Source: Calditrichia bacterium (GTDB taxonomy: Bacteria; Calditrichota; Calditrichia; JAJRVZ01). From it: a stretch of 64,000 nucleotides of DNA. Shown here one piece after another: positions 1 to 64,000 of this stretch. Position 1 is the stretch's first letter. Every line of letters starts with the position of its first letter. Below the pieces are notes generated by a model that worked only from the letters and a program-made list of their open reading frames with translations, had not been told where the DNA came from and did not search any database. The stretch covers positions 194,167-258,166 of the forward strand of contig CAWCNS010000007.1 of the NCBI GenBank assembly GCA_963796965.1, given 5' to 3'. The position numbers and the translations under genes are program-made.

Positions 1-576
1 ACTGAAAAAGTAAATCTGGCTGAAATTACCTTTGGTCTGGATCTTGATTTCCGAGATGAGTCCAGTCTGCCAAAAGATGGCATGCGATTTTTTCTATCCC
101 ACAATAATGGCATTCTTTTATCAAATAATAACGGACATTATGGCAAAACACTGGCTTATTTGGAGTATTATGCTTCAATATTTCCATTTACCCTTGCATT
201 TCGTACAGGGGGAGGCGGCAGTTGGGGTGATATTCCCTTCTATAACCAGTTCAGTCTGGGCCAAAATACCTTTTTAAGGGGTTATAGAAATAATCGTTTT
301 ACCGGTGCGGCAATGGCATTTCTGGATTCAGAATTGCGGTTACCACTATTTGATGTCAAAACAGTATTAGTCCCCATTGATGTTGGTGTAAAAGGATTCT
401 TTGATATCGGTCGGATTTTTGAACCCGATGAAGATTCTAATACATGGCACCAGGGGTATGGATTTGGCATATATGCGGTTCCACTTAAATCAAGATATAC
501 TTTTATCATATCTGCAGGATTTTCTGATGAAGAATCGTGGCTCATAAATTTTGGTTTTGGAGCAGTTTTTAAATAG
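1..576 (+). CDS. Outer-membrane beta-barrel protein, C-terminal fragment (Omp85/surface-antigen-like); 5' end lies outside the window
   Basis: The reading frame is open from nt 1 (ORF track starts at the internal Met at 82). The C-terminus shows an alternating hydrophobic/aromatic beta-strand pattern ending ...SWLINFGFGAVFK, typical of OM barrels. Confidence 0.4.
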   Translation, partial: TEKVNLAEITFGLDLDFRDESSLPKDGMRFFLSHNNGILLSNNNGHYGKTLAYLEYYASIFPFTLAFRTGGGGSWGDIPFYNQFSLGQNTFLRGYRNNRFTGAAMAFLDSELRLPLFDVKTVLVPIDVGVKGFFDIGRIFEPDEDSNTWHQGYGFGIYAVPLKSRYTFIISAGFSDEESWLINFGFGAVFK

Positions 577-728
577 ATATCTGGCTTGGCTACAATTGGA
601 TCAGCAATATTCAGTTATACGAGGATCGGAAACTATCGGTGGGATTGCTTTTCCCACAGATTATTTCATTTTAATAATATTTTAGACCTACCCACAGTAA
701 AAAGAACAGCTATTTCAGCGTATGGAGA

Positions 729-1769
729 ATGATATTGAAATCTACTCTAATCAGAAAATTTAAAATATTGGGTATGATCTGCCTCTTTACCATCATCACA
801 AGTCTATTTTATCAAAAAATAGAAGAAGGAATTATAGATTTTACAGGTGTGATTGTTGGATTATTTTTGGGTTTAAATTTTGGGATTCTTGAACTTTTTT
901 TGTTAAAAAAATTAAACATACATTTGAAAAAATATCCCTTTTATCTCGTTGCACTTATCAAGGTAGTACTTTATACCTCTATTAGCTTCCTGGCCTTTAA
1001 TTCTTTAGGTTTTATTTTTGGATATTTTCAAGGAAAGACTTTAGAAGAATATTATGCTTCACTCCTTACTGTAGGAAGAATCACTCAAATCGGAACAGCA
1101 ATAGTAATGTATACAATTATTATTCTATTCTTACAAATCAGCCGTTTGTTGGGCGATGGTGTATTGTTGAAATTTCTGTACGGTAAATATCATAACCCTG
1201 TTGAAGAAGAGAGAATCTTTATGTTTTTGGATGTCAAATCATCAACCACGATTGCCGAAAAGATTGGACATAAAAAATTCTATTCTTTTTTAAACTCATT
1301 TTTTCACGAAATTACGGAACCGGTCTTAATGACCAGAGCAGAGATTTATCAGTATGTCGGTGATGAAATTGTCTTTCATTGGACTACAGAAAATGGTGTT
1401 AAAGATGCCAATTGTCTGAGCATATATTTTTTAATCAAAAAAAAGATTGAAGAAAATAAACATCAGTATTTATCGGAATATGGGGTAGTCCCGGAATTTA
1501 AAGCGGGGGTGCACTTCGGAAAGGTAATTATTGGACAAATTGGAGATATTAAGAGAGAGATTGTTTTTAATGGGGATGTATTAAATACGACATCCAGAAT
1601 ACAGGATTTATGTAATACCTATCACCAGGATTTAATAATCTCAAGACGCCTACTTTCTATATTAAAGTTACCACATAATTATAATCAAGAGCATTTGGGA
1701 AAGATTAAGTTAAGGGGTAAAGAATTTGATATGCATTTATACGGAATAAATCTTAAAATGAATAAATAG
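729..1769 (+). CDS. Membrane-anchored class III adenylate/guanylate cyclase
   Basis: About 4 N-terminal TM helices, then a cyclase-homology core (FMFLDVKSSTTIAEKIGHKKFYSFLN... YVGDEIVFHW ... GVHFGKVIIGQIGD). Confidence 0.7.
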   Translation: MILKSTLIRKFKILGMICLFTIITSLFYQKIEEGIIDFTGVIVGLFLGLNFGILELFLLKKLNIHLKKYPFYLVALIKVVLYTSISFLAFNSLGFIFGYFQGKTLEEYYASLLTVGRITQIGTAIVMYTIIILFLQISRLLGDGVLLKFLYGKYHNPVEEERIFMFLDVKSSTTIAEKIGHKKFYSFLNSFFHEITEPVLMTRAEIYQYVGDEIVFHWTTENGVKDANCLSIYFLIKKKIEENKHQYLSEYGVVPEFKAGVHFGKVIIGQIGDIKREIVFNGDVLNTTSRIQDLCNTYHQDLIISRRLLSILKLPHNYNQEHLGKIKLRGKEFDMHLYGINLKMNK

Positions 1770-1888
1770 ATATTTATTGCAATTTTTTCCATGGAGAAGT
1801 ATCTTGTTTATTATTCCTTCTTTATTGAAATAAATTTATCCGAATTATATCTTAATTTGGATCCTTTGTAGGCAGGATTGTTAAGATT

Positions 1889-3778
1889 ATGATAGGAAAA
1901 ACTGTCTCACATTATAGGATTATGGAAAAGTTAGGCAGCGGGGGAATGGGTGTTGTTTATAAGGCCCATGATCGTAAACTTGATCGTGATGTGGCGCTAA
2001 AATTCCTCCCTCAACATCTTACCTCCAGTGAAGAAGAAAAAAAACGTTTTATCCATGAAGCCCAAGCAGCCTCATCCCTTGAACACAATAACATCTGTGC
2101 TATTCATGAAATAGATGAAACGGATGATGGACAATTATTTATAAGTATGGGGTATTATGAAGGCGATACGCTTCAAACGAAGATTAAAGATGAACGATTA
2201 AAGATTAAAGATGCGATTAATTATACAATGCAAATTGTGCATGGATTGCAGAAGGCCCATGAGAAAAACATTGTTCACCGAGATATAAAACCTGCCAACA
2301 TTATGCTTACTGACGACGACGTCGTCAAAATTCTTGATTTCGGTTTAGCAAAACTCGCCTCACAGACTAAATTAACAAAAGAGGGCACCACATTAGGAAC
2401 CATCGCTTATATGTCCCCCGAACAAACCAGAGGAGAAAAGGTCGATCATAGGACAGATATCTGGTCTTTGGGCGTCATTTTATATGAAATGCTGACGGGA
2501 GAACTTCCCTTTAAGGGAGAATATGAACAGGCTGTCATGTATTCAATCATGAACGAAGAGCCTGAGTTTGTAAGTAAAATCCGCAATGATGTCCCGCTTG
2601 AGTTAGAGAAAATAATTAATAAAGCCCTGCATAAGAATCCTGATAAGCGCTTTCAAACGATGCAAGAACTATGTGAGGCTTTGGAGAATACCAGTACCAA
2701 CATAGATGCAGGATTATCAAAAACCGTCTCTGTTTATCGGTTGGGAAGAAAACAGCGACGGCTTTTAATACGAATTTCGCCGGTCGTGGTCGTCCTTTTA
2801 TCAATATTTGTATATTTCATTTTTATTAGGGAGGCGATGGCAACACCAGTATCCATTGTGCTATTACCTCTTGAAAACCTCACCAGAGACATAGAGCAGG
2901 AATGGTTTACAGATGGTATGACGGATGCACTCATCACTGATCTCGCGCGAATTAGCGGCTTACGTATTATCTCCAGATCGTCTGCGATGAAATACAAAAA
3001 TGCAAATAAGTCCTCAGCCGAAATCGCTTCAGAACTTGGTGTCTCCTATGTGATTGAAGGTTCGGTACAAAAATTAAACAACCAGGTGAAAATAACAACC
3101 AGACTTATTGAAGCCAGCACTGATGAGTATTTATGGGCACAGGACTATGAAAGACCATTTACGGATATTTTAGCCTTACAAGGCGATGTCGCTACTGAGA
3201 TTGCCAGACAGATACGGGTAAATTTAACCGATTTTGAAGAAAGCAGCCTTAGTAGCAAAGGACCGGTCAATCCTGAAGCATATGAGGCCTATCTTAAAGG
3301 AAATTTTTATCTATACAAACTGACACCGGAAGGATTAGAGACGGCTTTGCAATATTTCAAGTTAGCAGCGAAGTTGGATCCCGAATATGCCCTGGCCTAC
3401 ACCGGAATTGCCCTGGCTAACTGTGTACCCGCACAAAATGGTTATATTTCCATGGAGGAAGCATTTAATAATGCAAAGCCGGCGGTACAAAAAGCATTAG
3501 AGTTAGATGACTCATTGCCTGAAGTGCATTATATGAGGGGATTAATGGCCGGGTGGTATGAATGGGATTGGATTCTCTCAGTGTTTTCCCTGGAGAAAGC
3601 GATAAAAATAAACCCAAATATGGCAATAGCCCGGGCCTATTATTCACACATTCTTTTTATCCTAAACAAACCCAACGAAGGTTTGGAACAAATCACGCAG
3701 GCTCTGGAATTAGATCCCTTTCAATCCCTTATTCCATGCATTATATGCAATGGATTTGAATTATCTCCATCGATATGA
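1889..3778 (+). CDS. Hanks-type Ser/Thr protein kinase with TM segment, TolB-N-like periplasmic domain and TPR repeats
   Basis: Kinase motifs GSGGMGVVYKA, VALK, HRDIKPANIML, DFGLAK, SPEQ. A TM segment follows (VVVVLLSIFVYFIFI), then ...IVLLPLENLTRD...ISRSS (TolB-N/CsgG-like) and TPR-like helices. Confidence 0.85.
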   Translation: MIGKTVSHYRIMEKLGSGGMGVVYKAHDRKLDRDVALKFLPQHLTSSEEEKKRFIHEAQAASSLEHNNICAIHEIDETDDGQLFISMGYYEGDTLQTKIKDERLKIKDAINYTMQIVHGLQKAHEKNIVHRDIKPANIMLTDDDVVKILDFGLAKLASQTKLTKEGTTLGTIAYMSPEQTRGEKVDHRTDIWSLGVILYEMLTGELPFKGEYEQAVMYSIMNEEPEFVSKIRNDVPLELEKIINKALHKNPDKRFQTMQELCEALENTSTNIDAGLSKTVSVYRLGRKQRRLLIRISPVVVVLLSIFVYFIFIREAMATPVSIVLLPLENLTRDIEQEWFTDGMTDALITDLARISGLRIISRSSAMKYKNANKSSAEIASELGVSYVIEGSVQKLNNQVKITTRLIEASTDEYLWAQDYERPFTDILALQGDVATEIARQIRVNLTDFEESSLSSKGPVNPEAYEAYLKGNFYLYKLTPEGLETALQYFKLAAKLDPEYALAYTGIALANCVPAQNGYISMEEAFNNAKPAVQKALELDDSLPEVHYMRGLMAGWYEWDWILSVFSLEKAIKINPNMAIARAYYSHILFILNKPNEGLEQITQALELDPFQSLIPCIICNGFELSPSI

Positions 3779-4201
3779 TGAGGCGATTGAAATGTTGACA
3801 AGAGACGTTGAGAAAAACCCCCGGTGATCCTATGTCCTTGTCAACATTGAGGACAACTTATCATCAGAAAAAAGATGTATACAGAAGCGATCGAGATTTG
3901 GCGTAATTCTTTTGAAGTCAGCGGTGAAGATATGCAATGTCTGGAAGCGCTTGACCAGGGTTATGAAGAAGGGGGATATCAGATGGCTTTACGACGTGTG
4001 GCTGAGTTGAAAGTCCATCAGTCAAAATCCAAATTTGTTACGCCCTGGCAGATTGGTACCTTATATACACGTGCAGGAATGGGAGATGAGGCTCTTGACT
4101 GGCTTGAAAAAGCACTTGAAGCCCATGACCCAAATATGCCTTACCTTAATGTTGATCCCATCTTTGATTATATAAGGGATGATCCACGATTTAAAGAGTG
4201 A
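3779..4201 (+). pseudogene. Frame-shifted continuation of the kinase TPR C-terminus (3875..4201 ORF plus a short out-of-frame stretch)
   Basis: TPR-like sequence continues in other frames (..YDEAIEMLTRDVEKNP.. then MYTEAIEIWRNSFEVSGED...DPRFKE). This implies at least 2 indels between 3770 and 3880. An inverted repeat tgttgacaag...cttgtcaaca is also present here. Confidence 0.4.
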
Positions 4202-4247
4202 TTAAAAAGATAGGATTATCTGATTAAATCCTAATTTCTATTAAATT

Positions 4248-5995
4248 GTAACGGCGCGATGAAGAGGCTGTGTAGAAACACAGCCTCAATACTTTATTTT
4301 TAAGTAAATTTTCAGATTTTTAGTTGTTCTTTGACAATATTATTCCAAAAATGCCCGATTTAGGCAATGAAAAACAAAATGACTTAGATATCAAGCCATT
4401 TTCCAGTCATATCTCTGAATCATATCCATAATATCCTGATATGATTCAATAGATAATAATCGCCTAAAATTATAAACGGTCGTGAAGATATTTATTTCAG
4501 TTGTCACTTTTTTCTTACCTCGGAGAAGCAATGGAATTTTTCCCATCCAATATTTAATCGTACCAAAGGGATGCTCAACCATTTGCTTGCGAAGATGGAT
4601 CATTTTCTTAGCGGTGATGCCTGACATACGACGACGATAAATATCACGCCAACTCTGATTATGATAACGTTGGATAAGACGTCCATATTTAGAAGTTGTA
4701 CATTGGGTTCTCAACATGCATCGGTCACATTCAATACCTTGATAGACATCGTATCGTTGACCGTTATCAACTTTGTTTTTCTGTTTTCTTATTAATCGTT
4801 TACCTTCTGAGCAACGGTATTCATCTTGTTCTTCATCATAGTTAAAAGTGATAGGGCGATCATCATATCTGTGTTTTGGCCTTGGAACATAACAGGTCGT
4901 TTGATTTGTATTTTCGACGTTTTCTATCTGAGTCAGGTTATAGTATCCGCTATCGGTAACGGCAGCCTCAGGTATTAAATCTGTTTCCTGTTCTAATTCT
5001 TTGAGCATCGGTTCTATAAGATTGGTATCGTTTGAGGCATCAAAAACGTGGCTGTGGGCGATCATGTGATGGGCCTGATCAACAGCAATCTGGGTATTAT
5101 AGGCTGAAATCATTCCATCGCGACTGCGCATTAAGTTAGCCTGTGGATCACTCTGGCTAATAGAGGTTCGTGATTGTGATAGTAAAATATCTTTTTGTTT
5201 TTGCAGATTTTCTACCTGTTTCTGAAGTTTGGAGATTTTATCAAGCAAGACCTGATTCGTACTCCGGGATCCTTGAAGTCATCATCGGAAGAAGATTCGT
5301 CAATTTCTTCTAAAAGATCTTCCCGGCGATCATTTATCAATAACTGTTCTAAATATTGATCAAGTTTTTTGTCCAAGTGGTCTAAACGATGTTCAATTTT
5401 CTTGATGGTTAGCATATCTTTGTTGGTATTGGCTTTCACCTTGCTGCCATCAATAGCAATCAATTTTCCCTGGATGTAACCCTTGTCTCTAAGAAAGTGG
5501 CGAAACTTTTTAGTAACATATTTAATTGCAGCAGCATTATCTTTGCGGTAGTCAGCAATACTTTTATGATCGGGTTTAAGGTTGCCTATAAGCCAAATAA
5601 CTTCGATATTACGATGACATTCGCGTTCTAATTTGCGGCTGGTTTTGATGCTATTTAAATAACCATAAAGAAAAAGTTTTAACATCGTTACAGGGTTATA
5701 GGCGCGGCTCTAAAGTCTTTTGCCCTTATAGGCAAATTCTTCCGGTTACTGACACAATAGCGTCAATAAGAGCATCGATCAATCGAACGTAATGGTCATA
5801 GGGAACCAAGTCATCGAGCGATTGCATGAAAGTAACCTGGTTACGATCATCTGGAAAAATATAATGCATAGATATAGTCCGGTTAATTTTAAATAATTAA
5901 CCTAATTTAATAAATAACAATATATTATGTTAGATTTCTTTAAAAATTTGAGGTTGTGTGGTTGTTTTCACACAACCTCTTAATCGCGCCGCTAC
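4248..5995. mobile_element. IS1182-like (IS5/IS1182 superfamily) insertion sequence, ~1.75 kb, with ~40 bp imperfect terminal inverted repeats
   Basis: Left end gtaacggcgcgatgaagaggctgtgtagaaacacagcctcaa (4248-4289). Right end, reverse-complemented, is gtagcggcgcgattaagaggttgtgtgaaaacaaccacacaacctcaa (5948-5995). Each IR contains its own small hairpin. The IRs bracket the transposase ORFs. Confidence 0.7.
4391..5685 (-). CDS. Transposase, IS1182-like, split into two ORFs (5685..5212 and 5248..4391) by a single frame change
   Basis: N-terminal InsH-like domain (FLYGYLNSIKTSRKLERECHRNIEVIWL...PDHKSIADYRK), central coiled coil, C-terminal DDE region (AVTDSGYY..., HPFGTIKYW). The frame change lies near 5212-5248. 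Confidence 0.7.
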
Positions 5996-6125
5996 CCATG
6001 GTTCAGCATAACGTTCTACTCTACTCTTGTTAGGATTTGATAAACATCCAGCCTGTTATCCCAAATCTCATATCCTGTATCCCATATCATTACCAAATCC
6101 ACCTTCCAAAATCTAAAATCATTTT

Positions 6126-6632
6126 TTACGGTGTATACCAGATCGGTGAGGTATAAGCCCTCTCCTGGGTAATCATGGGAACTTCAGGGCCCATCTTAAT
6201 ACCAAAGCGTTTTGCCTCATAGGCTGTCCAGCGCGGGGTGGGGATCTCAATCACCCGGGCATAATAAACAGCGCTTAACTTCGGATCGAAATCAGGGTCT
6301 TTCCAAACCGCAATCATTTCTCGGGTAAAGCCGGATATACCTACCGCTTGTTCAGTCAGAATCTGATTGATTTCTCCACGTTCAAGAACGACAAAGTTTG
6401 TATTACTGCGAAGAGCAGTTGCCAGCATGGCCGAAACGGTCCGGCCAAATTCTACTTCTTTTGCCTGGGCATTGGCATCATAGAAGGGTAACACAGCAAT
6501 ATTTGGCTTTCCACGGAAAATATAATCTTCTTCCAGGAGAGAGTCAGAATCTGAAATCGAGATAATTTGCCCAAGGCAAGGAACAGTTAATATTAATAAA
6601 ATGATTAAAATGAGTTCTGTTTTTACTATCAT
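6126..6632 (-). CDS. Small secreted/lipoprotein with CsgG/TolB-N-like fold
   Basis: Signal peptide, then IAVLPFYDANAQ...FGRTVSAMLATAL...FVVLERGEINQILTEQ. This resembles the periplasmic module of the nearby kinase. Confidence 0.35.
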   Translation of the reverse strand: MIVKTELILIILLILTVPCLGQIISISDSDSLLEEDYIFRGKPNIAVLPFYDANAQAKEVEFGRTVSAMLATALRSNTNFVVLERGEINQILTEQAVGISGFTREMIAVWKDPDFDPKLSAVYYARVIEIPTPRWTAYEAKRFGIKMGPEVPMITQERAYTSPIWYTP

Positions 6633-6919
6633 TGTAGTTCCTCCTGTATATTGTTTGTAGGATTTACTCTGATATAATTATAAATAATTGAGGAAGGGGA
6701 TTGTCATAGAAATGTAAAAAGGATGTCAAAAAAAGAGTATAAGTTTTACAATAGTCGAGAGATTTTTAGTTTTTGAAATAATGAAGCCACAGGTTGCTAT
6801 AGGCGTATAAAAAAAGTAAATTCATCCGGTTTTGGGAAATGAGCATGTGATAGTATATTCAGAGAAATCCCAACGGTTGATAATCCTGTTTTTCGGAGAC
6901 CTCTCGACAATTACCTACT

Positions 6920-7351
6920 ATGAATAAGAATAAATTAATAAATTACATCGCTCTTCTGTTTTTAAGTGTAGTACTATTAGCATACTCGACCGTGCTTCAG
7001 TTTACGATGCCCTCGATAGTTCTCTGTTTCGGGAATGATGGTCATATTGCCTTTGAACAATCAGATAAAAACTTTCAATGTATTGATATTGAGGGTGATG
7101 ATGACCATGCAACCCATGAGCATGAAAACCTGGCTCACGACGAAGATCACTGTGAGGATATACCACTTAGTAATCTTTTTTCAGCATTATTTATGGGTGA
7201 TGATGGAAAAATAAAGCATGTTAAAATTTCTTCTGTAAATACAAAAAATAGAACGCTAAAAACTGATATAGACCTTCATCAATATAATAGTACTATTGTC
7301 GTTACCCATGCTGCAATGAAAAGCCTCAAATCTTCAATTCTTCTTATTTGA
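6920..7351 (+). CDS. His/Asp-rich putative metal-binding exported protein
   Basis: N-terminal hydrophobic segment and a DDHATHEHENLAHDEDHCED cluster, located directly upstream of the czc-like operon. Confidence 0.35.
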   Translation: MNKNKLINYIALLFLSVVLLAYSTVLQFTMPSIVLCFGNDGHIAFEQSDKNFQCIDIEGDDDHATHEHENLAHDEDHCEDIPLSNLFSALFMGDDGKIKHVKISSVNTKNRTLKTDIDLHQYNSTIVVTHAAMKSLKSSILLI

Positions 7352-7670
7352 TTCACACTTTATCTTTTTTACAAAATTATATTTCGCTCATTAAGCAAAA
7401 TAATTCTGCATTATTCCTGAATTTTGAGTGTAACATCAGAATTGGATATTTTTAAGAATTATAGGTCTTAATTTGTTCATAACCATGAAGACCGCTCCAA
7501 AAAGGCTCCGATAGAGGAAGTATACTTTATAATTTTTTCCTCGTGCTCTTCCTCCGAAGGAGTCCCTCCGGGAGTGAACTTCGTGGTGAATATTTATTCA
7601 TTTAGTAACCAGAGTCTTAGGCTTTGTGGCAATATTTTCACAGTAACAACTTTACCAAAGGAGATAATAA

Positions 7671-9036
7671 ATGAAAAGAGTCTTAATACTATTCATGGGT
7701 ATCATAGCCCTGATATCCATGATGAGTTGCTCTTCTTCAAGAAAATCAGCAAATATACCCCAGACAAGACCATTGGCCGAAAAATATACAGATGCCAAAC
7801 AATCTATTAGAGAGAAGTCAGAAGTTGATCATTCTTTCGTTCTAAACAAAGATACCTTATCAATGGCGGAGGCTATTCAGCTGGCTTTATTACATAATCC
7901 TGAACTTCAGTCGTATTCCTTTGAAATCAGGGCAAGGGAAGCGCGTACTTTGCAGGAATCCTTTGCTCCCAATCCTGAAATCGAATTTGAACTTGAGAAT
8001 TTTGCAGGATCCGGAGAACTAAGCGATTTTAAAGGATCAGAATTCACGGTTTCCGTAGGACAATTCATTGAACTGGCAGGTAAAAGGGACAAAAGAACAC
8101 AGGCTGCGGTCTTGCATAGTGATCTTTCTGCCTGGGATTATGAAGCAAAAAAACTTGACATATTACGCATACAGTTAAGCAATATCTGCAACTGATTGGC
8201 GACCAGAAACAGATTGCTTTGAATAAAGAATTAGTAAATGTATCAGAAAACCTTAATCACGCGGTAGTCAGACTCGTTAAGGCTGGGAGAACATCAGCTG
8301 CGGAAATATCGAGAACACAGATATTACTCTCAAAAGCACAACTGGATTTAAACAGATCCATGAGAAAATTTGAAACAGATCGTTTTCGACTATCTTCCCT
8401 GTGGGGTAAAACGTTTCCTGGTTTTAAATCTGTTAGAGGATCATTAGATAATGTTGCAGCAGATACCGCCTGTAGATAGTCTGAAAAAGTATTTATCAAA
8501 AAATCCTGATATTGTTCGCTGGGCAACAGAGATAGAGATGCGCCAGGCGATCGAATCATTGGAAGAGGCCAAAAAAATTCCTGATCCAACTATCCAGGCC
8601 GGATATAGACATATTACCGAACCAAATTTAAATGCCTTTAGTGGCAAATCTTTCCATTCCAATTCCCGTATTTAATACTAATAAAGGTGCTGTCCAGGAG
8701 GCCTATAATCGTCGCAAGAAAGCAGAAGAACAACGCCGGCAAATAGAAATTGCGATCAGCACAAACCTTAATAGAATTGTATCAAAATCTTTTGGTCACT
8801 ATATTCCGAAATTGATAATTCAAATAAAATCATCATTCCGGAAGCAGAGAAAGCTTATCAAATTATAAATGAAGGATATCTTCTAGGTAAGTTTAGTTTT
8901 TTGGATGTGCTTGCAATCTCAGAGGACATTGTTTGAGGCACGAAAATATTTGATTACAGCGTTAATCGAATATAATATCCGTGTTGCTGAAATGGAAAGA
9001 CTCATCGGGCGATCTCTATCGACGGTCAAATTTTAA
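7671..9036 (+). pseudogene. CzcC/TolC-like outer-membrane efflux factor, interrupted by at least 5 frame changes
   Basis: Lipoprotein signal (MMSCSS), then OMF motifs (LSMAEAIQLALLHNPELQ..., coiled-coil segments) spread over ORFs 7671-8195, 8219-8479, 8451-8675, 8632-8868 and further out-of-frame pieces to ~9036. Confidence 0.55.
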
Positions 9037-9375
9037 TAATAAGTATGTTAAGTTAGGCTGAAGTATAGAAATTTTTAGACAGGATAACAGGATTAACAGT
9101 ATGTCATTTTCTTTTAAATATCATGAGATGCGAAACAAGTTCAGCATGACTTATCCAGGTATTCCGAACCCTGGCCTGTCGCCAGAAGAGGCTGTGTCTG
9201 AATCTATAAGATCTTTTGTATCCTGTAAATCCTGTTATCTTGTCAAAATATTTGTTATTTCTGGTTAGGTGGATTGTCCTGTTTATTGTGAAAAAAAAGG
9301 AATAATAAAAATGAAAATCAAAGATTTTTAATCATTGATATGTATTTGTTTTTTCGTGTTTGTCTTTTAATTGTA

Positions 9376-10255
9376 ATGAAAAAAATGCGATAGTGGAGGA
9401 TGAACATAATGAGGAACATGAAGAATGCGGGAATTCATCTTAAGTGAAGATGAAATAGCAGAATTTGATATCACAATTGGGGTAGCAGAACCGGGAAAAC
9501 TGCAGGTGCATATTACTGTCCCCGGAGAAGTTGTGGTTCCACCGGATAATCTTGCCCATATTCATCCCAGGTTTCCCGGTATGGTTAAGGAAGTAAAAAA
9601 ACATATCGGTGACAGTGTCCGTGAAGGGGAGATACTGGCAATTATTGAGAGTAATGAAAGTCTGACCGAATACCAGATCAAATCTTTAATCGACGGAACG
9701 ATTATTGAAAAACATATTACCAGGGGTGAAATAGTTGAAGGTAATACTGATGTCATGGATTTGTCGTTGCGGATCTCAGTGAGGTCTGGGTTTGTCTGAA
9801 TCTTTACCAGAAAGATTTGTCCTTCTGTAAAAAAAGGACAAAAAGTCACCATTTCGCTTGGACAAGGTCTAGAAGAGGTTAACGGGAGAATTAAGTATAT
9901 CTCTCCCATTATAGATGAGACACCCGAACGGCAACTGCCCGGGTGGTTTTACCTAATCCTAAAGGCTTCTGGAAACCAGGTCTTTTTGTCAACGGCACAA
10001 TTATTACAGAAGAATTTAGGGCTAAGATTGCGGTTCCTAAAACGGCAATAGAAACGATTGATAATAAACCTTGTGTGTTTGTAAAATCTGATAAGGGTTT
10101 TGAACCGACGATTTATTACCCTGGGGAGAAAGAATCAGACACTGGTTGAGGTTACAATGGTCTGGAGCAGGGTGAAAAATATATAACAAAAGGGGCCTTT
10201 ACCCTAAAAGCCGAACTGCAAAAGGAAATGTTTGGTGATGGACATGGGCATTAAG
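9376..10255 (+). pseudogene. CzcB/CusB-like membrane fusion protein, interrupted
   Basis: Out-of-frame N-terminus ..EEHEECG..IAEFDITIGVAEPGKLQVHITVPGEV.. continues into 9425-9799 (..HIHPRFPGMVKEVKKHIGDSV..ILAIIESNES) and 9943-10149 plus a tail ending ..DGHGH. Confidence 0.55.
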
Positions 10256-10411
10256 TAATGAATATCACAATTGACACGAAGCTAACGCATTGCGCATAGG
10301 GCAAAGCAAAGCGCAAAGCAATGAAATGATTTTACGGTTTTAACATTGCTCTATGCGCCATGCTCTATGCCGAAGATTATATAGATTTCATTTAAACTAA
10401 GCGAATAACAA

Positions 10412-13513
<3,102 letters not shown>

Positions 13514-13561
13514 AAATATTCAAGAAATAATAACCTTACACGCTTTTATGCTCAAGATATC

Positions 13562-15302
13562 CTATTTATCCGTTTGGACCTTAAGTTCCTTTCGATATAA
13601 GTCCAGCATGCCCGCTTTGGAAATCAAGCCTTTAAATTTTCCTGCTTCGACAACAGGTAAACTCCAGGTGCTGGTGTCATCAAACTTTTTCTGAATTTCA
13701 GAAAGACTGTCTGAAAGGGATACGGTAATGAGGTCTGTATGCATCAATTCTTCCACAAGGATCGTACTTTGTAATGCCTGATCAAAAATTAATTCCTTGA
13801 TATCGTTAAAATATATCATTCCCAAAAAGTTCTCATTATCCCGGTCAATTACAGGAAAATAGTTGCGCGGAGATTTTTTTATCACGGGTACAAGTTCTTT
13901 TAATGTATAATCCGGATAAATTGGAATTTGATCTTGTTCAAGAAGTTCAATTGGTTTAATATCAGCAAGTATGCGTCCATCGGTCCTGGGTCGGTGTAAA
14001 AGGCCCTTTTTGATCAGTTCATAATGATAAATAGAATGATGTTCAAAGAAGTGGACAATTGCCGGTGATAAAAACGATACAAGTAAGAGGGGCAAAATAG
14101 CATCATATCCATCTGTAATTTCAATAACTAGAAATATACCTGTTAATGGTGCATTTAATATACCACTGATCAGGCCTGACATCCCCATCAGAGCATACAG
14201 ACTGGAGCCACTCAACATTATCTGTGGGCTAATAGATTTGACAATAGAATAGAATAAAAAACCAGTTGCGCTGCCAATGACTAATGCGGGTGCAAATACA
14301 CCCCCAGCACCCCCAGCTCCGAGAGTAAAGGAAGTGGCAATTATCTTGAAAATAACCACCAGAAATATCAACATCATCCCCTCATCAAATCGCTCTGAGA
14401 TAATGTTTTCAACAAATTCGTAACCTTCACCCCTAACTTCTGGAAGAAAATATACAATAAAAGCAACCGGAATAGCACCAAAAGCAGCCCTGGTTAAGGG
14501 ATTTTTGAATACCGTAGAAAGCCTATTAGATGTACCACGTAAAAATTTTATAAAGATAACAGAAAAAAACGCACACATTATAGCAAGTCCCACAGCGGCA
14601 TTAATATCGGTTATCGAGACATTAATTTCATGATGAGAAAAGGGAATCTGATTCCCACTTAATAGCCTGCTTACTTCTGTTCCGGTAACCGAAGCAACAA
14701 CGACAGGTAATAAATAAACAGGAGTCCATTCTCCAATAATCACTTCCATTGTAAAAATTATTCCTGTTAAAGGGGCATTAAATATTGCCGCAATGGCCGC
14801 AGCAGCTCCCGATCCAGTAACAGCAATTCGAATGCGTTCATCGGTTTTAAAAAATCGTGCAAAATTAGAACCAATTGCTGATCCGCTAACAACTATAGGG
14901 GCTTCGGGACCGGCAGAACCTCCGCTTGATATGGTTATAAGGCTGCCAATTAATTTTGATATGGCTGATCGAAGCCTTATTTTGCCACCTTTGAGGCTGA
15001 CACTATGAATGACTTCAGGCAATCCATGCCCACCAAAATCCTTAATAATGTATTTTAAGAAAAATACTGTAAGAACTATTCCGAGAACAGGCAGAATAAG
15101 CAGGAAATATTCGGATTTGTGTCCGTTTAAAAAACCAGACTATATATTTAAGACTAAAAGTCAAGGCAACAGCAGCTAATCCACTTGTCACACCGACAAT
15201 AAATCCCATAACACCCAGTTTAAAGCGTGAATTCAGGTTAATTAGAAATTCCTGAATTGAAACCTTAATCCGAGAATATTTATTTATAAAAATTTTTCTC
15301 AA
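13562..15302 (-). CDS. ClC-family chloride channel/antiporter with C-terminal CBS pair (one frame change near 15022-15130 separates the N-terminal 86 aa)
   Basis: ClC selectivity motifs GGSAGPEAPIV and GGAGGVFAPALVIG, then two CBS-like segments. The 15042..15302 ORF supplies TM1. Confidence 0.8.
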
Positions 15303-15960
15303 GATAATTTATTCGGTTTAAGAGATTTTTATCTTTATTCCGGTTATGTAATATATCTAATAGTCTTTTGTCTTTTAAGGCCTGACTTATCCGGGATAAT
15401 ATCATTAAATGATCTTTTGTGCTATTAGTAAAAATCATAAATAATATGGATACCGGATTGCCATCAATAGCATTGAAATCAATCTGTTTATTTAAAAAAA
15501 TAACGGGTAGATAAATCTCATTTAAGCCAATCTGGAGTCTTTCCCTAGTATGCGGAATGGCAATACCATTACCAATGCCTGTAGAGGCCAGTTCTTCACG
15601 ATTTAGTAACTCATGCAATATAATTGTACGGTCGACTGTTTTACCAAATGAGAGTTGATTTATTACATTTTCAAATACTTCGATAATATCTTCACCATGC
15701 ACATTATAATAGATTCCACCCCTTTCTATAGCTGGGGCCAATATCTGATTATCATATTCTATATCTGCTTTTTTATCTGTCCTCACATTGAAATCATGTT
15801 CCTTGGCCCATTCAAGTATCTCTTTGCGATTAAAACATTTTTTATGTTTGATAAGTTTAGAAGGTATTTTACCCTGATGATCCCACCTCTGAACGGTCAC
15901 AAGAGGTAAATCAAGCAGTTCTGCAACCTCTTCCGAGGATAAATTCTCTTTATTTTTCAT
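15280..15960 (-). CDS. Regulator with N-terminal excisionase/MerR-like HTH fused to a PTS EIIA type-2 (EIIA-Ntr/fructose-type) domain
   Basis: N-terminus is an HTH: EEVAELLDLPLVTVQRWDHQGKIP. C-terminus has the EIIA-2 active-site region GIGNGIAIPHTR and a second motif IDGNPVSILFMIFTNS..HL. It overlaps the ClC start, indicating an operon. Confidence 0.75.
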   Translation of the reverse strand: MKNKENLSSEEVAELLDLPLVTVQRWDHQGKIPSKLIKHKKCFNRKEILEWAKEHDFNVRTDKKADIEYDNQILAPAIERGGIYYNVHGEDIIEVFENVINQLSFGKTVDRTIILHELLNREELASTGIGNGIAIPHTRERLQIGLNEIYLPVIFLNKQIDFNAIDGNPVSILFMIFTNSTKDHLMILSRISQALKDKRLLDILHNRNKDKNLLNRINYLEKNFYK

Positions 15961-16413
15961 GTAATGGTCTCAAATATATTTTATAATAAATATGAGCATA
16001 GGGGCAAAGATAATCTTTGTAACTATTGAATTTATCGAATATTTCTATCAATTCAAAAGGCATTCATATTGTGACTGACTATTGGATGTACATTTAATCG
16101 TTTTGGTTCTTAACTAATAAAAAAATGCACCATGGGATCAAAGGTATAACAATTGTACAGGATAAACGATTAATTCTACATATACCTGTAATTTGATGAA
16201 ATATTTGTCATAAACAGTTGACTTACTTAAGGTTATGACCTTATATTACTAGGTGTTGAGATATAAGTAAGGAAAATTGGTAAGCTTCCGTGGAAACGAT
16301 AAAAGCTTGTTCCGCAAATTTATGGATTCGGTGTGCCATTTCACCATAATTTATCTCTCGTCGGTTAGCATTTCATTTTTACTATCAGAATATAAAAATA
16401 TTAGGGTAAAACC

Positions 16414-17663
16414 ATGGAACTCATAGGAACGCCTAAACTGGAATTGAACACAGAAGCCAAACGCTTTATTAATCTATATAGCTCTCTCGGAGAGCGTGCT
16501 GAAAATTTCCTCCCGGATCATATATTTGAAAGTCTTAAAAACTTTGCCCGTATATGTTGTGAAGAACCCGATGATCCAAACCGGTTGATCGCTTGAGATC
16601 TCACAAACGTCTGCTTGGAACTTAAAGAGGCAATTCCCGGATATATTGATGTCTCATTAATGATTTTTCCTCATGAGAGTTCAAAAAATTATGAATATTC
16701 CAACCGTCGCCGCTTATTTACAAATCGTCTTAAACATTTAATGGATATCGAACTCATCGATGAACAGCAAAAAGTCCAGGTGAAAAATATATTAAATATG
16801 CATGATTATTCCCTCGGGTACACCACCGGTTACCAGACAAATGATAGAATTTCTATATCGGGTAATGGTTGGTGATGAAGTCCGGGAATTGCGTAAATTC
16901 CGCGATATTTTAGGTATTACCGGATATGCTGGAAGTCGCCCAGTGGAATTACTTGCTCGATGTTATCGATCAAATGGTCGTCCAGAGTACACATTATACA
17001 ACCCAGACAGAACAGAAACGCCTTTTTAGTACGTACTGAATCTACTGTTAATTTTAAAGGACTAAATGGTTTTATCCGTACGGTTGTATCGGGAAGTACC
17101 GAAACAGTCAGTAAACTTTTCGTGAGGAGATTTTTGGTCCTGACGTGGTTAAAACCATAGAATTCCTCTCCCCGGAGCAGGTCTATAAAGAAGTAAGTCA
17201 GGATACGACCAGTATCTTTCTTATAAAGGCTCGACATCTTCGCTCAAATCCTTTAAAAGATATGAAATGGTTCCCTCATTTGAGCAGGATGATATTTGTT
17301 GATGATTCTATGGAAGCCCGTGCAACCAATACCACATTGGTTTTCGCATTTCATAATGAAATAATAAATACATTGAATAAAGTCCATACAAAGAAATTAG
17401 GGGCTGCTGCCAATACACAGTTAAATCTGCGTCTGATTCTGGAAAAAGTGAATGTTAAAAATATTAGTCGATTCCGGGAGGCTGCTGAGGCAAAAATCAA
17501 AGATTATGAAGAAGAACTTAAGCAGTTAAAGAATGAGCAACTTGCTGATCCGAAAAAACCTGAACAGGATATTATTTTATTCAAGTTTGATGAATTTGCC
17601 AGGCAGATATTAAAAGATAAATATATCATTTCCAAATTCGCCGGATTTCCTGACATTTATTGA
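16414..17663 (+). pseudogene. Uncharacterised gene(s) on one strand, broken into 5 overlapping ORF fragments
   Basis: ORFs 16414-16596, 16615-16875, 16802-17029, 16960-17160 and 17145-17663 form an overlapping same-strand chain typical of a long gene with indels. No recognisable motif. Confidence 0.3.
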
Positions 17664-17670
17664 ATATATA

Positions 17671-19931
17671 ATGGATGCTTCCAAACATAAATCTATAAAC
17701 CGGGTATTGATGGATGAATTTGAATCGCGGATGAGAGATTATTTTTATGCCGGAAGCAGTGATGTTTATATTAAAACCATCGTTGAGGGTGGCGGCCGGA
17801 ATCAGATTAAAACCTATGGTGAGTATCTGCTGCAGAAAAATCATAAAGATCTCAGTGCAGCAGGTAATTGAACGCTGCCGGGTTATTCTCGAAGTTTTAC
17901 CGGATAATTATGAACGGACCCTGCATACCCATTTTCATCGCAATTTCGGTCTGAATCTGTTTCTTGAGAGATATAAAGAATATCTGACAAAAGTAGAAAA
18001 TGAAGCAAACAATAAGGGCCGTTTCCGTAACCTGTTGATTGATTTGGGAATTGAAGCCAAATACAACCGGCTCAATAAGGAACAACAAAAAATTATAAAG
18101 GAATTTATTTCCAATCTGGGCAATCTGGAGAAGACTTCGATTTCAGATGATGTCCAGATGATTATCCGCGATATTGTCTTGAATGTTTTTACTGCCAAAC
18201 CTTTTATTTTTCTTAACCAGCAGGCAGCCTGGGAATATAAAGATCTTTTCCCGATTGAGAAATTCGACGTCAATCCCTTTGATATCGAAATCGAGTTAGA
18301 TGAACTTGGGCAGGATCGATTATGACCGCTTTTTAACAAAAATGGAACGTATTAAAAGTTCCTTCCAACTTTTTGATGAGTCCGGCAGTCTCTGGGATTT
18401 GTTCTGTTCAAATTCTACAATACTGGTCAATGATCCATCAAATCCGACCGGTTTTACAGATTTTAATAATCAGGCCCTTTTTGCGTTTCCTGAAATTTAT
18501 GTCAACAACACAATTGACCCTATTTCTTGATGAAGCCTACAATGATGCTGTTAAAATTGAAGATCCGGAGGAACCGAAGTGGCGTACCATTTCAAGATAT
18601 ATCATAAATAATATTTCGGCTTTTTCCCGTATATCCATGGTTGCTTCGCTTTCAACAACAAAGAATCTGGGCGCGACCGGAGACCGTTTAGGTGCCCTGG
18701 CGGTAACCGAAGCAAGAAAGGATGCTCTTGAGTTCGCATCAGAACATTCTGACATTGATTGCACTAATTCCAATTCATTATTTCTTCTGGTAAATGTTCT
18801 TGAAGTTGCCCAGCAGGCTCGTAAAATAAAACAGGAAATCGATGAGAATTTACCAAAAGACGCTTCACGGCAAATTATTAAAAACAAACTTGAAAAATTT
18901 ATTCAATTGCAATTGCAGGCGAATCAACCGCAAATGATCAATACTAGAGAAAGGTGCTCCCCGGCGGGAATCACTTTTCGAAGGTAGCCCCCTGCATCTT
19001 TTTCTTCTGGATGAATTAGTTTCCTTAGACAGACTCGAAGTACTTGAACTACCGGATGATTTTAAGTATAAGGGAGAGGCATTTTTTAGTTATTATAAAT
19101 CCCACATTGTAAATGAATTAAACAGTTTTAGGATTAACCGCATATTTCCGGGCTGAATCGAATAAACGTCTAAAATTGGCCAAGGAAGTTGCCCTGGAGG
19201 CCATTGCCCAGGAAAAATGTGAAAATATCCGTGTGCTTGAATCGGATGGATCCTACCTGTTCAATCTTTCTTTGCAGAACTTTTATTCTTATCTGGATCT
19301 GGAAAAGTTCACTCAAGCCCTGGCAGAAGAACGCGGATTAGCAGCAATCCCCTTTCCAACCGGATTAGTTCGTTTCTCATTGGGTGGCTATGTTGAGGGA
19401 ACAGAGCGGAGTTACCAAATCTTTCGAGCTGAAGTAAAAAATGCGGTTGAATTGTTCCTGCGATATTGGAAAAAATTTAGCACATTAAAAGAATCAGGTG
19501 ATAAAAATTCTGAAACAGATTCTGTTTTAGGACAGATTTTCGCTGGGGAAACAGATACAGCATTTGTCAACAATGTCCTAAATGACTATTCACAAATCCG
19601 GGATCTGAAGAAAAATATACTAAACAGTCTGAGAATCAGTGAAATTAAAACTATTTATCATCCTTTTCCCGATGTCAGTGGCGTGACCATAAATTCAATC
19701 GGTGATTCAAAAAATGCTGTGATTGAATTCTATGAGAATATTGGCCAATGCCCTGATCTGCCTTCTTTTATTAACAGCAAGGCATTTTCAAAGGTATATG
19801 AGAATATATTGCCTCAGATTCATTATAAAATTCCGGCTTTGCGCAATTTGGATATCAATACCGTTCTGACAAAGTATGGAAAACCTACCCTTTTAAAGTA
19901 TGTCACCGGTAAGTTGGAATTTCCAGCCTGA
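17671..19931 (+). pseudogene. Class I/II PLP-dependent aminotransferase-like gene, interrupted, possibly with extra inserted/fused regions
   Basis: ILVNDPSNPTG (18300-18530 frame), LFLDEAYND and SLSTTKNLGATGDRLGA (PLP-lysine S-x-S-x-K...G-x-R-x-G; 18373-18987 frame). A C-terminal-domain-like segment RGLAAIPFPTGLVRFSLGGY sits in 19176-19931. Confidence 0.45.
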
Positions 19932-20232
19932 TTCTCACTTGCTGGATGATCCGGATGAGCTTTTAATTATGTTGGAAATATTAATTGAACTTGAACGTAT
20001 ATTATTTTCAGATTCTAAATTCAAGGTTGTCGCTTTGCGTGCCAATGAAAAGGACCCGGCGGGTGATTTGGCCAAACTTGAAGGCTATAATGAAATTCTG
20101 AAGAAGTTCATCGGCGAACTTTTACTTCATTTCAATTTACCTTTCGAAAAGGAATTATCTGAACCTTCTCAGGAGCAACTTCTTCGAATCAGCTGGCGAT
20201 GTATTCGAGAAAATCACTGGAAAGTCAATTAA
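19900..20232 (+). CDS. Hypothetical ORF fragment overlapping the preceding ORF's end (possible frame-shifted tail or small separate gene)
   Basis: Overlaps 19176-19931 in another frame; no motif recognised. Confidence 0.2.
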   Translation: MSPVSWNFQPDSHLLDDPDELLIMLEILIELERILFSDSKFKVVALRANEKDPAGDLAKLEGYNEILKKFIGELLLHFNLPFEKELSEPSQEQLLRISWRCIRENHWKVN

Positions 20233-20421
20233 CGAGTTGAGTATTGCCCTTGGCTGGTGATGAATTGCTGCAAAAAGTTATGGAGGATAAGGATCTGAAA
20301 TTGAACATCCCTATTCCCGACTTATATTGGATATTTTTCAGGGGATATTCAAAACAGAATTTTAAATCCAGAGACTGATATTCCGTAGAACAATTATTAA
20401 AAATCTATCAGCTTTTATCAG

Positions 20422-23070
20422 ATGAAAATTTTACATCTGATATTATCCGATTCATTAGCAAAGATCAGTGCGGAATTACAAAATCATGATGAACCGGATA
20501 CAAAATTATTTGCAGAACATTTATTGGCAACTAACCTTAAATATATTTATGATCGTATCGAACAAAAACGTCACTTTAAAATATCTGGCAAAGATCTGCC
20601 TATAGCCATCAGGGATGTTGTTCTGTTCTTAACGGGTTTGATGAACCGTTCAAAACAAACTGATTATTATAGCAGATACAACCATATTCTCATAAAAATG
20701 ATTTATTTACAGTACCAGCAGCAAAATTCAAGTTATAATGAGATGATTCAGCATGGTATTACATTACATGAAGGTATTGCGGATTTTAAAAACCAGGAAT
20801 TGGTCGAATATGAAAATGGATCCCTCAAATGGATAAATGAGGTCATGGGCAAATGTGGAATAATAGCAGCAGAGCAACCTGTACAACGTCATACCCGGAT
20901 GAATACAGATGCAAAAAAACGGGAATATCCGTTTCATAAAGTTGATCGGATTGAAATAGAGGAACAAAAGACGGATGTGGATTCACCACGGGATTTTATC
21001 AAGAATATGCAAACCCGACCCTCAGGCCGATTCTTTAGTAATCGGGTGGCAAAATTCGTGGAAAATATGGATGCTGATGATTACCGTTGTCGAATTGTTA
21101 ATGATGGCTTAATGAATGAATTGTATATTATTCAGAAGTCTTATATGAAATACCTGGCAGATAATTTGCGCTTGTTAAATCCTGGTGCTGTAAGTCTGAA
21201 AGAAATTAAAGAATTTGTACCGGATATTATTCTTTTTTATGGTGCCCCGGAAAAAGTTATTTCATACCCACATGTAGGTTATTTTGACCTCAATGGTCCG
21301 CAGGGTAATATAAAAACAATGATTACGCCGCTAGAAACCAAAGCCGATTATTTTGGCAATATCAAAAAACCCCGATTGACCCTTCTAAATGAGAAAGTAA
21401 AGGAAATGGGCGGTGTACCTATTCACGGCTCATTTGTTGTTATCGAAAGCGAGGATGGCAGTCTGTTTGGTGTGATGATTGCTGGAGATAGCGGTGTCGG
21501 CAAATCAGAAATGCTGGCAGCAATGATGCTTAAGTGGATCCAAAAAGATCTCAGTGGTATTCGTTCAATAAAAATGGTGGCCGGCGACATGCTGCACGTT
21601 TTTCCGGATAAAGAAGGTAATCTTTATGGTATAGGTACAGAAGTCGGCGATTTCTCCAGGGTAACTGACTTCGATCCGGAATTTATACGTATGTATAATT
21701 TGCTGTTTGAAAGCAGTGCGGATAGTAATGTGGAAGATTTGAATTCCCGTAGTACGTTTACAGGATTCTGTGATATAAATATGCCTTTCAAGATCGATAT
21801 TATTCTTACTGCGCAAAATTACGGCCGGACAGAGGCAGGTATAATAAAATATTCAAATGTGGAGAATTTTATGCTTTACCGTGATTCCCATGGTGAACGT
21901 AAAGAGAAGGCAACAAGCTCTGATAATCCGCATTTTCAACGTACATTACTCAGATACACAGGTGATAAAAATATCGTTGAAGTTTTAGATTTTCATGGTA
22001 ATTATCTTGATGATGTTCTGGATTGGGAAAGAGACACTTTTACGGGTAAACATTACCTTTCCTCTTCCTATAAAAGGATTGACCGGATTGATGTTGAGGA
22101 AATTGTAAGTAAGATATTTACTGGTAAAATTTTTGAAGACCAGGACATTGAATACACGATTAGAGATGTTAAGTTTGATATCATAAAAAACCGCTTTAAT
22201 GCCAGGGCGGTTTCGAATCAGGAAGACAGTGCGGAAGAGATATTTACCATTGACCGGACTCTCTTTAGTCAGATTTTTAATTCCCTGGCCAGTACACCTG
22301 CAGGTAATCCCTTCATCAATGAACATGAAGAACGTGAGGTGCGCCGTCGTCTGATCCATGTGTTAAAGGGTGGTGACAACGGTGAAGGGAAGGGGCGAAA
22401 AATTCAATGTGCGATTTTGTCGACAGATCTGGGTAAAAAAGGTAAGGAGATTGCCGGACCGCAGAAAGCAGCACAGGAAGTTAAAAAACTTGTTCAGGAA
22501 GTCCGGACCAGCCGGCCGGATATTACCGCTGCCAGAAATCTGGTAAAAAAATCCATTGAGAAACATTATGGGGCTCTGTTCAGAGATCATAAGAAAAGTC
22601 TGGAAATTGAACGGTATAATTTTAATTTATATCAATTGGAATTAATGCGTAAGGCAAAATTCGTACGCATCGATGACATGGCCACACCAATTGACATTTC
22701 TCGTCTTAAAGGTTTTCAACCATTGCCGGCCAATCGCACGTTTAATCCGCTTCTGGTTACACCAAACATTAATATTGAACTTAATAATTTTAGTGAAACC
22801 TATGAACAATTGATGTGGATTCCAAACAATGAAGAATTCGCGGAGAAATTTTATAATGATTGTGAAAATCTGTTTATAGCTTCTGGTTATAGTGATTCAA
22901 CAATCGTAAACAACATCATTGTCCAACTTCTGTTATTGAATGGTTATATTGCGGTAGAGGATTTATCGCGTGGAAAATTAACCGAAAAAGCTAACCGTGA
23001 AACCATCGCTGCCGCCAAATTTGCAGCTGTTAAAAAATACAGGGAGGCGGTTGATATAAAGCCTGATTAA
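20422..23070 (+). CDS. Large (882 aa) uncharacterised protein with an embedded HPr kinase/phosphorylase-like P-loop core
   Basis: Intact ORF. Residues ~440-520 read PIHGSFVVIESEDGSLFGVMIAGDSGVGKSEMLAAMM...IKMVAGDMLHVF...GIGTEVG. This matches the HprK/P C-terminal signature (HG..v...G.GvLi.GdSGiGKSE...lvaDD.v....EiRG.G). The GKSE Walker-A variant is characteristic of HprK rather than PEPCK or RapZ. Confidence 0.6.
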   Translation: MKILHLILSDSLAKISAELQNHDEPDTKLFAEHLLATNLKYIYDRIEQKRHFKISGKDLPIAIRDVVLFLTGLMNRSKQTDYYSRYNHILIKMIYLQYQQQNSSYNEMIQHGITLHEGIADFKNQELVEYENGSLKWINEVMGKCGIIAAEQPVQRHTRMNTDAKKREYPFHKVDRIEIEEQKTDVDSPRDFIKNMQTRPSGRFFSNRVAKFVENMDADDYRCRIVNDGLMNELYIIQKSYMKYLADNLRLLNPGAVSLKEIKEFVPDIILFYGAPEKVISYPHVGYFDLNGPQGNIKTMITPLETKADYFGNIKKPRLTLLNEKVKEMGGVPIHGSFVVIESEDGSLFGVMIAGDSGVGKSEMLAAMMLKWIQKDLSGIRSIKMVAGDMLHVFPDKEGNLYGIGTEVGDFSRVTDFDPEFIRMYNLLFESSADSNVEDLNSRSTFTGFCDINMPFKIDIILTAQNYGRTEAGIIKYSNVENFMLYRDSHGERKEKATSSDNPHFQRTLLRYTGDKNIVEVLDFHGNYLDDVLDWERDTFTGKHYLSSSYKRIDRIDVEEIVSKIFTGKIFEDQDIEYTIRDVKFDIIKNRFNARAVSNQEDSAEEIFTIDRTLFSQIFNSLASTPAGNPFINEHEEREVRRRLIHVLKGGDNGEGKGRKIQCAILSTDLGKKGKEIAGPQKAAQEVKKLVQEVRTSRPDITAARNLVKKSIEKHYGALFRDHKKSLEIERYNFNLYQLELMRKAKFVRIDDMATPIDISRLKGFQPLPANRTFNPLLVTPNINIELNNFSETYEQLMWIPNNEEFAEKFYNDCENLFIASGYSDSTIVNNIIVQLLLLNGYIAVEDLSRGKLTEKANRETIAAAKFAAVKKYREAVDIKPD

Positions 23071-23276
23071 TTAGTATTGAGGAAAGATCGTGTCAAAAAA
23101 AAGAAATATTGTTAAAATTGTTGAAAATGCTATTGATACGGTTTATTTCTTTCTTTAAATTATATGATTCTACTCGAGATGGCGTAGTTAGATCCTGAGA
23201 CGAGCTCAGGATGACAGTATGGTCGTTCCGAGCTTGTTTCGGAATCTGTTCTAAACCCGATTAAAATGTAAATGCC

Positions 23277-23360
23277 GGGGAGGTTGCGGAGCGGTCAAAC
23301 GCAACAGACTGTAAATCTGTCGACTGAATGTCTTCGGAGGTTCGAATCCTCCCCTCCCCA
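23277..23360 (+). tRNA. tRNA-Tyr (anticodon GTA), type II with long variable arm
   Basis: Acceptor GGGGAGG/CCTCCCC, anticodon stem ACAGA/TCTGT with loop CTGTAAA, variable arm CGACTGAATGTCTTCG, T arm GGAGG-TTCGAAT-CCTCC, discriminator A. CCA is not encoded. Confidence 0.9.
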
Positions 23361-23365
23361 CAACC

Positions 23366-23400
23366 AATCCCTGCTTCTTAAGTGAAGTGGGGATTTTTTT
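23366..23400 (+). terminator. Rho-independent terminator after tRNA-Tyr
   Basis: aatccc-(loop)-gggatt hairpin followed by T7. Confidence 0.6.
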
Positions 23401-23636
23401 GTTTATAAGCAAATAGCGCAAGTCGAAGAAAATTGCATCTATAATTAATTTTGGAAAATAGTATTGTTTTAAATTAAAAATATTACCATATTTTAATATA
23501 GGGATCATGTATAAACAGTCCAACCAGATCCCTTTTTACTCCTGCGGTGTGTAGTGCAATATATGCGGAATAATCTTTACTTTTTAAGGATTTTAACCGC
23601 CACCCAAAGTATTTTATTAAGGATAAGAGAACGACG

Positions 23637-24962
23637 ATGATACAGCAAACTAAAAGATTACCCAAAAAATATTTTATATTAATTGCGTTGATAATCCTAC
23701 TTATTCCTTTTGGATGCGCAGAAAAGGCTGGTCAGAACAGTAACGGAAATTTGCTCATTCCTGCCGTTGAGGCAGTTAAATCTCGTTATGGTGCGTTGCC
23801 ACTTACAGAGCGATTCTCTGGATTGGTCAAAGCAGAAAATCAGGTTGGAATCTACCCGGAAACAAATGCTGCCATTATAACTGTTTATGTTGAAAACGGA
23901 GATTATGTGAAACGCGGACAAGCATTAGTGCAATTACGCGATAAAGAATTTCAGGAACGGTTAAAACAGGCCCGGGCCAGTTACCAGATTGCTGAAGCAC
24001 AGTTGAAACAGGCCGAAGCACAGATGCTGGAAATAAAGGGAGATCTGCAACGTGTCCGCTCATTATCAGATCAGGGACTAGCCAGTACTGCTGAGCTGGA
24101 AAATATAAGGACTGAAGCCCTCTCTGCTGAAGCGAATGTAGCTCTGGCACAAGCAAGGGTTGTACAAGCACAGGCGGTCGTTGATGAAAGGCAGGAAATT
24201 CTCTCGCAGACAACGATTCGCGCTCCAATATCTGGCAGAGTTGGCAACCGCCGCGCAGAAGTGGGCATGTTGGTGAATAGTAATTCGCGTCTATTTACAT
24301 TAGGCCAGATGGATAATCTACGTGTCCAGATTATCCTGACAGATTATATGATGGATTATATCAAGATAGGCCAACGTACAGAAATTGATCCCTCTGGTCG
24401 GTTGTCAGATATTTTATCTGCGCCACTTAAACGTCTTTCACCCTTTCTTCATCCCATAACTCATACGACCGAAGCTGAGATTGATCTTGACAATAAAGAT
24501 GGAAAATTGATGCCGGGCATGTTTGTTACTGTAGATGTTTTTTATGGCGAAAGTGAACAGGCTACTTTAGTGCCGCTAAGTGCACTTTATGATAATCCGA
24601 GCAGTGGTGAAACAGGTGTTTATATACCTGAAGAACCATTGATACGTGAACCGACCAAATCAACCCCCGGGGCACATGGGGGCGCCCTGAGTGATCCTAT
24701 TTCTTTCAAATTTGTTCCTATAGAAATAATCGCTAAAGGACGAATGGAAGCTGGTATAAGGGGTGTTGAGGCTAATAATTGGGTTGTAATTCTTGGCCAG
24801 GATCTTCTTGCCGGTAAGGCAACTAAAGCAAGGGTGAGAACAGTCGATTGGGGCTGGGTTGAGCAATTACAAAACCTCCAGCGTGAGGATCTATTAGAAG
24901 AGATCATGAAAAAACAGCAATCTTCTAGCCGTGATAGTGTCTCCCTTAACATGTCAAATTAA
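23637..24962 (+). CDS. RND efflux membrane fusion protein (HlyD/AcrA family)
   Basis: Lipoprotein-like N-terminus (LIPFGCA), long coiled coil (AEAQLKQAEAQMLE...), beta-barrel/MP domains. Confidence 0.8.
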   Translation: MIQQTKRLPKKYFILIALIILLIPFGCAEKAGQNSNGNLLIPAVEAVKSRYGALPLTERFSGLVKAENQVGIYPETNAAIITVYVENGDYVKRGQALVQLRDKEFQERLKQARASYQIAEAQLKQAEAQMLEIKGDLQRVRSLSDQGLASTAELENIRTEALSAEANVALAQARVVQAQAVVDERQEILSQTTIRAPISGRVGNRRAEVGMLVNSNSRLFTLGQMDNLRVQIILTDYMMDYIKIGQRTEIDPSGRLSDILSAPLKRLSPFLHPITHTTEAEIDLDNKDGKLMPGMFVTVDVFYGESEQATLVPLSALYDNPSSGETGVYIPEEPLIREPTKSTPGAHGGALSDPISFKFVPIEIIAKGRMEAGIRGVEANNWVVILGQDLLAGKATKARVRTVDWGWVEQLQNLQREDLLEEIMKKQQSSSRDSVSLNMSN

Positions 24963-24980
24963 GGAGTGGAGTAGATCGAC

Positions 24981-27900
24981 ATGAATCTGACTAAACTGGC
25001 TGTCGAACGTCCGATTGCCACAACCATGGTGTTTTTAATAATCATTATCCTCGGTATCAGTGGTTTCCGTTTTCTGCCCGTCGATCTTCTACCACCTATT
25101 GAGTATCCAATCATAGGCATTAGAACTTATTATCCAAATGTAGGACCAGAAGAAATTGAAACCATTATCACTGATCGTATAGAAAATGCCATTGCTGGGG
25201 TACCCAATATTGAGGAAATTCGTTCAACATCAGAAGAAGGCCGCAGTAGTGTCACCATTGAATTTTCTCAGGGAACAAATCTTGATGAAGCAGCAAATGA
25301 TGCGCGAGCTGCTCTTGACCGTATCCGAGATGATTTGCCACCGGAAATTGAATCACCCCGCCTTTGGAAATTTGACCCTGATAATTTCCCTATTATTATG
25401 ATCGGTGCCCATTCAAACCGCAGCATGGATGAAATGACCAGAATCCTGGAGCGGGAGATCTCGCAACGTTTTGAACAGATTCCTGGTGTTGGGACCGTGG
25501 ATATTTGGGGTGGGGTATATCGCGAAATACAGATACGTTTAAAACGAGATCGGCTCGCTTCCAGGCAATTGTCCGCCTCCGATGTCCGGCAGGCATTAAT
25601 AAGAGAAAATTTAACCCTTCCTGGTGGTGATATGAGGGAGGGGCTCAACGATATGTACGTACGCACCCGCGGAGAGTACCAGTCGCTTAATGAAATCGCC
25701 AATACTATAATTACGATGGTAGACGGACAACCTATCCGTATCAAAGATATTGCTGAGGTTAAGGATGGTTTTAGTGATATTAGTCGCATTGTACAAATTG
25801 ATAGACAAGCGATGGTGCGGATGGGGATACGCAAACAATCGGGATCCAATACGGTTACTGTTGCACGAAAAGCCAGAGAAGTAATGGCGCAGATCAACCG
25901 TGAACGGGATGATATTCACCTCCTGGTTGTCATTGATCAGAGTGAGTTTATCCAAAATTCTATTAATAATGTTCAAAAATCAGCTATTTGGGGTGGACTT
26001 CTAGCTATTTTTATTCTTTATATTTTTCTACGAAACGGTTCAACAACTTTTATTATTGCCCTCGCAATTCCAATCTCAATCATTGCAACCTTTGGACTGT
26101 TGTATTTTAATAATCTAACCTTGAATCAAATGAGCTTCGGTGGATTGGCATTAGGAATTGGACTCATTGTTGATAATGCGATTGTCGTGTTGGAAAATAT
26201 TGTCAGACTACGCGAAAACCGTCACGAACTGGTGGAAAGTGCTTTAACTGGAACCAAGGAGGTTACGGGGGCAATTGTCGCCTCGACTTTAACTACTTTG
26301 GTCATTTTTCTGCCAGTTGTATTCATGCAGACTCTTTCTGCCATGCTGTTTAAGGAACTGGCCCTGGTTGTTGTCTTTGCTCTGCTATGTTCACTTTTCA
26401 TTGCTCTCACGCTCGTACCAATGCTTAGCAGCCGCTTTCTAACCGTTCATGCGGGAGAAAAGACAACCGACAGCGAGAAATCACGGATTGGGCGCTGGTT
26501 CCTTCGACTGGAAAATAGATATTATCAATGGTTGCAGGAGGCCATAGAACATAAAAAAATTGTTTTCCTTGTCACAGCTGCTCTTTTAGTCATAACTATC
26601 TTGCTTTGGCCCCTGTTATCCGTAGAACTCGCTCCACAGACCGATGCTGATGAAATTGATGTCGATATACAAATGGCACAAGGAACTAATATTGCCGTTG
26701 TACACGAATATCTGATGGAACTTGAACAAATTGTACGTTCAGTCATACCGATGGACCAGATCCGTCACATGACGGCTGAAATCCGACCTGGAGATGCCGA
26801 AGTTGAACTTTCACTAAAAAATGCCAATGAGCGAACGATAAGTAGTTTTGATCTGGCTGATCAGATTCGTGCAAATGTGGCCGGACGTGTACCTGGGACG
26901 GATATACGCGTAACAGCCCAATCGGGATTGTGGATGCTGCGCAGATTATTTGGATCTTCGGGAGGGGAGGCTGTACAGATCGAACTACGAGGGTATGATC
27001 TCGATCTGGCTGATTATCTGGCAAAAAATATTGAGGAAGTTGTGATGCACCACCCCGAAATTGCCGATGTGCGCATTAGTCGGCGTCAAGGACGCCCCGA
27101 ACAGAATATGATCGTTAACCGTGAAAAAATTGCCAATCTTGGTATATCAGTAAGTCAGGTTGCTGAGGTCATTCAGACGAATATTGGTGGTATGCAAGCT
27201 GGGGTCTTCCACGAAGATGGTGAAGAGTATCCTATAATTGTACGATTACAACCAAAAGACCGTCTCAATACCCAGGATTTAGGCAATGTTTCTGTACGTA
27301 CTGCTTCCGGACAGATCCTACCGGTTTCTGCGATCGTTGATATACAACGCCGGCGCAGTCCGGTAGAAATTGACAGAATTAATGGTCAGCGTGTCACATA
27401 TATTACAGCTAATTTACAAAGCGGGGCGGCTCTCGGTGATGTGGTAAGTAAATTACAGGATGATTTACAAGGATTGTCTCTTCCTGAAGGATTTTCCCTC
27501 GTTTTCAGTGGTGAATTCCAAGAGCAGCAAGAGGCACAGCAAGATTTCTTAATTTCGATTTTAATGGCCGTAGTACTTATTTACATGGTAATGGCAGCTC
27601 AGTTCGAACGTTTCTTAGATCCCCTTATTGTCATGGTTGCTGTTCCTCTGGCATTTATCGGTGTGGTACCTACGCTTTTAATAACGGGTACATCGCTAAA
27701 TATCCAAAGTTTGATGGGAATTATCATGCTTATTGGTATTGTCGTAAATAATGCTATCGTGCTTGTAGATTATATTAATCTCCTGCGCCGTGATCAAAAT
27801 ATGCCTGTTAATCAGGCAGTAGTTCAGGCAGGCCGTTTACGCCTGCGACCAATCCTGATGACTACCTGTACAACTGTGCTTGGTATGTTACCGCTATCCT

Positions 27901-28049
27901 TTGGTACAGGTGCAGGTGGTGAAATTCAAGCCTCACTGGCCAGGGCGGTTATCGGTGGACTCACTGCTTCCACTTTAATTACCTTGATATTAATTCCGGT
28001 GACATACATTACAGTTCATGGCATTTTTGATCGCCAGACTGCAAGATAG
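24981..28049 (+). CDS. RND multidrug efflux permease (HAE1/AcrB family)
   Basis: 1022 aa, 12-TM RND architecture (MNLTKLAVERPIATTMVFL..., SFGGLALGIGLIVDNAIVVLENI, ..ILMTTCTTVLGMLPL..). Confidence 0.85.
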   Translation: MNLTKLAVERPIATTMVFLIIIILGISGFRFLPVDLLPPIEYPIIGIRTYYPNVGPEEIETIITDRIENAIAGVPNIEEIRSTSEEGRSSVTIEFSQGTNLDEAANDARAALDRIRDDLPPEIESPRLWKFDPDNFPIIMIGAHSNRSMDEMTRILEREISQRFEQIPGVGTVDIWGGVYREIQIRLKRDRLASRQLSASDVRQALIRENLTLPGGDMREGLNDMYVRTRGEYQSLNEIANTIITMVDGQPIRIKDIAEVKDGFSDISRIVQIDRQAMVRMGIRKQSGSNTVTVARKAREVMAQINRERDDIHLLVVIDQSEFIQNSINNVQKSAIWGGLLAIFILYIFLRNGSTTFIIALAIPISIIATFGLLYFNNLTLNQMSFGGLALGIGLIVDNAIVVLENIVRLRENRHELVESALTGTKEVTGAIVASTLTTLVIFLPVVFMQTLSAMLFKELALVVVFALLCSLFIALTLVPMLSSRFLTVHAGEKTTDSEKSRIGRWFLRLENRYYQWLQEAIEHKKIVFLVTAALLVITILLWPLLSVELAPQTDADEIDVDIQMAQGTNIAVVHEYLMELEQIVRSVIPMDQIRHMTAEIRPGDAEVELSLKNANERTISSFDLADQIRANVAGRVPGTDIRVTAQSGLWMLRRLFGSSGGEAVQIELRGYDLDLADYLAKNIEEVVMHHPEIADVRISRRQGRPEQNMIVNREKIANLGISVSQVAEVIQTNIGGMQAGVFHEDGEEYPIIVRLQPKDRLNTQDLGNVSVRTASGQILPVSAIVDIQRRRSPVEIDRINGQRVTYITANLQSGAALGDVVSKLQDDLQGLSLPEGFSLVFSGEFQEQQEAQQDFLISILMAVVLIYMVMAAQFERFLDPLIVMVAVPLAFIGVVPTLLITGTSLNIQSLMGIIMLIGIVVNNAIVLVDYINLLRRDQNMPVNQAVVQAGRLRLRPILMTTCTTVLGMLPLSFGTGAGGEIQASLARAVIGGLTASTLITLILIPVTYITVHGIFDRQTAR

Positions 28050-28183
28050 TTCATAGAATTAGTAAAAATTATAAAGACATTTACAGAAGGGAAACTATTG
28101 CTGAAATGATACAGGACAAATTTATAAATATTTCAAAAAATCTTTGCTAGAAATCTACTATCCACCGTATCTTCTGATAAATT

Positions 28184-28235
28184 TACCAATTACCAATTAC
28201 CAATTACCAATTACCAGTTCCTAATTCTTAATTAC
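28184..28235. repeat. Octamer tandem repeat (TACCAATT)x4 plus about 2 degenerate copies in the GNAT promoter region
   Basis: taccaattaccaattaccaattaccaattaccagttcctaattcttaattac, immediately upstream of the 28243 start. Confidence 0.8.
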
Positions 28236-28242
28236 ATATAAT

Positions 28243-28746
28243 ATGCCAGAACTAAATAAAACCCCACATCCAAATCTTTTTCTTCGTTTTGCTACAAAGA
28301 AGGATGCTTCGCTGATACTTGAATTTGTTAAAAAATTAGCAGATTATGAAAAACTAAGCCATGAGGTGACAGCCACGCCTGAAATCCTTGAGAAGTCACT
28401 TTTTGGTGATCGTCAGGTTGCCGAAGTAATCATTGCTTATTATAACGATGCGCCGGCTGGTTTCTCCCTTTTCTTTCATAATTTCTCAACTTTTCTGGGT
28501 AAACCAGGCATTTACATCGAGGATATCTTTGTCAATCCAGAATTAAGAGGAAAGGGCATTGGCCAGGCTTTACTTAAATTTGTTGCGAAACTTGCCGTCG
28601 AACGGTCGTGTGGACGTGTTGAATGGTCGGTTCTGGACTGGAATGAGCCTGCCATTAATTTTTATCGCAAATTGGGAGCAATCTCAATGGATGGCTGGAC
28701 CACCTTCAGGTTAATGAACGAAACTTTAGAAGAATTCGCAAGGTAA
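28243..28746 (+). CDS. GNAT family N-acetyltransferase
   Basis: Acetyl-CoA-binding motif RGKGIGQALLKFV in a ~167-aa GNAT-fold-sized protein. Confidence 0.7.
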   Translation: MPELNKTPHPNLFLRFATKKDASLILEFVKKLADYEKLSHEVTATPEILEKSLFGDRQVAEVIIAYYNDAPAGFSLFFHNFSTFLGKPGIYIEDIFVNPELRGKGIGQALLKFVAKLAVERSCGRVEWSVLDWNEPAINFYRKLGAISMDGWTTFRLMNETLEEFAR

Positions 28747-28854
28747 TAGTATTTGTCCTAGTATTTCCTGAACGAGGTAAAATACAAATTTCTAAATCCA
28801 CAAAAATTCAAAAATACGATTAGAAGGTGGCAATAAAGCAGGAAAGTAATTTGT

Positions 28855-29664
28855 ATGGATGCGCAGGAAATAAAATCACAATTCAAAGCTGTCTTTAATG
28901 AGATAGCGCCTCAATACGACTCCAACCAGTTTTTTTCTCACTCGGCAAAACTATTGGTTGATAGATATATTAACGAAAATTCTAAGACTATGCTCGATGT
29001 GGCCACAGGCACGGGAGCTATCGCTACATATGTAGCAAAAAAAAATCCTCATCTCAAAATAGTGGCCATTGATCATTCCCAGGAAATGTTAAATCAGGCA
29101 AAAAAAAAGGCAATTGCTCTAAAACTGCCTAATATCGAATTTGTTTGCCAGGATGCAGAAAATATATCGAATAGACCGGACTTCTATGATATTATAACTT
29201 GTGGTTATGGGTTATTTTTCTTTCCGGAGATGGAACAAACTTTTAAACACTTATATCATTTGCTCGGCCCTGACGGGAGGATGATTTTTTCTACCTTTTC
29301 TGAAAAGGCCTTCCAGCCGTTCACGGATTTATTCCTTGAAGCGTTAGAACGATATGAGGTAAAATTACCAAAATTATCCAGAGGTAGACTGAATACAGCT
29401 GAGAAGATAGACGATCTATGCAAATCTGCCGGGATCAGGAATGTGGAGACTGAATTCGTTGAGATGCGGTATCAAATACCCGTTGAAGGTTGGTGGAATT
29501 TGCTCAACAGTGCTGGATACAAGGGTTTGATAAAACTGATCGCTGACGATAAATTGGATCAATTTAAAGACGAACATCTGAGTAGGGTTGCACAACACGC
29601 TGTCGAATCAGAGATTCTTCTGGTTGCTGATACTTTGTACGGTGTTGTTAGAAATAAAAATTAA
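28855..29664 (+). CDS. Class I SAM-dependent methyltransferase
   Basis: Motif I VLDVATGTGAIA, motif post-I VAIDHSQEML. Confidence 0.7.
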   Translation: MDAQEIKSQFKAVFNEIAPQYDSNQFFSHSAKLLVDRYINENSKTMLDVATGTGAIATYVAKKNPHLKIVAIDHSQEMLNQAKKKAIALKLPNIEFVCQDAENISNRPDFYDIITCGYGLFFFPEMEQTFKHLYHLLGPDGRMIFSTFSEKAFQPFTDLFLEALERYEVKLPKLSRGRLNTAEKIDDLCKSAGIRNVETEFVEMRYQIPVEGWWNLLNSAGYKGLIKLIADDKLDQFKDEHLSRVAQHAVESEILLVADTLYGVVRNKN

Positions 29665-29833
29665 GGATTTATTAAAATCTCTCGCAGTGGCGCTAGGATG
29701 AAGCGTAAATGCTTCACTATTTCAGCAGGAAGCGGAAATTTGGTAGCCAGATCCATGGACTATACCGTGGGCATATATCATTAATGGTAGAAACCTATAA
29801 AGCACATATCTTTTGGAATAAATCGACTCTCAC

Positions 29834-31027
29834 ATGATTGAGATTAATAAAAAACAGAATACCAGACTACCCAGAATTATGCTCGGTTTATTTAGTGGGA
29901 TTGGCATATTTATGGTATTGGCCGGAATTATCCAGTTGTTTATAGGTGAATTTGAAGCCTTTTTCGGATTAATATTTTCTGGTATAATCTTTTATGGATT
30001 AGGTTGGGCAGGTAGAAGGGTACTAGTGCCTCGGGAAAAAGATACACCACCCGATATTGGCAAAATCGCCGGAACGATTTTTGGGGGTGTCGGATTGATT
30101 ATTGTATTTAGCAGTATTTTGTTTTTTTTTGATGGTGACCTTGAAAGTGGCTTTTTTATGTTTGCATTTGGGTCTGCTTTTACTGGGGCTGGTTATCTTG
30201 CATACAGATTGTTCCGGGTTCCGGTGGGGAAAAAGGCTGTATTGGTAAATGAGCGAGTTCAAAATCTGCATGGAATGATAGGGCAGACCGGTCAACGCAC
30301 AAGCCAGCAATATGTTTATGTGGATGAAAATACGCATGATGATAAAATAGAGACAATAAGGGAAACCGTTTCTGACAAGCCCTGGACTCAAAGAAAGGAC
30401 TGGGCTGAAGGAAAGATTATTCAAGTCGGAGCAAAAAATCTCATTTTCCTTGTTGCTTTTACAATCATGTGGAATCTGATTGCTGGTGGAATTGCTGCTT
30501 TTGCGATGGCTGATGAATGGGGCGGGGGGGATATACCCTGGCTAATACTGATATTTCCGGGCGTAGGCTTAATTTTGATCGTTGCAACAATTCGAACCTG
30601 GATACGACGAAAAAAATATGGCATTGGCATCCTAAAATTGGATGAGGTGCCCGCCTGGCTTGGTGAGCGTTTGAAGGGTGTTGTAGAAACGGGTGTTTCG
30701 GCAGATAAGCAACCAGAAGGTGGATTTAAATTGCGCTTGGTTTGTGTGGAACGAAATTCTTATCGTGATAGTGATGGAGATAAAAGCGTGAGAGAGAATG
30801 AACTGTGGCAGGAAGAACAACAAGTGTATGGATCTGTATCAAACAAGGATTTTACCTTTGCCCTTACGGTTTATTTTAATATTCCAGATCATCTGCCTCC
30901 TACCCGAATGATCCCGGCAGATGATCGCACCCTCTGGCGGGTTGAAGCATCTGCATCAACACCCGGTGTTAACTACGCAGCAAAGTTCGAGGTACCTGTG
31001 TTTGACAAATCCAATAATGTTGATTAA
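29834..31027 (+). CDS. Hypothetical polytopic membrane protein
   Basis: Two clusters of TM helices separated by soluble segments; no catalytic motif recognised. Confidence 0.5.
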   Translation: MIEINKKQNTRLPRIMLGLFSGIGIFMVLAGIIQLFIGEFEAFFGLIFSGIIFYGLGWAGRRVLVPREKDTPPDIGKIAGTIFGGVGLIIVFSSILFFFDGDLESGFFMFAFGSAFTGAGYLAYRLFRVPVGKKAVLVNERVQNLHGMIGQTGQRTSQQYVYVDENTHDDKIETIRETVSDKPWTQRKDWAEGKIIQVGAKNLIFLVAFTIMWNLIAGGIAAFAMADEWGGGDIPWLILIFPGVGLILIVATIRTWIRRKKYGIGILKLDEVPAWLGERLKGVVETGVSADKQPEGGFKLRLVCVERNSYRDSDGDKSVRENELWQEEQQVYGSVSNKDFTFALTVYFNIPDHLPPTRMIPADDRTLWRVEASASTPGVNYAAKFEVPVFDKSNNVD

Positions 31028-31127
31028 TGTGCCAGATGTGCAACCCCTGCAGGCTTGATGTATATATGTGATATTGCTCATTCAAGATTTAATTTATCAC
31101 CACGAAGAACACGAAGAACACGAAAAA

Positions 31128-31499
31128 ATGAAATTTGATAAATTATCTAAAAAGGTTCTTGGGTGTGCAATAAAAGTTCATAGAGAATTGGGACCCGGGT
31201 TGATGGAGTCTACATATGAACACTGTCTGGCTCGAGAACTCTCAATATCGAATATCAAGTTTGAAACGCAGGTACCTCTTCCAGTTTGTTATAAAGGTAT
31301 AAAATTGAGATGCGGCTACAAATTAGATTTATTAATCGATGAGCAAATAATAATTGAGATTAAATCGGTCGAAAGACTATTATCGATTCATGAGTCACAA
31401 TTGCTTACCTATATGAAGTTATCAGGGATATCAATAGGATTATTAATAAATTTTAATAAAAAACTTCTGAAAAATGGAATTAGGAGATTTGTTTTATAA
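31128..31499 (+). CDS. GxxExxY-family protein (PD-(D/E)xK-like)
   Basis: GPGLMESTYEHCLARELS...KLDLLIDEQIIIEIKSV...ESQLLTYMKLSGISIGLLINF. The true start is probably MKFDK at 31128, because the upstream HEEHEEHE stretch comes from a cacgaagaa tandem repeat. Confidence 0.6.
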   Translation: MKFDKLSKKVLGCAIKVHRELGPGLMESTYEHCLARELSISNIKFETQVPLPVCYKGIKLRCGYKLDLLIDEQIIIEIKSVERLLSIHESQLLTYMKLSGISIGLLINFNKKLLKNGIRRFVL

Positions 31500-31686
31500 A
31501 ATTCTCCGTGTGTTACGTGTGCTCTGTGGTAATTAAACAAACATTTCAATAAACTTTAGTTCTATGCTTTACAACCGAATAAATTAGAAATGATTTTATA
31601 TTCTTTAAATATCTAATCTGCAAATTCAGACAAACCATGTGATTAATGATAAAATTAAAGTTTCACTCTAACTATGGGATGAACTA

Positions 31687-32682
31687 ATGTATAAAAATAA
31701 GAATATCTTAGTAACAGGCGGGGCAGGTTATATCGGCAGCCATCTGGTCCAATTGCTTTGCGATAAAGGATATCCGGTGTATGTCTTTGATGATTTTTCG
31801 ACCGGATTGCACGAAAACCTCGATGTCAGATTGAAAGGTGTTGTCGAGGGGAACATTTTGAGCAATGCTGACCTGGAAAAAGCATTTGACAATCAAATCC
31901 ACACTGTTTTCCATTTTGCAGCGTTTAAGGCAGCCGGTGAGTCTATGACTGATCCGGGGAAATATGCCTGGAACAACATTGCCGGATCAATCAATCTTTT
32001 AAACGCTATGCTGAAATATGAGGCAAAAAACATTATTTTCTCATCTTCTGCTGCCGTTTATGGTAATCCTCATTATATGCCTGTAGATGAAAAACATCCG
32101 GTTGAACCCGCTAATTATTATGGATATACCAAGTTAAATATTGAACATAATTTAGCCTGGTATAGTCAATTACGGGGGATTAACTATGCTGCTTTGCGTT
32201 ATTTTAATGCCACTGGTTATGATGTTAAAGGAAAATTGAAGGGTAAGGAAAAAAATCCGGCCAATTTATCGCCTGTTGTAATGGAAGTTGCGGCCGGTGA
32301 AAGAAAAGGCTTGCAGATCTTTGGTAATGATTACGAAACCATCGATGGTACAGGTGTGCGGGATTATATCCATGTCTCTGATTTGGCTGAGGCCCATGTT
32401 TTAGCTATGGATTATATCATGAATGAAAATAGTGATTTGCTTGTCAACTTGGGCACAGGACGCGGCTACTCTGTCTTAGAGGTGATTCAGGCGGCAGCAA
32501 AAGTTTCAGGCAAGGAAATTCCTTATGAAATCGTCGGGAGACGCGAAGGGGATCCTTCAGAATTAATCGCCAGTTCAAATCTGGCCAAAGAATTATTGGG
32601 CTGGACGGCCAAATATTCGGATATCGAGAATATATTCAGAACAATGGTGCCGGTTTACTTGGGGAATGAAGCTATAGGATAA
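31687..32682 (+). CDS. galE: UDP-glucose 4-epimerase
   Basis: VTGGAGYIGSH Rossmann motif, catalytic YGYTK, length 331 aa. Confidence 0.8.
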   Translation: MYKNKNILVTGGAGYIGSHLVQLLCDKGYPVYVFDDFSTGLHENLDVRLKGVVEGNILSNADLEKAFDNQIHTVFHFAAFKAAGESMTDPGKYAWNNIAGSINLLNAMLKYEAKNIIFSSSAAVYGNPHYMPVDEKHPVEPANYYGYTKLNIEHNLAWYSQLRGINYAALRYFNATGYDVKGKLKGKEKNPANLSPVVMEVAAGERKGLQIFGNDYETIDGTGVRDYIHVSDLAEAHVLAMDYIMNENSDLLVNLGTGRGYSVLEVIQAAAKVSGKEIPYEIVGRREGDPSELIASSNLAKELLGWTAKYSDIENIFRTMVPVYLGNEAIG

Positions 32683-32716
32683 AGGGAAAAAGTACAAGGG
32701 GAAAAGTGTTATACGT

Positions 32717-32749
32717 AATCCTGGTCTGTCGCCAGGGCAGGATTGTTTT
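32717..32749 (+). terminator. Hairpin + U-tract downstream of galE
   Basis: aatcctg-gtctgtcgccagggc-caggatt followed by gtttt. Confidence 0.4.
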
Positions 32750-33093
32750 AGCACCTCAGAAACAACGAAATTTTTATTGAAAATTATTTAGAACCCGAAC
32801 CAAGTTCTCCGAAGGAGGCCTTTGGACAGTTTAACTGCTTTGGTCAATAATATTCTCTTTAAAATGTCATCCAGAAGGGATCTTCCTGATTACTTGATTG
32901 AATTTTATATGGAGGAAGATTCCTGCGGAATGACAAACCTGGCTTATTATTTTTATCCTATTATCACTTACTTTCTCATTGCTACTTATATTTTTCCAGT
33001 AAGCCTGATAGTCGTTTCACAATCTCCGGGTGCTGTGAAGCTAAGTTGGTTGATTCTCCCGGATCATCGATAATATTATACAATTCCAAACCC

Positions 33094-34416
33094 TTATCTG
33101 CTTCTTCTTTTAACTTTTTTCAGCTTTTCTGAGTAACGCACAGACAGGCCACCATAGCCTGAACCAATGATTAATTTCCATTCTCCATCGATGACAATGT
33201 TGCTCATAATGATCATTTCCGGTCTTTGAACATAAGTGTTTTTCTCACCAAGCATAAGTGGCAGGAGAGAATGGCTGTCCGGACTATTCTTTGCAGAAAG
33301 CGAATCATTTACCATATCAGCAAATGTTGCAAGCATATCAGTAAAACAGATCGCCTTATTAGTTGTACTACCGGATTTTATTTTTCCAGTCCAGCGGGTA
33401 ATAAAAGGCATACGATGGGCGCCATCAAGCGCATCGCCCTTCATACCACGCAGAATACCAACAGATTCGTGGCCATATTTCTCTTCATCTGCAGGATACC
33501 AGACCGGGCCATTGTCACTGGTAAAGATAACCAAGGTGTTCTGATCAAGGCCGAGTTGGTTCAATTTGGTCATAATCTGGCCAAGCGAATGGTCAACCTG
33601 GTTAACAAAGTCGCCATAAATTCCCGCCTTGCTTGAATTTTTAAATCTCTTTGTTGGCAGCCAGGGCGTATGTGGGGCGGCCAAAGGCAAATATAGAAAA
33701 AAGGGTTGCCCACTTTTGTGTTGTTCGATAAAATCCAAAGCCTTGTTTGTAAAAACGGTCTGGACTTCTTCGTGCACAAATCCCGGTGCAATTTTTCCTG
33801 CCCGCCAAAAGGCCCCTTGAATTGGGGTCACACCTTCTGTAAAGCTGGCTTCAATGTCATCTGTCGGAGCAGCAACCACTTGGTTGTTTTTAATATAGTA
33901 ATAGGGTGGTATATCTAAGGAGGCATGCATACCGAAAAACTCATTGAATCCGCGATCAAGTGGTCCGCCGGTAATCGGCTGGTAATAATCGATTTTATCG
34001 ATATTATCAAATCCCAGATGCCATTTGCCGATACAGGCAGTGTAGTAACCATTTTTTTGAAGTAACGATCCGATGGTGATTTGATCGGCTTCGATTTGGC
34101 TGCCGCTGCGATGCTTGGCCAGATCTGTGCGAATGGCATAATTTCCTGTCATAAGTCCGTAACGCGTAGGCGTACACCAGGAGCCCGGGGAATGTGCATT
34201 GGTAAATTGTAACCCCTCTGCCGCCATACGATCTATATTTGGTGTAGGAATTTTAGATTGGGGATTATAACAAGCCGCATCACCATATCCCATGTCATCA
34301 GCCATAATAAAAATAATGTTCGGTTTTGTTAGTTTTTCGCTTATTTCTGTCTGACAGGCTACAAAGAGAGTTAAAATCGTGGCCACTATCAGAAAAGCTG
34401 GTATTTTCTTTACCAT
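33094..34416 (-). CDS. Sulfatase (formylglycine-dependent arylsulfatase family), secreted
   Basis: Signal peptide; IIFIMADDMGYGD and the C-x-P-x-R motif (SWCTPTRYGLMTG); GKWHLG. The likely start is MVKK at 34416. Confidence 0.8.
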   Translation of the reverse strand: MVKKIPAFLIVATILTLFVACQTEISEKLTKPNIIFIMADDMGYGDAACYNPQSKIPTPNIDRMAAEGLQFTNAHSPGSWCTPTRYGLMTGNYAIRTDLAKHRSGSQIEADQITIGSLLQKNGYYTACIGKWHLGFDNIDKIDYYQPITGGPLDRGFNEFFGMHASLDIPPYYYIKNNQVVAAPTDDIEASFTEGVTPIQGAFWRAGKIAPGFVHEEVQTVFTNKALDFIEQHKSGQPFFLYLPLAAPHTPWLPTKRFKNSSKAGIYGDFVNQVDHSLGQIMTKLNQLGLDQNTLVIFTSDNGPVWYPADEEKYGHESVGILRGMKGDALDGAHRMPFITRWTGKIKSGSTTNKAICFTDMLATFADMVNDSLSAKNSPDSHSLLPLMLGEKNTYVQRPEMIIMSNIVIDGEWKLIIGSGYGGLSVRYSEKLKKVKRRSR

Positions 34417-34519
34417 TTTATCACCCCTACATTGAATTGATATTAAAAAAGTATACAAGATTTAAGTGAATCTACCAACAGATATTTTTTATAATTCCAT
34501 CTTTATATTGTAAGTTTAG

Positions 34520-34798
34520 ATTTACTATCATGAGTGTCCGGTTTAAAAGAAGAATCAATATTTTAACAAAAATCCTCATTTAAAAATCCCTTCTCTTCTT
34601 CATGAGAAGGGGCTCCTTAAAGTCCCTCTCTTTTCATCCCGTCCCGGAACGGGATCGCGTCTCGGGAAAGGAATCTTCGGGAAGGGTGAGTTCATTAAAT
34701 CAAGTCCCCATGTTGGGAAATCTATTAATCCATTGGATATCTCGTTGTTTATAATTACATATCTAAATCTTAACCGGACACTTATGATTTACTATAAA
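34520..34798. repeat. Inverted-repeat-flanked ~280 bp intergenic element (MITE-like or structured RNA) with GC-rich hairpin core
   Basis: Left arm tttactatcatgagtgtccggtttaa (34520-34546); right arm ttaaccggacacttatgatttactata (34770-34796) is its reverse complement. The core contains tcccggaacggga and cttcgggaag hairpins. Confidence 0.5.
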
Positions 34799-35007
34799 AT
34801 AATAATATCTTGAAGATTTCAGTTTTGAAATATTTATTCGGATTAATTAAATTTTAATGTTATTGAGTATTATAATATATATTTCACGGATTTAAGTTAT
34901 ATAAACACAATTCTGGAATAAAAATTTACGGATTTTCATTTATATAATTTAAAATTGATAAGTTATATTAAATTTATATCAAAAAACATCACTATAAGGA
35001 GTTTAAA

Positions 35008-35562
35008 ATGAGGTTTTTAACTATTCTTGTCGTTTCGATGATGGCATTTTTTCTGATTCAATGCTCATCGATTACAGTAAAATCAGATTATGATCCGGAG
35101 TATGATTTTGCCAAATTTAAAACCTATCGCTGGGCTTCTGCTAAAGAAATGAATCCTGACGATGTTTTGGCAAAGAGCCCCCTGATCCTGAAGCGCGTTG
35201 TCACTGCTGTAGATGCTGAATTATCGAAGAAAGGTTTTACATTGTCCGAGTCCGGCGATGCAGATGTAGTTGTTCTTGCCCATGCCGGGATTAAACAGAA
35301 AACACAGGTCTATCAAACAGGTGGCAGTTATTATCGGGGATGGTATGATCCTTATTGGGGACCTTATGGGGGGCAGACCTCAGTCAGTCAATATGAAGAG
35401 GGTACGCTCGTTATAGATATTATCGCCTGGGAGACCAAAGAATTAGCCTGGCGTGGCATGGGAACTCAAATCATCGATGATAATGTTGCTACTGAAAAAA
35501 TTACGCCTATAATTGATCAATGGGTTGCAAAGATTTTAGTACAATTTCCTCCTAAAAAATAA
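35008..35562 (+). CDS. Lipoprotein (DUF4136-like)
   Basis: Signal peptide plus lipobox-like LIQCSS; secreted 184-aa protein. Confidence 0.45.
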   Translation: MRFLTILVVSMMAFFLIQCSSITVKSDYDPEYDFAKFKTYRWASAKEMNPDDVLAKSPLILKRVVTAVDAELSKKGFTLSESGDADVVVLAHAGIKQKTQVYQTGGSYYRGWYDPYWGPYGGQTSVSQYEEGTLVIDIIAWETKELAWRGMGTQIIDDNVATEKITPIIDQWVAKILVQFPPKK

Positions 35563-35749
35563 TTTCCTGCGAATACGTGAGTTTAATTACTTGGCAGGAT
35601 GAGAACAAAGATATTATATCACCCATGTAATTGTGGGTTAATATCTGTTTAGTATTTACAATTTAGAACTCACAATTAAATAATAGCCTTCCGGATGTTA
35701 AATTAGCATCCTGGGAGGCTTTTTTATTAAAATTTATGTAAATTCTAAC

Positions 35750-36700
35750 ATGATTAATTCAAAGTTTAGCGAAATATCCATATTTTCACCTGCTTCTGTT
35801 GCAAATGTTGGCTGCGGCTTTGATATATTTGCTTTTGCACTAGAGGAGCCCGGTGACGAGATTCGCTTGAAGATTAAAAATGAACAAGGTGTTAAAATTA
35901 CAAAAATTTCAGGAATTCCTTCTTTGCCACGTGATTCTCAGAAGAACACCGCCAGCGTATCTTTAATGGCAATGTTAGAGTATATTGATGCGGATTTTGG
36001 TATTGAAATGGAAATTCACAAAAAGATGCCAATAAAAAGTGGTCTGGGATCCAGTGCTGCCAGTGCTGTGGGAAGTGTTTTTGCTCTTAATGAATTGCTG
36101 GAATTAAAACTTGGTAATGAGATTTTAATAAAATTTGCCATGGAGGGTGAAAAAATTGCCAGTTATAATCAGGTTCATTTGGACAATATTTCCGCCTGTC
36201 TATATGGTGGTTTTATTTTGGCACGAAGTCAGGATCCTGTCGACATAATATCAATTCCGGTGCCCGAGAATTTATTTTATGTCATTCTACATTCTCATAT
36301 CGATATTGATACATCAGAGGCCCGGCAAATATTGCCAAAACTAATTACACTTCCCGGGGCAGTTGAGCAGTGGGCTAATACGGCAGCGGTAACGACAGCG
36401 CTTTTTACGGAAGATTATGAACTCTTGAAAAGATCAATATCCGATACTATAATTGAACCGATCCGAGCGAGAGAGATTCCTTATTTTAAGGAGATGAAAA
36501 ACACCTCCCTTAAAGCCGGTTCAGTCGGTTTTGGCGTCTCAGGTTCCGGTCCATCAGTTTTTGCCCTTGCTAAATCCGAAAACAGCGCGCAACATATTCA
36601 AAATGCCCTGGTTGGGATGTTCGAAAATAAAGATTTGCCCTTTGATACATACACAGGTAGAATTAACACTCGGGGACCAAGGGTATTATTCAAAAGATAG
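35750..36700 (+). CDS. thrB: Homoserine kinase (GHMP family)
   Basis: GHMP ATP-binding motif PIKSGLGSSAASAVG; operon with thrC. Confidence 0.8.
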   Translation: MINSKFSEISIFSPASVANVGCGFDIFAFALEEPGDEIRLKIKNEQGVKITKISGIPSLPRDSQKNTASVSLMAMLEYIDADFGIEMEIHKKMPIKSGLGSSAASAVGSVFALNELLELKLGNEILIKFAMEGEKIASYNQVHLDNISACLYGGFILARSQDPVDIISIPVPENLFYVILHSHIDIDTSEARQILPKLITLPGAVEQWANTAAVTTALFTEDYELLKRSISDTIIEPIRAREIPYFKEMKNTSLKAGSVGFGVSGSGPSVFALAKSENSAQHIQNALVGMFENKDLPFDTYTGRINTRGPRVLFKR

Positions 36701-36882
36701 AGAAAACAATGAGGTCAATGCCGGTTACCAGCACATGATAAATAATGTTCATCTTAAATAAGTATTCAATAGCCAATAATCAATATTCAATTTTCAAGTT
36801 TAATGATGACAAATTCTAACATTGAGACTTTACATCAATATTAATTCCATTTATAATTCAAAAATTAAAATTTAAAATTATT

Positions 36883-38187
36883 ATGTATTATTACAGCACG
36901 AATAACCACAAACATCAGGTATCTTTCCGTGAAGCCGTCTTGAGTGGTCTTGCTCCGGACGGAGGCCTCTATATGCCTTCGGAGATACCAGAGCTCGGAC
37001 TATCATTTATAGATTCCCTTGAAAAATTAACTTTTCCTGAAATGTCTTTTGAAATTGCCAGAAAATTTGTTGACAGGATATCAAAAAATGACTTACAAAC
37101 CCTTATAGATAGAACAATTACCTTTAATGCCCCCCTTGTGCCTCTATCGGAACAAGTTGCGATTCTTGAATTATTTCATGGTCCAACCCTGGCTTTTAAG
37201 GACTTTGGTGCCCGGTTTTTGGCAAATATGATAACCTATTTCAACCGCGATGAGAATCAAGAAATCGTTATTCTTGTTGCCACATCTGGCGATACGGGGA
37301 GTGCTGTGGCCCATGGCTTCTACAACTGTGAGGGAATTAAAGTAGGATTGCTCTATCCATCAGGAAAAGTCAGCAAGATACAGGAGCAGCAATTGACTAC
37401 TCTAGGTAAAAATATTACTGCCTTTGAGGTCGAAGGCACGTTTGATGATTGCCAAAATTTGGTAAAAAAGGCATTTCTTGATCAGGATTTAAGAAATAAA
37501 TATACACTTTCTTCAGCAAATTCAATCAATATCGCCCGGCTCATACCCCAAACATTCTATTACTTTAATGCTTTTGCCCAACAAAATAATAAAAATAATC
37601 CTATAATATTTTCTGTCCCCTGTGGAAATTTTGGCAATATAACTGCCGGTATTATTGCCTCTAAGATGGGATTGCCTGTCCACTTATTCTATTCTGCTCT
37701 AAACAGTAATAAAGTATTCGGAAATTATCTTAAATCTGGTGAGTATGTACCTGCAAAGGCAATCAGAACTCTTTCAAATGCTATGGACGTTGGAAATCCC
37801 AGTAACTTTTCCCGTATTTCAGACTTATTCGATCACCAGGTAGAAAAAGTAAGGGCTCGTTTAAAAAGTTATAGCGCGTCCGATGAAGAAACTCTGATGA
37901 TCATAAAGGAGCTCTGGGAGAAATTTGGCTACATTATTGATCCACACGGCGCTGTTGGATATGCTGCATGGAAAAACCTTCATCGACCTGAATTGGGTGA
38001 TTCAACGACTATTATTTTGGAGACAGCGCATCCTTCAAAATTTATTGATGTCATGCCCGACAAGATAGCGAGTAAGATTGTAACTCCAAAAAGGTTGCAG
38101 CAGGCCCTGGATAAAACAAAAAAATCCACCAAAATATCGGCTTCATTCGATCAGTTTAAATCTGAACTATTAAGTGGTTTATCTTGA
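36883..38187 (+). CDS. thrC: Threonine synthase (long form)
   Basis: PLP-lysine motif FHGPTLAFKDFG; 434 aa; located downstream of thrB. Confidence 0.8.
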   Translation: MYYYSTNNHKHQVSFREAVLSGLAPDGGLYMPSEIPELGLSFIDSLEKLTFPEMSFEIARKFVDRISKNDLQTLIDRTITFNAPLVPLSEQVAILELFHGPTLAFKDFGARFLANMITYFNRDENQEIVILVATSGDTGSAVAHGFYNCEGIKVGLLYPSGKVSKIQEQQLTTLGKNITAFEVEGTFDDCQNLVKKAFLDQDLRNKYTLSSANSINIARLIPQTFYYFNAFAQQNNKNNPIIFSVPCGNFGNITAGIIASKMGLPVHLFYSALNSNKVFGNYLKSGEYVPAKAIRTLSNAMDVGNPSNFSRISDLFDHQVEKVRARLKSYSASDEETLMIIKELWEKFGYIIDPHGAVGYAAWKNLHRPELGDSTTIILETAHPSKFIDVMPDKIASKIVTPKRLQQALDKTKKSTKISASFDQFKSELLSGLS

Positions 38188-38264
38188 TCATTGATATAAT
38201 CTCTCTTTCTGAAGAGACGATTTAAATAAAAGGATGAATAATATCTATAACAGGAGATTTAAAA

Positions 38265-39116
38265 ATGGAATTTAATATGAATGAAACCAAACGGCGGGAT
38301 TTTATTAAGTATCTCTCTGTTGGTGTTGGAGCAACCTTTGTACCTTCTTTTTTAAGGTCTCAATCTTCAGGGACATCCAAATCAGAGAATGATATGCGAC
38401 TTGGAATTGCCTCCTACACCTTTCGTAAGTTTTCTCTAGAAGATACACTCACAATGACCAAACAGTTAGATATTGATTGGATAGCATTAAAAAGTTTTCA
38501 TCTTCCTATGGAAAGTACCAAAAAGGAAATCAAAGAAGTTGCAAAAACAGTTAAAAGTGCTGGAATAAAATTGTATGGTGCCGGTGTAATTTATATGAAG
38601 GACGCAGCACAGGTAAACCAGGCATTTGAATACGCAAGAACTGCCGGTATGAGCATTATTATTGGTGTGCCAGATCATCATCTTCTGCCGTTAGTAGAAA
38701 AAAAAGTTGAAGAATACGATATAAAGGTTGCTATTCATAATCATGGCCCCGGCGATAAAAAATACCCCACACCTGAAAGCATAATGGACAAAATTGAAAA
38801 ACTGGATTCAAGAATTGGAATTTGTATCGATATCGGTCATGTAAAAAGATATGGACTTGATCCGGTTGAAGAGATCAAAAAATATGGCGATAGAATTCAT
38901 GATGTACATCTAAAAGATGTGGATTTTGCATCAAAAGATGGCGCGAGTATTGAGATGGGTAGGGGGATTATCGATATACCGGAAGTTCTAAGAACTCTAA
39001 AGAAAAAGAATTATAAAGGTGTTTTAGCTTTTGAATATGAGAAAGATGCTGAAAATCCCCTTCCGGGCTTAGCAGAAACTGTAGGGTATACCAGAGGAGT
39101 TCTTTCTGTAATTTAA
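38265..39116 (+). CDS. Tat-secreted sugar-phosphate isomerase/epimerase (xylose-isomerase-like TIM barrel)
   Basis: Twin-arginine signal RRDFIKYLSVGVGATF; TIM-barrel metal-site pattern (..IHNH.., ..IDIGH..). Confidence 0.6.
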   Translation: MEFNMNETKRRDFIKYLSVGVGATFVPSFLRSQSSGTSKSENDMRLGIASYTFRKFSLEDTLTMTKQLDIDWIALKSFHLPMESTKKEIKEVAKTVKSAGIKLYGAGVIYMKDAAQVNQAFEYARTAGMSIIIGVPDHHLLPLVEKKVEEYDIKVAIHNHGPGDKKYPTPESIMDKIEKLDSRIGICIDIGHVKRYGLDPVEEIKKYGDRIHDVHLKDVDFASKDGASIEMGRGIIDIPEVLRTLKKKNYKGVLAFEYEKDAENPLPGLAETVGYTRGVLSVI

Positions 39117-39367
39117 CTCAACCAGTAACTCAGAGTACATCACCTATTCCAACTTGAACATCCCCTGTTCATCATGCAGGTATAGTAGGAGAAAACCTGG
39201 ATCAAATGACAAATATTATCCCAATCTCCTCCTTTTAATAGGAGGAGAATTGAGAATAGTTACTTTATTAGGTATTGCTGAATAATGATTATTGTGGCCG
39301 TTTGAACCTCCCATGATCTGAAATATTACTGTAAAATTTAACCGAAATATTTACATATGATGAGCAA

Positions 39368-42300
39368 ATGAATTCATCACAACCTAAAAAGATTTTAAAA
39401 GTTTTTGGATGGATTCTCGGGATACCGTTAATTCTCCTTCTTATCCTCGAAATTATATTTATTATTTATCAAGATGATATAGAGCGTGAATTAATTACAT
39501 TTGTAAACGAATCTCAGAACGGTGAGATTATAATCTCTTCTATAAGTTTTTCCCCTTTGTCTCACTTTCCCGACATCTCCTTACGATTAAATGATGTTCA
39601 ATACTTTGAAACAAAAAGCAATCTGCGTAAGCCTGAAGAAAAGGCATTTTGCCATCTGAAGAAGTTTTATATTAGTCTGGACGTTATCGACTTATTAGGC
39701 GGGGATCTCGATGTATCAGAATTAACCCTCGAAGAGGGTACTTTATATATTGCCACCCAAGAGGATGGTAGCAACAATCTGACAAATCTATTCAGTATGC
39801 CCGATGATTCGAAAGAATATCACCAAAAGGACGAAAATGGAAAGACAGCTAATCTGCAATTAAATAAATTTACTCTGGAAGATATCCGACTCACCTATGA
39901 AAATAATATTTCTGAGTACAGGGCCGACATTTTTATCACCAATTTCGAAAATCATCTTACTTTTGTGGATAAACAGCTCGACATAAAATTACAGCCACAG
40001 ATTGAAATTATAAGCATTGGTAAAAAACAAAGAACTTTTCTGGAAAACACAGAACTTCAAATGTTAATAAATTTCAAACTGGATCTCGACAGTTTAAGAG
40101 GCCATATTGATAAAAGTTGGATAAATATCGAAGGTGTAAATATAAACTTTGAGGGTCTGTTTAAAATTAAAGAGGAATATTATCTCGATCTCAATTTCAC
40201 CTCTGCTATGAATGATCCATCGCTATTGTATTTCATCTTTGACGATGACATCATTGAACAAAATATTCAGAACATCAGTACAGGTAGAATTTATTTTGAT
40301 GGTTCCATTAGGGGGAATATTGGCGAAAATATGCCATTCATAGAAATATCATTTGGTGTGAACAGTCTACATTTAAAGATTCCTGACACTGAGCGCGAAC
40401 TTAAAAATTTTAATTTTGATGGGTTTCTTTCGACGGGATACAATCCGGATTTGAGCGATGCGAGCATTAAAATTAAAAATATACATAGCGAAGGGTCGGT
40501 AGTTATATCAACAGGTTTCATTGATATCCAGAATTTTAAGCAACCTGAAATTAAACTTGATTTGGATGTCAATATCGATTTAAGAGGAATTGAAAGAATT
40601 TTTAGGTTTGTTAATACCCCGATATATTCTGGTGTCGCAAAAGTAAAGGGTGATGTATATGCAGTTTATGACATGACTGAGAAGAAAATTATTCAACAAA
40701 GGGGTGATGTTGAGGTAGAATTTGAAAATTTATCATTTCTAATTGCCAATACAGGTCAGAAATGTGATAATTTGAAGGGCAAAATAAAATGGCGGGACAA
40801 CAAGTTTCGGGTAGAAAACCTTGCCCTGAATGCCCCTCCTAGTGATTTTTTACTAAACGTCGAAATTACCAATCTTTTTAGTTATCTCCTCGGTTTTGAT
40901 TCAGAAATTTCCACGAATATCAATCTTCAGGCAGAATCATTGGATTTTAATACGTTTTTTACAAATGAGGACGTTGGTCAGTGGATTTTAGATGAATTTT
41001 GCCGTGACGTTCATGTCGATATTGAATACATCACAGACAGCAAAAAATTAAGGCAAGATTCTGAACTTCCACCAGGCTTGGTGAATATTAGAAATTTAAA
41101 GATTGACCTGAAGAATGTTTCGAATGTGGCTATCCGCCAGGGAGCCGTGACAATTAAACCTGATTTACTGGAAATTCGTAATATTCGTGCGAAAATTGCA
41201 GATAATGATATCCTTTTTTCTTCAGAAATCGATAACTATAAGGATCTATTTCGAAATTACTTTTTGGATAGTTGCAAAATATCATTAAATCTGCGCAGTA
41301 ATAAAATTAGATTAAAGGATTTCTCTACTTATAAAAATGAAAATTATTTACCGGAATTCTGGGAGGAAGCCTCTTATAAAGTCTTCAATCTGGATGCTTC
41401 TTTAGTCCTTCCACAGGAGCCGGACTCAGGTAGAACTTCTGAGTATGAATTTAATCTGGATGTTAGAAATCTAAGTGGGGTCAATCCAAGAAACGAAGCA
41501 ATTATAAGGAATTTAAGTGCAAATGTTCAGGATACTGGATCAGATTTAATCTTCCATAATATCCTGGGTCAAATTGGCCAAACAAAAATAAAGAATACTA
41601 ATCTGGATTTGATCAATCTCTTTCAAGACGATAGTGTTTTTTATATAAAGTTGGATCTCGACTGTAATTATCTGGACATAGAAGAATGGTTAGGCTATGT
41701 TCTGGATATTGATGCAGATAGTTCAGCCAGTACTGATCTACAAGATTCCCAAACTGATACGTATGATATCACGCATATCCCTGCCCTGGATATTAAAGCC
41801 TATGTCGATGATTTTCGTTATGGTGATATCAAAATTTTAAATCTGGAGACAAATATATTTACAGAAAAAGAAAATAAATTATATAGGGATACCAGAGATA
41901 GTACCTGGTGGATACCGGATCTAAGTCTATTAGCTCAAATCGATTCTGATGGATTTAAAACACCATATTTTAATATACCAAGTACAAAGAATAAGCTGAT
42001 ATCAAAAAATGGCGTTCTGGAAATACTTCCCAATTATCAGGGAATGTTTGGCGCTGAGGGAGCGGGCCATATTTGGTTGGATATGTCTAAAAAAAGACAT
42101 AGTTATCGTCTCCAATACTCAATTAACAATTTTAAATTAGAGACTTTTCTAAGCCGCTTTGATCAGAAGCAGCGTATGAGCGGTATCGTACAGATGTCCA
42201 TGGATCTGTTTTTAAAAGATGAAGATCTGACAAAATTTAATGGTGATTTGCTACTTCGCGGTAAAGATATAACCGTTCACAATATCGATATAGATGAAGT

Positions 42301-42772
42301 ATTGACCAGGTTTCAAAGAACCCAAAGTTTCAATTTAGTGGATCTTAGTGCTTTCTTGCTGGCCGGACCAGCCGGGGCTCTTGTTACAAAAGCCTCAGAT
42401 TATGCGATTTTGTTAAATGTAGATCCTACTAAACAGAGTACGATAAAGGAATTTATGTCAGCCTGGAAAGTAAATGGTGGCGTTGTGATGGCAGAAGATG
42501 TAGCTCTCACGACTAGCAAAAGCCGAATTGCACTCAAAGGTGGTGTAGATCTCTATAAGGAAGAATTCGTTGAATTTACTTTAGGAGTTGTAGATAAAAA
42601 TGGTTGCCCCTTGATTAGCCAAACCATAACCGGTAGCCTGTCAGATCCTCAATTAGCACAAATTAATGCGGCGAGCACAATTTTGGCACCTGTAACAAAT
42701 GTGTTTAAACTGATAGCGGGAGTTGACTGTAATCCTTTTTATACGGGCTCACTGTCCCATCCAACCAATTAG
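39368..42772 (+). CDS. AsmA-family giant envelope protein
   Basis: N-terminal TM anchor, then 1100 aa of repetitive beta-rich sequence. The start resembles AsmA/TamB (..IISSISFSPLSHFPDISLRLNDVQY..). Confidence 0.5.
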   Translation: MNSSQPKKILKVFGWILGIPLILLLILEIIFIIYQDDIERELITFVNESQNGEIIISSISFSPLSHFPDISLRLNDVQYFETKSNLRKPEEKAFCHLKKFYISLDVIDLLGGDLDVSELTLEEGTLYIATQEDGSNNLTNLFSMPDDSKEYHQKDENGKTANLQLNKFTLEDIRLTYENNISEYRADIFITNFENHLTFVDKQLDIKLQPQIEIISIGKKQRTFLENTELQMLINFKLDLDSLRGHIDKSWINIEGVNINFEGLFKIKEEYYLDLNFTSAMNDPSLLYFIFDDDIIEQNIQNISTGRIYFDGSIRGNIGENMPFIEISFGVNSLHLKIPDTERELKNFNFDGFLSTGYNPDLSDASIKIKNIHSEGSVVISTGFIDIQNFKQPEIKLDLDVNIDLRGIERIFRFVNTPIYSGVAKVKGDVYAVYDMTEKKIIQQRGDVEVEFENLSFLIANTGQKCDNLKGKIKWRDNKFRVENLALNAPPSDFLLNVEITNLFSYLLGFDSEISTNINLQAESLDFNTFFTNEDVGQWILDEFCRDVHVDIEYITDSKKLRQDSELPPGLVNIRNLKIDLKNVSNVAIRQGAVTIKPDLLEIRNIRAKIADNDILFSSEIDNYKDLFRNYFLDSCKISLNLRSNKIRLKDFSTYKNENYLPEFWEEASYKVFNLDASLVLPQEPDSGRTSEYEFNLDVRNLSGVNPRNEAIIRNLSANVQDTGSDLIFHNILGQIGQTKIKNTNLDLINLFQDDSVFYIKLDLDCNYLDIEEWLGYVLDIDADSSASTDLQDSQTDTYDITHIPALDIKAYVDDFRYGDIKILNLETNIFTEKENKLYRDTRDSTWWIPDLSLLAQIDSDGFKTPYFNIPSTKNKLISKNGVLEILPNYQGMFGAEGAGHIWLDMSKKRHSYRLQYSINNFKLETFLSRFDQKQRMSGIVQMSMDLFLKDEDLTKFNGDLLLRGKDITVHNIDIDEVLTRFQRTQSFNLVDLSAFLLAGPAGALVTKASDYAILLNVDPTKQSTIKEFMSAWKVNGGVVMAEDVALTTSKSRIALKGGVDLYKEEFVEFTLGVVDKNGCPLISQTITGSLSDPQLAQINAASTILAPVTNVFKLIAGVDCNPFYTGSLSHPTN

Positions 42773-42868
42773 TGACAACTTTGATAAAGTTTGTGCTAGT
42801 GTATAGAAATGTAGAAACATTAACACAATTACGTTACAAAGGTGAGGAGAAAATAGAGGAGCCCTGAT

Positions 42869-43825
42869 ATGTCAGGTATTTCCCGGCGTAGGTTTGTCAA
42901 TTACTCCACAATAGGGGTAGCGAATTTATCGTTTATAGTAAAAGGGTTAAGTAAGATGACTTTAAAAAAAAATATTCTCTTACGACTTGGAGGACCAATT
43001 TTTACAGAAGTCTCCCATGATCCGCCTCTATGGGTAAGAGTCCACCGAGATTGGGGGTATAGTGCTGCCTACTGTCCAGTGAAAGCTGATGCACCAATAG
43101 AGTTAATCAGATCCTTTGTAAATGAGGCGAAGAGGTCCAACTTAATTATTGCTGAGGTCGGTGCCTGGAGCAATCCGATTAACCCAGATGAAGAAGAGAG
43201 AAAAAAAGCCATTGCACATTGTGTTGAGCAGCTCGAACTTGCCGAACGTATCAATGCCAGATGTTGTGTTAATATTGCCGGTTCACGGAATAAGGAAAAA
43301 TGGGACGGTGCTCATCCGGACAATTTAACTCAAGAGACGTTTGATTTGATTGTAGAAACAACACAAAAAATCATTGACGCTGTGAATCCTAAACGAACGT
43401 ACTTTACTCTTGAAACTATGCCCTGGATATTTCCTAACTCCATCGATTCTTATGTAAATTTGATTCAAAAAATCAACCGGAAAAGATTTGCTGTTCATTT
43501 TGATCCGGTAAATCTTATGAACTCGCCGGAAAGATACTTCAATAATGGCGCAATTATAAAAGAAGCATTTAAAAAATTGGGTTCCTATATTAAAAGTTGT
43601 CATGGAAAAGACACAATTTTAGATCAACGATTAACCACTCATTTAAGTGAAACTGATCCTGGTCTGGGAAATCTCGATTATAGCATATATCTAAGAGAGT
43701 TGAGTAAATTACCTGATGTCCCTCTAATGCTCGAGCACATGAAAGAACCGGAGCAATACATAAATGCAGTAAAATATGTAAATGGCGTGGCATCTGACAA
43801 TGGCTTAGATTTATTAAAAATTTGA
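42869..43825 (+). CDS. Tat-secreted sugar-phosphate isomerase/epimerase-fold protein
   Basis: RRRFVNYSTIGVA Tat motif; xylose-isomerase-like TIM barrel features. Confidence 0.5.
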   Translation: MSGISRRRFVNYSTIGVANLSFIVKGLSKMTLKKNILLRLGGPIFTEVSHDPPLWVRVHRDWGYSAAYCPVKADAPIELIRSFVNEAKRSNLIIAEVGAWSNPINPDEEERKKAIAHCVEQLELAERINARCCVNIAGSRNKEKWDGAHPDNLTQETFDLIVETTQKIIDAVNPKRTYFTLETMPWIFPNSIDSYVNLIQKINRKRFAVHFDPVNLMNSPERYFNNGAIIKEAFKKLGSYIKSCHGKDTILDQRLTTHLSETDPGLGNLDYSIYLRELSKLPDVPLMLEHMKEPEQYINAVKYVNGVASDNGLDLLKI

Positions 43826-43988
43826 TGGTTTTGAAATAGTTGCAGTGAAATCAGGAGACGAAAAATTTGATCCTGACTTTGTTGGGATTATCATATTGAA
43901 AAATAAAATGTTTTGGGATCATATGATACAAACTCAAAATATATAGTCATTATCCCTTAAATTATGATCAATAATTGAAAGGTATGAT

Positions 43989-44879
43989 TTGAAAAAACGA
44001 TTTGCTGTGGCTGGTTTGGGTGAAATTCTATGGGATCTGTTACCAGCAGGTAAAATTTTAGGAGGTGCTCCCGCAAATTTTGCTTATCATGCTCAATCTT
44101 TGGGAGCAGAAAGCTTTGTTATCAGTGCGATCGGAGATGATAGTCTCGGAAAACAAATATCAGATAAATTAACTCAGATAAATTTATCCACTTCAAATAT
44201 TTCGATTGATAAGGAATATCCTACCGGTACGGTTGAAGTCCATATAGACCCGGTGGGAGTGCCGGAATATGTTATACACACCAATGTTGCCTGGGATTTT
44301 ATTCCTCGATCGAAAATTAATCTGAATTTGGCAAAAGAGCTGGATGCCATTTGTTTCGGTAGTCTGGCACAAAGATCTCCGGTATCACATGAATCAATCA
44401 AAAAGATTATCAGAGAAACACGACAAGACTGCCTGAAAATATTTGATATCAATATCCGTCAGTCATTTTATACTAAAGAAACAATTGAAACCAGTTTAAA
44501 AATCTCTAACTGTTTAAAACTTAATGAAAGTGAGTTGTCGCTATTAACTGACATGTTCTCTATCAAAGGCAATGAAACGAGTATAATTGATAGATTCATG
44601 AATAATTTTAATCTCGAGTTAATTGCCCTTACAAAGGGCAAAAATGGCAGTGTGCTCTATACACCCTCAACACATTCAAAGATGGCTTCACCAATTGTTC
44701 AGGTCGAAGACACTGTCGGAGCGGGCGATGCCTTTACATCTGCTTTATGTATAGGCTTATTAAACAATCATCCCTTAAGAATAATACATCAAGATGCCAC
44801 GAACATAGCCGCTTTTGTTTGTACGCAAAAAGGGGCTACACCGGTGCTTCCAAATAATTTAGAAATGGAGAATAAATGA
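43989..44879 (+). CDS. PfkB-family carbohydrate kinase (fructokinase/ribokinase-like)
   Basis: GGAPANFAYHA N-terminal motif and C-terminal GAGDAFTSAL. Confidence 0.75.
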   Translation: MKKRFAVAGLGEILWDLLPAGKILGGAPANFAYHAQSLGAESFVISAIGDDSLGKQISDKLTQINLSTSNISIDKEYPTGTVEVHIDPVGVPEYVIHTNVAWDFIPRSKINLNLAKELDAICFGSLAQRSPVSHESIKKIIRETRQDCLKIFDINIRQSFYTKETIETSLKISNCLKLNESELSLLTDMFSIKGNETSIIDRFMNNFNLELIALTKGKNGSVLYTPSTHSKMASPIVQVEDTVGAGDAFTSALCIGLLNNHPLRIIHQDATNIAAFVCTQKGATPVLPNNLEMENK

Positions 44880-47393
44880 AATATTTTGATTATACCATCA
44901 TTGCATTAAGTGCATGCCTATTGCTTGCTTTTATAGGGTGTAAAACAAAGCCATCCCATTGGAAACCTGCTTCAGGTCCATTATTTTCAAAATTTGCTAA
45001 AGATCTTGCACCAGATTCAGTTCTTCAGGAATATCCACGTCCGCAACTAGTTAGAAAAGATTGGTTAAATCTTAACGGCCTTTGGGAATATGCAATCGTC
45101 CGTTCAGGTGACGCCCAACCCGAAGAATATGACGGTAAAATTTTAGTTCCTTTCCCAATTGAGTCAGCTTTGTCAGGTGTTATGGAACGTGTTGGTGATA
45201 AAAATGAACTATGGTATAGGAAAACATTTAAGATTCTGGACCAATGGATGGATGACGATAATCGCGTCATACTAAATTTTGGCGCTGTTGATTGGGAAGC
45301 AACGGTCTGGTTGAATGGGAAATTAGCCGGTAACCATAAGGGTGGGTATGATGCCTTTAGTTTTGATATAACGGATTATCTTTTACCAGCACAAGCACAG
45401 GAATTGGTGATAAAGGTTTGGGACCCGGTTGATAAAGGCACACAACCCAGGGGGAAACAAGTTAGTAATCCACATGGCATATGGTATACATCTGTAACCG
45501 GGATATGGCAGACTGTATGGATTGAGCCGGTTAACGAAACGCATATTGAATCTATCAAATTATCACCAAACATCGATCAAGCCAGATTAGAAATTGATCT
45601 ATCCATATCGGGAGAAAAGCAGAGGAGATTTAATTGTATCAAGTATTTTTCTTGATGGCCGTGAGCTCTCCCAGGTACATACAAAACCTGGAAATTCAAT
45701 TTATTTTGATATTGAAGATCAACAGTTATGGACACCCGATTCTCCGACACTTTATGATTTAGAAATTAAGTTGGTAAATACTGATGGAACTGTAATAGAT
45801 AAGGTTCAGAGTTATGCGGGTATGCGCAAAATATCAATTGAAAAATATGGAAGTAAATCACCGCGAATGTTTTTAAATAATGAATTTGTTTTCCAGGTCG
45901 GGCCTCTGGACCAGGGTTGGTGGCCGGATGGACTGTATACGGCCCCAACGGATGAAGCTTTAAGATACGATATCGAGATTACAAAGAAACTGGGTTTTAA
46001 CATGGCCCGAAAGCATGTAAAAGTAGAACCAGCCAGGTGGTATTATTGGTGTGATAAATTAGGACTCCTTGTCTGGCAGGATATGCCCAGCGGTGATGCG
46101 TATATTGGCCGGAATGATCCGGATATTAAACGTTCTCCCCAATCTGCGGCCCAATTTGAAATGGAATTAAAAAATGTGATCACACAATTCGGGAATCATC
46201 CGAGTATCGTGGTATGGGTACCCTTTAATGAAGGGTGGGGGCAATATGATACGGGAAGAATTGTAGATTACATTAAAACAATCGACCCCTCCAGATTAGT
46301 AATCAATACCAGTGGATGGTCTGACAGAGGAGTTGGCGATATTCATGATATCCATGCCTATCCGGGGCCTGCGATGCCCGATCCTGAAAAGAAGAGGGCG
46401 ATTGTATTGGGTGAATTTGGTGGACTTGGCTTACCACTCGAAGGTCATACCTGGCAAAACTCCAATAATTGGGGATACAGGAGTTATAAAAATGCCGATG
46501 AACTTACTTTGGCCTATACCAATCTGTTCCGCGCTCTTCTGCCAATGGTTGGTAAGGGGCTCTCTGCTGCTGTATATACGCAGACAACTGACGTAGAAGT
46601 TGAGGTGAATGGTTTAATGACCTATGATCGTGCTGTCATAAAAATGGATTCGGAGAAGGTTAATCGCATTAATCAGGGATTTTTGCCACCCGTTATTAAA
46701 TCTGATCACGATATTTTTATATCTTCTATGGCTATAACCTTTTCAAATGTAATTCAGGATGGCCAGATTCATTACACTCTTGATGGGTCAGAACCAACCA
46801 AGCAATCCCCGGTTTACACCAAGCCTGTCATTATAAAAAAGACACAAATGGTCCGTGCATTTACAGCCTTTAATGATGGTACCAGTAGCGATGTCGCAGA
46901 AAAGAAGTTGGAAAAAGTCAAATTGAATGATCCTGTATTGGTTGATGCCCCGAAACCTGGTTTGTCATGTGCCTATTATGAATATGAGGATCAAGGCTTG
47001 CTAAAACTGCCAATTTTCGAAAGTTTGGAGGTGAAAGCGGAACAAATTACAAAAAATATTGGAATTCATCTGGCCAAACGTGACGAATATTTTGCTTTAC
47101 AGTTTAAAGGATTTCTTAATATTTTGAAGGATGGTGTCTATACATTTTATTCAAATTCTGATGATGGATCACAATTATTTATTCAGAATCAATTGGTCGT
47201 GGATAATGATGGTACCCATGGTATGATAGAAAAATCAGGGGCGATTGCTTTAAAAAAAGGCTTTCATGTTTTTCAGCTGAATTACTTTCAGGGGCGCGGA
47301 AAAGGGGAGAGTGGCAAGGGATTGCAGGTCCGTTTCAGCGGACCTGGTATTGCTAAGCAGGAAATTCCTTCTTCAGTACTTTTTAGGAGATAA
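44876..47393 (+). CDS. Glycoside hydrolase family 2 enzyme with C-terminal PA14 domain (one frame change near 45594-45655)
   Basis: GH2 sugar-binding N-domain (NFGAVDWEATVWLNG), catalytic region (WQDMPSGD, VPFNEGWGQ), and PA14 at the C-terminus (CAYYEYED...VYTFYSNSDDGSQLFI). Confidence 0.7.
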
Positions 47394-47749
47394 ATAGTTG
47401 CTTTTAAGAGAGTTCCCATTTTTACTAAAATAGTGCAAGATTTAAAAATATCATTATCGCCATTCTATAGAAGCCTTAAATTGCCGTGGATGCAAAAAGG
47501 GTATGAAGATGGTATGTGGGGATAATCGATGATGTTATTTAATTGAATTATTATTAGTTGCGAATTGTTATTCACGTAATGCTGTTAATTTAAACATTCT
47601 CGCTATATTTCTTATTTTTATCCATTTTTATATCAATCTTAGATTATTTATTATACTTCCACCTTGATTATTTAGGAATCAAACAGAAAAATCAATTGAT
47701 TTTGGAATGGAAAGCAGTTAAATTTACTACTTATTTATTAATAGCTTAG

Positions 47750-47825
47750 GGGACGGTAGCTCAGTTTTGGTTAGAGCGCTACGTTGACATCGTAGAGGTC
47801 GTGAGTTCAAGTCTCGCTCGTCCCA
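47750..47825 (+). tRNA. tRNA-Val (anticodon GAC), CCA encoded
   Basis: Acceptor GGGACGG/TCGTCCC, D arm GCTC-AGTTTTGGTTA-GAGC, anticodon stem CTACG/CGTAG with loop TTGACAT, T arm GTGAG-TTCAAGT-CTCGC, then ACCA. Confidence 0.9.
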
Positions 47826-47832
47826 CCATGAC

Positions 47833-47863
47833 CACGGGTAGAATCGTTGCCCGTGGTTTGTAT
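47833..47863 (+). terminator. Hairpin after tRNA-Val
   Basis: ccacggg-tagaatcgttg-cccgtgg followed by tttgtatt. Confidence 0.5.
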
Positions 47864-47895
47864 TATTATTAAAGATTTAAAGCAGATTTAAAAAA

Positions 47896-49831
47896 ATGTC
47901 CAGTTCGAATAACAGTATTGAGATTACTTTTCCTGATGGTGCTTCTAAGGAATATGCCTCTGGTGTGCATCCTCTCCAGATTGCGAACGGAATTAGTCCG
48001 GGATTAGCAAAAAGGGCAATCGCAGCCAAAATAAATGACAGGGTTGTCGGATTAGAAGAACCTGTTGATGAGTCTGGAGAAATACAAATTCTAACTTTTG
48101 ATGATGATGAGGGTAAAGATGTTTTCTGGCATTCAAATGCACATTTAATGGCCCAGGCTGTTAAACGATTATTTCCGGAAGCAGAGTTGGGCATCGGGCC
48201 CCCTATAATGATGGTTTTTATTATGATATTGATTTAGATAAAATGCTGACGCCTGAGGATTTTGATGCTATAGAGGCCGAGATGGAAAAGATAGTAGATG
48301 AAGATTTGAGTGTCTCCCGGCAGAATTTGAACCGGGATCAGGCGATAAAATTTTTTAAAGAGCGCAATGAAAATCTGAAGATTGATCTGATTCAGGACAT
48401 TGAAGAGGATCTAAGGCCTATACTCAGGGCGAGTTTACAGATTTATGTCGTGGCCCCCACATATCTTCTACCGGGAAATTAGGTAAAAATTTTAAACTAC
48501 TCTCTGTTGCAGGTGCATATTGGCGTGGTGATGAAAACAATAAAATGCTCCAGCGTCTTTATGCGACGGCATATCCGGATAGAAAGCAATTAAAGCAGCA
48601 TCTCTATCGAATTGAAGAAGCAAAGAAAAGAGATCACCGTAAATTGGGAAAAGAGCTGGATCTTTTTTCAATTCAGGATGAAATAGGTGGCGGATTTATC
48701 CTCTGGCATCCTAAAGGTGCTGTTATTAGAAATATTATAGAAAATTTTTGGAAAAATGAACATTTTAAAAATGGGTATGAGTTAGTGTACACCCCACATA
48801 TAGCAAAATTGCAACTCTGGGATAGAAGCGGCCATACCAACTACTATAAAGAAAATATGTATGCGTCAGTTCCGGTTGAAAATGCTGAATATCAGTTAAA
48901 ACCAATGAATTGTCCGTTTCATATGACCATATATAACTCAAAGATCCGTAGTTATCGAGATTTGCCTGTTCGATTTGCTGAATTGGGTACTGTATATCGT
49001 TATGAAAGATCTGGTGTCTTGCATGGATTGATGCGCGTCAGGGGATTTACTCAAGACGATGCTCACATATATTGCACCCCAGACCAGTTAACCGAGGAGA
49101 TACAGCGCGTATTAAATTTTACTATGTTTATGCTTGGGACTTTTGGATTTGAAGAATATGATGTTTACTTGTCTACGAGACCGGAAAAATATGTCGGTTC
49201 TATCGATAAGTGGGACGAAGCCACCGAGGCTTTGCGAATGGCCCTGGAGAATAATGATATAAATTATAAAATTGATCCAGGTGAAGGTGTTTTTTATGGT
49301 CCTAAGATCGATATAAAAATTCATGATGTTCTGGGGCGATCCTGGCAATGTACTACCATCCAGGTCGATTTTAATTTACCGGAAAAATTTAATATCGAAT
49401 ATGTTGATTCAGATGGTGCATATAAACAGCCGATTACTATTCACCGTGCTTTACTGGGCTCTCTGGAGCGCTTTTTTGGGATATTAATCGAACATTATGC
49501 AGGAAATTTTCCTTTGTGGTTGACGCCGACACAGGTTAAAATATTACCAATTGCGGACCGGCATTTTGAAATGGCGAAAGAAATTGATAACTTTCTTAAA
49601 ATGCATAATATTCGAGTGGAAACCGACATCAGAAATGAGAAAATTGGATTCAAAATTAGGGAAGCGGAAGTCGAGAAAATACCTTATATGATCATTATTG
49701 GAGATAAAGAAGTTGAGTCTGGTCAACCCTCTGTAAGAAGAAAGGGTAAAGGTGATTTGGGGGCAATGTCCCGTGAATATTTATTAGAAAAAATGCAGTT
49801 GGAAATTAATAATAAAGAAATTGTAAACTAG
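47896..49831 (+). CDS. thrS: Threonyl-tRNA synthetase, with 2 frame changes at C5 homopolymers (~48200 and ~48435), most likely sequencing indels
   Basis: TGS domain at the N-terminus, class II core (..[21 protein letters not shown]..), anticodon-binding C-terminus. The three ORFs sum to ~645 aa. Confidence 0.85.
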
Positions 49832-49846
49832 CTGAAGGAGCGTGAC

Positions 49847-50311
49847 ATTAAAAAAACAAAAACCAGAATTAATACGCAAATCACAGCACCCGAGATAAGA
49901 TTGATAAGTTCTGATGGGCAGCAGGTGGGTCTCGTTCCATCAGAGGAAGGTATCAAGATGGCCGAGCAAGAAGGCCTTGATCTCGTCGAGATTTCGCCAG
50001 ATGCAAAGCCGCCTGTATGTAAAGTGATGGATTATGGTAAATTCAGGTATGAAATAAGAAAAAAAGAAAAAGATAGTAAGAAAAAACAACATGTCATTAT
50101 CGTAAAAGAGATTCGACTCAGACCCCGGACTGAAGATCACGATCTTGAATTTAAGATTAAGCATGCCCGAAAATTTCTTGAACAGAAAAATAAAGTAAAA
50201 TTTACAGTTATGTTCAGGGGGCGTGAGATGGCCTATAAAGAATTTGGGGAAGAACTCTTAGATAGGGTGGTTGAGAATCTTGAAGATATTGCAAAAATAG
50301 AAGACTGGTAA
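49847..50311 (+). CDS. infC: Translation initiation factor IF-3, probable ATT start
   Basis: Frame open from ATT at 49847 (IKKTKTRINTQITAPEIRLI...), 8 nt after an AAGGAG; matches the IF-3 N-terminus. The ORF track begins at the internal TTG at 49901. Confidence 0.7.
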   Translation: MKKTKTRINTQITAPEIRLISSDGQQVGLVPSEEGIKMAEQEGLDLVEISPDAKPPVCKVMDYGKFRYEIRKKEKDSKKKQHVIIVKEIRLRPRTEDHDLEFKIKHARKFLEQKNKVKFTVMFRGREMAYKEFGEELLDRVVENLEDIAKIEDW

Positions 50312-50379
50312 AAAACTTGAAGGTCGTCGCTTGACGATGACTTTGATACTTAAGTAATAAGTTAGAAGGGATAGATATA

Positions 50380-50574
50380 ATGCCAAAGATGAAATCAAAC
50401 AGGGGAGCAGCAAAGAGGTTTAGGGTAACAAAAAGCGGTAAAATTAAACGCCATAGCTCCCATCACAGTCATATTTTAACAAAGAAGACACCTAAAAGAA
50501 AAAGAAATCTGAGAAAAGAAAGTCTTGTTGCAAAATCAGATGTAAAACGTGTACACAAAATGATTTTGCAATAA
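50380..50574 (+). CDS. rpmI: 50S ribosomal protein L35
   Basis: [24 protein letters not shown]... Confidence 0.9.
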
Positions 50575-50602
50575 TTTATAGATAGGAAGGAGTCGTGGTA
50601 GT

Positions 50603-50950
50603 ATGCCAAGGGCAACCAATAACGTAGCAGCGAGACAGAGAAGGAAAAAGGTGCTGTCCGCAGCAAAAGGATATCGCCTCGGTAAAAGCCGTTTATATAA
50701 GACGGCAAAAGATCAGGTAGAGAAATCATTACTCTACGCATATCGGGACCGACGCACGAAGAAAAGAAACTTCAGGAAATTGTGGATCGCGCGAATTAAT
50801 GCAGCATGCAGGCAATATGGCATGTCTTATTCCGTATTTATGCATAAATTATCTGAAAAAAATATTGAATTGGATCGCAAAGTTTTAGCCGATTTGGCCG
50901 TAAAAAGTCCACAGGCATTTGAAGATCTGGTGAAAGAAGTTAGTGCTTAA
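50603..50950 (+). CDS. rplT: 50S ribosomal protein L20
   Basis: [24 protein letters not shown]... Confidence 0.9.
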
Positions 50951-50974
50951 TTGCACATATTCTAACTAAACAGA

Positions 50975-51010
50975 AAGGGAAGTGTGCATTTTGTCACTTC
51001 CTTTTTTTTA
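50975..51010 (+). terminator. Rho-independent terminator after rplT
   Basis: gggaagtgtgcattttgtcacttcc followed by T8. Confidence 0.6.
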
Positions 51011-51026
51011 ATCCCGCAGGATTGTA

Positions 51027-52034
51027 ATGCTTGAAAGAATTAATGCAGTAAAAGATCAGTTTAAAGAAGATCTCAAGTCCTTGAAATCAACGGCGGATCT
51101 TGATGAGATAAGAATTAAGTATCTCAGCCGAAAAGGAATTGTTGCAGAACTTTTTCTGGATATGAAGAATGTTTTAGATTCAGAACGGCCAAAGATTGGT
51201 AAATTGCTCAATGAGATTAAAAGTGATATAACTAAGAATCTTGAGGATTTTCAATCTGGTTACACACAAAAAGACATTAATAAAGATGTTCTGGATCTTA
51301 CGCTTCCTGGGAGAAAGCCATTTACAGGGAGAACCCATCCTCTGACTAAAACTCTTGAAGAAATAAAGACAATTTTTCTTAGTTTGGGATTTGGAGTTGA
51401 GGATGGGCCGGAGATTGAAACCGATTATTATAATTTTGAGGCATTGAATATTCCTAAAAATCATCCGGCTAGAGATATGCAGGACACTTTATATATTACG
51501 GACGATATCGTTCTCAGAACACACACCTCTCCGGTTCAGATCCGCGTGATGGAAAGATCTCAACCACCAATTAAAATTATTGCTCCAGGGCGTGTCTATA
51601 GAAGAGATACGCCTGATGCAAGCCACTCCCCATTTTTTCATCAGGTAGAGGGCCTTGCTGTCGATGAAGGAATAAGTTTTGGAGACCTCAAGGGTGTTAT
51701 TACAGCCTTTGCCCATAAGATGTTTGGCTCCGATATTAAAGTACGTTTTCGTCCAAGTTTTTTCCCCTTTACCGAACCAAGCGCTGAATATGATTTTATT
51801 TGTGTATTTTGCCGAGGAAAAGGGTGCAGGGTTTGCAAGAATACAGGATGGGTTGAAATATCTGGTGCAGGGATGGTCGATCCAAATGTTTTCAAACATG
51901 TGAATTATGATACCGAAAAATATACCGGATATGCCTTCGGAATGGGGATTGATCGCATTGCTATGCTAAAATATGGCATCCATGACATCCGGTTGTTTTT
52001 TGAAAATGACATCAGATTTTTAGAACAGTTTTAG
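51027..52034 (+). CDS. pheS: Phenylalanyl-tRNA synthetase alpha subunit
   Basis: Class II motifs (..FHQVEGL.., ..GMGIDRIAML..); 335 aa. Confidence 0.9.
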   Translation: MLERINAVKDQFKEDLKSLKSTADLDEIRIKYLSRKGIVAELFLDMKNVLDSERPKIGKLLNEIKSDITKNLEDFQSGYTQKDINKDVLDLTLPGRKPFTGRTHPLTKTLEEIKTIFLSLGFGVEDGPEIETDYYNFEALNIPKNHPARDMQDTLYITDDIVLRTHTSPVQIRVMERSQPPIKIIAPGRVYRRDTPDASHSPFFHQVEGLAVDEGISFGDLKGVITAFAHKMFGSDIKVRFRPSFFPFTEPSAEYDFICVFCRGKGCRVCKNTGWVEISGAGMVDPNVFKHVNYDTEKYTGYAFGMGIDRIAMLKYGIHDIRLFFENDIRFLEQF

Positions 52035-52237
52035 ATTGCTATAAGTCTGGAGAACGTACTTCTCCAAAATTGAGATTCGAACAAATAAATATTGGTTTAT
52101 CTACATCGTTACTTTAAATAATTTGTTTTTTATGTTAATATAGCCCAATTTCAACTATATCTAAACTTATGGTTAAGATTGTGTGGTGGGTTGATGCGAT
52201 TTGATCTTTAAGGTTGTAATCTAAAAGTGAAGATACA

Positions 52238-54613
52238 ATGAAAATTTCTTATAATTGGTTAAAAGACTATGTGGAGTTCGATCTTTCTCCGGAGGCATTG
52301 GCTGAAAAATTAACGATGTCAGGGCTTGAGGTGGAGGAGGTTAAGCCGGTTTTACCTGAATTTAGGGGGATAATAATTGCCCGAGTTCTTTCGGTTGAAA
52401 AGCATCCAAATGCAGATAAGTTGTCCGTATGTAGCGTTGATTCCGGCAATGAACATTTTCAGGTAGTATGCGGTGCGGCCAATGTCGCAGAGGGCCAGCT
52501 TGTACCATTCGCCCCTATAGGGACGGATTTGCCTGTCGGATTTTCAATAAAAAAAGCGAAAATAAGAGGAATAGAGTCATTTGGTATGATATGTTCGGAA
52601 GAAGAATTAGGTCTTGCCGATAAATCTGAAGGGATCTGGGAACTTCCCGCAGATTCAAAATTTGGCAAAGATCTCTATGATTCCCTCCGCCATACTCAAG
52701 ATTACATGATTGATATTTTTATTACGCCAAATAGGCCGGATGCCATGAGTATGATTGGTATCGCAAGGGAAGTGGCAGCCATTATCGACACATCATATCA
52801 GGGACCGGAATTTAATAAAAAAGAACAATCTATCCTGGCTTCAGAAAATGTGTCCGTAGAGATTGAGGACATCGATGGCTGCCCGCGGTATGCAGCCAGG
52901 GTGATTAAAAACGTAAAAATTGGGCCAAGTCCAGCATGGATGGTGGATCGCCTAAAAACATGTGGCGTAAGACCAATAAATAACATTGTTGATATTACTA
53001 ACTATGTGTTGCTTGAACTCGGGCAGCCACTCCATGCGTTTGATCTGGCTCAGGTATCCGGTTCTAAAATAATCGTCCGAAAATCCAAAGAGAATGAAAT
53101 ATTCACTACGCTGGATGAGAAAGAGCGAAAACTACCCGAAAACACCGTCATGATCTGTGATGCTGAGAAAGCTGTAGCCGTTGGTGGAATTATGGGAGGT
53201 TTAAATTCTGAGGTTTCGGAAGAAACAATAGACATCTTATTAGAAAGTGCTTATTTTAATCCAATAAGAATTGGAACCTCAGTCTAAGAAGTTGGGGTTA
53301 TTTTCGGAAGCTTCCCAGCGATTTGAAAGAGGTGTCAATCCTAATTATATTCCTTTCGCCTGTGACAGAGCAGCTTTTCTTATGCAGGAATTGGCAGAGG
53401 GTGAGGTTCTTAAAGGGATAGTTGATGAATATCCAGAAAAGATTGTAGAAAAAGAAGTTTCTGTGCGCCCATCACGAATTAATCACCTCTTAGGTACGGA
53501 CCTTAATGAGAAAGAAATTGGTGGTATATTCTCCCGATTAGGTATCAAATATGATCAGAATAGGGCAATTGTTCCTACTTTTCGTCCCGATATAGAAAGA
53601 GAAGTTGATCTCATCGAAGAAGTTGCTCGTCTGATTGGTTTCGATAGTATACCGGTAAAAAAACAGTCACTGATAGAGTATGATGCTAAATTGAATAAAT
53701 CTGAAACCCTTTTTAATTTATTAAAGACAGAAATAAAGCAATTGGGTTTTTTTGAAGCCTTGACAAATAGTATGGTTTCCAAGCAGGAACTTGGATTCAT
53801 TGGTGATGGTGAATATATAAAGATATTAAATCCAATCAGTGATGATATGAATATAATGCGCAGGTCATTGATTCCAGGTCTTTTAAAGGTGTTGTGCTAC
53901 AATATCAACAGAAGTGCTTTTGATATGCGATTATTTGAGATGGGGCGGGTATTTAAAAATAGTGATAGTAATAGTCAGCCTTATTTCCTGTCTGGACTTA
54001 TTCATGGCTCCCGAAAATATCCGGGCTGGTCCGAAACCGCACTACCTGTTGATTTTTATGACGTTAAGGGAGTTGTTGAGACATTTCTTTCCAAAATATT
54101 CCTTGACAAATATGAATTTATTTTATATGATAATACGTTGTATTTTGATCCGGAGCAGGCTCTCAAAGTAGCATGTGATGGAGAGTTGTTGGGCAGTTTG
54201 GAAAAATAAAAAAAGAGGTTGCCCACGGATTTGAAATAGACTCAGATGTATATGGCTTTGAATTTTCTGTTGATGCGATAAAGGATCATATTAATAAAAA
54301 TCAGCTCTTTGAGATTTATTCAAGATTTCCTTTTATTGAAAAAGACCTTGCTCTGGTGGTTGATACCAAAGTAACGGCAAGTGAGATTGATTCACTTATT
54401 CGAAATAGCGGAAAACCTCTGGTTGAAGATGTTTCCGTTTTCGATTTGTATAAAGGAGATCAGCTCGAGGAATCAGAAAAGAGCCTCGCATTCCGCATAC
54501 GCTTTCAGTCTTCTGAAAGAACTTTAAATGAAAAGGAGGTCAGCAAGATTTTTAGCAAGATAATTGTTGATGCTGAGCGTAAATTTGGTGCAAAATTACG
54601 TGACCAAAAATGA
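52238..54613 (+). CDS. pheT: Phenylalanyl-tRNA synthetase beta subunit, with at least 2 frame changes (~53280, ~54200)
   Basis: tRNA-binding N-terminal domain, B3/4 and B5 domains. The C-terminal FDX-ACB domain lies in the 54356-54613 ORF. Total ~792 aa. Confidence 0.85.
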
Positions 54614-54879
54614 AATTAGATCAATTTGACCGACTGCAACAACTTGTTAAGGATACAGCTGATGTTGTAATAAAGCTGAAATTTGAAAACAAGGCATTAG
54701 CAGATAAAAATCTTAAGTTGCAGGAAGAACTGAATACGAAAACTGAAAAAACTGTTCAGAAATTGAAACGAGCGGAAGAAGAAAATAATTTTTTAAGACA
54801 ACGACAGGAAAAAGTTACTTCAAGACTTATGCATTTGAGAAATAAATTAAGAAGTCTGACGACGGGTGTTGAGTCTTAA
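54610..54879 (+). CDS. Coiled-coil cell-division protein (ZapB-like)
   Basis: 89-aa uninterrupted coiled coil; start overlaps the pheT stop; zapA follows. Confidence 0.4.
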   Translation: MKLDQFDRLQQLVKDTADVVIKLKFENKALADKNLKLQEELNTKTEKTVQKLKRAEEENNFLRQRQEKVTSRLMHLRNKLRSLTTGVES

Positions 54880-54891
54880 ACTTAAAGTATA

Positions 54892-55179
54892 ATGCCAACA
54901 AATCAATTACGAGTAAATATTTTTGGCGCTGAGTATGTTCTCAAAGCGACTGAAAACCAAGATGAAATAAAAGAAATCGCTGAGTATGTCGATCAAAAAA
55001 TGAAAGAAATCGATCGATCCCAGGCTATTGGATCAAATCTCAAAATTGCGATTTTAGCAGCATTAAATATAGCTGAAGAATTATTTCAGAATCAAAAATA
55101 TCAGGGACGTTTGGTTGAGCAGATAAATCACGAATCAAAAAAACTTAACCGATCTTTGCAAGACGTTTTAGATTTATAA
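54892..55179 (+). CDS. zapA: Cell division protein ZapA
   Basis: VNIFGAEYVLKA...IAILAALNIAEEL pattern; 95 aa; conserved position after pheT. Confidence 0.7.
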   Translation: MPTNQLRVNIFGAEYVLKATENQDEIKEIAEYVDQKMKEIDRSQAIGSNLKIAILAALNIAEELFQNQKYQGRLVEQINHESKKLNRSLQDVLDL

Positions 55180-55200
55180 TTACTATAGGCATTTAGAACT

Positions 55201-55377
55201 GCCCTGTATTTATTCGTGGTGCATATTTAAGAACCAACACCTTTAAACAGGGAGCCCGGCTCTGGGCGGCAAGAGTATGCCCCTTTAGGGGAAACCCGAC
55301 CCGTTTAGGAGGGTACCCATCATATTTGGCATTAGGTTCAAAAAATATCACTCACATGATGAATACAGGGCTTTTTT
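55201..55377 (+). ncRNA. ssrS: Candidate 6S RNA (SsrS)
   Basis: About 177 nt between zapA and rny. A long irregular closing stem (5' GCCCUGUAUUUAUUCG...GAACC pairs with 3' GGUUC...GAUGAAUACAGGGC), a GC-rich internal region, and a U-tract at the 3' end. The zapA-ssrS synteny is known from E. coli. Confidence 0.5.
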
Positions 55378-55412
55378 ATTTCCTGGATTTATAATAGGGG
55401 GCAGGAGGAAGA

Positions 55413-56977
55413 ATGTTTTTAACACTTCTGATAACATCTGTAATTGTAGCGACGGTTTTCTTCCTTGTTGGCTGGTTGCTTAATTCAACATTTGGAAAGA
55501 AATCCTTAAAAAATGCGCGTAACAAAGAAAAAGAAATTGTTGCAAATGCTGAAGTAGAATCTGAAAATATAAAGCGTGAGAGACGGATTGAAGCGGATGA
55601 AGAATACTATAATCTGAAACAAACATCTCGAAGAGGAGTTTCGTAATAAAAAACGATCGCTTCAAAAAGAAGAGCAGCGTCTGAATGAAAAAGATACAAA
55701 TATTGATCGCAAATCAGACTATATCACCAAAAAAGAAAGCGAACTGAATCAACTTGAAAGAGATTTGAAATCAGAAGAAACACAATATCCTGCTTAAACA
55801 GGAACGATTAGATGGTATTATTCTGAACAAAACAACATGTTGGAAAAAATTGCCGGTTTGACTTCTGAGGATGCCAAAAAAATACTAATGGATAATCTGG
55901 TTGAAGAAGCGAAGCAAGGTGCGGCAAAGATTATTCAAAGTATAGCGGAAGAGGCAAGAGCAGAAGCGCAGTAATCAATCAAGAAATATTATAATTACTG
56001 CCATGCAGCAATCAGGTGATTGATATGGCAATTGAATCTACTGTCTCCACTGTTGTTATTGCCTTCCGATGATATGAAGGGGAGAATCATCGGCCGTGAA
56101 GGACGAAATATACGCGCCTTCGAAGTTGTGACCGGAGTGGATGTTATTGTTGATGATACGCCCGGTTCTATTATTTTAAGTGCTTTTGATCCCGCTGCAG
56201 ACGTGAAATTGCACGTATTGTAATGGAAAAACTTGTTGCAGACGGTCGTATACATCCTGGTAGAATTGAGGATATGTATGAAAAGATTAAGACTGAAATG
56301 GATGAATATATGCGTGAAACGGGTGATCAGGTACTTTTGGAATGCGGTATTCATGGTGTGCATGCTGAACTGGCCTCTCTTTTAGGCAAATTACGATTTC
56401 GAACCAGTTTTGGTCAGAATGTACTCCAACATTCAAAAGAAGTCTCTGTTATTTCTGGTATTATTGCCGCTGAGTTGGAATTGGATGTCCATCTTGCAAT
56501 AAGCGGCCGGATTATTGCATGATATCGGCCGTGCAACAGATAAAATCCACGGATAATAACCATGCAGAAACAGGTGCAGAAATTGCCAGAAAATTTAATG
56601 AAAATGAAATTGTTCAGAATGCAATTGCTGCCCATCATAGTAATGTAGAGCCAAATTCACCAATTAGTATCATTGTACAAATTGCTAATGAACTAAGTAA
56701 AAGCCGTCCTGGCGCCAGAAGAGAAGCGATTGAAGGTTTTATTAACCGGATGCGTCAGATTGAAGCTATTGCAGAATCGTTTGATGGTGTACAACGTTCA
56801 TTTGCCATTCAGGCTGGAAAAGAAATTCGTGTGATTGTTTCCCATGAAAAAATTGATGACAATCAAATTCATCATCTCGCAAAGGATATTGCTATTAAAA
56901 ATTGAAGAAGAAATTGAGTATCCGGGTCAAATCAAAGTTGTGGTCATCAGAGAATTCAGGGGTGTTGATTACGCTTG
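55413..56977 (+). CDS. rny: Ribonuclease Y, at least 6 frame changes
   Basis: N-terminal TM plus coiled coil ([23 protein letters not shown]..), KH domain ([15 protein letters not shown]), HD domain (..AAHHSNVEP..). End motif ..[13 protein letters not shown]. Confidence 0.75.
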
Positions 56978-57228
56978 ATCTTTAAAGCAAGGATCAATTT
57001 CTCCTTGTAGATACTATTTCTGTATGTAGTAAGATTCCGATCCCGAAGCGCGATCCCGTTCCGAGACAGAATGACATAATTAGAAGATTGTTAGGACACA
57101 GTCTAATCGGGCAAAGACGATTGATGAAACTTAGTGGTATATTTTTTTCTTAGCGAATTTTAGCGACTTTGCGAGAGAATATATTAAATTACAATAAACT
57201 TTAAAAATTTGAATTTACAGGACAGAAA

Positions 57229-58110
57229 ATGGATCCGAAAATAATTGATGGGAAATTAGTCAGTAAAAATGTAAAAGAATCAATAAAAAACGAAACATTA
57301 ACGTTACTTAAACAAGGTATTCACCCCGGACTTGTTGTCGTTCTGGTTGGAGAAGACCCTGCTTCAGCTATTTATGTTCGAAATAAGGGCCGCGCCTGTG
57401 AGAATGCCGGCATACTATCCGAAACCATCAAACTTGAAGAGTCAACCAGTGAAAGTGATTTATTAAATCTAATCGATAAATTGAATAATGATAAAAGATT
57501 TCATGGGATCCTGGTTCAACTTCCACTTCCAAAACATATTAATGAGACAAAGGTTTTAGAATCGATCAATCCTGAAAAAGATGTAGATTGTTTTCATCCA
57601 ATTAATGTTGGTCGGTTAGTGAGTGGAAGACCTTATGTTTTGCCCTGTACACCTGCTGGAATAAGAGAAATGTTAAGTGCATATGATATTCCCACAGCTG
57701 GGAAACATGTTGTTGTGATTGGACGTAGCAATATAGTCGGCAAACCTATGGCAAATTTATTAATGCAGAAGTCAGATGATGGAAATGCTACGGTTACGAT
57801 CGTGCACAGTAGGACCAAGGATATCCCACATTATACCAAACAGGCGGATATACTTGTTGCTGCAATGGGGTATGCTCATTTTGTCCGGAGCGATATGGTA
57901 AAAGACGATGTGGTTATTATTGATGTTGGTATGAATAGAATCGATGCGGACAATGAAAAGGGATACCGTCTCGTCGGCGATGTGGATTTCGATGATGTTT
58001 ACTCAAAAGTATCTAAAATTACGCCAGTTCCCGGTGGTGTCGGACCGATGACGATTGCCATGTTATTAAAAAATACTTTAACAGCAGCAAAGTTTCAAAG
58101 CAATAAGTAA
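57229..58110 (+). CDS. folD: Bifunctional methylenetetrahydrofolate dehydrogenase/cyclohydrolase
   Basis: ..YVRNKGRACE.., ..PGGVGPMTIAMLL..; 293 aa. Confidence 0.9.
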   Translation: MDPKIIDGKLVSKNVKESIKNETLTLLKQGIHPGLVVVLVGEDPASAIYVRNKGRACENAGILSETIKLEESTSESDLLNLIDKLNNDKRFHGILVQLPLPKHINETKVLESINPEKDVDCFHPINVGRLVSGRPYVLPCTPAGIREMLSAYDIPTAGKHVVVIGRSNIVGKPMANLLMQKSDDGNATVTIVHSRTKDIPHYTKQADILVAAMGYAHFVRSDMVKDDVVIIDVGMNRIDADNEKGYRLVGDVDFDDVYSKVSKITPVPGGVGPMTIAMLLKNTLTAAKFQSNK

Positions 58111-58188
58111 AATACACCCGAACATATGTGATATCTTTTTGAAATTAAAAGAAATCATAAAATAATTGTTTTATATCACCTCAAAATT

Positions 58189-59091
58189 ATGAGCGATACA
58201 CACCTTTATAAAAAATACCTAGATCCCGCCATCTTAAACAACATCCAGAATCTTGAACTCAGGGCAAGACTTGTGGTTGAAGGATTTATAACGGGGTTAC
58301 ATAAGAGCCCCTTTCATGGTTTTAGCGTAGAATTTTCACAACATCGCCCTTATAATTACGGGGATAACCTAAGATATATAGATTGGAAAGTCTATGGGCG
58401 TACAGATCGCTACTATATAAAGCAATTTGAAGAAGAAACAAATCTTAAGTCCTATATATTATTGGATATAAGCAAGTCAATGGAATTTAAATCAGCAACT
58501 ATCTCAAAATTGGAATATGCAAAAAGCCTAACTGCTGCTTTATCATATCTTATGCTTTCTCAACGCGATGCTGTTGGATTAGGTTTGTTTGATTCCGAAC
58601 TTAAAAAACTTATGCCCCCCAGATCGGCCGCATCTTATTTACAGAGCATTCTCCGTGAGTTGGACATTCATGCAGAAGGAGAGGATACAAAAATCAAACC
58701 CGTTTTACATGCGATGGCCGATCGTCTGAAAAGAAGAGGTCTGGTTATACTTATTTCAGATCTTTATGATGATCCTGAAGAAGTACTCTCAGGTTTAAGA
58801 CATTTTAGATATAATCAACATGAGGTGCTTGTCTTTCATCTTCTGGATCCTCAGGAAATCAATTTTGAGTATGATGGAGATGTGGAATTTGAGGATTTGG
58901 AAACTGGGGAAAAAATAAGAACATATCCCTGGTACATAAAAGAGGAATATAGAAAATCTGTCAAATCGTTTGAAAAAACATACCGGAATTTATGTCGTGA
59001 ATACTTGATAGATTACCAGATGATTAGCACGGATCAGAATTTGGATGTTGCATTGATGGAGTTCCTGATAAAAAGAAAAAAATTAGGATAA
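58189..59091 (+). CDS. DUF58 (vWA-like) protein
   Basis: Typical DUF58 N-terminus (..GLHKSPFHGFSVEFSQHRPYNYGDNLRYIDWKVYGRTDRYY..). No adjacent MoxR ATPase in the window. Confidence 0.6.
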   Translation: MSDTHLYKKYLDPAILNNIQNLELRARLVVEGFITGLHKSPFHGFSVEFSQHRPYNYGDNLRYIDWKVYGRTDRYYIKQFEEETNLKSYILLDISKSMEFKSATISKLEYAKSLTAALSYLMLSQRDAVGLGLFDSELKKLMPPRSAASYLQSILRELDIHAEGEDTKIKPVLHAMADRLKRRGLVILISDLYDDPEEVLSGLRHFRYNQHEVLVFHLLDPQEINFEYDGDVEFEDLETGEKIRTYPWYIKEEYRKSVKSFEKTYRNLCREYLIDYQMISTDQNLDVALMEFLIKRKKLG

Positions 59092-59093
59092 CT

Positions 59094-60137
59094 ATGACAA
59101 GCAAAAAATATAAATTGACATCATTAGCTTCCTGTGCAGGCTGAGCAAGCAAGTTAGATCCGGCGTTGCTGGGTGAGGCTCTTAAAAATATTTCATTTCC
59201 GACTTCTGACAATGTTCTTGTTGATAGTTCAAATGCCGATGATGCAGGTGTAATTAAAATCAATGATGACCTAGCGTTGGTTCAAACAACCGATTTTTTT
59301 ACACCAGTTGTAGATGATCCCTATCTTTTTGGACAAATAGCTGCAGCGAATGCATTGAGTGATATTTATGCCATGGGTGCTAAACCCTTGTCTGCTTTGA
59401 ATTTAATATGTTTTCCTGATAATCAGCTAGACATTGAAGCATTTCGACTGATTATTGAAGGTGGGGCTGAAAAGGTTCGTGAAGCAGATGCCGTAATTCT
59501 GGGAGGACATTCTGTCTCTGACAAGGAATTGAAATATGGCCTTGCTCTAAATGGAACGATTCATCCGAATGCCATAAGGGTAAACCATAACCTTCGAATT
59601 GGTGATCTTCTAATCCTAACAAAACCCATTGGCACTGGGATACTCACAACAGCATTAAAGAATGAGATCCTCGAAGAATCAGATATTAAGAATGTTATAG
59701 ATAGTATGCTATTACTCAACAAAGAGCCGGCAAGAATTTTGGATGATTATATCACTTCAGCATGTACGGATGTTACAGGATATGGACTTATAGGGCATCT
59801 TTGGGAAATGCTCAATGGATTAGAATGTGGTGTAAATCTATATGTTGATAAAATTCCATTTTTTGAAAGGGCCATTCAATATGCCAGGGAATCAAATTAC
59901 ATCCCCGGCGGCACTTTGGCCAATATAAAATATAACATAGATCATGTCGAAATGGGGGCGTTTGAGAGCTGGTACCAAAATATACTGTTTGACCCGCAGA
60001 CATCAGGTGGACTCTTGATTAGTATGCCCGAAGGGCAGGTTGACCAATTTTTAGAAAGATTTGTAGATTATCCGTTACCGGTAGCGGTCATTGGTGAAGT
60101 TGTAGATTCCGCGAATAAAATATTTCTAAGGGAGTAG
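59094..60137 (+). CDS. selD: Selenide, water dikinase (selenophosphate synthetase), selenocysteine-containing (in-frame TGA at 59142-59144)
   Basis: ATG at 59094; the 17th codon is TGA within ..LASCAG-U-ASK.., aligning with the catalytic Cys/Sec17 of SelD (E. coli HGAGCGCK). The frame continues into the 59166 ORF (FFTPVVDDPYLFGQIAAANALSDIYAMGAKP). Total 347 aa. Confidence 0.75.
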
Positions 60138-60258
60138 TCTTTCTAAACAATTGCTATAGATCAAGGTGAATAGATACAAGGTACTCTGTTTATATATTAT
60201 GTTGATATGGGATAGGCGATACGGGATTAGTTAATAAAAACACCGACAACTGATAAGA

Positions 60259-60690
60259 TTACGAATCAGGTTTTTGTATTTGTTTTAAGATTATAAATTT
60301 GTTCTGATATAGGGATTGTATAAATTGCCCAAGCCTGTCATTAACCGGTTTAACCTCATCTCCGAATTTGGATGCCATCCTATCTGCAATTTGCTCAATA
60401 GATCTAACACCGTCTATATTCTTCCAAACAAAACTACCGATCTCATCAAGATTAATCTTAAATTCAGGCCTTTTTAAGTAGGGTAGAAGGTATTTAACCA
60501 GATATTTGTTTTTAAATTTTGGTTTCCTAAGTGTCACACAACCGGTCTCGTCACTTATTTCCCAGGCTAAGATCTGCTCGGGAACATAGCCTAAAAACTC
60601 TTCCATTTCTTTACTCAAAATTAATTCTTTCCTATTACAGCTATTTAATTGTAGTTGTAATTTGAGGGATTCTAAACAATTTCCATACAA
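60259..60690 (-). CDS. PqqD-family (RiPP-recognition-element-like) small protein
   Basis: C-terminal half INLDEIGSFVWKNIDGVRSIEQIADRMASKFGDEV..RLGQFIQSLYQNKFI matches the PqqD fold pattern (LNetgafiWelldG.rtv.eI...l...y.v...v..fl..L...gll). Confidence 0.55.
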   Translation of the reverse strand: MYGNCLESLKLQLQLNSCNRKELILSKEMEEFLGYVPEQILAWEISDETGCVTLRKPKFKNKYLVKYLLPYLKRPEFKINLDEIGSFVWKNIDGVRSIEQIADRMASKFGDEVKPVNDRLGQFIQSLYQNKFIILKQIQKPDS

Positions 60691-60760
60691 AAAAAGTGTA
60701 CAGAGATTTTAATAAAAACTCTGTACACTCCAGTTTTGATGCTGATTTATAAAAACGATT

Positions 60761-62678
60761 TTATTCTCGTGCCTTCTTCAAGGGCAGTTGAATTAAAAGA
60801 TAAAAGAGCCCGATAAAGGCTAAGATACCCAAATAGGGTGTGGGTGAAAATAAGGACAAACTTGTAAGGCTAAAACTACCTTCACTGAGACTCACTCCGG
60901 CAACAATAAAGGCCAGAATTACAGCCGTTAAAGATTCGCCTGCAATAAGCCCTGAGGATATGAGAACGCCTGTGTTTGCGGCCTTTGTTTTGGCTTCATC
61001 TGAAGCATTTTCCTTATCCAATACTTTCTCAAGGGTCCATTTTATAATCCCACCAACAAAAATTGCAGCGGTGGAATGAAATGGAAGGTACATGCCTACG
61101 GCGACCAGCATAGGTGAGGGTGCTTTAACCAAAATCAGACCAAATGCCAAGAACATTCCTGCAATAACTAAAGGCCAGGCCATATCACCACCGACAATTC
61201 CTCTTGCCATTAAGGCCATCAATCCTGCCTGTGGAGCAGGCAAAGCTTCACTTCCTATTTCATAGACCTGGTCAAGTACGATCATTGCCCAGATCAGAAC
61301 CAAAGCAGCAGCCGTTACGCCTATAATTTCGCCTACTTGCATTCGCCAGGGTGTACCACCTAATATATGTCCGACCTTAAGATCCTGCATCATATCACCG
61401 GCAATACCGGCCGCACAGCAGACTACTCCTGCTACCCCTAAAACAGCCATTATGCCCTGATTTCCTGTTACGCCTATACCAACCATGAGTAGGGCTGCGA
61501 TGAGAAGTGAGGAGAGTGTCAGGCCACTGATTGGATTATTAGAACTACCAACCAGTCCGACAAGGTATCCTGCAACAGCTGCAAATAAAAATCCTAAAAT
61601 GATCATGACGACCGTGAGTAAGATTGATCCTCCAATTGATCCGCTGAAATAATGATATAAAATAAAGAGGGGTATCGCAATGCCGGCTATTGCAAGCATA
61701 ACTTTTTTAAAGTCCAGATCGATATCCAGTCTGCTCACAGATTTGTCACCGCCACTTTTCGCAGCAGCGATATCACCCAGGGCTTTCTTGATACCGGTAA
61801 TAAGTGAATTACGTAAATTATAGAGGGTATAAAAAGCGGCAACAATCATCGTTCCTACGGCGAGAGGCCTCACCTGACGCATCCATACTTCTAAACTAAC
61901 ATCTATCCATGAACTGCCTGTGGCAACAAGCGCGCTTAATTCAGGATTTAGAAAAACAAAAGCCGGCACTAGAAAAAGCCAACCTGATACGGCGCCGGCA
62001 AAGAGAACTGCTGATACACGCATTCCTACAATAAAGCCCACACCAACTAAGGCCGGTGAAGCTGCTGGAGATTCGAAAAGAAAGCCGCCGCCATAATCAA
62101 TATCTTTTCCAAGCATATTTATTTTTGATGAACTCATGGGGAAAAAATCACGGACATAATCTTTAACCATATATATGCCGTTTGAATTTTTAAATAATTC
62201 CCAGAGAGCTGCCAGGCCCATTGCACTAAATACATAAACGGCACCTGTCTGCCCACCTTGACCGGCTTTTACAATTTCCGCGGCTGCAACACTTTCAGGA
62301 AATGGTAAGATCGGCTTCTTCAACTAGAGATCGGCGTAAAATTATAACAAATAGCACACCAAGCACACCACCAATTAACATGATTGCGGTACTTTCCCAG
62401 TAGTGTAATTCATCCCAAACTCCACTAATAACAAAGGCGGGAATGGTAAATATGGCCCCGGCAATCAATGCTTCACCAACCGAAGCAGTGGTTCTTGCCA
62501 GATTTTCTTCTAAAACTGTGCCATTAAAGAGACGAAGTGCAGCCATGGCAACAACGGCAGCAGGAAAGGTTGCCGCTACAGTTAGCCCTGCCTTCATTCC
62601 AAGATATGCATTTGCAGCACCCAAAACGACAGCCATGATTATACCCAGAATAATAGCTTTTGAGGGATAATTCCTTCA
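60761..62678 (-). CDS. OPT-family oligopeptide transporter, at least 2 frame changes (~62300, ~62650)
   Basis: MKELSLK... (out of frame), then AVVLGAANAYLGMKAGLTVAATFPAAVV and a 16-TM OPT architecture. Confidence 0.7.
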
Positions 62679-63010
62679 TGTCGGAATCAGCCGGAACAAA
62701 AGGTTTAAATTGACGATTTCTCCATCTGTGCTCCTGATATTTATTATTTAAATAAATGATGAGTTTTTGGCAGGAAAATTGCTTAGAAACTACTTTTTAA
62801 CCTAAAAAAAGTCAAGTTTTATTTGGACTTGAGGAATTGTATCAAACCAGCAGAGAGGATCGCAGAGAATGTCAGCCCCTTAAAGAGTGGATCTCTAATC
62901 ATTAATAAATACAATTGTTTACATCTATTAATCACCCTTGAATTCAATTTGCAATAAGTTTAAAGATTGATTAAGTTAAGTCTGATTTTTTAAAGGGCTT
63001 TACACAAAAA

Positions 63011-63745
63011 ATGCGGTTTCGCCTTCAGGTAGAATATGACGGGTCAGCCTATTCTGGTTGGCAAGTACAAAATGGTCAGGTGACAATTCAAGGAGAAATT
63101 GAAAAAGCATTAACGACCATTTTTGGCATCAAATTGGAATTATTGGTGCGGGGCGAACTGATAGTGGTGTACATGCTCGCGGCCAGGTCGCCCATTTTGA
63201 TTCTGAAAGTGATATTGAAACATCCGGAAAATCCTGCGTTCTCTGAACGGGATCTTGAATAAAGATATTCGAATAACTGATAATTCAATCTGTAGATCCC
63301 GAATTTTCATGCCCGCTATAATGCTAAAATTACGTGTCTATCGGTATTACATCTCTCAAAAACCGATTGCATTATTATAGAAATTATTCTTGGCAAGTTT
63401 ATTGGGGACTAAATCTTTCATATATGAATGATGCCTGCCAAATGGATCGCCGGATGTCATGATTTTAAAAGTTTTTGTCGCGAATTATCTGAGGTAGAAA
63501 ATCACTTTTGCACCGTCCGTCTTGCCCAATGGGAGATGCAAGATGACATGATTGTTTTTCAATTGAAGCAAACCGTTTTCTTCATGGTATGGTTCGGGCA
63601 CTGGTAGGGACATGGTTGATATCGGCAGGGGCACCGTAAATCTGATGATATTATTAAAATTATTGAAGCAAAAAACCGCATCTTTGCAGGGCCTTCAGCA
63701 CCCGCGAGGGTTTGGTGCTGGAAAAAGTACATTATTAAGCAATAG
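63011..63745 (+). CDS. truA: tRNA pseudouridine(38-40) synthase, multiple frame changes
   Basis: [20 protein letters not shown]...; [21 protein letters not shown] is readable in a shifted frame. Confidence 0.65.
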
Positions 63746-63762
63746 AATGGAAGGAGTCTTTA

Positions 63763-64000
63763 ATGAAAATTTTTATTGATACAGCAAATATAGATGAAAT
63801 AAAAGAGGCGGCAAGTCTTGGTGTTCTCGATGGCGTTACTACAAATCCGACCCTGATATCCAGGGAAGAAGGACATCCGATGAAATTCTCAAGGAAATCT
63901 GTCAGATCGTTGATGGTCCGATCAGTGCCGAAGTCGTTGCTCTCGATTCGCCGGGTATGATTAAAGAGGGGACAGTTCTAGCGAAAATTCATAACAATAT
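63763..64000 (+). CDS. tal: Transaldolase / fructose-6-phosphate aldolase family, partial, frame change ~63880
   Basis: [33 protein letters not shown]; continuation ..[22 protein letters not shown].. is in a shifted frame; runs off the window. Confidence 0.7.

Follow-up and report, generated by a model that had tools for sequence, protein, structure and literature searches.

That SelD, the selenophosphate synthetase, can itself contain selenocysteine (Sec) is textbook knowledge, and so is the tendency of automatic annotation to go wrong at the in-frame UGA of such Sec-type selD genes. In the cysteine-containing SelD of E. coli, Cys17 and Lys20 are essential. No bacterial selenoproteins are more widespread than FdhA and SelD (PMC1794560; PMC13188914), with Sec-containing SelD ranking second, and 19% of the prokaryotic SelD genes in a reference genome set carry Sec, always at the position of the catalytic cysteine (PMC4561486). 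The bacterial SECIS model (bSECISearch; PMC13188914, Figure 2 legend) describes a hairpin with an apical loop of 3–9 nt that has a G in its first two positions, usually G and then G or U, an upper stem of 4–16 bp, a spacing of 16–37 nt between the UGA and the loop, and a minimum free energy of -7.5 kcal/mol or lower.

The window analyzed here, by which we mean the whole 64-kb stretch of DNA, very probably holds a gene of this kind, since its sequence comparisons point to a selenoprotein form of SelD (selenide, water dikinase) with Sec at UGA-17 and a hairpin downstream (Table 1). This supports the core of an earlier sequence-only reading of the same DNA, which had proposed a selD with Sec at codon 17, specified by an in-frame UGA and a recoding hairpin just downstream. 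That reading had also pointed out that an ATG at 59094 runs in frame through the TGA at 59142 and that the open reading frame had been listed from 59166 onward. Indeed, the TGA is codon 17 of the frame that begins at this ATG, and no further stop is met until the TAG at 60135–60137, giving 348 codons including the stop. The mechanical list of open reading frames begins the gene at the TTG at 59166, and the NCBI/ENA protein collection contains the exact 323-aa product of this TTG, on a contig of 974,597 bp. The gene call on the 2.4-kb Logan contig L161 has the same start. Because gene callers stop at the UGA, the public record thus holds a truncated SelD without the catalytic loop, which should be corrected to a selenoprotein of 347 residues.

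Table 1. Features of the selD locus, in window coordinates.
Feature	Position	Strand	Basis
Full-length selD coding sequence, 347 residues plus stop, UGA-17 predicted to be read as Sec	59094..60137	+	Translation, TIGR00476, alignment to 2yye/3u0o
Start codon ATG, predicted true start	59094..59096	+	ATG and leader peptide common to L001 and L081–L083; residues before the ATG differ
AGGA, possible Shine-Dalgarno sequence, 5 nt upstream of the ATG, within the 3' end of the upstream DUF58 gene	59085..59088	+	Read from the sequence
Predicted Sec-UGA, codon 17, motif C-A-G-U-A-S-K	59142..59144	+	Aligned with E. coli Cys17 and the Aquifex Sec-to-Cys position
Candidate bacterial SECIS hairpin	59152..59180	+	Minimum-free-energy structure, published SECIS criteria
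Proposed stem-loop agcaa/ttgct, alternative pairing, not favored	59148..59170	+	59148–59152 with 59166–59170
TTG start of the public annotation, 323-aa product; lies in the loop and 3' arm of the candidate SECIS	59166..59168	+	Public protein

The identity of the product as SelD is clear from profile searches, for which the UGA of the 347-residue product was replaced by a Cys codon. The NCBIfam equivalog TIGR00476 (selD) matches with 362 bits against a cut-off of 125, aligning residues 7–313 with positions 1–308 of the 311 in the profile, and NF002098 matches with 306.4 bits (cut-off 299). Position 1 of the TIGR00476 profile is thus residue 7, which lies upstream of the UGA. The product also aligns over residues 3–339 with the solved SelD structures 2yye and 3u0o, with E-values of 2e-75 to Aquifex aeolicus SelD (2yye/2zod) and 3e-59 to E. 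coli SelD (3u0o). In these alignments the UGA stands exactly opposite Cys17 in E. coli and opposite the Cys in the A. aeolicus Sec-to-Cys protein, and the Lys three residues on corresponds to Lys20, so that C-A-G-U-A-S-K is paired with G-A-G-C-G-C-K of 3u0o and S-S-G-C-A-A-K of 2yye. There is good agreement here with the sequence-only reading, which had placed the TGA at the catalytic Cys/Sec of selenophosphate synthetase. The DDAGV, TTDFF, SDIYAMG and TDVTGYG motifs are kept in both alignments; in line with the published structures, we take these Asp-containing motifs to be ATP and metal ligands of the AIR-synthase-like fold.

We then compared the locus with 160 SelD loci, found by scanning metagenome contigs and a genome set with one member per species, and could locate the catalytic codon in 158 of them. 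This codon was TGA in 85 cases, TGC in 27 and TGT in 46, and at none of the 158 loci was it TAA or TAG, which is why the occurrence of TGA at the catalytic Cys/Sec codon cannot be put down to chance. The nearest relatives were a Calditrichota MAG (L001) and three metagenome contigs (L081–L083), the only close relatives that the metagenome scan contributed, with SelD proteins 64–68% identical to that of the window. All four share with the window the gene order HD-domain gene, folD, DUF58, selD, PqqD-like gene, OPT transporter, and the neighboring proteins are 65–87% identical. We know of no link to selenium for folD, DUF58, the PqqD-like protein or the OPT transporter.

The ATG, the TGA and the leader between them, M-T-x-K-K-Y-K/R-L-T-S-L-A-S-C-A-G, are kept in all four relatives. 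Across the five sequences the amino acid is invariant at 14 of the 16 leader codons, and 11 of these 14 codons vary synonymously. Invariant amino acids in the face of so many synonymous changes mark the leader as a translated peptide under constraint. A true start downstream of the TGA, which would have spoken against a Sec-encoding selD, is at odds with this result, as both the TIGR00476 profile and the conserved leader begin before the UGA. The clade also has an invariant Cys three residues before the Sec position (C-A-G-U, that is C-x-x-U; 59133–59144), and its TGT codon is identical in all five sequences. The same C-x-x-U arrangement occurs in some other Sec-type SelDs (e.g., L017, L040 and L068). 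In the clade, this Cys could form a selenenylsulfide with Sec17.

Turning to the RNA, the minimum-free-energy structure of the 59 nt that start at the UGA is a hairpin of -11.4 kcal/mol. Its lower stem pairs AGUU with GGCU (59152–59155 with 59177–59180), its upper stem of 7 bp pairs AUCCGGC with GCUGGGU (59158–59164 with 59168–59174), and its apical loop is the 3-nt GUU at 59165–59167, which starts with G-U and lies 20 nt after the UGA. All four of the published bacterial SECIS criteria are satisfied by this structure. Of 77 distinct Sec-type SelD genes, 66 passed the same criteria, compared with only 14 of 67 Cys-type genes, and the local folding energy of nucleotides 10–40 averaged -8.4 kcal/mol in the Sec type versus -3.9 kcal/mol in the Cys type (Mann-Whitney p = 2e-13). 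The model is permissive: of the window's 2595 TGA triplets, 11.6% pass our implementation of the criteria, and 2.9% are followed by a hairpin that reaches -11.4 kcal/mol or lower. The hairpin energy is not unusual when compared with shuffled versions of its 59 nt (z = -0.27). A search against Rfam gave no match to a SECIS family at E ≤ 10 in 59080–59260, and none at the gathering score in the whole window. Taken alone, then, the hairpin goes only moderately beyond chance, and the comparative evidence is the stronger.

The upper stem can pair in 42 of 42 cells, covering six of six clade sequences. Changes in the stems of the clade comprise two wobble switches and one double change in the lower stem, and are mostly exchanges between G-U and A-U; with only six sequences the covariation was not significant, the observed score being reached by 185 of 500 shuffles. 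One change is seen between the window and L161, where G>A at 59162 converts a G-U pair into A-U; this is one of the four substitutions between the two assemblies outside a variable intergenic stretch. In the five divergent genes of the clade, invariant third codon positions are most frequent in the ten-codon windows that immediately follow the UGA, with 5 of 10 compared to 46 of 346 over the whole gene.

The sequence-only reading had placed the recoding signal in another stem-loop, agcaa/ttgct. This stem-loop does exist, and it pairs in 27 of 30 cells over the six clade sequences, but as a SECIS it is weak and is overlapped by the stronger hairpin. It has 5 bp, dropping to 4 in half of the clade sequences, with a G-G mismatch at the sixth position; its loop of 13 nt lies only 8 nt from the UGA, and its energy is -2.3 kcal/mol. 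It thus fails three of the four criteria, namely those for loop size (3–9 nt), spacing (16–37 nt) and energy (≤ -7.5 kcal/mol). Since the two stems share 3' nucleotides they are mutually exclusive, and the energy model strongly favors the 7-bp stem. It is therefore highly improbable that the signal is the agcaa/ttgct stem. The hairpin at 59152–59180 is the better SECIS candidate, a ranking made by energy and fit to the model and not by covariation.

A number of explanations could account for the UGA without Sec. If it were a real stop, the 323-aa product from the TTG would be the functional protein, or the gene would be a pseudogene, and the 16 upstream codons would be untranslated or encode a short peptide. 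This is the product that automatic annotation gave, and no Sec machinery is visible within the window. However, the shortened protein would be without the Gly-rich loop, the catalytic Cys/Sec17 and Lys20, and would leave unexplained why the 16 codons are conserved as amino acids, with abundant synonymous change, in relatives that are only about 65% identical, and why TIGR00476 aligns from before the UGA. Inspection of the sequence also revealed no purine-rich ribosome-binding sequence ahead of the TTG. A real stop is thus very hard to reconcile with the data, and we regard it as highly unlikely. An error in sequencing or assembly that changed TGC or TGT into TGA might be suspected in a window where at least six genes are frameshifted relative to intact orthologues, but the errors in the window are indels, not substitutions. 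Moreover, the same TGA is present in L161, an independent short-read Logan assembly from another sequencing run whose sequence departs from that of the window at just 4 positions over 57234–59426, and TGA is found at the aligned codon in the four divergent relatives and in 80 further homologues. The probability that the TGA is such an error is practically negligible.

Alternatively, the UGA could be decoded, but as Cys, Trp or another residue, either by SECIS-independent read-through or because the codon is reassigned. We know of no bacterial precedent for this. The Sec machinery of this genome is here itself only deduced, and a precedent does exist in insects, where UGA-containing SPS genes occur in the absence of Sec machinery; for hymenopteran SPS1-UGA, SECIS-independent read-through has been proposed (PMC4561486). 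On the other hand, TGA terminates 11 of the 41 other open reading frames in the window and the long open reading frames are intact under the standard bacterial code, from which it follows that UGA is not reassigned, and a conserved hairpin that fits the SECIS criteria is present. We therefore give non-Sec decoding very little credence. Taken together, these sequence comparisons rule out that the TGA is an error of sequencing or a nonsense mutation of recent origin, and they rule out a variant genetic code.

On the preferred reading, that UGA-17 specifies Sec, translation would begin at the ATG at 59094 and, by analogy with the established bacterial pathway, SelB carrying GTP and Sec-tRNA(Sec) would bind the hairpin at its apical part when the ribosome comes near. 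The UGA would then be read as Sec, with release factor 2 as the competitor, which would place Sec as residue 17 in the mobile glycine-rich N-terminal loop (C-A-G-U-A-S-K) that bears the catalytic Cys/Sec and the Lys. The predicted Sec17 SelD would make selenophosphate from selenide and ATP, and selenophosphate is what SelA needs to form Sec-tRNA(Sec). This scheme presumes that SelB binds, that Sec is actually inserted, and that the genome carries selA, selB and selC outside the window. A positive feedback, with SelD requiring its own product for its synthesis, would follow from the pathway. The sequence-only reading had called the gene 'autoregulated' because of this circularity between SelD, selenophosphate and Sec-tRNA, which is discussed in PMC1794560; as a description of the gene, the word is speculation.

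From the conserved Sec-UGA and the putative SECIS, we infer, soundly in our view, that the organism would decode Sec. ARAGORN found no tRNA-Sec in the 64-kb window, where it reported only tRNA-Tyr and tRNA-Val, and none in the 5–13 kb loci of the close relatives. Among the open reading frames of the window scanned against Pfam there was no SelA, SelB or selenouridine synthase. The open reading frames at 17145–18987 were considered as a fragmented PLP enzyme such as SelA, but they gave only a weak match to Aminotran_1_2 (E = 4e-5) and none to a SelA family, and the idea was rejected. A scan of the window for genes with an in-frame TGA revealed no convincing second selenoprotein gene. Candidates at 9797, 11024, 11694, 15972 and 16594 proved on translation to be pieces of a disrupted RND efflux operon, or else read-through of non-coding sequence, and the TGAs at 9797, 11024 and 11694, which lie in broken RND and membrane-fusion fragments, were rejected as Sec codons. 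In ARAGORN runs on 20 related loci, the sole tRNA-Sec was found beside the selD of a Dehalococcoidales MAG (L078), at 1677–1773 and approximately 4 kb upstream of that Sec-type gene. The gene marks its host as one that likely uses selenocysteine, in whose genome other UGA-interrupted genes are probably mis-annotated as well.

The remainder of the window shows a number of features of its own. Several genes are split over at least two frames, namely pheT (52238–54209), a GH2 glycosidase (44876–47393), the OPT transporter (60761–62715), truA (63011–63735) and the HD-domain gene (55621–56975), while their orthologues in L001 and L081 are single intact open reading frames. The OPT transporter has 656 aa in L081 versus 520 + 113 aa in the window, and the HD-domain gene, of 560 aa in L001, is broken into at least four frame segments. 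PheT is essential, and because its gene is split we favor an indel-prone assembly, perhaps from long reads, over biology. For the frameshifts as a whole, the pattern suggests an indel-prone assembly or real decay, and the overall accuracy is poor. The selD gene is intact in the window, and its region is confirmed independently by L161. Upstream of folD, the intergenic stretch at 57064–57215 differs between the window and L161 by 12 substitutions and 20 indel positions in approximately 150 nt, compared to 4 substitutions in the next 2.2 kb; this variability could stem from misassembly of an A/T-rich stretch or reflect an element that truly varies.

At 9410–13500 lie pieces of a membrane-fusion protein and of a CzcA/CusA-like RND heavy-metal efflux pump, interrupted by stops and frameshifts, and further along a second RND system is intact (HlyD-like at 23637–24962, AcrB-like at 24981–28049). 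At 55198–55375 on the plus strand, upstream of the HD-domain gene, is a 6S (SsrS) RNA, which Rfam RF00013 matches with 54.1 bits against a gathering score of 46.4; its region is conserved in L001 and L081. Two large open reading frames are without a Pfam match, one of 882 aa at 20422–23070 and one of 397 aa at 29834–31027 (in the regions 17145–23070 and 29834–31027), and they are preceded by shorter open reading frames in different frames at 17145–19931, one of which has a weak aminotransferase-like match. Lastly, a DDE transposase (DDE_Tnp_1_6/DDE_Tnp_1) at 4391–5248 on the minus strand marks an insertion sequence; a gene for a Ser/Thr kinase-TPR protein lies close by, at 1889–3778.

The survey of SelD loci also produced observations on the Cys-type genes. 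Some of these (L018, L037 and L038, from Cohnella and Paenibacillus) keep a stable SECIS-like hairpin directly after the TGC, e.g., AUCGGUCCGGCGGACCU, which resembles a 'fossil SECIS', a remnant of the conversion of Sec to Cys, as described in PMC1794560. A Calditrichaceae MAG (L041, 4960–6972) encodes a Cys-type SelD with a long N-terminal extension, approximately 670 aa in total, and long N-terminal extensions are also present in many Cys-type SelDs of Bacteroidota (e.g., L013, L024 and L049). The extended proteins are probably the known oxidoreductase-SelD fusion. With the extended Cys-type SelD of L041, both Sec-type and fused Cys-type SelD occur in MAGs labeled Calditrichota.

The clade of the window is tied to the Calditrichota MAG by its conserved gene order and by neighboring proteins that are 66–77% identical. 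A literature search for selenocysteine together with Calditrichota or Caldithrix found nothing relevant. We see roughly even chances that the clade represents a case of Sec decoding in Calditrichota that has not been described before, with a C-x-x-U SelD and a SECIS shifted by one codon, and in which the trait might even be maintained by SelD as its principal or sole selenoprotein. The new elements are minor: a Calditrichota-related lineage, the conserved C-x-x-U and the one-codon shift of the SECIS. The gene adds one lineage to the well-mapped distribution of Sec-type SelD and leaves its concepts as they are.

Compared with the SelD of E. coli (3u0o), the catalytic position 17 and Lys20 coincide exactly with those of the window's SelD, whereas E. 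coli has Cys (UGC) and no SECIS where the window has UGA. The hairpin of the window fits all constraints of the bacterial SECIS consensus (bSECISearch model), but no curated Rfam covariance model matches it. The closest likeness is to the Sec-containing bacterial SelDs, among them that of A. aeolicus (2yye/2zod, solved as a Sec-to-Cys variant), which belongs to the same family, TIGR00476, and those of Haemophilus influenzae, Deltaproteobacteria and Clostridia. With these the window's SelD shares the position of Sec in the Gly-rich loop, followed by x-x-Lys, and a short hairpin with a G-rich 3-nt loop within the coding sequence after the UGA. Points of difference are the Cys of C-x-x-U, which is conserved in the window's clade, and the placement of the hairpin. 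In most of the sampled Sec-type genes of other phyla, a GGUCC-loop-GGACC hairpin lies over Gly-Pro-x-Asp codons, with the loop starting at nucleotide 20–21 counted from the U of the UGA, whereas in the window's clade the form is AUCCRGC-GKU-GCUGGRU and the loop begins only at nucleotide 24, a downstream shift of one codon that a few other genes share. From its sequence, this shift of the candidate SECIS would be a minor positional variant inside the permitted range.
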